From contig OZ076410.1 in the NCBI GenBank assembly GCA_964187785.1, forward strand, positions 69,378,001-69,442,000: a DNA stretch of 64,000 nucleotides, in the 5' to 3' direction. Below, piece after piece: positions 1-64,000 of this stretch; within the stretch, counting starts at the first letter, position 1; the number at the start of each line of letters is the position of its first letter. The translations under genes were made by a program, and so were the position numbers. Under the pieces are notes generated by a model, which was not told the origin of the DNA, ran no database searches, and was given only the letters and a program-made list of their open reading frames with translations. This stretch comes from Amphiscolops sp. MND2022 (Eukaryota).

Positions 1-91
1 CTTCTGTACCTTTTGCAGACCTCGACCTTTCAGTTCAGCCACCTCAGTCGTTTCCGTCCATTGTCTCTTTTCTTCCTCCTCCTCAGCGGCA

Positions 92-583
92 ATGACTTCT
101 TCTTCTAAAACAACAATGAAATCAACTTCTAGACTAACTAATACTACTGTTTCCTTATACAATCCTCATTCTTTAAAGGCTGCAATCTTCAAAACTCTTG
201 CTCTCAAAATTGGCAACGAATTGAACAATGGAACAATTGCCCCTTCAACCCGCCAGGCTTTTTTCAAAAGTATGTACAACAGCTTTTTACTCACCTCAAA
301 AAAGATTCCTTTTGAGCAATACTATCGCTTACATGTTTCAGGACCCACAATTGCCATTTGTGAGACCAAATCAAACAATGTCTTTGTCCTCACTCATACG
401 TCTTTCGACCAAAACATTTTCTACTTCTTACATGCAGTACAAGAAGCCGTAGACGCTTTCAATGCAGTCCTTCGCGATTTTGTTTTTTTTTCAAAAAAAC
501 TGGCTCCTTACGACCCGACCAAACATCCTACTCAGCCAAATCCTTCGACCCCCTCTCAAAGCGTCCAACCTCGTTTGTTGTAG
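92..583 (+). CDS. Orphan ORF (163 aa), no recognisable family
   Basis: Open 163-codon ORF with a protein-like middle section (AFFKSMYNSFLL...IFYFLHAVQEAVDAFNAVLRDF) and a P/S/T-rich tail; no motif recognised. Confidence 0.35.
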   Translation: MTSSSKTTMKSTSRLTNTTVSLYNPHSLKAAIFKTLALKIGNELNNGTIAPSTRQAFFKSMYNSFLLTSKKIPFEQYYRLHVSGPTIAICETKSNNVFVLTHTSFDQNIFYFLHAVQEAVDAFNAVLRDFVFFSKKLAPYDPTKHPTQPNPSTPSQSVQPRLL

Positions 584-584
584 A

Positions 585-750
585 AGTTTCGTCATCCTCG
601 TTGTAGTCTTCAACCCTCTTCACCTTCTTGTAGCAGCTTCGTCATCCTCTTCCATCTTTCACCATCTCCACCTTCTTCTTGAAGCCGTTTCGTCATCTTC
701 GCCGACTTCACTCAGCTTTCGTCGACTTCTTCTTGCAGATCAATCACCAT
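585..750. repeat. Low-complexity degenerate repeats (TTCGTCATC(C/T)TC-like units)
   Basis: tttcgtcatcctcg, cttcgtcatcctct and tttcgtcatcttcg recur among cttctt runs. Confidence 0.5.
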
Positions 751-1942
751 GAACTTCTTCAGTGTCAAATGATCCAAACTGTTTCAAACTGAACTTTACT
801 CTAACCAAAAAATAGATATAGCCCCTGTTTAATCAATAATTATAATCATGATATTCTTTAGCTGTAGCCTTATTTAATCATAACCTATACCTATGATATT
901 CTCTAGAAGATATAGTCGCAACAATATTTCATTGTATTCTCTAGATACAGTCTACTAATCTTGTATAATCATTTCTAGTGCTATCTTGTGGATAATACTT
1001 TACATTACATTACTATAACAATACATTTTCGTCTATTTTTTTTTATAGTACAAGCTTCTTGCTTTTTGAGCAATATGATACTTTTCAAAGATTGAACCAC
1101 TTCTCAACGTCTTCTGAATTATTCTTGAGCTAAATGACTTCTTTCACTTTCAGTCACTACCCGCCAATGTTGGTTCACAACTCATTGACAACGTCTTCCA
1201 TAGCACATAAAAAGTTTGATATATATCGTCAACAAGGCCGACGAATGGACGCTTTATTGAAATTGAATCCAAATACATAAACATGTTGTCAAACAATAAC
1301 TAGAACCGAAATGTCGGTCAAAATTACTTGACCTTTTGACTTTCAATAACTCACACCAAAGTGAACTGAACCGCACCGAAAAAAATTGAACCGCTCTAGG
1401 TAGCTCTCAATCCTTAAGTATAAAACACTCCTCAAACATACAACACACTTTACATAACACCTGAAAAACAACAAGATACGAACCATTCACTTCTCCAAAT
1501 CTGATGTTCGACACTTTTTTCAAAAACCCGGTTGATTGTGATACATGACCTCAAAAATTTCTTATAGAACTTTCTAGAACTTTTTCTCTTTGACAAAATT
1601 ACATATGACATCTTGAAGTTAACTTAATCTATTTAGTGAAAGCTCTTACCATCCAGATATTGTTACCCACTGATCTATTTAATACAGACTCTCAGTAATT
1701 TGATATGACAACCCACTATTCTGTAATCTATTTAGTGATTGCTTCAATATTTAGATACTAGCCCACTAATCTATAATCGATTCAGCGATGCTACTTCATC
1801 TAGACAGTTATTGATGACAGATAAATTATTGATGTACGTCATGACATATCTACTCAGAGTTTACTTATATCTCTCAATAGATAGATTTTCGCTCAGTCTA
1901 TAACTAACGAAAGAAATAGAAAGGTATACTCCGAAGACTTAG

Positions 1943-4169
1943 CTAAGCATTGAAAGAGATCTCTAATATCATCAATAGCGGCTTCGGCTTAGAATGAAAG
2001 TAACTTCTTATAGAAACACCTAAACATACTCTACCCCAGAACCATAAATTCAAGCAGTACGCGCCTCGCAAGCGTAACATTAAGAAATCCACCATTGTCG
2101 TCTCCTCCAGCATGCCAAATATCTGTTCGTAGACTTCGAGAGAACACTGCAGAAACAGATCCACAGTAATATCTTTGTGCACAACAAACTGCCGACCATC
2201 AATCCGATTATCACTCAAGACGCGTAGGAGCGAAGAACTACCTCCATTGATGGACAAAGGTAGTTGACTCGTTATAACACAGTCTATCACTCGTGACAAC
2301 GAAGAAAACTCGGCCCTGGGTACTTGCTGCCCAAAAGAATCTACGCGAACACAGGTTTCTTGCAACTCAATCTCGTCCCAGGTGCGCACGACACAATAAA
2401 CGCCATCAGCATGATCCTCAATAAAGATACTGTATTCCTTGAAGGCTGCAATGCGGGCGAATAGTGAACACAAGATTCGTGGAAACAGAGCTCGACAAAT
2501 CAACGACTAAACAAAACAAGCATATCTCGAATCAAAACACCACCCAAAGGTTACAAAAGAGCTCAGTAGGAATAAACCGAACACACATAAAGTGATAAAG
2601 TGATTGAACATGAACATAATATGCAAAATGATGACCATTCCACATTTCCTACGATACTTAAGTGCTACAATTACATCTCAACTCATACACAAAACTACCT
2701 AAGGTGACAACAAAAACGCGAAAACCAACTATCCAACGACACTGCCCGGCTCCATTTCAGTTTATACATTGGATTTTCTGGACCCAATGTGGCGCGGAAA
2801 CAGCCCCAGAGATGTCGCAGCAACACATAACTGCCTCCAGCTCAAAGCAACTCCAGAAGACAAGTCACCAAGGTCATTAGACAAATTAAATGCCGTCCCA
2901 GCTCTCCCACTCCACGAGTTTCCATCGACACATCGCGCTCAAATATAGAGTAAAAAGACTCTGTAAAGACGCAACAACTGTAAAAACAAATTGCAACATC
3001 TGTACGGGATCCCGTCCCAAAGAGTTCGAAGACTGGATGCCCTTTCACCATGTCACGGTGAAGTCGGTTACGCGAACTATAACTTCGGGTGCGACGTCGT
3101 GACGTCCCAGCGTTCTCCAAGCTAGTCTCAACGCTGTTCACCAACTCCTCGAATCCTGTAACATAACCATATCAAATCATTATAATTGCCATGAAGGGAC
3201 AAAACAAAGACATCAAATCAAACTCTGACACACCCAGGAAAGGCAAAAAACACAATTAATCAGGTAATGAATTTCTGAATTGAATGATGCTAACTAGCTA
3301 CAAACGGTTCTACGGACCGAGTCTCGAGCTCCGAAGCAACCAACTCTCCCAATCGTGCGACTTCACGAGACGACAGTGCGGCGACACCCTCCTCTCTTTG
3401 ACCGTCGCTCTCGACATGAAACTGAACCCGAGATCGCGACTAGGAGACCAGACACACGGCACGTTTCCGTTTTCCAGTCAATGACGTCGAAGCAACGACT
3501 CCAGGATCTCTCGACACTAAAACACAAAATACAACCGGTGAAGGGAAACAAGAAACATGCGGAATAACTCAATCCTAGATCTTGACTATTCCATACTCTT
3601 AAATATAACCAACGAAGCCTCACACATTGAACACTCACAAAACACAACAAAACTTAGATACTTCAATGAGCAGATACCTCGTTTTGCAATCCGTGACCTC
3701 GCCTTAGTTCCAAAAGCTTCTTCAAACAGGGGTAATGAAGATGAACAGGGTACATCAGCACTTGCCCCTTCCTCCACACTTCCAAATTTTTTGGGGAGCA
3801 AGCACTCTCATCTACATGAGAGGAAAACGCGCCAGAAGCATCGAGACCTCCAAATGAACCAGGAGCGAAGAATAGATCACGCAGAGGCACATCAAGTTCA
3901 TCCTGACCAGAACCACTAGAAAGTAGTTCGGCAGGGGCACAAGCAAATTGAGACGAATTGGTTTCGTCAACAGCAGTAGTAGGAAGTGAAGCAACCTCAC
4001 CAGCTAAGTTGAGAGCACAAAGACCTTGAGTTGCCAGAACGTTGTCTGCAGAACAAAACCCACCCACAGCGACGTCAGGCACTCCAATCACAGAAGAAGA
4101 CTCCGGAACAGGCTCTAAAACAGTACTTCCGAATCGACGCGTCAGAATATCTAAGCTGTGGAAATACAA
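1943..4169 (-). pseudogene. Antisense accessory gene of element A (Zn-finger/hAT-like family), decayed
   Basis: GHPVFELF, SIFERDVSMETRGVGELGRH, LFPRIL...YSIFIED...VVRTWD, SINGG and MVDFLMLRL...NLW align by eye with the copies in D, E and F; acceptor atgttacag|GATTCGAGGAG near 3157. Confidence 0.65.
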
Positions 4170-4967
4170 GAAAACAGAAAATGCCTATCTGTCAAAATAT
4201 TTTTCATGAAAGCTTAATGGATCGGGGAATAATAAAGTAACCAATTGCCGGCCGGATAACTCGATCATCAGCGTCATTCTGACGCACATAGCCTTCAGAG
4301 AAAAGAAACTGTTTCATTTCGAATCTGGGCACAAGGATCAACTGGGGCACAAACCAGAGAAGTGGACATTATTACAAACAGCTGAAAATCTTAAAACAAA
4401 ACAAAATGGAAACAATGACCAAAACTGATGCCTTCAAAACGGTGACGAAAACTAAAAGTGTTATTTCACCAACGAAATTGTCGTCGGCAAAACGTCGACA
4501 AAAAAGATATGAGGGTTTAGAGACTAATCCTATAATCTATAATGACATCATCAAAACGGTGACCAAACTAAGTTACTGTTGGTTAACTAAAGTGACGTCA
4601 CTATAACAGTGGCAAATTAATTTGAAGTTAGCTATGTGCTAACGAAACTGACGTCAGCAAAACGTTGACAAGTTCGATTAAATGTATTAACTTAACCCTC
4701 AATCAATGAAATACGGTGTTGGCTAAATGCTAACTGGGAAAAGGAAAAAGAATAACTCGCCAATCAAAACAAAGAAGATTATTCATTCTAACCCCAATTA
4801 ATACTGGAATTATTGGTAAACAATCAATAATCAGAAACAGTTGATAAATGGAAGCCCTGAAAAAGGTCTAGGAATTAGTTGATATATCCTCGGCCAGTGA
4901 GGTTGAAGGAATTGACTCAGAAAGAACTTCAACTCCGCTTCCCAGGCCTCAGCAAACGAACTACCGT

Positions 4968-5569
4968 GTGATGCTGGGAACATTACACGGATCAGCTTGC
5001 TCTATGGTCGACGAAGTAGAATACTTCAATCTTTCTGCAGACTCTCTTGGAAATAATTGCAAAAGAATGCGACTTAACTCCAGCTTTGAATCGCTGTGCG
5101 CAGACGAAATAGCAAATTCTGAAGCCGAAGAGGAGCAATGCCCAGTACAGGATTATGTTGACTCGCCAGAAAGCCCCGATCCGTCGCTAAATTCGGACGT
5201 GTTTGTAGTGGAAAAACCCCACGCGGTGATATCGTCGACTTTGTAAGACAGGCGACAGAAGACGATGCTGACTCATATTTTGTAACCCCACCTGGCCCAT
5301 TAAGAACTTGGAGAGAGCCACTGAATGACTTAGAATACGAGAGAGGCCCAGCCGTAATGCAACTGTCAAGAGACAACGGCGCTGACCCGAACGTATACGA
5401 ACTGCAATACCCTTTCCCTCAACCAAGATTCCCGGGAAAAGTGATAAGACCCATGACGGTGGCCCTGTCACAGTCCGCTCTCGGACTGGGTTGTGGGTGT
5501 CTAAGAGTTGGTTTCAGCCGTGGTCATGGTTGCACCGCAAGGTTTGCAAAAACTTATTTTAACTACTAA
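4968..5569 (+). pseudogene. Short sense ORF before/into the 3' LTR of element A, fragmented
   Basis: ORFs 4968-5246 (acidic, S-rich) and 5357-5569 sit where ORF3 lies in F; codons CTG TCA CAG (LSQ) span the candidate LTR start, like LSP in F. Confidence 0.4.
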
Positions 5570-7573
5570 AAACTAACAGATAAACTGTGACTAAAAACGA
5601 ACAACGTCTAGATGACGAAAATTTTCAGATATTAAGGAATACTAAAGGTTGAACAGATTAATATTGAGTTCAAGCATTTCCGCTGAGTCGTTCAGGCCAC
5701 GAATTAAGTGATCACATTCTACACCTGAAAATTAAACTAAAACTGCGTCCTAGGATCGAAATCATAGACTAATCTAAACGAAAAACAGATACAAAATTAT
5801 ATCTAAAAAGAGAGCATATTCAGATCTAAAATGAAAACCACTTTGAAATACAAGTTAAGAAATTACGCCTCGTCAAACTAAGGCTAGTTAAATGCGTTTG
5901 AACAGCAATTTGTGTAATTTAGAACAACGATTTTGCGCTAAGCAAACAAAGCGTCAGTGAGAATAAAGAAACATGTACATTTGTCGTCACTAGGACGCGG
6001 ACAAGTTTTGGAAGTATACCAAGTGACGTCACTGCTCCGTCGATGTACACCAGAAAATCATTCCGATTATCCGCCAGTATGACCTCATGGCCTTGGCAAT
6101 TAGCTAGAAATTGTTCTAAACATTCGTCAGCATTGCGTCAAATTAGTCAAAATCCTACTTCTGCCAAGAAAACTTGTCAACATGACGTTGACAAGTTGAT
6201 GAAATCAAATAAACTAAGTGAAGCTGCTAAACAAGTTGTTATTAATCTTAAAACGCTCCCGATATTAATTTAAATGCAATTCTCCGTAGTATATGAACAA
6301 AAGTCACAGTTTATTGTTGAAGTTGAAACAAGCTAAATGTATTTTATACTGTAAACATATTTTCATATGCTTGTACTTTTATTTTCAATCCTTTAAATGT
6401 GTGCTTCATAACCTTAACTGTGGCTATATTTGCGCAAACATGTCGTGATTTAACTCGTAAACTTTTTGTAAATCATCACCAAAAGATGCTGTTGATTAAA
6501 TATGATGCTCTCCAATTTGTAGGCTTGTCGCATTTGTCGCGACAGACCAAAACTACTACTAATGCGTTGATTTATGTGTTGATGTTTGTAAATGCTGTTT
6601 TGTCCCTAATCCAATATCCATCTTTGCAGTCTATTCAGAATATATTCCTAGCATCGTTCAAATAATCATAACACAAGAATTAGTAATAGCATTTGTCCAA
6701 GTAAAATTTCAAAATCAGGTATTAGTTGTTCACGTATGCGTCATCTCCGCGTTAATTTTCCTACGGGTCAACGCGGTAAAACAGGAATCATTTCCGGTTT
6801 GACTCATTGAAGTAATATCTACTTTGTGCTTTGGAGCAAACAAAAGGGCGCCGGAATGAAATGACATGATTATGGTTGATGAATAATACTAGATTGGAAT
6901 TATCGTGTCTCTAAATTTGACAAAATGTCGACACAAATTTATGATCCGAATAATTTTTTCATCTGAAATACAGGAAATGACTAACAGTTTGAGGAAAATT
7001 AAGGATTTACTCGTGATCAAATGATGCTAGGAGGGTATATACATGATGCTCTTGGATGATTGAAAGACTCAGTCTTTTGCCTTTATTAAAACCAGTTGTA
7101 CTGTTTAAATGCTAAAAAACGATTTTCTACTTGAAATCATAATAGACATCGAATCGGAAACAAAATTTTTCAAATTGTCTACAACTAGAAGCCAGAAAAG
7201 CAAGAATTATCAGCAGGAGAGCTCGAATAACGTAAGTGAAGGTTTAACTTCACCTGTTTTGAGCAAGGTCGATATCCACGTAGCTCAGGACGTCCAGATA
7301 CAGGTCCTTCAAACCCAAAATCACCTAGAAAAGAAAATAGCATTATATAAAGCTTAAGGATTTCTCTGAAAGATGAAATCACATCGAAAATTAAAACCCT
7401 ACTAGCTGAATCTCAAAAGGAAATGTTAAACTTGCTAAAATCCAGGGCAAATGCGAATTCTAGAGAGGAATCCAAAAATTTGCCCGAAAATGAAACAAGG
7501 AGTTTCTATGCGCAAACTAAATCAGTCAAGATAAAATTGACACAAAATAACGACTCGTACGCCGGTCGTAACA
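5466..7573 (+). repeat. Putative 3' LTR of element A
   Basis: Starts TGTCACAG (other family LTRs start TGTCRC), TATA-like gggtatatac near 7033, ends CGTAACA; last ~400 nt encode a broken Gag-N-like peptide (STTRSQKSK...QNNDSYAGRN). Start position inferred. Confidence 0.5.
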
Positions 7574-7770
7574 ATAAGCTATTGCTTTTTTTCTGAAAAA
7601 TTTCTGAAACACTCTCAATATAAACGTCTTGATTTATTTTAACATCAAACACTACCCAGGTTGAAATTGCTTGAAGTTTTTACTGCTTGAAGTTTTCGTA
7701 GGTTGCTAGGATTTCTCATGATTGTATGCAACTTGTGTATGAAACTTCTATTCATCAAAGATTGACTGAT

Positions 7771-9064
7771 TCAGTTTATTTTCATCAAGCTACCTAGAAG
7801 ATGCATCCTTAAGTTTAGGGTCAATTTCGTGCGGAACGATCCGTCACGGGCCGAAAATGCGAAAAAGAGAAACGGCAAGGCTGGTTGTTCGAATGTTCCG
7901 AAAGCTGTTCTTACTGAACAGACACGGGCTGTTCCATCAGGACCGGGGTGCAGAGATACGATTCTTCCCAGACGCCAGATTCCACGGGGGTCAAATCTTT
8001 GTCGGGTGGACTTGTCAAATCCGATTTGGAGCGGATGCTTGTCTTGCTTCCATTTAGAGCGTTGATGAAGAGTAGGCAGATACTCTTTGAGGAATCTATC
8101 CCTAAAATGGTACATTACTTTCTGAACGTCTTTCCATGACTTGCAGGACAAGGGTTCCTTCGTATCATTGAAAACTCTTGGTGGCAGGTTGGCGTGTGGC
8201 CTGTGAAGTAACAAATGATTCGGTGTGAGTGGCTCTTCGTTATTGGGTTGGTCTGCTACATGGGTAAGTGGTCTGAAATTCAGCATCAGTTAGGTTTCAG
8301 TTAAAATTGTCTGGAAAAAATCGAGCGTCAAATTTTTCGAGCCGAAAATGGATAGTCCTTTTAGCTGTTTGTATCATCTTTCCCAAACGCCAACGAAGTG
8401 TGGAGCAAACGGTGGGTTCAAGTCCCAACGCATTTCAATGGACTCAGGAATATTGTCACGACGTTTTTGTGCTGTCACTGAAGGATTGTTGCAATTCACG
8501 TCGAATACAACGGAATTGCTACCATTGTCTGATCTTAGAAGTTGTCGTTGTCCTCGCCTGGCAACGAATCGTCGGAAGGCGTTGAAGAAGCTGTCACTAG
8601 TCATAAAAGGACATGAACAAGATGACAATCGCGAGTTACCAGGCAGTTGAATATGATGGCGTAGTGCTTTTCCAACTTTTTTCCATTGCTGATAAAAAAG
8701 GTCCAAACAAGTCGATACCTGTTTGAGCGAAAGGGAAAGGCGCATCTGGTGACGGATACCGGAAAGGAGGTAGCGGAGCCATAAAAGGTTGAATGTTTTC
8801 GGCGCGAAAACGGCGGCAAGCGAAACATATGTGACTTAGGCTTCGAAGCGCGATAATCAGATAACGTTGTTGCAGGAAAGCTTTCACGTATTCCGGACCG
8901 GTGTGGTGGCAAACGGCATGCGAATGCTCAACAAGAAGTTTCACGAGGGGATTCTTAGCGTCTAGAATGATGGGAAGTAGTGTTGATTCCGCGAAAAGTG
9001 CGTATTTCAAGCGGCCGGTAGAACGAAGGATTCCTTGATCATCGAGGACTGGATTGTACGGCAA
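7771..9064 (-). pseudogene. BEL/Pao integrase and C-terminal (DUF5641-like) region
   Basis: ORFs 8636-9064, 8374-8745 and 7771-8286 carry H-H-C-C, DLFGPF, SDNG, GVWER and LTPNHLL motifs. Confidence 0.85.
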
Positions 9065-9811
9065 AGGTTATCGTGCGCAGATGGACGAATTTTGCGATTC
9101 AGGTGGGCAATTGTTTGGCCTCGTTGGCCAGTGTAGAGCGTTTTCTGTCAAGAACTTTGGACTTTTTCTCCTTTTCCCGGTGATGTCTGTTGGTTTCAGA
9201 CCTCTTGTGCCTTGGTCGGCAGCATTTAGATTGGATGGGAAATACCTCGAATCCGCGGTAGCAGAAGAGCGGGAAATTTTGTCGACTCGGTGAGTTTTTT
9301 CCGGTTTTGGATCCAGTCGAGCACAACACAACTGTCTGTCCAGAAAGTAACAAACGGAAAATTTCGATCGAAACCTCTGCGAATGACATGAAGGAGACGG
9401 ATTCCCAGTAGAGCGACTTCAAGTTCAAGGTTTGGGGTGCTTAAATGTTTGAGAGGGGCGAAGCGACTTTTTCCGAGTACGAAAGTGATTGTAGCAAGTT
9501 TCGGAACGGTATGCGACGGACGGGCGTAAATGACGGCGGCGAATGCTGAAATCGAGGCATCTGTGAAAACGTGTAGCTGGACGGGTGTACAGGGCTGGCA
9601 AAGTTGCCGCGGGACGGAAATAGGAGGCAGGTTTCGATATTGGTCGACGAGTTTAACTACGATCGTGTGAAGATCATTCAGAAATATTTGATCCCATTTC
9701 TGTCTTCGCTTTCAAAAGGACTGGAAAAAACTTTTAAATTGAACGACGAAAGGCGCTAGTAAACCGATGGATGAAAATTAGAAGAGACAAGACTGAAAAA
9801 CTGGCGTAGAG

Positions 9812-10345
9812 TTAACGGCGTGAGTGCGGGCTTTGGCGGAGGAGCAGCGTATATGTCATCAGTCCGACACCAAGTCTGAACCAGGACTCTAGTTGTTTGA
9901 ACGGGCTGTTCTTTCTCGGATTCTGGAAGATGACTAATGGCGGCGGAGTTGATAGATAAGAGATTCGTGAGACGGAACCTCGCAATAGGACGTTGCCTAA
10001 GTCTTCGGTAGGACGACGAGCATCGGACACATTTGTAAAAGACTTAATGAAGTCACCCATGTAGAAGTTGTTTTGGACGGCTTGATCAACGTCCGGGATC
10101 TAAATCGATTGGCCGGCGGCGCATTTTTGGAGTACGAAATTTGCACAACACGGCGAACAGTTTGCACCAAAACTTAGGCGGATGTATTGGTACTGGCAAA
10201 TTATGTTGTCTTCCAACCATAGAAAACGTAAGCCTGACTGGTCTTCTTTACGGATTGCTACTTGCAAGAACATGCTCTCGATATCAGCAAGGACACCATT
10301 GGCATGTTCTCGAAAACAGAGAATCAGTTCGAGCAAGTCGGCCAA
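9812..10345 (-). pseudogene. BEL/Pao reverse transcriptase fragment
   Basis: LLELILCFRE...ADIESMFLQV...LRFLW...RLSFGANCSP; YMDD motif decayed to YMGD. Confidence 0.85.
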
Positions 10346-11391
10346 AAGGTCAGGACCAGTCAGAGCCTGGTATTGAGAGAGCAGCCCTTGAATTTTGAGG
10401 CTGCATTCGTGACGTGACGAACTTTTTCTAGGTTGTTTGGATTTTCAACAGGGTGTATTGTCAGATAACAAATTTTATCAGGATGGGGATGTCGTTTGAT
10501 GACAGGTTCGACGTAAATCAAGGCGAGATCTTTAGTGAGGGCTTCCTTGTATTTCTGTAAGACAATCGGGTTGTCTCTCAGACTTGTCGCAAGACTACGG
10601 GCTCACTGACTGCCGCAAAGTAATTATTTGGAAGCGTTGCAGAAGATTTTCAAGGGAGGTCAATTTCATAGCATTCTTCATTGTGATGACAAGTTTTATT
10701 CAAGATGCGGAGGGCTTCTTTGTCTTCAAGGAAAAGTTTTTTTGTCGGTAGCTGGTTCAAAACTGGCTTTTTCGATGGTCCAATACGTTTCTAGCTCGTC
10801 AGTTGAAAGTTGAATTTTGGGAGATGGCGAGTGAGAGTCAAAGTAAACTTGGTGACACCTGGGGGTGAGTTTTTCCTTTTTTGGGTGCGTGAATTCACCG
10901 GCAATGGTCCACCCAAGTTCTGTTCAACCCCTGCGCGCAATTCCATTCCAGTGCGTGAGTTAACTGCACGCAAGCTGTACCAAGGAGTATTCCGACTTTA
11001 CCATTGTCGATATCCGGGAATTTTAGATGTCGATGTTGAGGAGATTGTTGGCAGAGTTCGTTCTATTCCTTCGTGTCAGCGGGGTGCAAGTTGATGCTGG
11101 GAGTGGAGAAGACGTTCAAACAGGAAAAACTCTCTCGTGGTCAGCGTATGGGGCGAGAAGAACATGTGTAGAAGAGACCGATATCGAGCGAGAGATACTC
11201 AAAAACTGTACATCTAAGTCCAAGTTTTCACTGGTTTCCGAATTGAGGGCTTTCGTGATGTGATCGAGGATATACGTACCAGTACTTCCTGGATTAAAGA
11301 GAACGTGGGTATCAAAATATTTGTCATCAATGATAACTGACACTTTGAAGGACTGAAAACAAGTTTTTCGGGAAAATCTCAAAACATCGAT

Positions 11392-13518
11392 TCAAGGCAG
11401 TGGCGTTGAACTGTGACGACGGGCGAGTTGGGGCATCAGTTGGTGGCGATCGAAATGGTTGTTGTTGGTTGAGTTCTGTTCCACGAGTAGCATTGAAGTT
11501 GTTTCGGCTTGATACCTGGTAAGGCTGAGATCGGGCATGTGGTTGGTTAAAGGCTTCATGAAGTGTAGTGTGATGGAGTGCACATCGCGTTTGGAACATC
11601 GATTTTTGGACGGACACGAAGATTTCATGTGATCTTTACCTAGGCAGTTAATGCAAAGGTTGTGATTTTTGACGAAGTTGAAACGCTGCTTTGGAGTGGC
11701 TTCACGGTATTTCGGGCAACTGAATGCATAGTCTTCAAGACTACAGAATGGACAAGATGGTAAGTGTTTTCTTTGGGTTGTTGGATTCCGATGGGTATCT
11801 CGGGACGAGAAACCACCACGATCAGATGCTTCGGATTTAAAGAAGAAGCTTGAGTTTTTGATGAGGACGGCAGGTTGAGTTTGTCTTACACTGCAGCTTG
11901 TCGTTCCAGCCACATTTGGAAATGAAGTAGACTGGGCTTGGCAATTGCCTTCTGGATGGTGTATTCAGTCCACTCTACGAGAAGTGGTTGAGGGAGTTTG
12001 TATTTGGCTAAGCGAAGGACAGTGCAAGACGTTAAGTCAGAGGAAACACCAAGATAAGAGAAGATTCGAAGGAATTCTTTGATGAACGTGTTGAAGGCAT
12101 TGATGGATTTTGTGGCGTTCAAGGAAATTGTGGGTAGGATTCAAGCTTTGTGATGTATGACGCGACGATATAGTCGGCGTCGCCAAACCGTTTCTCGACA
12201 TCAGCAAGTGCTGTTGCCTAGAAGGTGGGGTTATAAGAATAACCTTTGATTATGTCTTTGGCTGGACCACTAACTGAATTTTGGAGATAGGTTATTCGGT
12301 GAGTGTCTGTGACAGACAAGTTGCTATGGACTGTTGCCTTGAAAGTGTTAATCCAATCATGGTATTGAAAGGGATCACCGTCAAACATGGGCAACTGCAG
12401 AGGCGGAAAATTAATTGCTGGTGGTTGGGTATGTGTTGGAATGTAGGTTGACGGCTGGAAAGTTGGAATATAGGTGGAAGCGTTCGGACGCGAGCAAGCA
12501 TCGATTGTTGCTAATATAGCATTGGTTGGAATGGGATGGGATGTTGCGGCAAAAGATGTTGCAGTAGTAGTGGAGGGAGGAGGGAACGGCTGTGGGTCAG
12601 GAAACGGGGCGAAAGGTTTCCGGCAAAGACCGCTTTTGTAGTTGTAAGGTGAAGGTGTACGTCAAAATTGCGTTACACAAACGCGAAATTTGAAACGGTG
12701 GAAGAGACGGCGTGCGACAGTTGCTGTTGAGAGACGAATTGAAGTTGGTTGAACTGTAATAACGTGACGGGCAGAAAATTGTTGGGAGTTTGCAGGGGCT
12801 GGTTAAACGCCTGGTACAAGTTGGGTACGCGAGACACGAGAAACTGCACGGATGGTTGAGTGGCAGCAAGACATGAGGTGTGCGGTACTGGAAAAGAATT
12901 CGTGTTAATCAAATTGGATTGAGTTTCGAGTTGCGTACGTTGAGGGGCCAGACTGTCGAACGGCAGCTGAATAAGAGATGCGGGATTCGGTGGAACGGGA
13001 TATGTATTTTCTGCAAAAGGGTGAGCTTCGGAACGATCATCGTTTTTGAAAGGATGCACTGCTGAGTTTTGGCGGCGAGTCTGAGGAAAAACAGGCGGTA
13101 CGCTTGTTGGCAAGGTGCCAAACGGAATACCACAAGTGACAATGGGTGTCGGCTCACTCGAACAAAGTGTGACTGCTGGAGTAGTGGAGGCTTCCACTAC
13201 CGACGGGAGCTGGCATGCAACTGTCGGAAAGACAGAACCTGCTGTTTGATCAAAAGTTAACGGCGGTTGCTGTTGTGACTGACTCAGTGGAGGTGATATT
13301 GGTGGGAAGTCAATATATTCGTTACAGAAGTGTTGATGGAACTGGCGGCTGGCGGCACTGCTGCTTCGGGTTGGTAGTCGATGATGGTCTGTTTCTTCCA
13401 GAGAAACTTGGAGTTCAGCGTGCTCGAACTCACTTGAGATTCGAGAAATACTCTCGAAAAGAGTTTCCAAAGCGTCGTTGGCGAGGAAACCTGTCAGCTG
13501 AGGGGTAACGTCTGTCAA
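11392..13518 (-). pseudogene. BEL/Pao gag region
   Basis: P/Q/S/T-rich N-terminal ORF 12673-13518, KLPQPLLVEWTEY...FQMWLERQA core, CPFC and CINC...H...C knuckles. Confidence 0.8.
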
Positions 13519-15142
13519 TTGCTGGTGTCGATGAGAACAGGAACTGGTTGGTTGTCAAGAACATTCCGCAGATTTTAGTGTGTTCTCAAACAACCGCTCT
13601 TCCAGTCGGAAGCCATTGAGGAAAGTTTGTTCCATTTGATTTTCCGTTCTGGTTGTTTAAATTGGAGCAAAGAAATTGTCAGCTTTGATGCACTGCGGGT
13701 TGTTGTTGTTGTTTCTAGAAAGGCTGGCTGAACCTTTTCACTGGAGCTCTGCTGCGTTGACACACAGAATGGTAAGAGAAAACTTACGAACCAGAACACT
13801 GTGCGATTCGCAACCACGGCGGTAAAGAATAAAATAAGAGAGATGAATGGTAGTTGAATGCGCTAGTTGAACCTAGTGGAATCACTGTATTGAGCAACGA
13901 AGAAGACTGACCGAGCGAACTGCAAGGAAGTTGACAAAACAAACTGAAAAGTCCTAAAAGACAGAACGAAACGGCGATTTTGTTTTATTTACATGTTCAG
14001 GACGCAGCTGGATCCAACTGGACGAAAACTGGACGAAGCTAGTCCTAAACTCAGTGATGAAAAAGTAAAACAAACTTTCGGTCGGCGTCGGAAAAGATGA
14101 GTTCTTTTGAGCCCCTAAGCAAAAAAGATCTTGTAAAGTGCTTACGTTACTTTTTGTGTTTTATATTTTTTCACACCGCTCTCGTTTTAGTGAGGGTGCG
14201 CTACTCGAAAAGGCAAAACCAAAAGAAAGACAACAAGTTTTCCTAAAAGTGAACTTGTTTTTTCTTGGTTGTTTTTCTCCTAGCACCATCTTCAGTGAAG
14301 CAAGTGTAAAGGTGAAAAAAGAAGAAAGGTTGAAGAAGTTGATTCTGGGTAGACGAAACGTTGGAAGCTAGAAGCTGTCTTTGCCATCGAAAAAACTGCT
14401 GAAGAGGGTTTTGACTTTAAGTTGAAGCGATCTTTTTGTACAAAACAGAGAGGGCAAACGAGGATTGATTTCTTTTTGCTCAAGAAATTGGAACACACTA
14501 ACAGTCGATGAGGGTGCAGAAAGCAGCAAAAAAGACTCGGCGTTGACGGTTGGATAAAGATTTGTAGGACCGCCAAAATTTAAAAGATTGACTTCTTTTA
14601 CTTCAATTGAGTTCAATGTCAATGTACTACAATTCCACTCAAAACTTGAATTAGTCACGAAAACATTTAGAACTTTTAATTGAAAGTATTTCAGTTGCTG
14701 ATGAGTCACGTCAGTGACACCAATTTGTTGCAACTCACTTCAATCACTTTATAATCTTCAAAGTAGCGTCATACTCCGCGTAGAATTCGAGAAACGGCGA
14801 TTACAAAAATTGAATAGTTGAAAATTAGGCGTGCATACGTGAAGAAGTTGCAACATTTTTATTTTTAATTGAAACTAGTGGAAGCTGTTCATGTAATTCT
14901 TTAAACTCTTTCAAGGCTCCCGCACTTTCCCATGTTTTTTATTTCAACAAATGAGCATTACATGCAAGTAAGCAATGTCGAAAAATCCCCAGCATATTCA
15001 AGTATTTTTGCAAGACGATGTGTTTTCATTCCCGCTCAAAGCTCCATCTTTGAGTTATCAAACCCCAATAACACTTTGTTGTGGAAAACATTTTCTTCCC
15101 ACTTTTTTGCAGTATACATGGTTTCTATTTTGATCATCTCAA

Positions 15143-15143
<1 letters not shown>

Positions 15144-15178
<35 letters not shown>
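15144..15178. repeat. (CT)n microsatellite
   Basis: Read directly from sequence. Confidence 0.95.
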
Positions 15179-16702
15179 CGATTTTGAGTCTTGAACCTTG
15201 TCACAGCTCCTTAGCTGTACCGAATCCGGAGCGCAATCACACTTGTGGAGATCGGGAGGCCGGCAAGGTGATCCATCGACTCTTTCGTATGATAAATTGT
15301 TTCATTAAGATCTAAATTCAAAGCATTTGCATGTTTTGCTTTAATCTCAGGAAACTTTATGTAAAACTGTCATTGGTATGAAACGGCACCCTCTGGTACA
15401 TGCTTGAACATGTTTAGAATTTCGATGAGAATTCTAATCCGTAATTTGACGTGGCACTGAGCATGTGATTGTTTTTTTCACTGTTCCTACGAAAATGGCA
15501 AGTACCTGGAAAACAAAAAGCGTGACCATGCAAGAACACGAAAAAGCCAACAAAAACACCCAGACTATGTGAGAATTCCTGCGGAAAACCCTTTTGCAGG
15601 TGCTAAAACCCGGTTTTTCTCGATTTCAGCAGTGTGCTACCTTGAGTAGCAAAAACCGCAAAAATTGTCTGTTTTACGAATTTGTGCCTTTGGTGTCCCA
15701 GCTTAAGAGTTGAAGGTGGATATTGCCAAATAATTGCGGTGGAAGAGATTATTGCACATTGTTGTGAATTTATATCCAAATTGGCCATTTTAAACTTTAT
15801 TCCGCAAATCACCATGAATGACAAAAGTTTACAATATTTCTTTCTGGAACGTTTGTAAAGGTTGTCTATGTGGTGATTATGAAGAGAAAAGGCATACTTT
15901 ACATTACTAACAGAAACTACAGACTGGAAAAGGTCGGAAAGTGCTCCTTAGAGGCGTGACCTCCCACTGACTGGACATTTTCTACCTCAGACGGCAAAAT
16001 GGACTTGTGGCTTTTGGCGCCTGCCACAGGCACATACCCTTGTCATAGGTTCCTCCAACTTCACCGACGGTGAAGCGATGGTGAATGCCTGCCGTTACAT
16101 GAAAACATCCAATATTTGGCGACCGCAGAGAGACCGCTCCGGACTACTTCCCTTAACGGTTTTATTAGAGCCGAATCTCTGATGATTGACGCCATGAACG
16201 ACATGGCGGAAAACGTTTCTCAAGTGTTTTTTGGCACATTTCGAATGTTTGATTCTATTGACAGGTGTTCTGACCGTTTTTCAGACACTTTCCCTAATTC
16301 GATGGTTAAATATGAGTTTAAGATATTTTTTGACAGGTATCGTCAGAAACTGCAAGGTTTCCAACAGCTGGTCCTTTTTGTGAAACGAAGTTGACAGTAG
16401 CATGTGCTTAACCAGTTTCACCGATCAATCTAGCTACTTTCAACGATTTCTGGCATTTATTAGAGGGGTAGTTGATGGATGCGCCATTTTCCACCCAACC
16501 GATAGATGGGCTGAAGTGAGTGTTCCCGACTGATTCTCCCCCATCAATTCTCGAAGTCCTACAGGAATGGTTTGGTGGAAAGTTAGGAGCAAATATTCAC
16601 GTTGCGGACGGTTCCAACCGCTCACGTTCGGTGGTTTGGATGTTGAGAAAAGGCACTAGTCACAGCAGTTCATCAGACGCATTTTGTTGTTTTGTCTAAA
16701 AA

Positions 16703-17813
16703 CTGTCACAGGAAAAGTGCGGCAAAGTAATGTATTTACCTCTCCCGTGCTGTTATGAGATAGGGACACGCTCCACAGCACATAAAAGACGGTTTGAGCA
16801 GGTTTGTTGTCTACTTATCGAGAAAAACATGTAAAAAACTTTGATTTTTGGCAAGTTTCAAGAATTTCCGAGTACACCATTAAAACTTCAATGACAATCA
16901 ACGTTTTGATTAGCTGGGAGTTTTTCTCATTTTCTGTTTCCGTAGTGAGAACCATGTGTGGAGGAAGAAAATGCGTTTAAACTTTCCTTTTCACTACTGA
17001 GAAATGTAACCAGACGCACCGGAAAACACTATTTTCTCAATAATCCAGACTTTTCGAAGCGGCAGGAGGTCGATTCCCACTTTTCCTTTAAAGTGGATTG
17101 AAGCCGAATGACGAGTCCCGAGGAAGCCTACCTTATTCGAATTTCCCCGCTTCAGAAAGGAAGCCGAATTGAACATGGTGTGAATTCACGCGCGAGGTTT
17201 TTCCCGAGTGTCTAGCGTAAAGTGTAAACACCTGGATCGGGATTAGGAAAGGACACAATTTGATTTTCCGATCCTGAGTATAACCGATCTTAAGAAGCGA
17301 GTTTTGCTCAATAATTTTCAATCTAATCAGTTTTGAATTTCCAGTATTATCTCATCTTCGTTCTTTATTTGTACCTCGTTACTTGAAATCAACGCTTTGC
17401 CAGTTGACAGACTGAATTGCTTTTATGGATTTGGAGAGAATTATTCAATTAATTAAATCAATATTTAAAATATTGGTTGTCTCAAGATCATGCCAGAAAA
17501 GTTTCATAAACCCAATTTGAGAATTGACCCTTCTAATAGCCAATCTGACATAGAAGTCGCAAGTTCCTCTAACGAAGAAAATCTACACCTCTCAGAGCAC
17601 GATTTTGAGGATATTTCTAACAAAACTGAAAACAAAGTAAAGTCTCAAAGCGTTTGTGTGAAGCTGAATTCGGTCAAAGAGATATTTTAGGACTGATTGA
17701 GACGTTGTTTTCTAAAATTGATAATTTGTCCAGTACTTCGTCTGAACAGGGTTAGAATTGAACATAACGAGATCATGCCGTGCGAAATAGTGAAAACTAG
17801 TTCACCTAGTAAC
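16703..17813 (+). repeat. Element C: LTR remnant/solo LTR of the element E subfamily
   Basis: 17185-17270 (ttcacgcgcgagg...cccgagtgtctagcg...cgggattagg) matches the reverse complement of 59460-59540; 17650-17750 encodes EFGQRDILGLIETLFSKID, similar to LGLIEIFLSKV in E. Ends (TGTCACAGG at 16703, agtaacg near 17813) are tentative. Confidence 0.6.
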
Positions 17814-17935
17814 GGGAACTCCAAGAAACAGAAAGTACATGTGAGCCACACGCTTGTGAAATTTCGTTTTTCTGAGAAAAGACAACTTAACTGCTCTTTG
17901 GAAAGCAATTAAAGTGAAAGGAGACACATATATGT

Positions 17936-18700
17936 TGTCGCAGGGCTATCCATGCGACATGTCCGGAGTGCAAGATAATTGAAGTAGTCAACGCCAGCAT
18001 CATGATGAATTTACACGTACTCGTGCTTGTAATTTGTACTGTAATATGCGGTTTGTATAATACAGCATTTGCAGTAATAACAGCACATGCGGTATTTTTG
18101 TCAAAACCGCATATGCGGAATTTCTGATAAAACAGTATACGCAGTATTATGAGTGAAACAGCTTTTGCGGAAAGTTCTTTTAAACAGCTTGTTTAATCTG
18201 GAAAACAGCCTTTTGAATACCAGCGAGATAGAGCTATCGTGATATACTGAATTTTGCTGGTTTTTTTATAAAGCAGCAAATGCGGAATTATATTTGTAAA
18301 CAGCATGATTTATTCATTATTCCGCATTAATCCGCCGCTACCACAGCGCTACTATTAGACAATCTAGGGATGTGATGTAATGATTTATTTTTAGTTTATG
18401 ACCCTAGAAAGAACAGCTTTTGATGATTTTAGGATGAAACTGACGGTCATGCTACTAAAAATAACACCCAAAAAATCATTTTAGAGGAGATCTTCAAAAT
18501 CAATTTTCTCCCGCAATCATTCAACAAAAACCACTCCTACGAGACAGTCACTCCCACAAGACACTCACTCCTGGTTTGCAAAACAATCGCGCAGTTTCTA
18601 TAATTTACAGTTCTCTTTCCTGTAAAATATCTCCAGTTTTATTTCACCCAGTATCTTTGTATTTCACGATCCAAACCAAAGGTACCAAGAAGATATATTC
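17936..18700 (+). repeat. Partial 5' LTR of element D (LTR 3' end and PBS deleted)
   Basis: Homologous to the F LTR (start, AAACAGCAT/ATGCGG motifs at ~18050-18340, tgaccctagaaa); runs into gag near 18720 with no TGGTGACAGG. Confidence 0.75.
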
Positions 18701-18718
18701 GAAAAACTATTACATTCG

Positions 18719-21700
18719 TTGCAAGCGGCAACACGGCAAAACTCGGGTTACCCCAGGCTCGCTAAAGCCATATCCTCCACAATGCCAACCTTCGACGGCA
18801 AAACGGACAAATTCCAGCACTTTGAGGATCTCTTCCAAACCAGCCTCAAAGTATACCCGAATATCACAGAAGAGGAAAAGATCCACTACTTCCACTCTCT
18901 GCTCAGGGCCGAGAACCTCCAGCGTTTAGAAACATGACGTATGCGACTCGTAGCCAGCTTAATGGCATCCTCGCATGTTTCCGCCGCAGATACGTCGAAC
19001 AACAATCCGTAGTAACAGCACCTTGCAAATGGGAGAATCTGTCATTTTATCCTAGCCAGCAAACCTTTCCCGATTTCCTCGAGCAATATCAGAAACTTGC
19101 CCAAGAAGCGTACGGAGAAGAAGCACCCAGATTCAAGTCCACCTGGAGACCGCATCCTACGAAACGATGGTCCAGCATCTCGAAAGAGGAATGAAATTGA
19201 ATCTTTACGATACATGTCCCGCAAAAGTGGAAAGTGATCACTTGGTGTAAATAGTTTTTTGGGTAAAATAGTCAATTACTGTAAATTTGTCAAAGACTGT
19301 AGTAATCCATTAGTGTAGTCGTGCAGCAAAGTGTAATGTGAACGCGGTGAATTCCAGTCAAAATGCGTAGTTAGTAAATGGTGTAAAACAGTCAAAATTT
19401 ACAAGCTAATTTAGTAAGGTGTAAGTTAGTCAAAGTTTGAGAAACTTTCACTTTTAATGAGTCTTCATTTACAAAACTACCGAAAAGTGTAAATTAGTCA
19501 AAGTTTGACTAGCTTACGGCAATTTATTAGTTACTTCAAACACATCATTTTACATTTAATAGTTGCTTGGCGTTTAATTACTTCGACTAAATCACACATT
19601 AACTTTGACTGAATTACGCGATTAAACAATTACCGCATACGAACATTAACAAATACATACAAACACCAAAGTTTACATTGTATGACACATGCACGCAAAA
19701 GAATTCTAGCCATTTAGTGTAACTAACTAATTAGGTCCATTTAGAGTTTAATGATATGAACTAATTGCTTACTGACCATGCCAGTAAGCAAAACGTTCAA
19801 ACATAAACTGGACCACGTGTTCATGTTCCTACACACCACAGGGTTGAAGTTTTGTTAGTTAGATGTATTTACAATTTTTGAGACCCTTCACAAGCCACGT
19901 TCTCGGCGTGGGTCTTGTTATGGGCGACACTATTTGATCCACTAACTGAGAGCCTCTTTAAAACTAAATTATACTGGGCAAAAGTAATTTTTCGTTGAGA
20001 TTTGTAATCTCAGCAGTTATTTGTGCCCGACAAAGTTGATGGAAACAGTTTCGCAAAGCAAAAATTGTTGACGAGAAAGTTTAGGTGGTCACGAAATTAC
20101 AAATAAACTTTCTACCGGGTTATCAGTTTTCTTTTTATGGTAAATGAAAGTATTTTCAGTTTCATGTTATTTGAAGCGAAAAGGCTTGAAAACCAAATTT
20201 TTGATCAGTTACTGTGATACTAATTATATGCATGTATACACTTCATATGCACTTAATCAAACTGATCATGACAGTAAGCAAAATTTTCAAACATAAACTT
20301 TATGGTTTAGATTTTGGTGATTACTGAAACACTAACGCATTGGAGTGAAGCATTGTAATAATACACGCGTGATTGTAATGCTGTTTAAAATGCAATCGTT
20401 ATTTAGACTGTTAAAATATTGTACATTTCAATTACAAAATATTATACAATTCAAGTTGAACAGTCAGAGAAACGAAAGATAAATTTGTGTGAGTATAAAT
20501 ATGTTTGCAATGCAACGGCATGTTGGGGATGGTGGCGCAGTTAAGATTTCATTTGTGTATGAAGTGAAGTTAGCACCGCTGTCTACCGCCGGATCGATCC
20601 CCTAACATACGCACTGCTTGGTGACTCTATACAGACCACTCTGTATTACACTGCATTCAATGATGATGTTATTTTACTTCAACTAATACATTAACGCATT
20701 GGATCACTCGTAATCACAACACGTTGATTTTTCATTGAGATTACTCTCTGAATATAATTCTCTTTTCTCTGAAAATCTCTATTATCTGAAACAACTTGCA
20801 AGCACACTTTCAGGGGATAAAAATACTTATAGTGAAATAATACTAAATTTGGAATTTTATAAAATTATAAAATCGTTCAAAATTACCACTTTTAATTTAT
20901 CAGAGACAGCAGAAAGTAGTTTTGAGTCATGAAAACTTTCTGAGTTGAATCAATTTTGAATTTCCCTGTTAACTGGGATCGTTTTCTTTCGATAATCACA
21001 CATTATGTGGGTCCTTGAAGATGTGATCTTGAAGATGAGATATGTGGGTATTTCTGGGAGTTTCAGTTTTTCTCGGAAATGAAGCTTTTTTTCTTCTGCA
21101 TTCAGGACGATCCATTTCACATACTTTCTGGCTGTTTTCCTCAAACAAACAAAACATCACTACTTGTCAAAACTTCCAATACTTTGTTATTCTTTCTAAA
21201 AGTTATTCATAATCTTTGAACACTTTCAAAACTAGTTTCAACATCAAACCTCTAACTGTTTTGAAATTAAATGAATTGAAAAAAAAATATGATTTCCTCG
21301 AAGAAAAAACTAACCTAATTTTCCTAAGCTCATTTGAACTAAGTGCTAACTGATCACGTCAGGAAGCAAAATTTTCGACCGTTACTTTAAAGATTTGATC
21401 GAACTGCTCACTGATCATGCCAGTAAGCAAAATTTGTAAGATGAAAGTTTTTGATTTCAATTCTCGTGATTGAATTCAAATCACTCAGAATTCAATACTA
21501 ATCATCATTGAATCAATACCGATGTTTTCCGACAAATACTGAAATATCTAGCAAGTGAATGTGATCCATTGCAATCTTCACAACAATGTTTATAAAACCA
21601 TCTTTAATATAGGTAAACCAATGACTCACAAAACGCATAAAATAGTCAAGTTCATTACTCTGCTACACTATTTGACTAATTTACACCACGTAATTAAGAA

Positions 21701-22191
21701 GACGGCGTAAATCAGTCAAAATGCATAGTGGAAAATTGCGTAATTTTGTCAAAGTGCGTAGTACTGCATAAGTGCATAATGCAGTCAATTAGTGTGAAGT
21801 TATGGACCGGAAAATAGTGTAAACCAGTCATTTAGTGAATTTTAGTCATTCAGGGCAATTAATTATCACTTGGTGTAATAGGAGAAAAGTGTAAAACTCT
21901 ATTTATAATAATAACTCACTGTGATTGGTTCTTTATGCAAGTCGCAAGATCTGGGAATTTCCTTGCGGGGATATGTATCGTAATGATGGACTCGCAAACC
22001 GCGAGACGACTTCACTCACGGGCATCAACAATTTTAGACAAGCAGCCAACGCGAGCCAAGAGCGAACACAAAAAGTAACTGGCCCATGCTTCGGATGCGG
22101 CCACCCAAGTTACCTTCTCCGTAACTGCAGGAAAACCAACCGAGTTAAACGTATGCAGAAAACAAAAGGCTCTACCATAGCAACCCTTTAA
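18719..22191 (+). pseudogene. gag: gag of element D, split by a TIR element
   Basis: MPTFDGKTDKFQHFEDLFQTSLK...FPDFLEQYQKLAQEAYG; ETMVQHLERGMKLN at 19202 resumes as NGL at 21986; decayed knuckle CFGCGHPSYLLRNC. Confidence 0.85.
19203..21985. mobile_element. Non-autonomous DNA transposon with terminal inverted repeats (2783 bp)
   Basis: Left end CTTTACGATACATGTCCCGCAA; right end reverse complement CATTACGATACATATCCCCGCAA; flanked by AT on both sides; removal restores gag TTG AAT GGA CTC; subterminal GTGTAA/AGTCAA motif arrays; no long ORF. Confidence 0.85.
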
Positions 22192-23289
22192 GAAACATGT
22201 TTCAAAATGAGCAACGAGACCATTGACTGCTTTTCCGGAGCTAACTGGGCAAACCACCCAACATGGCCAAAAACCACCCCACCAAAGAATATTCCCATCC
22301 CTCTCCAGCAAACCCATGAAACCACCCAGCAGCCACAAACAGTGGCACCACAAACCCAACAGCCAAAAAACTTCTAAAACCACGTCTTCACTTCGGGGAC
22401 TATGCAGACTTCAGATTTTACACCACATCTGAGTCACCAAAGGAGTTTCATAAAAAAATGTTCATGGAGTGTTTCGGAGAACCATCAACCGACTGGCAGC
22501 GGGGATGGCTCATCAGACGACTCATCAAATTCACCAAGAACACAATAGACAAACTCCCCACTCAGACTGGTATGTCGAAAAGCCTACTATCTACAACCCC
22601 ACTACCCCTGAAACTTACATCAATGACCCTTACTTCGACGGTGACTCGTACCACAAACCAACGATCTACGACAATGAACAACTCGTCTTTAAACAAACCA
22701 TAATTGTGCCTTTTCACGAATTCGCAAAATGAACCAACATGTATCTCTCCACGACTGGAAAACAAAAAGACGACACAAGTCATGCTACCGTACACCAGAC
22801 TGATGAAGAACATGACACCGAAAAATTAGTGTTTGTAGCACCACCAACAAAGAACATCAAACCAATTATTAAACACAGCCACAAACAATCAAGGACTGGT
22901 TTCTAGTCCCCCCAGAAACTCGAAACTCCCCGCTACAACGAACGAGATCCGGGCAGCCGTGACATCATCCACATCCAGCCCAGAGGGGTCCCGAACACAA
23001 ATACCCTCAAAAACCAGCCCCCAAGGACATCAATGAAGATGGGGACAAACCTGAAAAGACCCAATTGTCAACATCATTACGTGCCCGTCGAAATAAACCA
23101 GCCCTCACGTGCGATCTGAACAGCACAACTCAAGCGAATCACCAAAAAGATGACACAGATACCAAAGAAGAAGTTCAATCTCCCAGTCATCACACGACAG
23201 CAAGGATAGCTCCACACCAATCAACAACTCAATGAGTTCGCCAACACAAGCCCAAACTCAAACGAAAAATGCGTCCCAGTTTTTGCAGC

Positions 23290-26200
23290 CAGAACTTTGA
23301 AGAAAAAACGGAATATGTTCCTTGCGCCGATGGATTTAATAGTCTGTCTCTGAATGCCCTCATCGATTCAGGATTCAGGAGCATTAGTCAATTGTCTTCC
23401 GGAGAGTGAACTCCAGAAGATCAAATCCATTAGCTCTGATAACATACTCAAGGAGATGGACCCACCGACATTCAAACTTCAGGTCGCAAATGGCGACATA
23501 GAAGCTCTGACACAAACAGTCCAGCTCCAATTCGAAATAGGCGATTGGACATTCAAAGAAACCTCTATAGTCGCCAGCAAGATCACGGGCCCAATCCTTG
23601 ACCTTACATTCCCTAAAAAGAACAGCCTCATCCTGGACGTCAGTCAAGCCTTGCTACATTTACCCCACTTGACTTACGCCACAGCAGATGACAACGAGGC
23701 AGTCTCCAGGAACCATAAATTCACAATACGAAAGACACAGTAACTATCATGCCTGACCAATGCGTCACAATTGAAGCAGGCAATAATCTACGTACCTTCG
23801 CTAATACTACTGGCATCGTCCATCCAACAGAACAATACTCAGGAGAAAACCAAATCGTAGTGGCCACTTCAATTTCAACAGTCTCGAATTCCAAAATTGA
23901 AGTCCAAATCACCAACACCTCACCATACCCATTCTCACCAAAAAAGAATGCAACAGTCGCAGAACTCTCCACCCTATCTCCTCAGGATGCGGAGCAACTG
24001 ATCCCACTCAACTCAGCGTCTCTCAAAGTTCTGGCAGACGACAACTCTGACCAGGCATTAAATTATGTCAATGAACTCCTCTAATCTTCTGAGAATCCAC
24101 AAACTGTCCAAAATTTCTGGTTCCCTACACCTGACGATCCGGGCGACCCCGCATCCCATATGCCGATTGGAAGCCGCATCCTACGGGAAAGCGAAGAATT
24201 AAAATCAATCCGAAAACTCAATCCTCAAAATAGCCCAGAGGTGAGGAAACTTTTTCTCGCAAATTACGAACATGATGACTCCCTATTAAACGAAAAAGAC
24301 AAACCCGACATAGAAGATATACTTGTCAAGTTTAACGATATCTTTGCAAGACATCGCTTCGACATCGGGGTCAACAGCGACTTCAAAATAAAGTTGACTC
24401 CCAAAACTGACCAACCAGCCTATACACAAAGTCTTCCATGCCATATCAGCCTGAATGACGACCTGACAGAATAGTTGGCATTGATGCATTACTTTGATAT
24501 CATCACCACTTTCCCCTTCAGCAAGTATGCGAGTCCCGTATTTGCACAAAAAAACCGAACGGACGTCTCCACCGAACTGCTCGTCGACCTTCAGAAATAA
24601 ACAATTTTATCTCCTACGACTATATAACCAACAACCACCCTTAGAGTAGCCTCTCCGATGCGGCCCAACATTTGCCAGGAAAGAAACTGTTTTGTAAGCT
24701 TGACTGCTCTCAAGCTTACCACGTGCTGCAAATTCCAGACCAGAAATCAGTAGCACTCCTGGCAATCAACTTAGCCAGTCGGACATTCGCATACCAGAGA
24801 CATAAACAAGGGCTCATCAGATCTATCTCCTCCTTCTCGAGCTTCATGAGGGAATCTCTCGACAAAGTCATTAAAGCTGAATTGTGCGCTCAGTATGACG
24901 TCGACATCGGGATAGCCACCCTCACCGCCGAGGAGCTGAAGATCAACCTGCGCGAGGTATTCCAGTGTGTCAAAGAACAGGTCTGCGTCAATGAAAGTGT
25001 CAGTTCTGTGCCAAGGAAGTCGAATTCCTTGGACGTAATGTGTCACCAGAGGGAATCGCTCCTCAGACTCACAAAATACAAAACTACCTCCAAGAACTGT
25101 CGTTTCCCAAAACGAAAGAGGGCCTCCAAAGGTACATTGTGTTTGTGAACTATTATCGGAATTACATCCCCAGCTTGTACAAAAAAAGGTGCCCCATTTC
25201 ATGAACTAGTCAAGGCGAACAAACCAATCAAAGTCAATATCGAAATTTTTGAAAATTTAAGGAATAGCAATAAAACACTGAGCATCACTTGTGGACTATG
25301 GTTGAAACAACCCCTACCCAACCAGCAGTAAGTACTAATGACTGACGCAAATTTCAAAAACTCAGATCAAAAGGTCAATAAACGCCAAAGAGTTTTTTGG
25401 CCATACATTTTGCGTTCATGGACTACAGACACATCCTGTGGGGATCGACCAATCCAGTCATCGTCCTGACTGACAAAAAGTCAGTGACAAGCTACTTCTA
25501 GACGAAGAACATCCCAGCAGCACTGTGGAACGCATGTGATTTCGTCCTACAGTTCAACTTTACGATTGCACACGTTCCCGGTTGCATGAACACTGCTGCA
25601 GAATTTCTGTCTAGACTCGACCTTACCCCAGGCTGAAGGTCCAACTCCTCATAAGGGATGACATTCAAACTTCACCCATCGAGGTCCACGTCCAGTCATC
25701 CAACGTCGCTCAAGAGGTACAGTTCCACATCCTCCCAGATGATGGAACAAGGACACAAGGACTAATTTAGGAGAGAAAACAGCAAGCAAGGAAAAAGAGC
25801 CTAGGAAACGACACCGCAATGCCACCGCAAAACCAGGATAAGGATAAAAAAACGAAACTAAGACCGAAAACGAGACGATTGTATTTCAAACATAAATAAT
25901 CAGACGCTGCGAGGGCGAAGAATAAGACAATGAAGCCCTACCCCCTGACATGAGACACCAACAGGAACAAGAAAACGTCCTGCGAAACTGTAAACTGCCT
26001 CTCGTAAACGAACCATTCGACGAACAAATGACGGCAAAGAATTTGAATCAGACGGCACTCCAGTATACCGCTAACGAGTCCCGACTTATTCTTAAGGACG
26101 AGCTCCTATACATGCAGTACTACGGAGAAACTGGAAAAGTTAAATACCTGCAAGTGCTCCTCCCAGAAAATCTAGTCAATTCTTTCACTGAAGCCCACCA

Positions 26201-27487
26201 CGGGATAAAGGACAATCACCGCGGAATCACCAACCTAATACAACAATGACTGATAAAGTATTACTTCCCAGGTCTGACGGTTAAGATTACCAGGCACATT
26301 AGGCAATACATGAAATGCATGCAAACGAAACAAACAGACAAAAGACTACTCACCCTACTCACCATGCCAAGGATTATTAAGTCCAAACTCGCAATGGGAC
26401 CAGAAGATGCCCTACAATTGGATATCGTCATTTTCGACGACCCATCAAACAGATACACGGCTATAGTCACAGCAATGGACGTATTCTCACGGTACTTATT
26501 CGAGTACTGTGAAACAAGAAAAGATGCAAAAACGTCATGACATCATGACGCCCCATGCATACCTCCCCACAACCATCATCACCGACAATGGAACCCAGTC
26601 TATGTCTTATGTCTGAAGTGATGGCCGACACAACCCGCGTCCTGTGCATTCAACCGACAACAAGCCACGACAAAGCATGCACAGACGATGGACGTCTTCG
26701 AACGTTGCCATGCATCGCTGAAAGAAGCACTCAAAATATCAACAGGAGAGCGGCAAACAATGTGGAACTAATTTGTACCCAACGCCACGCTCAACTATAA
26801 CACAACGTACCATTCAACCCTGGGATGCGGGCCCAGCAGAGTTTTCTACGGCAGAGTACCCTATTCTGTACTCGATCTGCAATTTGGCCGCAAGACCCGA
26901 CGACCGACACCGAGGAAGAAGTCCTTCAGAAAACTCGCCTCATCCACGAGTCGGTGAGCAAGCACCTTCTGCAATTGTACATACGGTGCAAACAATATTA
27001 GGACAGGAAAGCATTGGAAGCAAACGAGTACTGCTATGGCTTACACCCACAAGCAAATGATCAAGTACCAAAGATACCTTTGGGAGAGTATTTGTGGACA
27101 GGTCCGTACATAGTCGTGAAAACTCTCCCGAATAACAATTATCGGAAACGAAAGCTACAAACCAACAGAACCCAAATTCTACACAGGATAAGCCTGGAAC
27201 CATGCCAAACTAGAGACCGCCTACCCGGCATACAAGTTCAAGCGAAGGACTTCCAACCAGACAATTTAGTCGAAGTCCTAAACACCATCGCGTGGCAATC
27301 AGTGTTTGAACACTTCCTTATATCAAACAACATCCCCCCTAACGAGGCTGCAACCATCCACCCTGACAAGCTCGCCTGCTCAGAAGACACAACCGAGGAC
27401 ATAGCCCCGGATATCCCAATAGAATATAACCCTACTGAAAAGCGTCAAAACCCAGAACCCAACCCAAACCCGGAACCTAGTTATTAG
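23290..27487 (+). pseudogene. pol: pol of element D (PR, dUTPase-like segment, RT, RNase H, integrase)
   Basis: LIDSGAL (broken by a gattcag duplication), KLDCSQAYH, YDVDIGIA (decayed YVDD), LMTDA, integrase H-H-C-C and AMDVFSRYLF, LWTGPYIVVK; order PR-RT-RH-IN is Ty3/Gypsy. Confidence 0.9.
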
Positions 27488-27500
27488 GTTAGTTATAGTC

Positions 27501-27525
27501 ATATATATATATATATATATATATA
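27501..27525. repeat. (AT)n microsatellite just after the D pol stop
   Basis: Read directly from sequence. Confidence 0.95.
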
Positions 27526-28103
27526 CCCGAAACCTAGTTATATATATTCATATATACGTACGCAACAGAAGAACTACCAAATTCTAAAGTCTATCCAATT
27601 CAATGTCTCAGAAACAAACAAAGTAATCATCATCTCCTTCCTCCTTTTCCCTTGCTTTTGGGGGCCTTTGACCCAGTTTTTTCTACAGACGGAATTCCCC
27701 GTTGCTCTTGACGTCTCTGCTGTAAATTCCGAGTCACGACACTGGACAAGTCAGGTCTGAATAACAAATCAGACTCATGGAAAGTAGTAACTCTGCCCGA
27801 AGGTGCAGTCTCCGGTGGCGAACACACAGCACTGGCAGCAACAGCAGGAAAATTGGAACCACCCTGCGAACCGACCAGAACAATGTCAGCAGAAGGAGAA
27901 ACATTCGAACCACCAAAACCCACAAGAGGCTGTATGGATAGAGTACCCATGCGGTGATGCCAGTCGTCCATCTGCTCCAAGAAATACCCGTCGAAGCGAT
28001 CGTGTAAACCACGATACAAGTCCCGATGCTCAACACAAAACAGTGACCACCAAGGGGAAAAAGTAGCGTCTCCAGTAACTGACCTACCACTGAGCAAATT
28101 CAC

Positions 28104-31100
28104 CTAGATCCTCCAAGCAGTCCCTTTGTCTGCAACTTTCCGGAACTGAAGCTGGGAAAGGAGATATAGGACTGAAACAGCCAAGATAGCAGAGGTAGCA
28201 ACCTTATGCGGTACAGCGACTCCACTCAAAGAAATTTCTTCATCGGGATAAGTATCTTCGCGAGGAATCACCAAAGCAGAAGACAGCTGAGCGGCACGCG
28301 CCAAACGTTCCCGACAAGTAAATGACTACGACTGAAGCATAAAACTAATGCAGTCTTTGATCGACGACACAACCTGCCCATTTCGACGTCGCACTTCTAG
28401 AAGGAAAGATTTGAATTCATTACATGCCCCCTCCGCTTCCAAAGCAGTCAGCCGCCCACACTCCTGATAGCACGCCAAAAGACCTTTGAACAACTCCACA
28501 GTAAAAGCCTCGTCTCCCTGCAAGATCATACCAGGGGAAAAACAACTCAGATTTGAGGCAAGGCGAGAGCCCATAAAAACAGAGCTAATCAGCGTCAAAA
28601 ACTCCATCATGAACCCATGATGATCACGAAGGAACTTCCGTCGACTGGGCTCATTGTAACCAGCCAAAGCAGTGACGAAGATGGGCTCGGTTCTCAAGCA
28701 GTCCACATAAGATACGACCGACAGAGTCAGTGGCTTGCCGATGTTTTCACTCCAGGCGTCGATCTCTTGCAATTCCGACAGTTTCTCAACTTTGTCAAGT
28801 AAACTCCAATTAAAAAAGCAGAAATCCGCATAGCTTCGACAATGGCAACAGTGATCGTCGGCACAAACTGCGACATTCGCTTGGAAGCACACGACTACCA
28901 CATGTAATACACACAAACGGGTCAATATACGAAGATCAGCCAAGACCATCTGGCTTAAGTCCTGTGGAGGCTTTTTCCGAGCTGTAGATGCCACAGTGCC
29001 TTCGCCCAGGAACAATTTGATGTCAACAATGCCGAACTATCTCGTCCAGCCCAGCTGCCAAATATATAAACGGAATGTCGCGCTGCCGGACACACTTCCG
29101 TAATGCTACCAACCCCAGCATCCAAGGTTGGTTTACAGCTCGATGCAGACAAAGAAGTAAATACTTGAACAAAGCAAAAGGATCCAATGAACCAGTATCA
29201 ACTTTTCTCACTACCTGTACATGTTCTGTCAAACTCCGGTGTGTATGCAGCGACAAACATCGGTTTAGGGCGCCCCTGGCCACCTTACTATTTCTTCGCC
29301 ACGTTAAATAGAGTTGCAGTACAACCCCGTACTGAGACTTGCGACTGACCAGTTTGTAGAATTGCAAAAATCCGTGACAGGCCAGTAATCTCGGGCTCCC
29401 ATAGCACACAGATTTTACGAAGAGCATCATACGACACACAGTGATTGAAGAAACGCTGTCCTTTTTGATCCCTCCGCAGACTAGCACAGAAAAAGGAGCC
29501 TTTAATCCACCTATGTACCCGACGAAGAATCCGTGGATACACGTGTGCCGACGATCACAAGGGGTTCTGTTTTGCTCCAAGTAGCATGCGCGCAGTTGGA
29601 ACTGATCAGGATGGTAGCTCGGAATTGGTTCCACAACCGCCGGAAGTACCCGTGGGACCCCCACTCCTCAGCAGATCAAATAGGCCGCCAATAAGAGTAG
29701 AGGATGGAACACTCGACTCGGCGCCGGCCAACGCATCAACTTCATCCTCAACGAAGTGATTCTTCTTCCCCTGGACAACAGCTGGAGTCTTTTTAATTTC
29801 GGCTCGCAGCTCAGCCGAGATCGATGACACTGGCACCTTGTCATAGTGGGTGGTGTACAAGTAACCCTCGTAACAACGAATTCTGAGGAAGTGTCGTATA
29901 CTCCCGAAATGGCGCTGAATCTCAGGCTCGCCCCGTCTATAAAGGATACCTTTTTTTGACAAATCGCACAATTGAATCCATTGTGGTCTTCGTCATTCTG
30001 AGGACTCACAAATAGACAAGGAATCGCGTGGTCAACCATTTCTTTCCTCAGGACATAACGCTCCGACTGTCGACGTCTTGTCGCCTCATATGCCGCAAAG
30101 AGTTTTGTTTTGGCAATCTCAATGACGTCATCTTGGGACCGCGACCGATGCATATGGATCCATTTCTTCTTGAGAAGTGCCAACATCTCCTCAATGTTCA
30201 AAACAAATAATTTGGAAAGACAAATAACACAAGCGACATCACGAAACACACCGGTCAAAGTAAAACCAATCAACGACACGAATAGAACAATCTAGAACAC
30301 AAATCTGTGCGAAGCAGTGAAAGAAACAGAAAACCAAATTTCACAAACAATACTATATACTTACGTCGTGACTGTGAACGCTGCTCCTCACGTTGGGCAT
30401 GACTCCGTTCGAGACGAACAGCAACTTGACCATAGGGGAGAACCTGCGAGGAAGACAAGCGCACAGCACATCTCGGGACATTGGTCAACCCAGCTGAAAT
30501 CAAAGACCACTGGATATCGACAATTCAAAACATGGATAAAACAGCAACCAATTCCAGAAGTACCCATCACAAAGCAAAGAAATTTCTCTTATAGCTGAGA
30601 AGAGAGAAAAAAACAACACCAACCTTATTCCCATTCATTATGGAGCACAGAACGCTCCAAGACTTCCGCAGGTCGTGCATGCTGCGTGCGCTCACGCCGG
30701 GTACATAGCACTGGAAATGGATTCACCGCAGCACTTGTCAAATCACCCTCAGTCAGAGTTCCAATGACATCGCCGTCAGAGCTCTCGTCCAAATCAGCGA
30801 ATAAGTTCCTTCATAGAAGAGCAGGGGACACATCTAGAACTTGAAAAGCACATTCACGATTGTGACTCTCAATCTCTGTATGATCCCAATAAAACGGATA
30901 CCTAACAAGCTTACTGGAAGGCCCAGGATCGGCATCAGGGCATCCCTCGACACTGGTTTCACACTGTGCCACAGAGCGAGAACGTTTAGCTGCAAGTTCC
31001 TCACGAGCAAAACTCAGACGCTTACTCCGACGAACATCCTCAGTGGCATTGGGAGCCCGTGATCGGAAATCCATGTCATCAGAATCATCGTTGAGCCCTA

Positions 31101-31357
31101 AAGTAATAACGATGGTAGAAGAATACTGGCATCAACAATTGTTAATTGCCCATTAATAATCAGCTAAAGAAGTTACCTTGGAGATCACAGAGATAATCTA
31201 GAGAATGCCGAGCATCACTTCCAGAAGAATGAAGGGAAGCATCACCACTGGCATTACCATCGGTTGCTACTTCTTCTACCTCATCACTGTCGTATCTGTC
31301 AATCTCTGTCATTCCTGTCATTCTGTTGACATTATAGACTGGCATGCAAAGAATCAA
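28104..31357 (-). pseudogene. Antisense multi-exon accessory gene of element D
   Basis: Intron 31176-31098 (GT...AG, phase 1); further donors at 30623 and 30364; Zn finger CAICQKKVSF..RGEPEIQRHFGSIRH; C-terminal SRLASNLSCFSPGMILQGDEAF...EFKSFL...CRERL. Confidence 0.8.
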
Positions 31358-31699
31358 AATGTAACTTGATAATATCTAGTAACACTATCACAATGTCCTA
31401 TTTTATCAGTTATTAACATGAACGGGTTGTGATATGAAATTAGAATCTGGTTACTATTCTTAGATGACTATTCATGAATGATGTAACACCTCATCCTAAT
31501 AAAGGGCTATAAGTGGCCTCAATGACGCAATAACCACTATTGTTGACAGGACACTCAGTTTTCCGGGAGTCATGCTCCCCAAACTATAAACACCCACGAT
31601 CCCAGAATAGGGGATAACCGATTTATTTTGTTCTTTAAAAACATTCAACTTGAATCTCACTGATTTGCTACCTTGATTTGTTGCTTTTTTCTATTATTC

Positions 31700-32611
31700 T
31701 GAACCACCGGAATTCTTAATATTTTCTGACAATAATAGCATTTCAATATTGAGACTCAATATTTTCTTCAAAAGCCTTCTAATAGGAGAGAAAAGCCTGC
31801 TAGAGAAACGCGTCATCATCAATCAGACAAGACGTCAGACTCTGATCATTTGGATGTCATGAATGGAAATTGCGTTTGAAACTGTACCTTGTTCTTAGTG
31901 GAACCGGCAAAACTTCGAGGCCTAAAATTGCCGCTAAAATTATTGTGGTTCTTTCAAACTGATTCGCATAAAAGTTTCTGTAGGAATTCGTGGCAACTTT
32001 AAACAACATGCAAAGAGTTCAGACAATTTCAACAAGAGAACCAAAGCATATTGGGGTTTTTGTTTCTCTAGATTTGTTGGCTGGTGGAAGTTGTTCATTG
32101 AATGGAGATGGAGGTTACGCAAGCGTCAACATAAGTGGGTCTTTGTTCAACTTCATGCCAAACATGAAAACTGTCTATTTGGGGTACAAGTCTGAAACCA
32201 TAAGCTCAGAGATTCTACCGCAGTTCTTGGAGAGTCAAGGTTGGTTTCTTTAGTTAGATTTTGTTCTGAAAGATCGTCGATATTGGAAATGTCAAATTAC
32301 AATCTGATACGTTTTCAATCTCAGTTACTTCAATATATCGTCAACACTTTCTCTTTCAATTTGAAATAATTTTGCAAATGTATACGTTATTTAAGCTACG
32401 ATGCTCTAAAATAGATGAAACATCGACGGAAAATCTTTCGCCCGCTTTCTCACGGCTTCGGATTGCTACTGCAAATCTCAAAACACATGAAAGAACATTA
32501 TATTTAACCTATCATGATTTTGCCAATAGTGAACCTTTGAGGAACAGGTTGCCTGACAAACTGAAATTGGGAAATGAGACGTATGAAAATATACAGAAGA
32601 GGTTGAAATAG
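31700..32611 (+). pseudogene. Possible decayed LRR-like gene fragment
   Basis: Only weak LRR-like peptides (DNNSISILRLNIF; LFNFMPNMKTVYLG) in broken frames. Confidence 0.2.
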
Positions 32612-33818
32612 TTTTCTAGAGAATTTTGTCAATGACATCGATAGACCTCAGTATAGTCATAAATGTTGAGGTGAGTATCGTTTCAAGCAGTCAAATATTA
32701 ATGCTCAATTGTTTTGACAATTTTTGTGATGTCCAATGTTTTTTATTAAAACGTTTTTACAGTGACCTCCATATATGTATTTACCTTTTAGATACTTTAT
32801 ATGAAGGAATAAAGTGTTTTCGTTTTAACAAAAATTTTGATTGTATATTTTTTTCAGGTCGTGGGTATTGTGCTCGCGGGTACGTCTACAACACAGTGAC
32901 TAACAGAAGACTGGGCATTCTACCTTTGCTGCTGAATGTCTATTGAAACGCACTCTTTGTGACTCTAGGAGATGTAGTTTGAACTCCCATTAAGTTTGAG
33001 TGACATTTGACAGGCTATTGTATGCTCAACTTTCCGAAGTTAGTACAAAAGTGTTTTCAAAACAGTGATTGATAATTAAACAATTTATTATAGCTAAAAC
33101 CTTCTTTAATTTCGAGTTTTCATATTCGAGACAAGGAGTTTGAAAGAAATTGAGTTTCCAAGGGAAAATCGTTTTTTTGACAACGGTTTAAAACGGTGCA
33201 ACAATGATCACTAATAACTAATTCCTTTCATTTACAAAACCGACATATTTATAATTATCTAGCATTATTTTCTCCTCACCTGAAATGTCCTAGGTATCAT
33301 AAAAATCAGGCTTGTTCATACAAAAACGCAGTTGACTAATATTAGTTCAGTCCAGCGTCCAAAATGCAGGGATCCTATCCCTTCAAAGTTGCTAGCTACG
33401 TCAACTCTGGGTCACGATTGTTGATATCATTTTCGTTCTGCTTCAAATGGCGGTAAAATTAAAGTCCACTTAACATTTATGGCGATGAATGCACCCTGGG
33501 CGTGGACAATTACTCAACTACCAGTTCAGAAAAGAAGAAAAAATAGTATAGATAGCCAGTAATTCAATTTTTTACATGAAATGTCAACATTATGATTAAT
33601 CAAGGGGGGTTCGAATTAGTTTTTCGCTCCGCTGAAGTTAGCGTTAACCTTGCGTCGCATTTTTATGTCAACCAAAAATAGAAATGACGTCACTAAAATC
33701 CTTCCAGATAACAATGTATTGCTAGCATAGCTGTTTTGGTGACGTCGCAAAAATCATTCTGATTAGTTCATCACACTAAATTTAAATGTATTCGCGATGA
33801 TAGTTTAGATGGTAGAGC

Positions 33819-34758
33819 TGTCGTAAATGACTTGTTCAGTTACTTCTTGATCATCGTCTGTTTCGTGGGCGTTTCTAACTGATGAACCTTTCCTGAAATT
33901 ATTCCTATATTTGAACTGCAGGGTCCTGAGATAGACACAGCAACACTGTCGACTTTGGACAATAAACTTTCAATTAGTCTCTAAATTTCACGTTGTAAGA
34001 GTTCAGCGCCCTTGGGCCTTATAGAGCTCTTGTTCTCTCTCTTCGTGGTCCTGTCTCCAAAATTGATCTGGGACCATCTTGAGTTTTTGGTGACCTGCTG
34101 TTCGCCAGATCCTTTTGAATTCTAGCCGCTTTTCCCTCCTTAGTCTTCTTTTACCAAATTTATCGAGCATTGTGGTCTGAAAAGCCGATGTATTAATTAG
34201 ATCAGTGTTTCACTTTCATTTTCTGGATCTTTCCATAATTTCCAGTAGCTTACTCAGATTGTTATTTTCAACAAAATCGTCGGACAACGGTTGAAAACTG
34301 GAGAACGAAATCAGATTGGTTTAATATGTTGAATAATACAGCAACAGAGATCACTGATTTCAATCAGGTAGAATTTCAGGTTGATTGGTGATTTTGTTTT
34401 GGTAAACACAAGTCGAAAGTAAAACAAAAATGTGTATTCTCTAATCCCGCGCGAGGTATATATACGTTCCTCTAGACACGCGGGATAGATACCGCGTGTG
34501 AACTTACACCTTGCTCACCTCGGCGTCCTTCGGAGTCGAGGAATTTCAAATTAGGTCGGCTTCCACGGGTTTCGGTTTCCCGCATCATCTCTCTTCATAC
34601 CCCGCCATACCCCGCCAATATATGACACCGAAGCTGGACGTAGCTATTGATGTGGGGAAAGAAACGAATTTTCAATCGAAGAAAACTAGGAGTTTCAACA
34701 AAGTTAGCAACCTGTACTAAAGATTAAATCAGCATCTTGGGCAAACATAAGGGCGACA
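33819..34758 (-). repeat. Putative 3' LTR of element E
   Basis: CA end at 33819 with no PBS, flank AGAGC; homologous to 58837-59637. Inner boundary uncertain (TGTCGCCC at 34758 or TGTCACAGG at 35273). Confidence 0.6.
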
Positions 34759-36349
34759 AATTAACACGAAAAATTTGTTTGTCAAGGAACATTTCCTGAA
34801 TAAAATTCCAGTTCACGCTTTGAGCATCAAGTTTGATTTTAGAGCAACAGAAACGTTTACCAGAGTGTTGACTCAGGACATTTGGAAAAAAACATCACTG
34901 ATTTGGGATGAATAAATTAAAAAGCAACAAATACGAAAAAAATGCAATGGCTCCGATTAGTCTATGTAAATAATGAATAACATCAGTGTAACTTGGTTAA
35001 TGTCTCATTTCATTCAGCTTCTACAGACAATCGTGGCTGGAGACTTCGGCAAAAATGTATGTAAGTACCAACTTAAAACTAACACAATGTTAGCACCAAT
35101 ATTTGTCTCGTCATTTAATAATCCCTTTTTTCCTTTATTTGAGGCTTCTTCAAAGCTGTGGATTGATATAAGCAATTCGCTAAATGACGAATGGACATTA
35201 CCATTACTTAAGGCTGGTTGGTTAACTGAGCGCTTTGACACAGATCTAGTTAACTGGTATGCTGCCTGTGACAGCTACTCAGTTGACTAAACATAATTGA
35301 GCACTTATCTGATTGGCGATTGGTTGAATCAGTACGGACGGATTCTTGCCGAGGCAGTGCTCTAGTCAACGCGCTGACTGAATCAAAGTCAGTCAACTCT
35401 GTTTGACTGCAAATAACTACTGCAATCAATGCTGTTCATGCAATTACATATGTATGTGTTTGGATACTGCAGAATGAAATTGTTATCATTGTTAATTGGT
35501 CATTGAAGTGAGTATTTTAGTACTACAACTGGTGTTTTTAGGGTGTTTTATTCCAGATTCTTTATGTTGTTTCTTTCCACAGACGTTTTCATGTTATCGG
35601 GATCCTCGCAACTCTGCGAGGGGTGCGAGAGCCCCGGGTTTCTTCAGAGTCGTCCGTTGAGCGAAGAAGTTGAGATGCTGGATGAAAAGGCGACGAGATA
35701 GGAGATAGGAAGACAGATTATACCGTTGAATTTAATGAGAGCCATGATGAATAGGTCGACCAGTCACTGCATGAGAAATAGCCTAGCGATTTGGAATAGC
35801 TGAACACAGGGATAAGTGACCCGTTGTTGGCACTCCCCACCCAAATATTCATGTCGCTGTAGTCTCTTGACAGACTTCTGAAGGTATCATCTGGAATAAT
35901 TGGGTTATAGAATGTATTTCTGATAGTTTGATTATGGTTCTTGCGCTAGGTCCATCTCACTTCAACGTTTCTTCTTTAATCGAAGTAGTTTGAATGGTGT
36001 TCGATATAATTACATGACTGTTTCGAAGAAAGTTGACAGCTCGAGTGATAATTGATATTTCTTTAATCGTGTTCACGCCGCTTGCGTGATTGAAGGGAAA
36101 CAATCAGCTGACGTCTTTTTTAAAACGAAAATGACCGAGGCAATCGATGAAGATACCGTTCGTTTCTTGCGATCACAGCAAAAAGTCTGGTTGAAAGTGA
36201 AAAGGAGTCTGGAAGGAGAGAATTTAGTGAATTCCAAGAAGAGGGAGTGAAGTCTCAATTAGTAATTGCAGAGATTGATGTGCCTGAGTCTGAGAAGTTC
36301 AATCAGTTGGTTTGGTCCCACCTAATTCGAAAATTTGCTGGATTTGGCG

Positions 36350-36511
36350 AGATTGATTCAATTGACATTGCAAAAGAGGACGATGATGATGATGGTGTTG
36401 ATGCTGTCGAACCCAACGATGATGATGACTTGTGTTATGAAAATAACTTAAATAACCAATCGTCTGGAAGTAGTGCGCGACATGATTTTGACTACCAGCA
36501 TGACCGACAGT
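36350..36511 (+). pseudogene. Upstream exon of the element E antisense gene
   Basis: Acidic peptide ending SSGSSARHDFDYQHDRQ then T|GTAAGT donor at 36512; matches D exon SSGSDARHSLDYLCDLQ G|GTAACT. Exon start approximate. Confidence 0.75.
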
Positions 36512-36588
36512 GTAAGTTGTTTCGCTACTTGTCAATGACAAGTTAACAGTTTTGATGCTAGTATACAAACGTTTTTCTCATCTACGTT

Positions 36589-38386
36589 TGTCACCGGCTT
36601 ACCCGTGCGAGATGTCCGGAGTGCAACATCGATGAAGCAGTCAACGCTGCTTGCACATCATGATGGCTGTCTACACGAATATGGACAAGAACTTGATAAA
36701 CATTTCAAACTTTAAACTTAAACAATGCTTGTTATTGTTCATTTGATAAAATGTTGCTTTTAGTTGTACATTTCATCTAAAATGATGATTGTTGAACGTC
36801 GTTATTGTTGTTATTGTTTCACCCATAGGGTGCGTTGATCAATTGAAAAACAACTGGAGAGTTAACGCCAAAGTTATCAAAACAGTGCTAAATCTTTGTT
36901 TTGTCGTCTTAAATGATAGGAAGGAATCAAATTCAATGGTCCTATATATCTTTGCTACATTAAATCATTTGTAGTTCATTCTTGAGGAAAACAATCAAAA
37001 ACAGCATGATGATCCACTTAAAAACTAGCATAATGATTTCGTACGTTTATTTGATACTGATTATGCGGCATTATGCAGTTTTCATAAAACAGCATATGCG
37101 GTTTTGTTAAAGAAACAGCATAATGATCATGTACGCAGTGTAGTTTATACCTTGTATTGCATTATGCGGAAATTCAGTAGAAACAGCATGATGACTTGAG
37201 CTAAAAACAGCTTATGCGGAAATCTAGCAGAAACAGCATAATGGTTCAGATTGGAAACAGCATATGCGGAAACCCCGTGCAAACAGTATGACGTTTCATT
37301 ATAGGAATAGCATATGCGGAAATTTGACAGAAACAGTATGACGTTTTAACTTAAAAACAGTATAAAGACTCTTATTTCAGTTGTTAAAGTTATACTGAAT
37401 TATGAGGTTTTCATGAGACAGCATATACTGCATTCTGATGTAAAACAGCATAATTTGCAGGATTTTCAGTGTTACGATGTTGTAAGTCACAGTGCTATAT
37501 TTAGACCTTCCAGGAGTCTGACGCAAAATTATATTTTTAACATTTCACCCTAGAAACATGACGTTATGATGATTTGCATAAAATTGAAAGTCGTGTAACT
37601 AAAAATACCACCCAATAGAATCAGTTGGAGGAGGACCATCAAAAAATCATTCATCTAACCATCGTTCGAGAAATATCGCATATTCAGAGCAGTCACTCAT
37701 TTTCACAAACAACTCACAACCCACAAACTTCGCAGTTTCCTTCCTCTGTAAAAATAACTTCCACAGTTTCATTTTGCCAAAATATCTTTGTAATTCAAAG
37801 ATTTTCGCACCTAACATTGTTTTCATCATGGGAAACAAGAGAAATAGACGATCAAGGAGAGTAGAGTCCCAATCATTAGACAGAGACGAAAATACTTCAG
37901 GAACAAGCTTCACTCAAGGTAATGCGACTTTAGTTGGTGTTTCTGGAATTGTTAATAATGTTCTTGACAGGAACTTAGGCAGCGAACTAACAGAACCTTC
38001 TCAGATAAGCAATGAGATAGAAGTTATTTCGCAAAGACTAACAGAACAGAACAACGACAAAATGTCACAGATTGAGGAGCAACTAAATAACAAATTCGAA
38101 GAGATACTTAAGGAGATTAAAACAAACAAAAATCACATTGTAATAACTGATGAAGAGGTTGCCGAGAATAATCAGCCCGGTCCTTCTAACTATAGAAATA
38201 AGGGTCTAAGGAACAAACACGCATCAAGTACAACATCAGATAAAAATAAGAATCAGGATGACCGGTTATATCCGTCTGAAATGAGTGAATTAAGACAACC
38301 GTACACTCCTCTTGGGATTGCTGAAGACACTTTAGACGAAACCGTCATCATAAATGAAAACAGACAGGAAAGGGCCCAACATCACA
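36589..38386 (+). repeat. 5' LTR of element F (1798 bp)
   Basis: TGTCACCGGC...AACATCACA; 6 mismatches against the 3' LTR in the first ~140 nt. Confidence 0.95.
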
Positions 38387-39431
38387 TGGTGACAGGACCT
38401 ACCAAGAACATCCTGAGACAAAGTTCGACAAACTCCAACACCACAAATACACAAGGACCACACGCACAAACTCCTCTCGAGCATCCTGAACCAACAAATC
38501 CCGTCAGTCAAATTGCCATAGCAATCGAAAATCTCGCACGAAGAAATACGAACCATCCCTTTTTCACCCAAAGAACACACTTACTTTCAACGGGAAATTA
38601 GAGAAAAATGAAAAATTTGAGTATTCTGAAGATCTTTTCCACACAACACTCAAAATGCAACCACACCTCACGGAGGACATAAAAATCAACCATTTTCATG
38701 CCCATTTAAGAGGACTAGCATTGAAAACTTTTAAAAACATTCAAAGAACTTCGACAACAACACTTGAAGATATATTAGTAGTCTTCGGAAGGAAATATGT
38801 TAAGCCTGAATCCAGCGCCTCTGCAAAACACAGATTTAACCGGCTCATGTTCCAACCAGAAAATCAAAAGCTACCCGATTTTCTTGAAGACCTCCAAGAA
38901 AGAGCTGAGAAAGCATTCGGCGAAGGAGCACCACAGATGATTGAGAGCCTGATATATGCAAAAATGCCCCCTCATCTCAAAAAATCAATCAACCAGGCTT
39001 ACCTCGAAAACGGTACCTATGAACAAATAGTGAAACATCTAGAACGAGAGATGGAGCTCAATGGACTCGAAGCAGATGAACCTCTAGTGAAAACTCAAAT
39101 GACTGCAGTCAAACAACAAACCAACACACAAAACACTAAAACACCCCCACAAAACACAAAAACAAAAACAAAAACTCCAAACACAGTACCCAACAACACA
39201 CTTCAAGATAACCAATGCCGATATTGCAAGGATGAAGGCCACATAGTAAAAGAGTGCCCAAAACTTGCAGAACGACAGAAAATGGATCAAGACCCAGATG
39301 CACCAAGATGTTCCCATTGTAACACCCCTGGTCATGAAGAACCAAACTGTTACTTCGGAGCAAACATGGAAAATCGTCCACCTAAATGGACACTCACCGA
39401 AACCCAGAAAAAAACTAATCGAAGAATATAA
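37828..39431 (+). pseudogene. gag: gag of element F, starting inside the LTR; one frameshift near 38600
   Basis: ATG 37828 (MGNKRNRRSRR) reads through the LTR end and PBS; KLPDFLEDLQ...HLEREMELNGL; two CCHC knuckles (CRYCKDEGHIVKEC, CSHCNTPGHEEPNC). Confidence 0.9.
38387..38404 (+). promoter_or_regulatory. Primer-binding site of element F (TGGTGACAGGACCTACCA)
   Basis: TGG immediately after the LTR CA; 17/18 identical to the element E PBS. Confidence 0.85.
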
Positions 39432-39714
39432 AAAATCAAACAAACCAATCAACCCTCGAAATCTGAAACCTTCAACATCGAAGGATTTGAACTAATAAAG
39501 CCTTGAAACAACAACACCCCAAAAACAATGCTCAGCTGATGACTGGCAGCATCCGCCGAGCCCCAAACCTATAAAAATCACAACCTACAATCACAAATCG
39601 ACAAACAAAAGTGACTCTCCGACTGCAAACACTGAAACTACACCACCCGACCACCTTCAAGAGGATCTCTATGACTTACTCAAAGATGCCCCGGATAATT
39701 ATCTACTACGATCC

Positions 39715-42700
39715 ATGTTTGTGCCTGAAACTGGAACCGAAACACAAAATCAGCAACCCACAATCTCGCGACCTCAAGAAACACAAACTGGCCAATTAAA
39801 AGTACAATCCACATCGACAACCCAAACTGACGATGACACTACATCGGACTTAACCAACACTCTCTTCAGCGCGTCTCCTGGAAAACAACCTCTCCTTGAT
39901 GCCGACGTTTTTAATCACCTCACAACAGACGAAGGTAACAACTTCGCAAACTTAAACCTTTCCACAAACCTTACCCTCAAAAAGAAGCGTCATATGTACT
40001 ATTTCCCAATGGATTTCAAGAAATTAACTCTGGATGGACTCATTGATACTGGCGCCCTTACAAGCGCCATTTCCGAACAAGATCTCAACAAAATAAAACT
40101 CCTTTCAAACGAAGCCATAAAAGATACTGGTCCAGCACCCAATTTTCGAATCATGGTGGCAAATGGTCAACTTGAGCGACCCATCGGCACCGTCTTACTT
40201 CAATTTGAAGTAGCAGACTTCCAATTTCAAGAGAACTTCATTGTTATGAAGGTACTACCCAACCCATTAATCGGCCTGTGTTTTTTACAAAGACACCATG
40301 CCATGTTTGACATTCGTCAAGGGATTATTACTTTCCCTTACCTGTCGATGCAACTACGACCAGACCACACAACAAATACCCGAACAACAACATCCCTTCT
40401 AACAGAAACTTCATATACCCTACAACCTGGAGAAACCCTCGCAATCTCCAGCAAAATGCCACACCTGATAGATCACAATGCCACAGGTATTGTCACTCCA
40501 TCGTCACATATGGAAGATCACGAAAGTATTTTCATTACATCTTCCCTGTGTACGGTTAATAACGATGCAGTGGGCTACCAAGTGATCAATTTTTCGGATA
40601 CGCCTTACACCCTTCCTATAGATACACACATGGCAGACTTCCGAGTTCTTACGCCCGAACAGATTAAACACATCAAACCTGTTGATCCATCAACCCTCAC
40701 ATTCATGATGCATCAACACATGGAAAACACAGATCTTTACCTCAACCAATTGATGAAACAAATCAATCATCAGATGAACCAGAAACGTACTGGTTCCCAA
40801 CACCTCAGGAACCTGGGGGATCCAGATATATACACTCCAATACAACAACGCATATATGATGAACTACTAGAACTCAAACAGCTAGAACAATTAAACCCAA
40901 ACGACAACGACGAATGAGGAATGAAATTTTTCAGTCACTTCGACTGGACGGACACTACCCTAAGCCCGTTCGAAAAACAACACACAGAAGAAATTCTGGT
41001 ACAATATCACGACATCTTCGCAAGACGTCGTTTCGATATAGGTACCAATAGAGAATTCAAGGCCAAACTGACTCCGAATGATGACAGACCAGTCTACAGT
41101 CAAAGTCTTCCTACACCCATCACCCTCAAGGACGACATATCTGTTGAACTGGCCCTTCTTCATCGTTATGGAATCATCACGACCCTACCGTTTTCTAAAT
41201 AAGCAAGCCCTATTTTTGCCCAGAGGAAACCAAACGGACGCCTTCGACTTTTGGTCGATATCCGCAAAATCAACAACCTCATCACTCAGGACTACGTGAA
41301 CAACAATCACCCAGTTAGCACTCTGTCAGATGCAGCACAGCATATGGCCGGCAAGAAACCTTGTTGCAAACTTGATTGCTCTCAAGCATATCACTGCTTG
41401 CAAATGGCAGACTACCAGTCCATACAGATGCTAGACTTTAATTTCGCGAGCCGAACATTCGCATATCGCCGCCTTGCACAAGGACTCAGCCGATCTCTGT
41501 CTGCTTTCTCATCGTTCATGAGAGAATATTTGGATAAGGCAATCAAAGCTGATCAGTGCGCTCAATATGTCGATGACATCGGCATCGCTGCGAATGATTC
41601 TACCCAGCTTTGCATCAACATCAAAACATTCTTTGAATGCATACGCGAAGCAGGACTCAAACTTACGATGGCGAAATGTCATTTTGGAGTCAAACAAGTT
41701 GACTTCTTGGGTCGGACAATTACCCCAGAAGGAGTCTCTCCACAAACTGAAAAAAAAATCAAACAATTCCTCCAAAAACTCAAATTTCCGAAATCCAAAA
41801 AAGCACTTCAGAGATATATTGGGTTTCTCAACTACTACAGAAACTACATCCCTCGCTTATCAGAAAAACTAACACCCTTTTTCAAATTGCTTAAACAAAC
41901 ATCACAATTCTCCATCCCGGATACAATTCTCGAAGCGTTCAAAAGCCTCAACCAGCAACTGGAACAATCATGCAAACTTGCTCTCAAACAACCGATCAGA
42001 AACAAACAACTCATTCTAATGACCGACGCTAGCTTTACAGCGGCAGGATACGCCATCATGATTGAGGATGATCCTGACCAAAAGCTCCAATCTAGAAGGA
42101 AAACCTATGCTCCAATAGCCTTTGGTTCAAAAACTTTTAACCCAACCCAATTGAAAATGTCCATATACGCAAAAGAGTTCCTAGCACTCTACTTTGCGTT
42201 TTCTGAAATTGGACACTTAATCTGGGGCAGCGTTTTTCCTGTTATCGTCTTCACATATAACAGATATGTAACACGCTTTTTCCAAACCAAAATCATCCCT
42301 CCGGCTCTTTGGAATGCATGCGATTATGTCCTCCAATACAATTTTGTCATTGCACATGTTGCCGGGCCATGAATACGGCTGCAGACTTCCTATCCCGAGC
42401 TGAATCGAACACCACAGAAAAACTTGAAATGAACATCCGCAATGATGTCAATACAAAAGCAATTGAAGTTCACATACAGTCCACTGGGGTCGCCGAAGAG
42501 GAACTCCTATACATACTTCCTGGAGAATCCCCCACAGAACAACAATTGTGGGAAGAAAAAGAAGCAATTCGCCAATCAGCAAAAACTGAAACACACAGCG
42601 AACCGGAAAATGAAGTGTTCGAACTACAACCTTTCCACAAAACCACAGCGGGAACCATCAACTATAGGGAGGGTCACTTCAAAGACAAAGCAAAAATCCG

Positions 42701-44474
42701 CTTAGAACAAAACAATGATGAAGACCTTCGCCATTTGAGAGCCAAAATTGAAGGCGAACCCTACAACGAAACACAATTCACACAAGACTACCGATACAAT
42801 CATTACTTACAAAACATAATGAGGATTGAGATAAAGCAAGATGTCCTAACAAGAAGATACTACAACGACACTGGGATGATAACCCATTATCAAATTCTTT
42901 TACCCAAACAACTCCTGGATGAATTCTTTCATGCTCTTCATGGTCATAACGCAAACCACCCGGGAATAACCAAAATGATCCAAGAAGCACGACAAAAATA
43001 CCACTACCCGTGTATCGCCAAATATATCCGAAATTGGGTAACAAAATGTCAAATGTGCATCCAAAACAAACGGATCAACAATGACCTACTCAAAACGGAA
43101 CTACTAAACTGCCCTGAATGGGATTTAGGCCCAGAAGACATCCTACAAATCCTTCCCAATCTCCCACCAAGCGGAGGATATGACAATATCATCACTGCAA
43201 TAGACGTGTTCTCACGCTATTTGTTTGCCTATCCAGTCACGAGAATCACTGCTCCAGCAGTGGCAAAAATCATTATGGACATTTTGTGTAAACACACATA
43301 TCAACCCACAACAATCATTACCGACATGGGCACCCAATTTAATTCTCAGGTTACAAAAGAAGTAGCCGCAGTCCTGAACATAGAACTGAAACATGCAACG
43401 ACAAAACATGCCCAAACAATTGGACTCTTAGAACGTACTCATGCATCAGTCAAAGCGCACCTTAAGGCAGCCACTGGAGAATTCAGAAACAGTTGGCACA
43501 AGTTTTTACCATTAGCGGTCTTAAACCATAATACAACCAACCATGCAACACTAGGATGTGAACCTACACGGGTCTTCCGTGGAAGAATTCCACACAATAT
43601 ATTAGCTTTCAAACTTGGATACAACCCAAATCCTCGCTTCCAACCCCAAACTGAGGTAGCAGAGGAAGTACAAAGAAGGATTGCTTTACTTCATGATCAA
43701 ACGAAGAAAAATATCATGCAATCTTACCTCAAATATAAAGCATATTACGACAGGAAAGCAAAGGCATTACCTCTAACGACAGAGGATTATTGCTTTATCC
43801 TGAATCCAAAGGCCGACACACAAGCAACGAAGATACCCTTTCGTGATTTTCGTTGGGTTGGTCCCTATAAAGTTGAAAAAGTCCTACCGAACAATAAATA
43901 TATTGTTCGCAGATTGGGCACAAATAAAACCCAACTACTCCACCGCAGTAGACTACGAAAATACAACCCACAAGCTCCACTCGCAGATAATTTTGTCAGA
44001 GAAACTGACTGGCAGAAAGAGAATACACTTGTCTCTCAAGATGATATATATGCCCATGCTTGGGACAGCAATTTTGGCAGCAGTCCATTCGATCCTGACC
44101 ACGAAGAATGTGATCAACAAGAAGACACAGTGGAATATGAACCTACTTCTCAACCAAAAATATACCACCCTCCCGCCCTCGATAATTCAAAAAATAGTGG
44201 GGAGATCCCAGCAGGACAACCTGCTGCGAACGACAAAGAACCTCCAATAACCGAAAAAACTTCTTCAGAAAATGAAAATCATGAGCCCATTCCAGAAACT
44301 TCCAGAAATTCAGAAGATATTCAAGAAATCCCTACCCAAAATTCCCCAAAAACTCCCGAAATCAACCCAGAAAATGAAGCACAAGAAGTTGAGGAAACTG
44401 TTAACACAAGAGGCGTAAAATATAACCTACGCCCAAACCCCAACCCAAACTACTCAGACTCATACAGATATTAA
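39715..44474 (+). pseudogene. pol: pol of element F (PR, dUTPase-like segment, RT, RNase H, integrase with GPY/F motif)
   Basis: LIDTGAL; KLDCSQAYH...YVDDIGIAA; LMTDAS...KEFLA; H-H-C-C, TDMGTQF, GLLERTH, WVGPYKV. Stops at 40915 and ~41200; frameshift near 42370. Confidence 0.95.
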
Positions 44475-44706
44475 AAACAGACTAGAGACTCAAAGACTTC
44501 AACTATATACGACTGCTCTTTCAGCCTCTTAATTCTCAAATTTCTTTCCTTTCTTCAAACAAAACTAAAGCCGAAAGATGAGCAAACTATTCCAGGTATA
44601 AACATCCTGGGAGGAGAACAAATGATAAATACACAAACAACAAAATTGCACTAGATAACAAAGCAAAACTACAACAACAGTTGAAATGGAATGTTAAAAC
44701 AATTTG

Positions 44707-44722
44707 AGAGAGAGAGAGAGAT
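44707..44722. repeat. (GA)n microsatellite between the pol stop and the antisense gene end
   Basis: Read directly from sequence. Confidence 0.9.
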
Positions 44723-44980
44723 CTATTTGTCCCCAGAACTTGTTTTCTTGACCGCAAATTTTTTCGGTGAACTCGGCCTTACATCAGGCAGAAATTACAC
44801 ATCAGTAACAAATCGAGACATAGAGACAACAGGTCTGGCAAGATTAGGGGATTTATTGGTGTTCCTGGCTGCTGACGTTGATGGCCCTGGTCCTGTTTGG
44901 ATAGGAGTAGGAGTTGCAAATTTAGGAGGGGTCCGGACAACGTTTGAGCCAGATGATTTAGGACTAGTCTGCAGAGATAC

Positions 44981-47900
44981 TCATAATTTCTCCTCGTCTG
45001 TAACCGTACAAGTATAACGGGAATCCAACTGGTTAACAAGCCTTCGCCTACGTGACGAGCATGAGGAGGTGACATCCCAGACTGACAAATGTTCATCTTC
45101 AAATAAAACATGTTCTCTCCCAAGCAAGGAAAAGACCGAAGACACAGCCCTGGGGTTTGTAAATAATTCAGAAGCATTTGGAATCCCCACAAGAGATGAC
45201 TGAACACAGCGCACTGAGGAGTTAGAATCGTTGACATCTGAAGCAAGTTCTGGGACACTCAGAATGAAATTCGGTGGAGAAACAATAACACCAGATGAAC
45301 TAAGGCAACATAATTTGAATATAGTAAACAAATTCTCTCGGCAATGAAGTTCATACTAGTTGGCAAGAAAGATTGCAGATGAAATCCACTTCTGCCGAAT
45401 GAAGTAGTCACAGAGAATTTCTGACTCATGAGTGTAGTCGACTTCTTCGCCATATCGTAGTACTGCTTCGTCAAAGACAGAAAATCCTCTCACAAGCTTG
45501 GATTTGCATAGCTCATGTTTTAATAAAAGATCACAGAAGCTCTTGTGGAAGCATAGGACTTGTTCTGCGAAGTGTGTAGGAGTCGGTAAATTGCTCTCTG
45601 TTACCAAACTAGCGAAATCTTTATTCTGCAAAATCTCAGCCGTAGTCTTTAAAGGAAGATCAGGAGATGAAAGGTTGATAGACAGAAAACGGTCCCAATC
45701 GGAAACGTCGCCGAGGAAAGAATCAGGGAGAATGGTCTGTAGTTGGCTATAGACGAATGTAGCAAAAGAACTATAGACACGGAAATTGCTAGGTGATGAA
45801 ACTCCGGCTACACCTTTGAAAGCTGATTGATCTAAACATAAAGAATAATAAGCTTGGCACAAACACTGGAACAACCGTCAAAAGGAAGGGACTAACAATG
45901 AAGGAGGACAGTGCGAATCAGATACAATTTGGCAGAGAATGATTTGTCGTTATAGATTGTCTCGTCAAGACTCTTCGGCTGAAAAGAACATCAAGGAATA
46001 AGAGAAGAAAATAATAACCGACAAAACGCAAGACCGAGATATACATCTTTCATGTGATACTTGAACGCTTTGAGACGATCAGCCAATCGAAGGTGGGACA
46101 TAACTTTACTCCAGTTTTTGCAAAGTTGTTCAAGGATAGCAACGGACTCTTCGTGCGTGTATTTAAGGCTGGAAATGGCCTAAAACAACAATTCTTCAAA
46201 GATATTATGACAACGCATTTAAATGCAGAATGGAACCTGTAATTCCGACGCATTATGCGGTTTTCCGAAAACATAGGACGCAAACCAGTATACAGCATAG
46301 ACAATGCAGTTTATGCGGTTTTCAGAAGAAAACAGCATAAGAAGAAATCAGTATGCGGTTTTTAGGAGAAAACAGCATAAGAAGAAATCAGTATGCGGTT
46401 TTCAGGAGAAAACAGCATAAGAAGAAATCAGCATGCGGTTTTCAGGAGAAAACAGCATAAGAAGAAATCAGTATGCGGTTTTCAGGAGAATACAGCATAA
46501 GAAGAAATTAGTATGCGGTTGTCAGAAGAAAACAGCATGAGAAGAAATCAGTATGCAGTTATCAGAAGAAAACAGTATAAGAAGAAATCAGTATGCGGTT
46601 TTCAAAAGAAAACAGCATAAGAAGAAACCAGTATTCGGTTTTCAGAAGAAAACAGCATAAGAAGAAATCAGTATGCGGTTTTCAAAAGAAAACAGCATAA
46701 GAAGAAATCAGCATGCGGCTTTCACGAGAAAACAGCATGAAAAAAAAACAAACTATAACATCTATACCGTTTTCTGGAGAAAACGGCGTAGAAGGATGCA
46801 ATACAGGACTCAGAAGAAAACAGCATAAGAAGAAATCAGTACGCGGTTTTCAGGAGAAAACAGCATAAGAAGAAAATCAGCATGCAATTTTCAAATAAAA
46901 ACAGCAGAAGCAATAATTGTGTGATTTCAGAAGAGAACGGCATAAAAAAAGGTTATGCGGACTACGAAAAGAAACAATATGCCGTATATTGAAAGGAACT
47001 GCATGACAGAGTACAGATTATCCTGTTTGCTGTATGATGGAAATAGACAAAGTACAACAAAATTCTGACGCTCTTTATGCTACCTTATGCGGATTTCATA
47101 AAACAGCATAGAAACATAATATGCTATATTATGTAGTACCCCCTGTAACGGTACGTCAGACAAATCGAGTCGAAACCACTTATTACACAATTCTTGTATG
47201 GAAATTTAGAAATGAGACATTAAAAGAATAATGAGAATACTTACTTTACGTAGTTCAGGAAGATCATTGAGCCATACAGATCCGGAAGCAGTTTGCAATT
47301 CCATCAGCAGAAAATGTAAGACGCTGTGGTAGTCGTAGCGATCCAAAATATTAACTGTATGACCTGCAAGGGCCTTGTCCAAATCCTCAAAAGAGAAAGT
47401 AGGAACGATGCACACAGCTGGGGCCTGAACCAATTCTGTGACAAGGGATTTTGAAGTAGGACCATCGAAGCCCGAAAGAAAATGAAGTGGAGGTATTGCA
47501 GGGAAGACTGCGAGGAAAGAACAAACAACTTGGAGGATCCATTTGGGGGTGAAGAGAACGTTAGGGACCTCAGCCAGAAGAAGTTGGTTGAGTACGTTCC
47601 CAGACCACAAAATCAGAAACACTTGCACGTTGTCAAAAGTTGAATTGACTTTGAGAGAGAATTGGCCCGATTGCCCAATAGATGTAGTGGAATAGGACAA
47701 CAAAGTTCGGAACATGTGGACAAGGATACCCTGAAATGTAAGGGAAACATCTGAATTGAGGTACAACAAAATATTAAACATCAAAAGAATAAAACATACA
47801 AAAATGCGTATGCTTCTCCAATCGTACTGTGGAACCTTAGTCGGCCCACGAACTTCCAAACTAAGATTCGCCCAAAGTGAAGACATAATATCTGCGTTTC

Positions 47901-49191
47901 CTCCGTTTTGAAGACCAATGAGCAGAATCCGAACTTGGGAACAAATTACTGCACAAGGTTCCAGATCGTTCGTAGCAACTGGAAGTTTTCTTTGCCCAGG
48001 CAATAGATAACACTCCCCGAGGACAGGTGTGATAGGGCTGGCGAGCTCAGCTCTTTCACGTGCCTTGTCTAGCTCTTGCCCACTGAGTTCTACTTCATCG
48101 CGACCATAGAGCGGTAACCCAGGTATCTCCATTCGGACACGGTGTTCCCGGAGTAAGTGCGTATCTGTTCTGTAATGGGACAGTATCTCGAGCGACCCCT
48201 TGGTGTTAAGGGACAGCTCAATCTGGCAGACTCTACAACGCCACTTGTGTGGGTTGTTTTCAGCATCAATAGGAGCAGTAACGAAAAACTTGAAAATCGG
48301 ATGTTTTCTATACATACTTCCTGTTAATTGTAATCGCGGTCTGGGCCTTTTCGAGGCAGAATGATGTTCTCCTTGAGGATCCTGAAGTTGGCTGCCCTCT
48401 CTAATCTGAGTTGATTTTCGACCTCGACGGGCTTTGCGGGAAGTGAGTGAAGGAATTTCTTCAATGGTACTCACAGGAGAAGCAACGAGTGACGAGTCAA
48501 TATGTGTTCCGCTAGTCTAAGTTTGTAACACGGTTGCAGTTGTTCCCACAGGAGAAATGGCGAATTGCTCCACTAATCTGGAGCTAATGGCGGTTGAGAC
48601 TTCAGACACCAATACTTGCATACGTTGTTCCAGCGCTTGCAAGTCAGAACTTGTAGCAAAAGTAGGGGTAATTGACGGCTGAGAAGTGGTTCCTATGACA
48701 GGTCCTGAGGTAACATGGGCCGCACTCACTTCGGTATCAGGCAAAATATTCCGGTTCAGGAAACTAGAAAAAGACGAGTTGCATATCTTGTCGGAAGAAG
48801 ACCCAGTGACGTTGAGATCTCCTGACGTATTGTTTGCATCAGAATTCCTGGCTTGAACAGGACTTGTCCCGAGCAGATTCTCAGGCACGTTCATGTTTGG
48901 GGAAGTGGGCGCGCTAGGTTGCGCAAGAAAACTAATCGCAGTCTCAATCACGGGATTACTAAACCCCTCAGGGTCCATGCTTTTATCTATGGAGTGCCTT
49001 ATACCGTCAGCATCAACAGACGTACCTGGCACTTCCTGGTAACTAAGCTGGTGATCGGGAGTTGAATGGTGAGGTGGATCACCGAATGGGAGCAGTAAAG
49101 CCAGATTATCGGCGCAGATTGGAGTCTGAGCAAGTGAATCAGAACTATGGGCAGCTGAAACACAAGAGAAATCAAGAAATTCAGAAGACAA
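44981..49191 (-). pseudogene. Antisense multi-exon accessory gene of element F (Zn finger plus hAT-transposase-like body); best-preserved copy
   Basis: Acceptor at 49155; WRCRVCQIELSLNTKGSLEILSHYRTDTH; GT-AG introns 47799-47731, 47244-46180 and 46044-45979; spliced product aligns with D. Some stops/frameshifts in the 3' part; first exon not located. Confidence 0.8.
46311..46990. repeat. 40-bp tandem array of palindromic units within an intron
   Basis: Unit GAAAACAGCATA-AGAAGAAATCAG-TATGCGGTTTTC-AGGA; about 11 near-perfect copies to ~46740, then ~5 degenerate ones. Confidence 0.95.
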
Positions 49192-50596
49192 GAAATAGTC
49201 AAAGACGACAGTCGACTGTTTAAAATAGTGGGAGCCTGATCAACTCTCACTTTAAACAAACAGAACTAGTTCAAAAAATTATTCACGACTTGAAACAGGA
49301 AATCCGGATTTAAACCTGTGGATAGTTGATGAAAACTGAAGTTCGAATCGGAACAGGACACTCAAGAGAGCCTATAATGATTGTGTGAAATCAAATCTTT
49401 GAACCTACGCACCATTTAATTAAATTGGGCGAAAAAAAATTGGGAAATACAAACCTTGTGTCGGCAGCTCGTTAATCTGTTCTCCAGTCTCGTTGCATTC
49501 CATGATGGAAAACGTCCATAACGGAAACTGATATAAAATCCAAAGTATAAAACTGGTAAAAGGGAATATTCAAAATGAAAATCGAGTTGATGAGACAGTA
49601 ACTATGACGAAAAGAAGAAAATGGGGAACACTGGTGAGAAAAGTCTTGAAGAAACAATAAAAATGGATATCTAAATGAAGATAATGGAAGAAAGAGACAA
49701 TTAACAATGGGCTGTTTGGGAATTTCTATATGACAAATACTGTTTGACGAAAATACTATCGATCAAAACTTTGAGACAAAGAAGCAGTAGAGCGTAAGTA
49801 TTACAGCAAGAGAGAAGGCGTGGCTATCAACACAAAGGCAATAAAGCAAATGAATGACGTGTTTCACAATGTACGCAAACCAGCTTAAATCTGATTGGCC
49901 GAGAGAGTGCATGTGGCTCGGAAGTATCTGCCAGTAAGACCAAGTTAATAATGCATTCGCTGCTAACTTGACTATGCGGAAAAGAACGATGAACAGCATA
50001 GTGCAGTAATAGAGTTAATAGGTAGAATTATGATGCATTATGATGAATTCAGTGTGCGGCTTATGATGCAAATGTCTACTTGTTTTCATATCATCTGTCA
50101 TATGCTGGAAATACGAATAAAGTTGTTACGTCAGAAGAAGTGAATAATGCTATGAAGGTGTGAAAACTTTCACTTTGATAAACCTGAATGAACCTATGAT
50201 ATATTTAATTATGAGCAATTAAAATTATTCAGACGGAATAAGAAGACGATAATCGAAACATAAGAGAAATTGAAAAAAAATTTTCAGGATCTGATGATTG
50301 TTTATATGACATTAACAATTTTACCGGTGCTATTTCCCCCATATCTCACGATAAATTACCTGAAAACCAGGGAAATGGGTAATTCGAGATATGTTTTGAT
50401 GCTATTTGTAAAAAAAACCCGTAACTCAATAAAAAACTATAAAATCTTATCATTCTGATCACAAATCTCCAAAAATTAGCCGCTTATTTTCCTCTCTCTC
50501 TCTCTCTCTTCGACAAATTCCTTGAGAATTTATTAATCATATTGTGTTAAATTTTCTTGAAACTTGACTGGAATCAAATAAACCCATTGTCAAACA

Positions 50597-51542
50597 ATGG
50601 AGAGTACACCACGAAACTCGATCCTCAATAGAGCTGATTCAATGAACCCTGCATTGGACCTAATCAATATCTCAAGTAGTTCGGGGGAAGAATTCATGGT
50701 GGAGCCCTCTCAGTGAACGATCTCGATGAAAGATTTAGATCTGCCCCATACCCTTTGACAGACATGTCAACAGCCTTTATGGGAGCAGCAGGAGCAGTGT
50801 TATTCCCTAGTAGCACCGATCCACAAGCAGGAGATGGTCAACAAATTGATACTAGGAACTCCCGTATCGAAAATGAACTGATGGACCTCACGGATGACGT
50901 ATCTAATATATCCTCCCTGACCTTCATCGGATCATCAGAAGAAGAAGACAATCCGTTCCTTGGTGCCAATTTCGGTAATGTAGATCAGGCTGAAAGAAAC
51001 AGCTATGGTCGACCAGTCCAAAGGGTGCAACCTATGGTCAGAACCCCCCGAGTAACAAGAGCAACAGTGAATCCCCCGCTCGTACCAAGTAGCAGGAGTG
51101 CTTTCTCAGTGGTAATACCCGAACAAAGGAGAGCTCCAGAAAACCAAACACACCCACCGATGCAAGCTAATTACTTGCCTATGCCCGTTCCATTTTACCC
51201 CAATATTTGGAACAATATTACACATCCTCAACAAAATTTCACGGTCAAGTTCAAGTTCAACCTCAGGGGCCACCTAACGGGCTCATATTGCAGATGAACC
51301 CTCCAGTAATGCCTGAAGTGGCCGGGTTTTGTGCTGGCTGTTCCAAAACTTGTGACCAAATTGCTGTCGAGACGCTCACCCACTATGTTGCGTGGTCCGA
51401 ATATCCAGACGAAACAATTCGCGATCGCAATGTGAGGTCAAGTGCATTTGTTGATGGATTTGGAGCAGTGCTGATCTGCTTCAAAAATGTTGGACTGTCG
51501 CCGGCTTACCCGTGCGAGATGTCCGGAGTGCAACATCGATGA
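50597..51542 (+). pseudogene. ORF3 of element F: sense ORF (~315 aa, two frameshifts) ending inside the 3' LTR; unknown function
   Basis: ATG 50597 (MESTPRN...), ORF 50713-51297, ORF 51207-51542 with FCAGCSKTC and a C-terminus LSPAYPCEMSGVQHR encoded by the LTR start. Confidence 0.65.
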
Positions 51543-53286
51543 AGCAGTCAAAGCTGCTTGCCCATCATGATGGCTGTATACCCGAATATGGACAAGAACT
51601 TGATAAACATTTCAAACTTTCAACTTAAACAATGCTTGTTATTGTTCGTTTGATAAAATGTTGCTTTTAATTGTACATTTCATCTAAAACGATGATTGTT
51701 GAACGTCGTTATTGTTGTTATTGTTTCACCCATAGGGTGCGTTGATCAATTGAAAACAACTGGAAAGGTAACGCCAAAGTTATCAAAACAGTGCTAAATC
51801 TTTGATTTGTCGTCTTAAATGATAGGAAGGAATCAAATTCAATGGTCCCATATATCTTTGCTACATTAAATCATTTGTAGTTCATTCATGAGGAAAACAA
51901 TCAAAAAAAGCATGATGATCCACTTAAAAATCAGCATAATGATTTCGTAAGTTTATTTGATACTGATTATGCGGCATTATGCAGTTTTAATAAAACAGCA
52001 CATGCGGTTTTGTTAAAGAAACAGCATAATGATCATGTACGCAGTTTAGTTTATACCTTGTATTGCATTATGCGGAAATTCAGTAGAAACAGCATGATGA
52101 CTTGAGCTAAAAACAGCATATGCGGAAATCTAGCAGAAACAGCATGATGGTTCAGATTGGAAACAGCAAATGCGGAAACCCCGTGGAAACAGTATGACGT
52201 TTCATTATAGGAATAGCATATGCGGAAATTTGACAGAAACAGTATGACGTTTTAACTTAAAAACAGTATAAAGACTCTTATTTCAGTTGATAAAGTTATA
52301 CTGAATTATGAGGTTTTCATGAGACAGCATATACTGCATTCTGATGTAAAACAGCATAATTTGCAGGATTTTCAGTGTTACGATGTTGTAAGTCACAGTG
52401 CTATATTTAGACCTTCCAGGAGTCTGACGCAATATTATATTTTTAACATTTCACCCTAGAAACATGACGTTATGATGATTTGCATAAAATTGAAAGTCAT
52501 GTAACTAAAAATACCACCCAATAGAATCAGTTGGAGGAGGACCATCAAAAAATCATTCATCTAACCATCATTCGAGAAATATCGCACATTCAGAGCAGTC
52601 ACTCCTTTTCACAAACAACTCACAACCCACAAACTTCACAGTTTCCTTCCTCTGTAAAAATAACTTCCACAGTTTCATTTTGCCAAAATATCTTTGTAAT
52701 CCAAAGAGTTTCGCACCTAACATTGTTTTCATGGGAAACAAGAGAAATAGACGATCAAGGAGAGTAGAGTCCCAATCATCAGACAGAGACGAAAATACTT
52801 CAGAAACAAGCTTCACTCAAGGTAATGCGACTTTAGTTTTTGTTTCTGAAAATGTTAATAATGTTCTTGACAGGAACTTAGGCAGCGAACTAACAGAACT
52901 TTCTCAGATAAGCATAAGATAGAAGTTATTTCGCAAAGACTAACAGAACAGAACAACGACAAAATGTCACAGATTGAGGAGCAACTAAATAACAAATTCG
53001 AAGAGATACTTAAGGAGGTTAGAACAAACAAAAACCACATTGTAATAACTGATGAAGAGGATGCCGAGAATAATCAGCCCGGTCCTTCTAACCATAGAAA
53101 TAAGGGTCTCAGGAACAAACACATCAAGTACAACATCAGATAAAAATAAGAATCAGGATGACCGGTTCTATCCGTCTGAAATGAGTGAATTAAGACAACC
53201 GTACACTCCTCTTGGGATTGCTGAAGACACTTTAGACGAAACCATCATCATAAATGAAAACAGACAGGAAAGGGCCGAACATCACA
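51496..53286 (+). repeat. 3' LTR of element F (1791 bp)
   Basis: TGTCGCCGGC...AACATCACA followed by ACGTT. Confidence 0.95.
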
Positions 53287-53305
53287 ACGTTGTTACTTTT
53301 TGCAG

Positions 53306-54461
53306 GGCTGTCAGATGATTCTGATGATGCAGATTTTATGGCCATTTTTTCAACACAAAACGTTGGTGCGCAGCACAGCAAACGACTGAGACGAGTGATG
53401 CAAGATGAGTCAGCAAAGAGAGTTCGCACTGTTGACTTGAGTTCAGACGACAACATGTTCGGTGAGCGCTGTGAAGTTTTTTGTAGATCTGCTGAAGGTA
53501 GGCGTTTCATTCCGTTCATGTCATTCTCGGTGCTCAGTCATGTGTTGTCATTGTCTGTTTCTTTTATCTCAGACTCCTATTAAGAGGATTAGGTGCGATC
53601 GGACGCAACATGGTCGCACGGCTGGAGGACTGGAGCGGTATGTGTTGCATAATGGAGGGGATATCGGTAAAGACATTTTTCTTATCTGGAATGACATTAA
53701 CATTAACATTTCGTGTGTAAATGCTGTGGTCTTCAACTTGCATCTTAGCATGTGTCGTTGGACTTCATGACACTGTCCTATTTAGCAGGACTATCTGAGG
53801 TACCAAAAGGGACCATGTGCTTATCTTCGAGTCAAATACTGCCTTCTAGACAAGCACTGTGCGTCTTGATCGTTTTCAATCTCGGCTCGAAGAACGGCCT
53901 TTGTCTCACCGTAAGTCGTTCACCTTGTGTTGTCTTGGCTATTTTGTTTGGTTCTAGGGCTGGTTCTGTGTTTATCGTTCTGTTCTATCCTGTTTTCATC
54001 GTTGATTGTTGAAGTTTGTAGATTATTTGAGTTGGATATCCACTTAATTTCTTTCCTGGTAAGATATGGACGAGATTCTGCGGTTGCTGGAGTCAGAGGG
54101 CATTCAGATGCAATACGTTCAGACCCAAATGAGTGCCGAGGAGAGGACCAAAGGTATGCGGTATATTAAAAACGAGAGAAGGAAAAAAGACTCTTACGTA
54201 AAGAGATGGCAGAACATCCGGCCTCCAGTTCTTTGTCTACCAGCAGTCGGAAACAAACCCAAACGGGTTCGATTGTGTGTCTACCAGAAAGATGTCTCGT
54301 TTCTTAGTCGCGGGGAGCCCGCGATTTGGCACCACTTCAGTATTGAAATTCCATATTTGAAGGAACGACGTCATAGACTGGATCATGGAGACGTAGTGTT
54401 CACTTCTCGGATTCACAATCAAAATGGCGTGCTGAAATCGAAGACCAAATCCGCGCTGTGA
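53306..54461 (+). pseudogene. Downstream exons of the element E antisense gene (truncated by internal deletion)
   Basis: Acceptor tttttgcag at 53305, then LSDDSDDADF; RTQHGRTAGGLERYVLHN; donors at 53667 and 53911; decayed finger CVYQKDVSFLSRGEPAIWHHFS. Confidence 0.75.
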
Positions 54462-54699
54462 TCCGCGTTGAGTCGAATCCCCGTGAAGCCAATTCAGAGA
54501 CCGAAGTAATATTGAGTGGACCGTAATCGTTAATCAGACTTAACAACCCCGTGTTCATCGCCGAGTCCACACTTGGTGCAAGGACTTGTACTTCAGCTTC
54601 CTTTTTCGTGAGAATGATGGAAACTTCTCGGGAGAGCAGTTTTGACACGGTTGTTCGCGTGCGGGTGAAGTGCGTAACAGTAGTCATTGATCCCCAATG

Positions 54700-57130
54700 G
54701 GTGAGCGGATCCTTCTTGTGGTAGTAACATTTATACCGTATGTATGACTGTAGGAATTTATCATTCACCGCTTCATGGATGAGGCGGTTCTTCTGGAGAA
54801 CGTCTTTTCCTGCATCTCTGATCGGTGAATTGTCCTGACTTGGTTTGATTCCGTATTCCAAGTCCACTATTTTGTAGGGTATCTTGTCGTGGAAAACCCT
54901 ACTGTGGTCGCAATCAGGCACCGACGTGACTGTGGCTGTTGTTTCCGTTTGAGATGTCGTCAAATGGGAGGAAATTTTTTTGAAGGGCGTCTTCGGGACC
55001 CCCTGCAAACTTGGAGGGGGTCAGGCATTTTAAATTCGTAACGCGAAAACATCTTGAATGCAAATGCATCCTTAAGCTACACCTTCTTGGCTGACGTCAG
55101 CTTCTCTTCGCCGGTTTCCTCGACAATGAGGGCGTAGGCGGAATTTTTGAAGTTCGCGTCTGTCAATAGGACGTATTGTGTTTGTGTAGTGACTGCTTCA
55201 GCCGTAGGCCACATGCGTTGTCCAACGATTTGTTGTTGCTTTAAATGTTGGTAACAATTTCGTCTTTTATCTTGACTGGTTTGTCTGTCTTCACTAGGTC
55301 ATGAAGCAGTGCGATTATCTCGGAAAACCTGTTGTTGTTATTTTGGTGATAAATTATCAGCCCGATGCACCTCTGGAGGCCCTTCTTTGTATTCGTATAC
55401 GACAGTTTCTGCGGGTAGTTCAGAATCTTGTGGGTTTAGGGGATATCCCGTTTGGTGACACAACCCTTCCGAGGAAATGGACTTCCTTGGCATCGAAACG
55501 GCACTTGGCCATTGTCAGACGCAGTTCTGCTTCTCTGACGCACTGGAAGATCTCATGCAGTTTGATCTTCATTTCCTCAGCATTATGGGGAGCAATTCCG
55601 ATGTCATCAACATATTGGGCACAATTTTCGGTCTTGATGACTCGATCGAGGTAATAAAGCTAAAGAAAGAGGATTGAGACATAAAGAGCCTTTGTGCGAG
55701 TCGCAGGTATGCACATGTCCGACTGGCGAAGTTTAATGCCGAAAGTTTCACCGCTTTTCGGACCGCCCTTTGCAGGACGTGGATTGCTTCCAAACAGTCA
55801 AGTTACCAAACAAATACCGTTTTGTGTGCCGCGTCCTACAACGTGCTTACTGGTTGATTGTTGTTTGTGTAACCATCGGCAATCAGGTTTATTTTCCGCA
55901 GGTCCACAAACAGTCGGAGTCATCCGGTCGGTTTCCTTTGGGCGAAAATGGGACTAGCATACTTGCTGAATGGTAGAGTTGTAAAGAAGCCGTAGAAGTG
56001 CATCAGGGCCAGTTCCACTGTGAGGTCCTCCTTGAGGTTAACTGAGCAGAGAAGTCTGCGTGCGAACTCTCCGATCATGTTGTGGTGTTCGTTCAATTTT
56101 GAAATCGTGGTTGATGCCGATACCCAGTCGTTATTTCAACGTTAAACATATCATTGTCTTCGATGTCGCTGCGGTCCTTCTCGCTCAATTGGGTGTCTTC
56201 CCGTTTAAAATTGGTCAGAAACGTTTGTCTGTATCTGACTAGTTTTTGGGTCCAGTAACTGGGTCGTTTCCAATTCTTCAATTTCCCACAAGATTCGACA
56301 CTGTATCGGTGTATGAACTGTAGAGTTTCCCGGGTTGTCGGCTGCTGGAAATCAGAAGTTCTGTGTTGTTTGTGGTTTCTCAGTGGATTTCAGGAGGTCA
56401 GTCCATATTCTGGCATTAGTTCTGAGTCGTCATCTGCCAGAACTGTGAGGGCCGCCGAAATAAGTAGGCGCAATAGTTCTGCCTCCTGGGAAGCCAGGGT
56501 GTTATATTCAGCTACATCTGTCTTTTTCTTTTCTAAATATGTGTTTGGTGACGTGTTAGTTATGCGGAGCGTAAATTTTGAGTTGGTAGCTGTTGAAATG
56601 GATTTTGCTAGCACAATCTGGTTTTCTCCAGTGTACGGTTCTGTTGGGTAAACTATGCCAGTTGTGCAGGTGATCGTTCGGAGGTTGGTCTAACCTCTGT
56701 TATGGTGCACTGGTCCGGCAGTACCGCCAAGTGGTTTCTGTTTGAGACCTAGTGACCTCCGAGTGCGGCCTCAATGTTGTCCCATGTAATGGCGTAGGTT
56801 AAGTGAGGAAACTGGAGTAGCGCCTGACTGACGTCCGTTATTGCGCAGTTGTTCCTAAAGAAAGTTAGTCCAAGGATTGGTTCGATTATCTTTGCGCGGA
56901 CTATAATTGTTTCTTCAAAGGTCCTTTCACGTATCTCGAACTGTAGTGGGACTGTTTGGGTGGGGGCCTCTATGTGGCCATTTGTCACCTGAAGTTTAAA
57001 CGTTGGGGTCTACACTACATTTGAAATATTGTCTGCAATTCTGGATTAGATCTTGTTGAAATTGATCTCATGCAAACAGCTTACTAAGGCTCCTGAAACT
57101 ATTAGGGCGTCCATAGACAAGTTGCTGAAA
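54700..57130 (-). pseudogene. pol: pol remnant of element E with internal deletions
   Basis: Protease region QFEIRERTFEETIIV, dUTPase-like LRITNTSP, RT ALNFASRTCAYLRLAQ, RNase H VLLTDANFKN, then a jump near 55020 to integrase C-terminus SRVFHDKIPY...QSYIRYKCYY. Confidence 0.85.
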
Positions 57131-57899
57131 TCCATGGATGCGTATTGCTTTTTCCGATTCTTTTTCAGGGTGATTGCTGAAAGATTGGGATGCATGGTTC
57201 ATACGTTGTTGGAATTTAGAATGTGTATTCATTGAGTTGCTTAACTGTGTAGAGCCAGTCAGCGTCTTTTCCTTCCTCTGGAAATGTGGGAATTGGTTAT
57301 TGTTTTGCCTGTCTTTGTGGAGGTAGTGGTGGTTGAATTTTTTGCACGTCACTGGGTTTTTGTTTCGGCGGGTTCTCTTGCTTGCCTTTGGAGTGATGTT
57401 TCAGATATGTCCCTGTTTTGTTGTCGTTCGTAAGTTATGGTGTTCTGTGGTCTCCGAACTGGATGGAGACACTGCCTTAGCTACTCTGATCTCATTAGTT
57501 ATTGCTGGAAAGTTTTGGGGTGACTGGACGGTAGCTTGTTGTCTTGTGTTGTCGTTCTTGTGTCGTTCGGTTGAAGTTGTTCTTTTCGCACAATCTGGGA
57601 AAGGCATTTTGGTCGGCTGTTTAGTTATTGGTTTCTCGGCATCATATATGATCGGGTTAAGGTAGGGGTCGCAGTCGTAGTCGAGTCGCAGATGCATCTA
57701 TCGGGGTGGTATTGGGTAGGGGAGGTCATCTAGTGGAACTACGTGAAGTCGTGTTTTCGACGTACCAGCCATTGTAAGGTAGTTTGTCTGTAGTGTTTTT
57801 ATTATATTTACAGTCTTTTATAGTGTTCTGATGCTGGCAGTTGGTTTTCTGGCAGTTTCGTACGAGGTGGTCCGGATTGTCGCTGCCAATCTTTTCGTG

Positions 57900-59053
57900 C
57901 TTTATCTGGTCTTTGCTGTTGTTTCGTGGCCATTTCAGTGCAAAGGCAAGCTATTTTGCTGCTTGTCGTGGAATCCGGGACACGAAAATTCAGTTGCTTG
58001 TCCGTGGCATGCTTGTCCGTGGAATCCGGGATTTTTGACGTTATTTGCTGATTTTGCACGGTTAAAGGTATGGTCGTGGAATCCGAGGTATTGAAAGCAC
58101 AAAATTCTGCTTTGAGCAAATTTAGCTTGCCTATGCACTCTATTGGCCATGTTCTTGATGCCGGTTTTTGGTTGGTTCTGGGGCCGCCAGGCCGTTTAGT
58201 TCTATTTTTCTTTCGAATTGCTGGAACATTGTTTCGTATGAAGTAGTTTCAAGGAGCACTTGCATAAAGACACTTTTCGGGCGATGCAGCAACTTTGCGT
58301 TGAAAGATGTCTCGATGTCTTTCGGGGCATCGTCTGCTTTTGCTTCCAGTGCAAGTTTATCGTGAAGTTCGAGGAAATCTTCAAATGTTTTGGTCTTTAG
58401 GTCTCCTATATGATCTTGCTGTTATCTGGTACTGATTGAGTCGTGACATACTTTCTGCGGAAGCCTGCTATTGTGTCTCTGAGATTTACCCTGTTGGTTT
58501 CCGTCAAAATGCGAAAGGTTTGAAGCGCATCTCTCCAAATACCTGAGTGAATATAATGACTTTTCGCCTCTTCGGAGATGTGTGGGGAGACTTTTAGACA
58601 GGTCTAAAACAAATCTTCGGACTGTTCAAACTATTACGTCTTGCCATCAAATGTGGGCATAGTGGGGGAGAGCACCATCGCAAGATGGAGCAGACCATCG
58701 TTTTGCGTGTTGGTAGCGTAGAGAGATTCTAGTAGTTTGTCGACGCTTTCGCCTGAGTGCCTCTAGTTTGGAGGCGGCAAACTTGATAAGCGAATTTGGG
58801 CTGAAGTGTTGGTATCACTGGTAGCTCCTGTCACCATGTCGTAAATGACTTGTTGAGTTACTTCTTGAACATCTTCTAATTCGTGGGCGTTTCCCACTGA
58901 TGAATCTTCTGAATTAACTCCAGGATTTGAACTGCAGGGTCCTAAATTACTGCAGGATACGACTTTGGACAAAAATATTTCGATTAGTCCCAAACAATAT
59001 TTCACGTTGTTCGAGTTCGACGTATTTGAGCGTTCAGAGACCTTGGTTTCCAT
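57900..59053 (-). pseudogene. gag: gag remnant of element E, beginning inside the LTR
   Basis: QVIYD|MVTGAT read-through of LTR and PBS; PTMPTFDGKT, DFLELHDKLA and ERKIELNGL fragments. Confidence 0.75.
58819..58836 (-). promoter_or_regulatory. Primer-binding site of element E (TGGTGACAGGAGCTACCA)
   Basis: Abuts the LTR CA end at 58837. Confidence 0.85.
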
Positions 59054-59637
59054 CTTAATAATTGTGTCTTCAAAATCTCCCTCAGAATAACTTGAGTTTT
59101 CAGTTACTTCTTGGTCGTCGTTCTCAATACTAGCCTGTTCGGGCAGTCTCTCCCTAATCTCTGGTTGCTAGCTTTCAGGGGCATTCTGGTCTATCGAAAC
59201 GATATAGGCGAGGTAATACTTGAAGTAGAGTTTCACTTCCACTTTCTAATTTTTTCAATAGCTTCCAGAAGACTACTCAGATTTTTCTCTTCAATAGCAA
59301 CGTAGTAAAATAGATGAAGAACTCGAGAAGGAAATCAGAATGTTTATACAAGTTGAATAAACACAGTAACGAAGATCATTGATTCCGATCAGGAAGATCC
59401 AGGTTGATTGCTAAAATCAGTATGGTATATGGTACAACACTAGTCAAAAGAAAACCAAAATTGTGTGTCCCTAATCCCGCATCAGTTATATATACTCTCC
59501 GCTAGACACGCGGGATAATTCCCACGCGTAAACTAAATGTTTGTTCAGCTCAGCGTCCTTCCGAGTTGAGGATTTCCAAATTAGGTAGTCATCCTTATGA
59601 TTCAGCTTCCCACTTCATCTCCCTTTCAAGGAAAAAA
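58837..59637 (-). repeat. 5' LTR of element E (partial, cut by N gap)
   Basis: Homologous to 33819-34600 and 17100-17800; TATA-like gtatatataac near 59490 on -. Confidence 0.85.
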
Positions 59638-59837
59638 NNNNNNNNNNNNNNNNNNNNNNNNNNNNNNNNNNNNNNNNNNNNNNNNNNNNNNNNNNNNNNN
59701 NNNNNNNNNNNNNNNNNNNNNNNNNNNNNNNNNNNNNNNNNNNNNNNNNNNNNNNNNNNNNNNNNNNNNNNNNNNNNNNNNNNNNNNNNNNNNNNNNNNN
59801 NNNNNNNNNNNNNNNNNNNNNNNNNNNNNNNNNNNNN
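59638..59837. other. Assembly gap (200 N)
   Basis: Read directly from sequence. Confidence 1.
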
Positions 59838-60774
59838 ATGGTCCTGGAGGGTCTAGTATCAAATGAGAAACACATTGTTTATTCTAGAAACTTTCATATT
59901 TTGAGTGAATTGGGAATTAATACTTACCAAAGGAAATGTTCTGACGTTGAGTCAGTGGGGTCTTTGCGGAGATTAATACTCTACGAAGTGGTGGGGCTGT
60001 ATGAGGCTGTGGAACAACTTGCTGGTGATTCCTTTGGGTGATTCCTTTGACTTTGACTAAAGCAAAATGAAAGTAAAAAACGTTTTTTCCCTCGAAACAA
60101 ACTGGGTTCTCTGTGTTTGTTTTTCCCTGCGATCTATCTTTGTTAAAAATACACTCCTTGGGAATAATTAAGCGAGAAAATAATTGCAAATTTTCAGTGC
60201 ATTTTTTGAAAGAAAGCGACCAAACATTGCGATCGAACTTTCCATCAAAATCAAAAGAAATCAATTACTTTTCTATTATCTTTTCATTTCATATCTGCTT
60301 TCATTGTTCTTGATGAACTGCAAAACGAATAAAATTTGTAGTTTTTCCGAAATCTGTGGTTAAACTTGGAATAATAGAAATTGAAGAACAACCATTTTGG
60401 ATTGTCAAAGTTTTTGGGCTCAATAAAATTGGCTCAGACTTTTTTATTCTCTGTCCAGTGGAAACCTTTCCAAATCTTTTTTGAAACTGCTTTCGTTCTT
60501 ATGGTATTTCATTTTTTTTCAGGAATCCATTTGACCCAAGATCGAACCCAATTGTTGAAAGCGACGTCAAAATCGGTTTGACACTAATTGTTCAACCAAA
60601 AAAACTGTTTCCGTTAACAAATTTTTCAACTTTGCATTGGAATTATCTGGGACTTATTTCGGCTGCAAAAAAAGTAGGGCGTCTTCTGATATTCGACTTT
60701 AGACACCAGTGTTCAATTTGGAACGGTTGGAAAAGAAGTTCGACACTGAGCACTGCCGATGAATCGATGTTCTT

Positions 60775-60980
60775 GATACGCGACGCTGATACGAGACTCT
60801 TTTTAGCCAATAGAAGTCACCCCGTCACGTTGGAACAGTCGTGTAGTCGATCTTGACGCTTATACTTTATATAAATTAGCCAATAAAAACTATCTGCGGT
60901 GGGAGCCGTTAACTTTTTGATACGCGACGCTGAATAACTGATTGGACAAAACAATGTTTTTCATACGCGATGCTGATAAT
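60775..60980. repeat. Three copies of (G/C)ATACGCGA(C/T)GCTGA(T/A)
   Basis: Copies near 60775, 60920 and 60962. Confidence 0.7.
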
Positions 60981-62022
60981 CGAATTTAGTGTAGTTATGA
61001 ACTGGACATTAGAGAAGTTTCATGTGAGTGCATAAGATGAAAAATATTGTGAAACATTCAAAAAGTAATTGTTTTGATTATGTTTGCTATTGTTGAAATG
61101 AACAGCGTTTCGACATACAAGTGGAGCCAAAGCATTTTCATTTCCAATATTTCAAGTAAATCAATGAAGTTATTACCTTCATTCCAGGAGAAACTATAGG
61201 TTAAACAGAAAATGCAAAGCTGTGATGGTACTAATTTGGGTGTGTTTTGCGTTAATACTTTCAACCCCGCCCCTCCCCGAAGAAACATTTTCCACGACAA
61301 AAATCCGCTTACTGTGGACAATTTTAGCAAAAAATCTTTGAAAAAACTGCAAATTTTTTATCCCTGAATTACATAATGTCTGTGAGATTTTGTTCTAGGG
61401 CAAACATATAAAAACATATAGGATCTTACTAATTAGAGTTAGGGATAAACTTGCATTGACGCTTCTATAAATTCTGACATTTTTTCTAACTTCAATGAAC
61501 CAAATTTGAAAACTCAAAAAGCGAATTTTTTTGATACATTTTGTAAATAATGAATTGAAGTTCCACGATTCCACCCACGATTGAAACCACAATAATTGCA
61601 TTTCCAATTTAAGTAATTCAAGCAAAATTTCCTTCCTTCAATTTTAGTCCAGTTGAAAAGAACTTAATCCCTATTTAAAGATGTAAAAACGAGAAGCCCA
61701 CAATTTTGCGGAACTTGAGTTATTAGTTGAGACTTTTTTGTGGTAGTTGTTTTATTTACCATCTCGCCTATTAAGTTCAATATCGACGAATTGAAATGTG
61801 AGTGGGAATTGTGACGCTAAAACTTACACCCATATGATTGGTTAATATGCACTTCGTGGAATCCATATCATGAATATGTCTTCGTGCTGTCGTCATTATT
61901 CTGGTCCCCGATTCCGGAAACTTAAATCTGCTAACGTATCAACGTAATACACCTTGCCCTCGGATCCCGAAAAAGGCCAAATTTCATGACGTGCTTTCGG
62001 CAAAATCGGTTCTGATTGGCGA

Positions 62023-64000
62023 GTTCTTAACGCTTTGAGACAAATCTGCGGAATCGTAGGGCCAACACAGAAGCGATTTAGCTTGTAGATGGATTGTAAT
62101 GTTCAGTCACTTTAACAATTTTTTTTCTGATGATAGACGATGTCTTTATTCGGAAACTATTGAAATGTCTCTCTTTCTGAAAAACTGTACTGGAAAATTG
62201 TTGTTTTTTCCATTTGTCGTTTCCCCGAATTTCAGAAGAATTAGAGCGCGTATTGACTCATGAATTTCAATTTTTCCGCTCGCGAATAATGACAAGACCT
62301 GGTCAGTGTGCCAACTTATTTCTCAACTAATTTCATGTTGTAATTACAAGATAAAACAAAAGCGTATAGTACCTAATAATAGCACTTAATAAACAAACAG
62401 ATCACGATTATTGAAATCTTAGTATGGTAGACGTCACTGATTGACTAGAACAACAATTAATGGATGCCAGTCAGTAGTAAAAGTACATGGCATTTTCAGC
62501 AGGGGGGTTGAAAGAGTAACCAAGTTTGGCCAAAACGCGGACTCCAAAATGACGTCATGATTGCGACACGATGACGAAACCGAACCTCAAACATTCTCAC
62601 CCACGGAGAGCCGACTAGACACCGAAACAGAAGTACACAACCTTGAAAATACGAGCCTGGAAAATTTCAGTTGCTATTTCAGGCAATAAAAGGAAAGTTC
62701 CTCACCTTTGTGTGCTGGAAAGAAATCGAAAAAGGAAGGCACAGTTTGTTGGTAATGGAAATTGCGGCCAAGAAAAAAGAGATAGGATGATTAAAAAGTA
62801 ACAACCAAAAAAATCTCTACCTTTACATTACGCGATATTTTCACACCGAAGAACATGAAAATGTGACCTGCAAATTCTGAAAAGTGCAAAAAAACTGATG
62901 AAAAAAGGTGAATATTTCTCTAATATAGATCGCTGAAAGAGTTTTCACAGTGTTGAATAATGAAGTACCGTACTGCCTTTGTTTTCATCACAAAGGAAAC
63001 TCAGAAATTCATGGATTCAAGATTTTGTGAAATAGTGTTGAACCGTTTAATACCTTTGAAACTTCTAAAATTGGTGCTGTATCAAAAGATCGAACNNNNN
63101 NNNNNNNNNNNNNNNNNNNNNNNNNNNNNNNNNNNNNNNNNNNNNNNNNNNNNNNNNNNNNNNNNNNNNNNNNNNNNNNNNNNNNNNNNNNNNNNNNNNN
63201 NNNNNNNNNNNNNNNNNNNNNNNNNNNNNNNNNNNNNNNNNNNNNNNNNNNNNNNNNNNNNNNNNNNNNNNNNNNNNNNNNNNNNNNNNNNNNNNNNNNN
63301 NNNNNNNNNNNNNNNNNNNNNNNNNNNNNNNNNNNNNNNNNNNNNNNNNNNNNNNNNNNNNNNNNNNNNNNNNNNNNNNNNNNNNNNNNNNNNNNNNNNN
63401 NNNNNNNNNNNNNNNNNNNNNNNNNNNNNNNNNNNNNNNNNNNNNNNNNNNNNNNNNNNNNNNNNNNNNNNNNNNNNNNNNNNNNNNNNNNNNNNNNNNN
63501 NNNNNNNNNNNNNNNNNNNNNNNNNNNNNNNNNNNNNNNNNNNNNNNNNNNNNNNNNNNNNNNNNNNNNNNNNNNNNNAACGTCAAATTTTCGAAAAGTA
63601 TTGAAAAAGTTATTCGTTGGTATATATAGACAAAATAAATTTTATGAAAGAAAACGTTTTTGAAACTGTCTCAAAGTGCCGAAAAAATTTCAAAAAAAAG
63701 TCGCGCAGTGCCAAAAACTTTTTAAAAGGGGACTCTACTGTGTCGTCCGGTAATATATCTTACGTTATTACAATAAAAACGGAATTAGTGAAAAGGGCAG
63801 CATTTGCACCAACTTGGATGCGCTTGTTCTTAACGCTTTGAGACAAATCTGCGGAATCGTAGGGCCAACACAGAAGCGATTTAGCTTGTAGATGCATTGT
63901 AATGTTCAGTCATTTTAACAATTTTTTTCTGATGATAGACGATGTCTTTATTCGGAAACTATTGAAATGTCTCTCTTTCTGAAAAACTGTACTGGAAAAT
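62023..64000 (+). repeat. ~175-bp near-identical direct repeat (62023-62198 and 63826-window end)
   Basis: gttcttaacgctttgagacaaatctgcgg...gtactggaaaat occurs twice, either side of an N gap. Confidence 0.9.
63096..63578. other. Assembly gap (483 N)
   Basis: Read directly from sequence. Confidence 1.

Follow-up and report, generated by a model that had tools for sequence, protein, structure and literature searches.

Several plant Ty3/gypsy retrotransposons carry an extra open reading frame in antisense orientation, including Retand (TRP28), Grande (gene23) and RIRE2 (PMC11963269, PMC7264820). A nuclear or DNA-binding role has been proposed for these proteins; their origin and function have been called unknown, similarity to other transposable elements is said to be lacking and an origin from a nested transposon found no support (PMC11963269, PMC7264820). 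Captured extra genes are also described in invertebrate Ty3/gypsy elements, as ORF3 of bdelloid LTR elements (excerpt of PMC5408684) and in Burro elements (excerpt of PMC6431247). Among accessory proteins of mobile elements, VANC is described as MAIN/PMD-like in the available portion of PMC13547354, and its targets form family-specific tandem repeats according to the available portion of PMC5735166. TnpA is derived from a transposase and provides a precedent for transposase-derived regulators (10.64898/2026.08.24.746577).

The window, the whole stretch of 64,000 nucleotides analysed here, contains a 16.7-kb Ty3/gypsy element that carries an additional gene, hereafter the cargo, between the integrase and the 3' LTR (Table 1). 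ACGTT is found outside both LTRs as a 5-bp target-site duplication, and the gag reading frame begins within the 5' LTR. Pfam detects RVT_1 (E 6.5e-20), RT_RNaseH_2 (7.6e-15), Integrase_H2C2 (5.6e-13) and rve (1.4e-8) in pol. The LTR pair with its target-site duplication, gag and the order of protease, RT, RNase H and integrase identify the carrier as a Ty3/gypsy element.

Table 1. Features of the carrier element, the cargo gene and a related cargo in the window
Feature	Position	Strand	Description
5' LTR	36589..38386	+	1.8 kb, TG...CA; 96.8% identity to 3' LTR
gag	37603..39431	+	two frames in window copy; zinc knuckle; zf-CCHC E 4e-4, Retrotrans_gag E 0.02
PBS-like TGGTGACAGG	38387..38400	+	immediately 3' of 5' LTR
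pol	39499..44474	+	protease, RT, RNase H, integrase (Ty3/gypsy order); several frames in window copy
3' LTR	51496..53286	+	upstream of antisense gene; AAAC[AC]GCAT x6
Cargo exon 0	49455..49503	-	inferred exon; ATG, 16 codons, GT donor
Cargo exon 1	47800..49154	-	variable low-complexity N-terminus, basic KRPRPR patch, C2H2 finger, helical domain
Cargo exon 2	47245..47730	-	RNase H-like strands 1-5; holds FSLKVNSTFD, SGFDG
Cargo intron 2	46180..47244	-	40-bp tandem array, ~11 units
Cargo exon 3	46045..46179	-	helix past RW position (...LCKNW...); holds ILEQLCKNWSKVMSHL
Cargo exon 4	45897..45978	-	insertion-domain helix; holds DKSFSAKLYL
Cargo exon 5	44723..45831	-	helical insertion and C-terminal region; SKLVRGFSVF, CRENLFTIFKL
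Broken family B cargo	27630..30291	-	behind integrase of second gypsy element

The cargo is a six-exon gene on the minus strand, antisense to the carrier, that extends from 49503 to 44723. A preliminary description of this DNA had placed it at 44981..48474; the gene does occupy this range but is longer, and 44981 belongs to a premature stop codon rather than to the gene end. The motifs quoted there all lie on the minus strand in the order given, from the finger in exon 1 to CRENLFTIFKL in exon 5, except that YSIFIEDHAD, SINGG and EFKSF do not come from the window copy of the cargo, EFKSF being located in the second gypsy element. The exon 1 finger (~48237-48157) has the pattern CRVC-x4-S-x4-G-x3-I-x2-H-x5-H, and exon 5 contributes a Pro-rich loop at the place of the hAT Glu helix, additional helices and a basic tail. 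Short peptides that resemble exon 0 and end in PTQG or STQG occur upstream in loci L034, L049 and L057. The splicing of the cargo is supported because GT-AG borders are conserved in position among diverged copies: 35/37 for intron 1, 34/36 for intron 2 and 35/39 for intron 3, counted over copies with both borders, which were extrapolated from tblastn so that offsets may account for some of the misses. Intron 4 has GT-AG in the eight printed copies that carry it and is precisely missing from five. The window copy is a pseudogene, with stop codons at 48519-48517 in exon 1 and at 45358-45356, 44983-44981 and 44797-44795 in exon 5, and with a 28-codon deletion near 45372 that leaves exon 5 at 283 instead of 311 aa.

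Relatives of the cargo fall into the window family (family A, with subfamilies A1, which includes the window copy, A2 and A3) and an intronless sister family (family B). The cargo is antisense to the integrase in 39 of the 40 relatives fetched and in 24/26 for family B (20/20 in one set; in another set of six, four have pol and two gag only). It adjoins the integrase in all autonomous copies examined, and pol-less elements also retain it. The sister protein is collinear with the window exons (hhalign 94.7-97.1%), and the window itself holds a family B cargo in its second gypsy element (integrase at 26103-27199, plus strand), where the exon-5 HMM matches 28844-28038 (iE 1.9e-8). The cargo is a fixed component of a large Ty3/gypsy clade. 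An assembly artefact was rejected in view of the many independent copies, and an env-like gene was rejected given the antisense orientation and the hAT-like fold.

The cargo is under purifying selection, which is strongest in the zinc finger. In the five unsaturated of seven family-B pairs, dN/dS is 0.05-0.07 (~0.06 overall), and synonymous sites are saturated in some family-B pairs. The finger reaches only 0.01-0.04, the RNase H-like core reaches 0.09-0.14 and no sign of dN/dS > 1 was detected. The finger is thus the tightest region and the core the loosest, which is the reverse of the expectation for a working enzyme. Could the cargo instead be a passenger, that is, a recent, nested and decaying hAT insertion that has no role? 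Such an insertion would agree with the pseudogene in the window and with the 72% inverted repeat, largely (GA)n, that a TIR search found around the cargo region (44690-44721 and 50499-50530). However, it would not explain how site and orientation are kept across elements with integrases ~50% identical, nor a dN/dS of ~0.06 at saturated synonymous sites, conserved splice sites and numerous open frames of 830-927 aa. Contradicted by the selection data, recent nested insertion was rejected and has virtually no chance of being correct. In locus L071, a search for terminal inverted repeats found nothing flanking the cargo; old TIRs of a hAT donor could have decayed. The earlier suggestion that a retrotransposon co-opted the protein is borne out by selection and fixed position, whereas the particular function is our interpretation, as discussed below.

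The fold bears out the proposed likeness to a hAT transposase: the family B model matches Hermes or hAT proteins first in three libraries. The family B and exon-5 models were predicted without templates, and the family B model is confident. In Foldseek, the 11 top rows listed for family B are all Hermes (best E 9.2e-5, though with TM-scores of only 0.29-0.37), and the next other protein follows at 3.5e-2. Structural alignment places model residues 168-669 on Hermes 133-609 (395 residues aligned, rmsd 5.0, identity ~10%) with Z 12.8, a score to be read with the caveat that Z below ~13 may reflect a common arrangement among helical proteins; the runners-up are ISCth4 (Z 6.4) and RAG1 and Tn5 (both 5.4). 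The best BFVD match is a hAT-dimerisation protein (E 1.3e-3). By Atlas features, hAT clusters score 0.90-0.92 for family B and share 143-157 features, compared with typically 170 for same-family matches, and the three best clusters are unnamed. The model keeps a five-strand RNase H-like core (strands including 207-214, 217-226, 229-239 and 267-269) with a large insertion after strand 5 (299-626). Furthermore, the N-terminal zinc finger has invariant Cys/Cys/His/His in 13/13 family A and 10/10 family B rows. The structural match is strong for family B and weak for exon 5 of the window family taken alone, for which Hermes ranks first of 48,161 at Z 5.7, tied with unrelated rows; Foldseek returned no match to the exon-5 model at E 0.001, and Atlas no usable match to window exons 1-2.

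At the level of sequence, the cargo showed no link to hAT or to any named family. Pfam assigned no cargo family to 12 window ORFs, 12 exon-5 and 10 family-B sequences; it detected no BED domain in the cargo finger, which lies outside the Hermes-aligned range, and no PF05699 hAT dimerisation domain, although the structural alignments of both models reach Hermes 609. Two cargo profiles found nothing relevant among PDB sequences, a cargo profile matched 17 hAT pieces of the same genome at a probability of 0.1% and the exon-5 profile had no match among longer proteins. Against 1.84 billion proteins, a profile gave 286 matches at E 0.001, of which the 150 listed are unnamed and 84-438 aa long. A donor hAT subgroup was not found, since 48 and 129 protein matches comprised, among the matches listed, only unnamed relatives without Pfam domains, and viral and metagenome scans yielded no confirmed relative. 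Because Pfam, PDB-sequence and profile matches are absent, the evidence for a dead-hAT origin is structural. The low identity to Hermes, the missing profile match and the nameless best Atlas clusters could also point to a non-hAT protein of RNase H fold with a helical insertion that looks like Hermes through convergence or model bias, given that solved structures exist for few eukaryotic DDE superfamilies. This reading is highly unlikely, as Hermes stands more than 6 Z ahead of ISCth4, RAG1 and Tn5 with an alignment that runs in order over 500 residues, the models are template-free and hAT is also indicated by Atlas features and by BFVD, neither of which depends on the PDB. Judging from the models, the cargo is very probably a dead hAT transposase by origin.

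The catalytic positions are given in Hermes numbering, with D180, R318-W319 and E572 taken from the available portion of PMC6027215. The first Asp (D180) is found in 0/14 family A and 0/28 family B rows at the mapped column, which is defined by strand position to ~+/-2 residues, and no adjacent column is acidic across both families; the window has Asn there. The second Asp (D248), reported previously as a second DG, is retained in the window (GFDG) and in 8/14 family A rows, window included, but in 0/28 family B rows at this column; Asp occurs two residues earlier in 4/28 family B rows, where the register is uncertain. CxxH after strand 5 is absent from the 14 family A rows, window included, and from the 15 family B rows printed. 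Of the RW...W helix described earlier, the later Trp remains and the RW pair is gone: at the place deduced from the spacing to the next Trp, 13/15 family B rows have P/S-F and the window has T-H, and at the alternative candidate, an invariant Trp at B338, the preceding residue is not Arg. Neither model forms a helix in the segment that corresponds to the E572 helix (S-x-x-x-E-R-x-F-S; residues 627-647 in B, 207-220 in A), and Glu occupies no column of this region in more than 12/56 rows. No subfamily, young ones included, has kept the first Asp, CxxH, RW or the Glu-bearing helix; the preliminary remark that the first Asp, CxxH and catalytic Glu are not evident thus extends across subfamilies, and an intact DDE was looked for in young copies and is not present. 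As mapped on the models, the catalytic motifs are lost. Continued nuclease or strand-transfer activity through a rebuilt active site could draw on the conserved five-strand core, the second Asp of family A and one C-terminal column that is D or E in 31/56 rows, mainly of family B. Its chance is nevertheless very slim, because the first Asp and any acidic column common to both families are wanting, the Glu helix is missing from both models and the core is the least constrained part.

What might a catalytically dead scaffold do for its carrier? Cargo and integrase trees are congruent at depth, whereas cargo alleles that are only 66-67% identical are found on integrases that are 99% identical; old cargo alleles have been swapped between near-identical pol backbones. 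If the hAT origin holds, a regulatory DNA-binding function is an evenly balanced proposition, and the joint reading, in which a dead hAT transposase was retained by the element as an accessory factor that binds DNA, is slightly less probable and is advanced tentatively. With the same origin, the cargo might instead serve as an integration cofactor that tethers the integrase-cDNA complex to chromatin or bridges the LTR ends. Binding and pairing of DNA ends is a known activity of hAT transposases, the entire scaffold beyond the finger is conserved and the cargo adjoins the integrase, but the divergent alleles on near-identical integrases argue against a tight co-evolving contact and pol-less elements retain the cargo, so that this role is clearly unlikely. 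A little more doubtful still is protein-directed counter-defence, in which the cargo would lure away host silencing factors as a decoy, or poison the active hAT transposases of the host in a dominant-negative manner. The persistence of many old alleles exchanged between backbones is what an arms race predicts, and the genome has at least 150 PF05699 matches; however, the cargo shares no sequence similarity with 32 sampled hAT loci (18 + 14) of this genome, which makes mixed oligomers unlikely, and selection above neutrality is not seen, with constraint at its highest in the finger.

For the DNA-binding accessory factor, indirect hints come from the constraint on the finger and, in subfamily A1, from a candidate target. 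The array unit in intron 2 is a head-to-head pair of AAAC[AC]GCAT (a 9-bp dyad; 20 motif copies), and the motif occurs 39 times in the window against 1.39 expected, eight of them in the 5' LTR. In A1, intron 2 holds 5-27 motif copies in 10/10 copies (shuffled mean <=0.06), and 7/7 LTR-side loci hold 6-16. Intron 2 lacks the motif in A2 (6/6 copies) and in the sole A3 copy, and a de novo search in A2, A3 and family B found no amplified shared motif. Thus, the arrays are not a general requirement, and since motif and finger type share ancestry, their co-occurrence counts as one event. The dyads might instead be RNA hairpins.

We propose that a full-length hAT transposase gene entered an ancestral Ty3/gypsy element, where it came to lie in antisense orientation in the interval from pol to the 3' LTR, subsequently lost its catalytic centre and was inherited along the clade. 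Transcription from an antisense promoter within or close to the 3' LTR would produce the spliced cargo transcript, whose introns persist through reverse transcription because, being antisense, they stay in the genomic RNA. The protein may enter the nucleus through its basic patches and, with the finger and helical domain that it has kept, bind short motifs of its own element, which in A1 would be the AAAC[AC]GCAT dyads of LTR and intron 2. The outcome would be control of element transcription or chromatin by activation or anti-silencing, as for VANC and TnpA. Cargo and adjacent LTR motif could further be exchangeable specificity modules shuffled over a shared pol backbone in a VANC-like arms race, which we consider rather unlikely. 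If the proposal is true, a retrotransposon clade has turned an enzyme of DNA transposons into a sequence-specific regulator that works for the class I element itself. With the protein, a candidate motif and natural allele swaps in hand, a one-step origin of regulators from dead transposases can be tested directly.

Like Hermes and other hAT transposases (PDB 8edg, 4d1q, 2bw3), the cargo consists of a finger, a helical domain, an RNase H-like core, a large helical insertion and a C-terminal region over ~730 aa. Unlike Hermes, it lacks D180, R318-W319, E572 and CxxH, has a Pro-rich loop in place of the Glu helix, extends by ~70 helical residues past the Hermes C-terminus, has a C-x2-C-x16-H-x5-H finger and spreads by reverse transcription rather than as a TIR element. 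The hAT scaffold is also reused in ZBED5, FAM200, GTF2IRD2 and EPM2AIP1, which are Atlas look-alikes at 0.89-0.91. These are low-copy host genes, whereas the cargo is multicopy and element-borne in all cases examined. The extra genes of bdelloid and Burro elements are env-like, GDSL, DEDDy, BCL2 and dUTPase genes, and the available portions of PMC5408684 and PMC6431247 name no transposase. As with VANC and TnpA, the cargo may be a mobile-element accessory protein with, in A1, a tandem-repeat target candidate. Those two proteins, however, belong to DNA transposons, and TnpA retains the DNA-binding domain alone, whereas the cargo would be a complete dead transposase on a retroelement with a putative regulatory role. 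The closest parallel in arrangement is with Retand TRP28, Grande gene23 and RIRE2, which likewise follow pol in antisense orientation ahead of the 3' LTR, family-wide and near tandem arrays. The TRP28 domain PF04195 was not matched by Pfam in the cargo exons or the family B core, and the cargo differs from the plant reading frames in its probable donor superfamily and predicted splicing. Antisense extra genes are common in LTR retrotransposons; the cargo would supply a donor, a whole hAT transposase that was inactivated and selected across a large clade, and thus a case of one transposon class domesticated by another and not by the host.

What is the origin of the six-exon cargo gene that lies antisense in a retrotransposon of the window? 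The preliminary description read its product as an hAT transposase that has lost its catalytic triad, and the hAT part of this reading holds, as the fold of the sister cargo family (family B) matches the hAT transposase Hermes best and the window gene is homologous to that family. The template-free model of a natural 734-aa family-B core (pLDDT 84.8, pTM 0.75) runs from a lower-confidence finger region through helices into an RNase H-like sheet of five strands; residues 299-626 form a helical insertion, residues 627-647 are non-helical, and helices close the chain. Among the Foldseek matches listed, the 11 top rows are Hermes (best E 9.2e-5, TM 0.29-0.37), and the best non-Hermes protein follows at E 3.5e-2. 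A wide structural aligner places model residues 168-669 on Hermes 133-609 (Z 12.8, 395 residues, rmsd 5.0, 10% identity), with ISCth4 second (Z 6.4). The top match in a viral structure library is an hAT-dimerisation protein (E 1.3e-3), and language-model features return hAT clusters at 0.90-0.92, ranked after three unnamed clusters. For the window family (family A, subfamilies A1-A3), the exon 5 model shows the same helix series (pLDDT 83.4) and ranks Hermes first of 48,161 (Z 5.7), tied with unrelated rows; neither Foldseek with this model nor Atlas with exons 1-2 gave a match. Profiles of exons 1, 2 and 5 align to family-B positions 7-180, 205-347 and 433-729 with probabilities of 97.1%, 94.7% and 96.9%, respectively. 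With a family-B fold that matches Hermes and window-family matches that are weak or absent, modeling argues strongly for an hAT assignment of family B, and the window gene is probably hAT-related by homology to it.

Sequence searches matched the cargo to no Pfam family, no PDB entry and no hAT transposase of the same genome, and large protein collections yielded unnamed relatives only. Several different hAT transposases of this genome (loci L091-L095 and L098) look intact, with D, D, CxxH, RW and ERxxS motifs; their sequences are unrelated to the cargo. A non-hAT fold, for which these empty searches must be weighed against the Hermes superposition, is improbable.

hAT transposases carry a CxxH motif, and none occurs in the A or B rows examined. 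The other catalytic positions were located from the places of strands and motifs (to about +/-2 residues), with Hermes numbering from the alignment, because the alignments gave ranges and not residue pairs. Hermes D180, D248, R318, W319 and E572 are essential, as stated in an excerpt of PMC6027215. At the mapped columns, the first Asp is found in 0/14 A rows (Asn in the window copy) and 0/28 B rows, and the second in 8/14 A rows, including the window GFDG, and 0/28 B rows; the Arg-Trp pair is absent at both candidate places. The structural alignments of A and B both stop at Hermes 609, just past helix B 648-662/A 221-242, which is thus the last Hermes helix, so the Glu region falls in the preceding Pro-rich, non-helical stretch. 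There, Glu occupies any column in at most 12 of 56 rows, and one column is acidic (Asp/Glu) in 31 of the 56 rows, most of them from family B. Intact DDE was looked for in young copies, and the young multicopy subfamilies share the same losses, so this check does not refute the claimed triad loss. A remodelled nuclease, which might draw on the second Asp and the acidic column, is very improbable beside these losses. The cargo gene appears, on the modeled family-B fold, to descend from hAT and not to be a functional hAT family member.

The carrier is a Ty3/gypsy element, given the plus-strand order of gag and then protease-RT-RNase H-integrase, and the cargo gene is sited on the minus strand between integrase and the 3' LTR. 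The 1.8-kb LTRs are 96.8% identical and flanked by the duplication ACGTT. The gag frame starts inside the LTR (37603-38386 and 52733-53286), so each LTR holds ~180 gag codons. Pfam has no family for the two sense ORFs, the second of which contains several Cys. (GA)n and (TC)n tracts oppose each other at the cargo-region ends (44706-44721, 50492-50509), as either a microsatellite or decayed ends.

Coordinates of the carrier element and its cargo gene in the window
Feature	Position	Strand	Basis
LTR retrotransposon holding the cargo gene	36589-53286		LTR pair and duplication
Cargo exon 0	49503-49455	minus	inferred
Cargo exon 1	49154-47800	minus	copy comparison
Cargo exon 2	47730-47245	minus	copy comparison
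Cargo exon 3	46179-46045	minus	copy comparison
Cargo exon 4	45978-45897	minus	copy comparison
Cargo exon 5	45831-44723	minus	copy comparison
Overlapping pair of sense ORFs (205 and 123 aa) immediately ahead of the 3' LTR	50680-51542	plus	

The six exons, as delineated by comparison with other copies, total 1,072 codons, and all motifs previously listed for the window copy are present in the order given. GT-AG borders lie at the same positions for introns 1 (35/37 copies), 2 (34/36) and 3 (35/39), and are retained although the proteins diverge to ~40%. Intron 4 has canonical borders in the eight copies listed that contain it; it is precisely missing from five, which would reflect either reverse transcription of spliced RNA or intron gain. 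These five (L051-L054, L069) belong to one A2 subfamily, and the intron is antisense to the genomic RNA. All core introns are absent from family B, to which translated intron 1 aligns as an insertion. The window copy is a pseudogene with four in-frame stops (48519, 45358, 44983, 44797) before the final one and 28 codons missing from exon 5; core exons are free of stops in 16 of 41 copies examined.

Is this cargo fixed in its carriers? The 1.07-Gb genome (1,929 contigs) contains at least 116 matches for exons 1-2 and at least 128 for diverged exon 5, both lower bounds from candidate pools of thousands. Forty of the 116, picked across the identity range, were fetched; 39 have an opposite-strand integrase at the same place, and the remaining copy is truncated. 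An exon-5 HMM detects a distant relative, a family-B cargo, behind the second gypsy element of the window (iE 1.9e-8). Family B, with an intronless core, has at least 150 matches; all 20 loci selected for long frames carry ORFs of 818-927 aa on the strand opposite RT and integrase, whose identities to those of the window element are ~70% and ~50%, and seven of the loci have pol frames >1,600 aa. A further family-B subgroup has at least 79 matches, and its six loci include four with pol and two with gag only. These two, L122 (1-9792) and L143, are pol-less derivatives of ~8 kb (LTR, gag, antisense cargo, LTR); L122 has 99.3% identical LTRs and an open 837-aa cargo frame. No cargo copy lies outside an LTR element among the loci examined. 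A frameshifted N-terminal fragment of family-B-like cargo (54063-54530, plus strand; finger region, iE 0.007) adjoins a third, reversed gypsy fragment, and broken minus-strand frames at 7771-13554 (gag knuckles, RNase H, integrase-like pieces) resemble what we take to be a BEL/Pao-type element. Many further putative cargo lineages (P0032, P0036, P0040, P0079, P0122, P0123, P0132, P0133, P0138, P0146, P0148, P0150) are only 14-30% identical to family B and ~20-35% to family A.

The window contains 39 copies of the motif AAAC[AC]GCAT where 1.39 would be expected, and 34 of them lie in the element (8 and 6 in the LTRs, 20 in intron 2, as head-to-head pairs within a 40-bp array). In each of the 10 A1 copies checked, intron 2 contains the motif 5-27 times, in nine of them within 39-40-bp arrays of differing sequence, and 7/7 A1 LTR-side loci have 6-16. 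Intron 2 of six A2 copies and the A3 copy examined lacks the motif, and family B shows no amplified motif. This pattern fits a candidate subfamily-specific binding site but represents a single evolutionary event, and the pairs could form an RNA hairpin. A different short repeat, ACTGATCATG[AC]CAGTAAGCAAAA-like, has four copies at 19747-21471 near an LTR-like start at 17935; the checked loci of family B lack it.

Selection on the cargo centers on the finger. By a Nei-Gojobori script, in which values with dS >1 are rough, family-B core dN/dS is 0.05-0.07 in five of seven pairs (the other two saturated), at 0.01-0.04 in the finger and 0.09-0.14 in the RNase H-like part. One family-A pair yields 0.06-0.07, with 0.02 in the finger; saturation affects most family-A pairs that span subfamilies, and the window copy versus L034 gives 0.16-0.25. 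Across 19 copies, cargo and integrase trees agree at depth (clades A1, A2, lone L055) and are discordant within clades: L034 and L062 share 99% of integrase DNA versus 66% of exon-5 DNA, and L052 and L067 99% versus 67%. Such near-identical integrases with diverged exons 5 indicate that old cargo alleles were swapped between pol backbones or that pol was homogenised around them. We propose that the cargo gene would be transcribed antisense and spliced, and that its protein would enter the nucleus, bind DNA of its own element and there regulate the element or counter silencing. An integration cofactor of the same origin, against which the discordance within clades speaks, is unlikely; a protein decoy of that origin, which the constrained finger counts against, is marginally less likely still.

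By title or abstract, in a search covering a minority of subscription papers, no report describes an LTR element carrying an hAT or inactive transposase, and a term search of 10.64898/2026.08.24.746577 finds no 'retrotransposon', 'LTR' or 'gypsy'. Such elements could already be included in Repbase-type annotations or in supplementary TE tables; within the literature searched, the combination of an hAT-derived antisense accessory gene and an LTR element is not found in print. The comparison literature comprises PMC7264820, PMC11963269, PMC5735166, PMC5408684, PMC6431247, PMC13547354 and PMC12477816. The cargo gene would work like an antisense accessory gene, a known kind.
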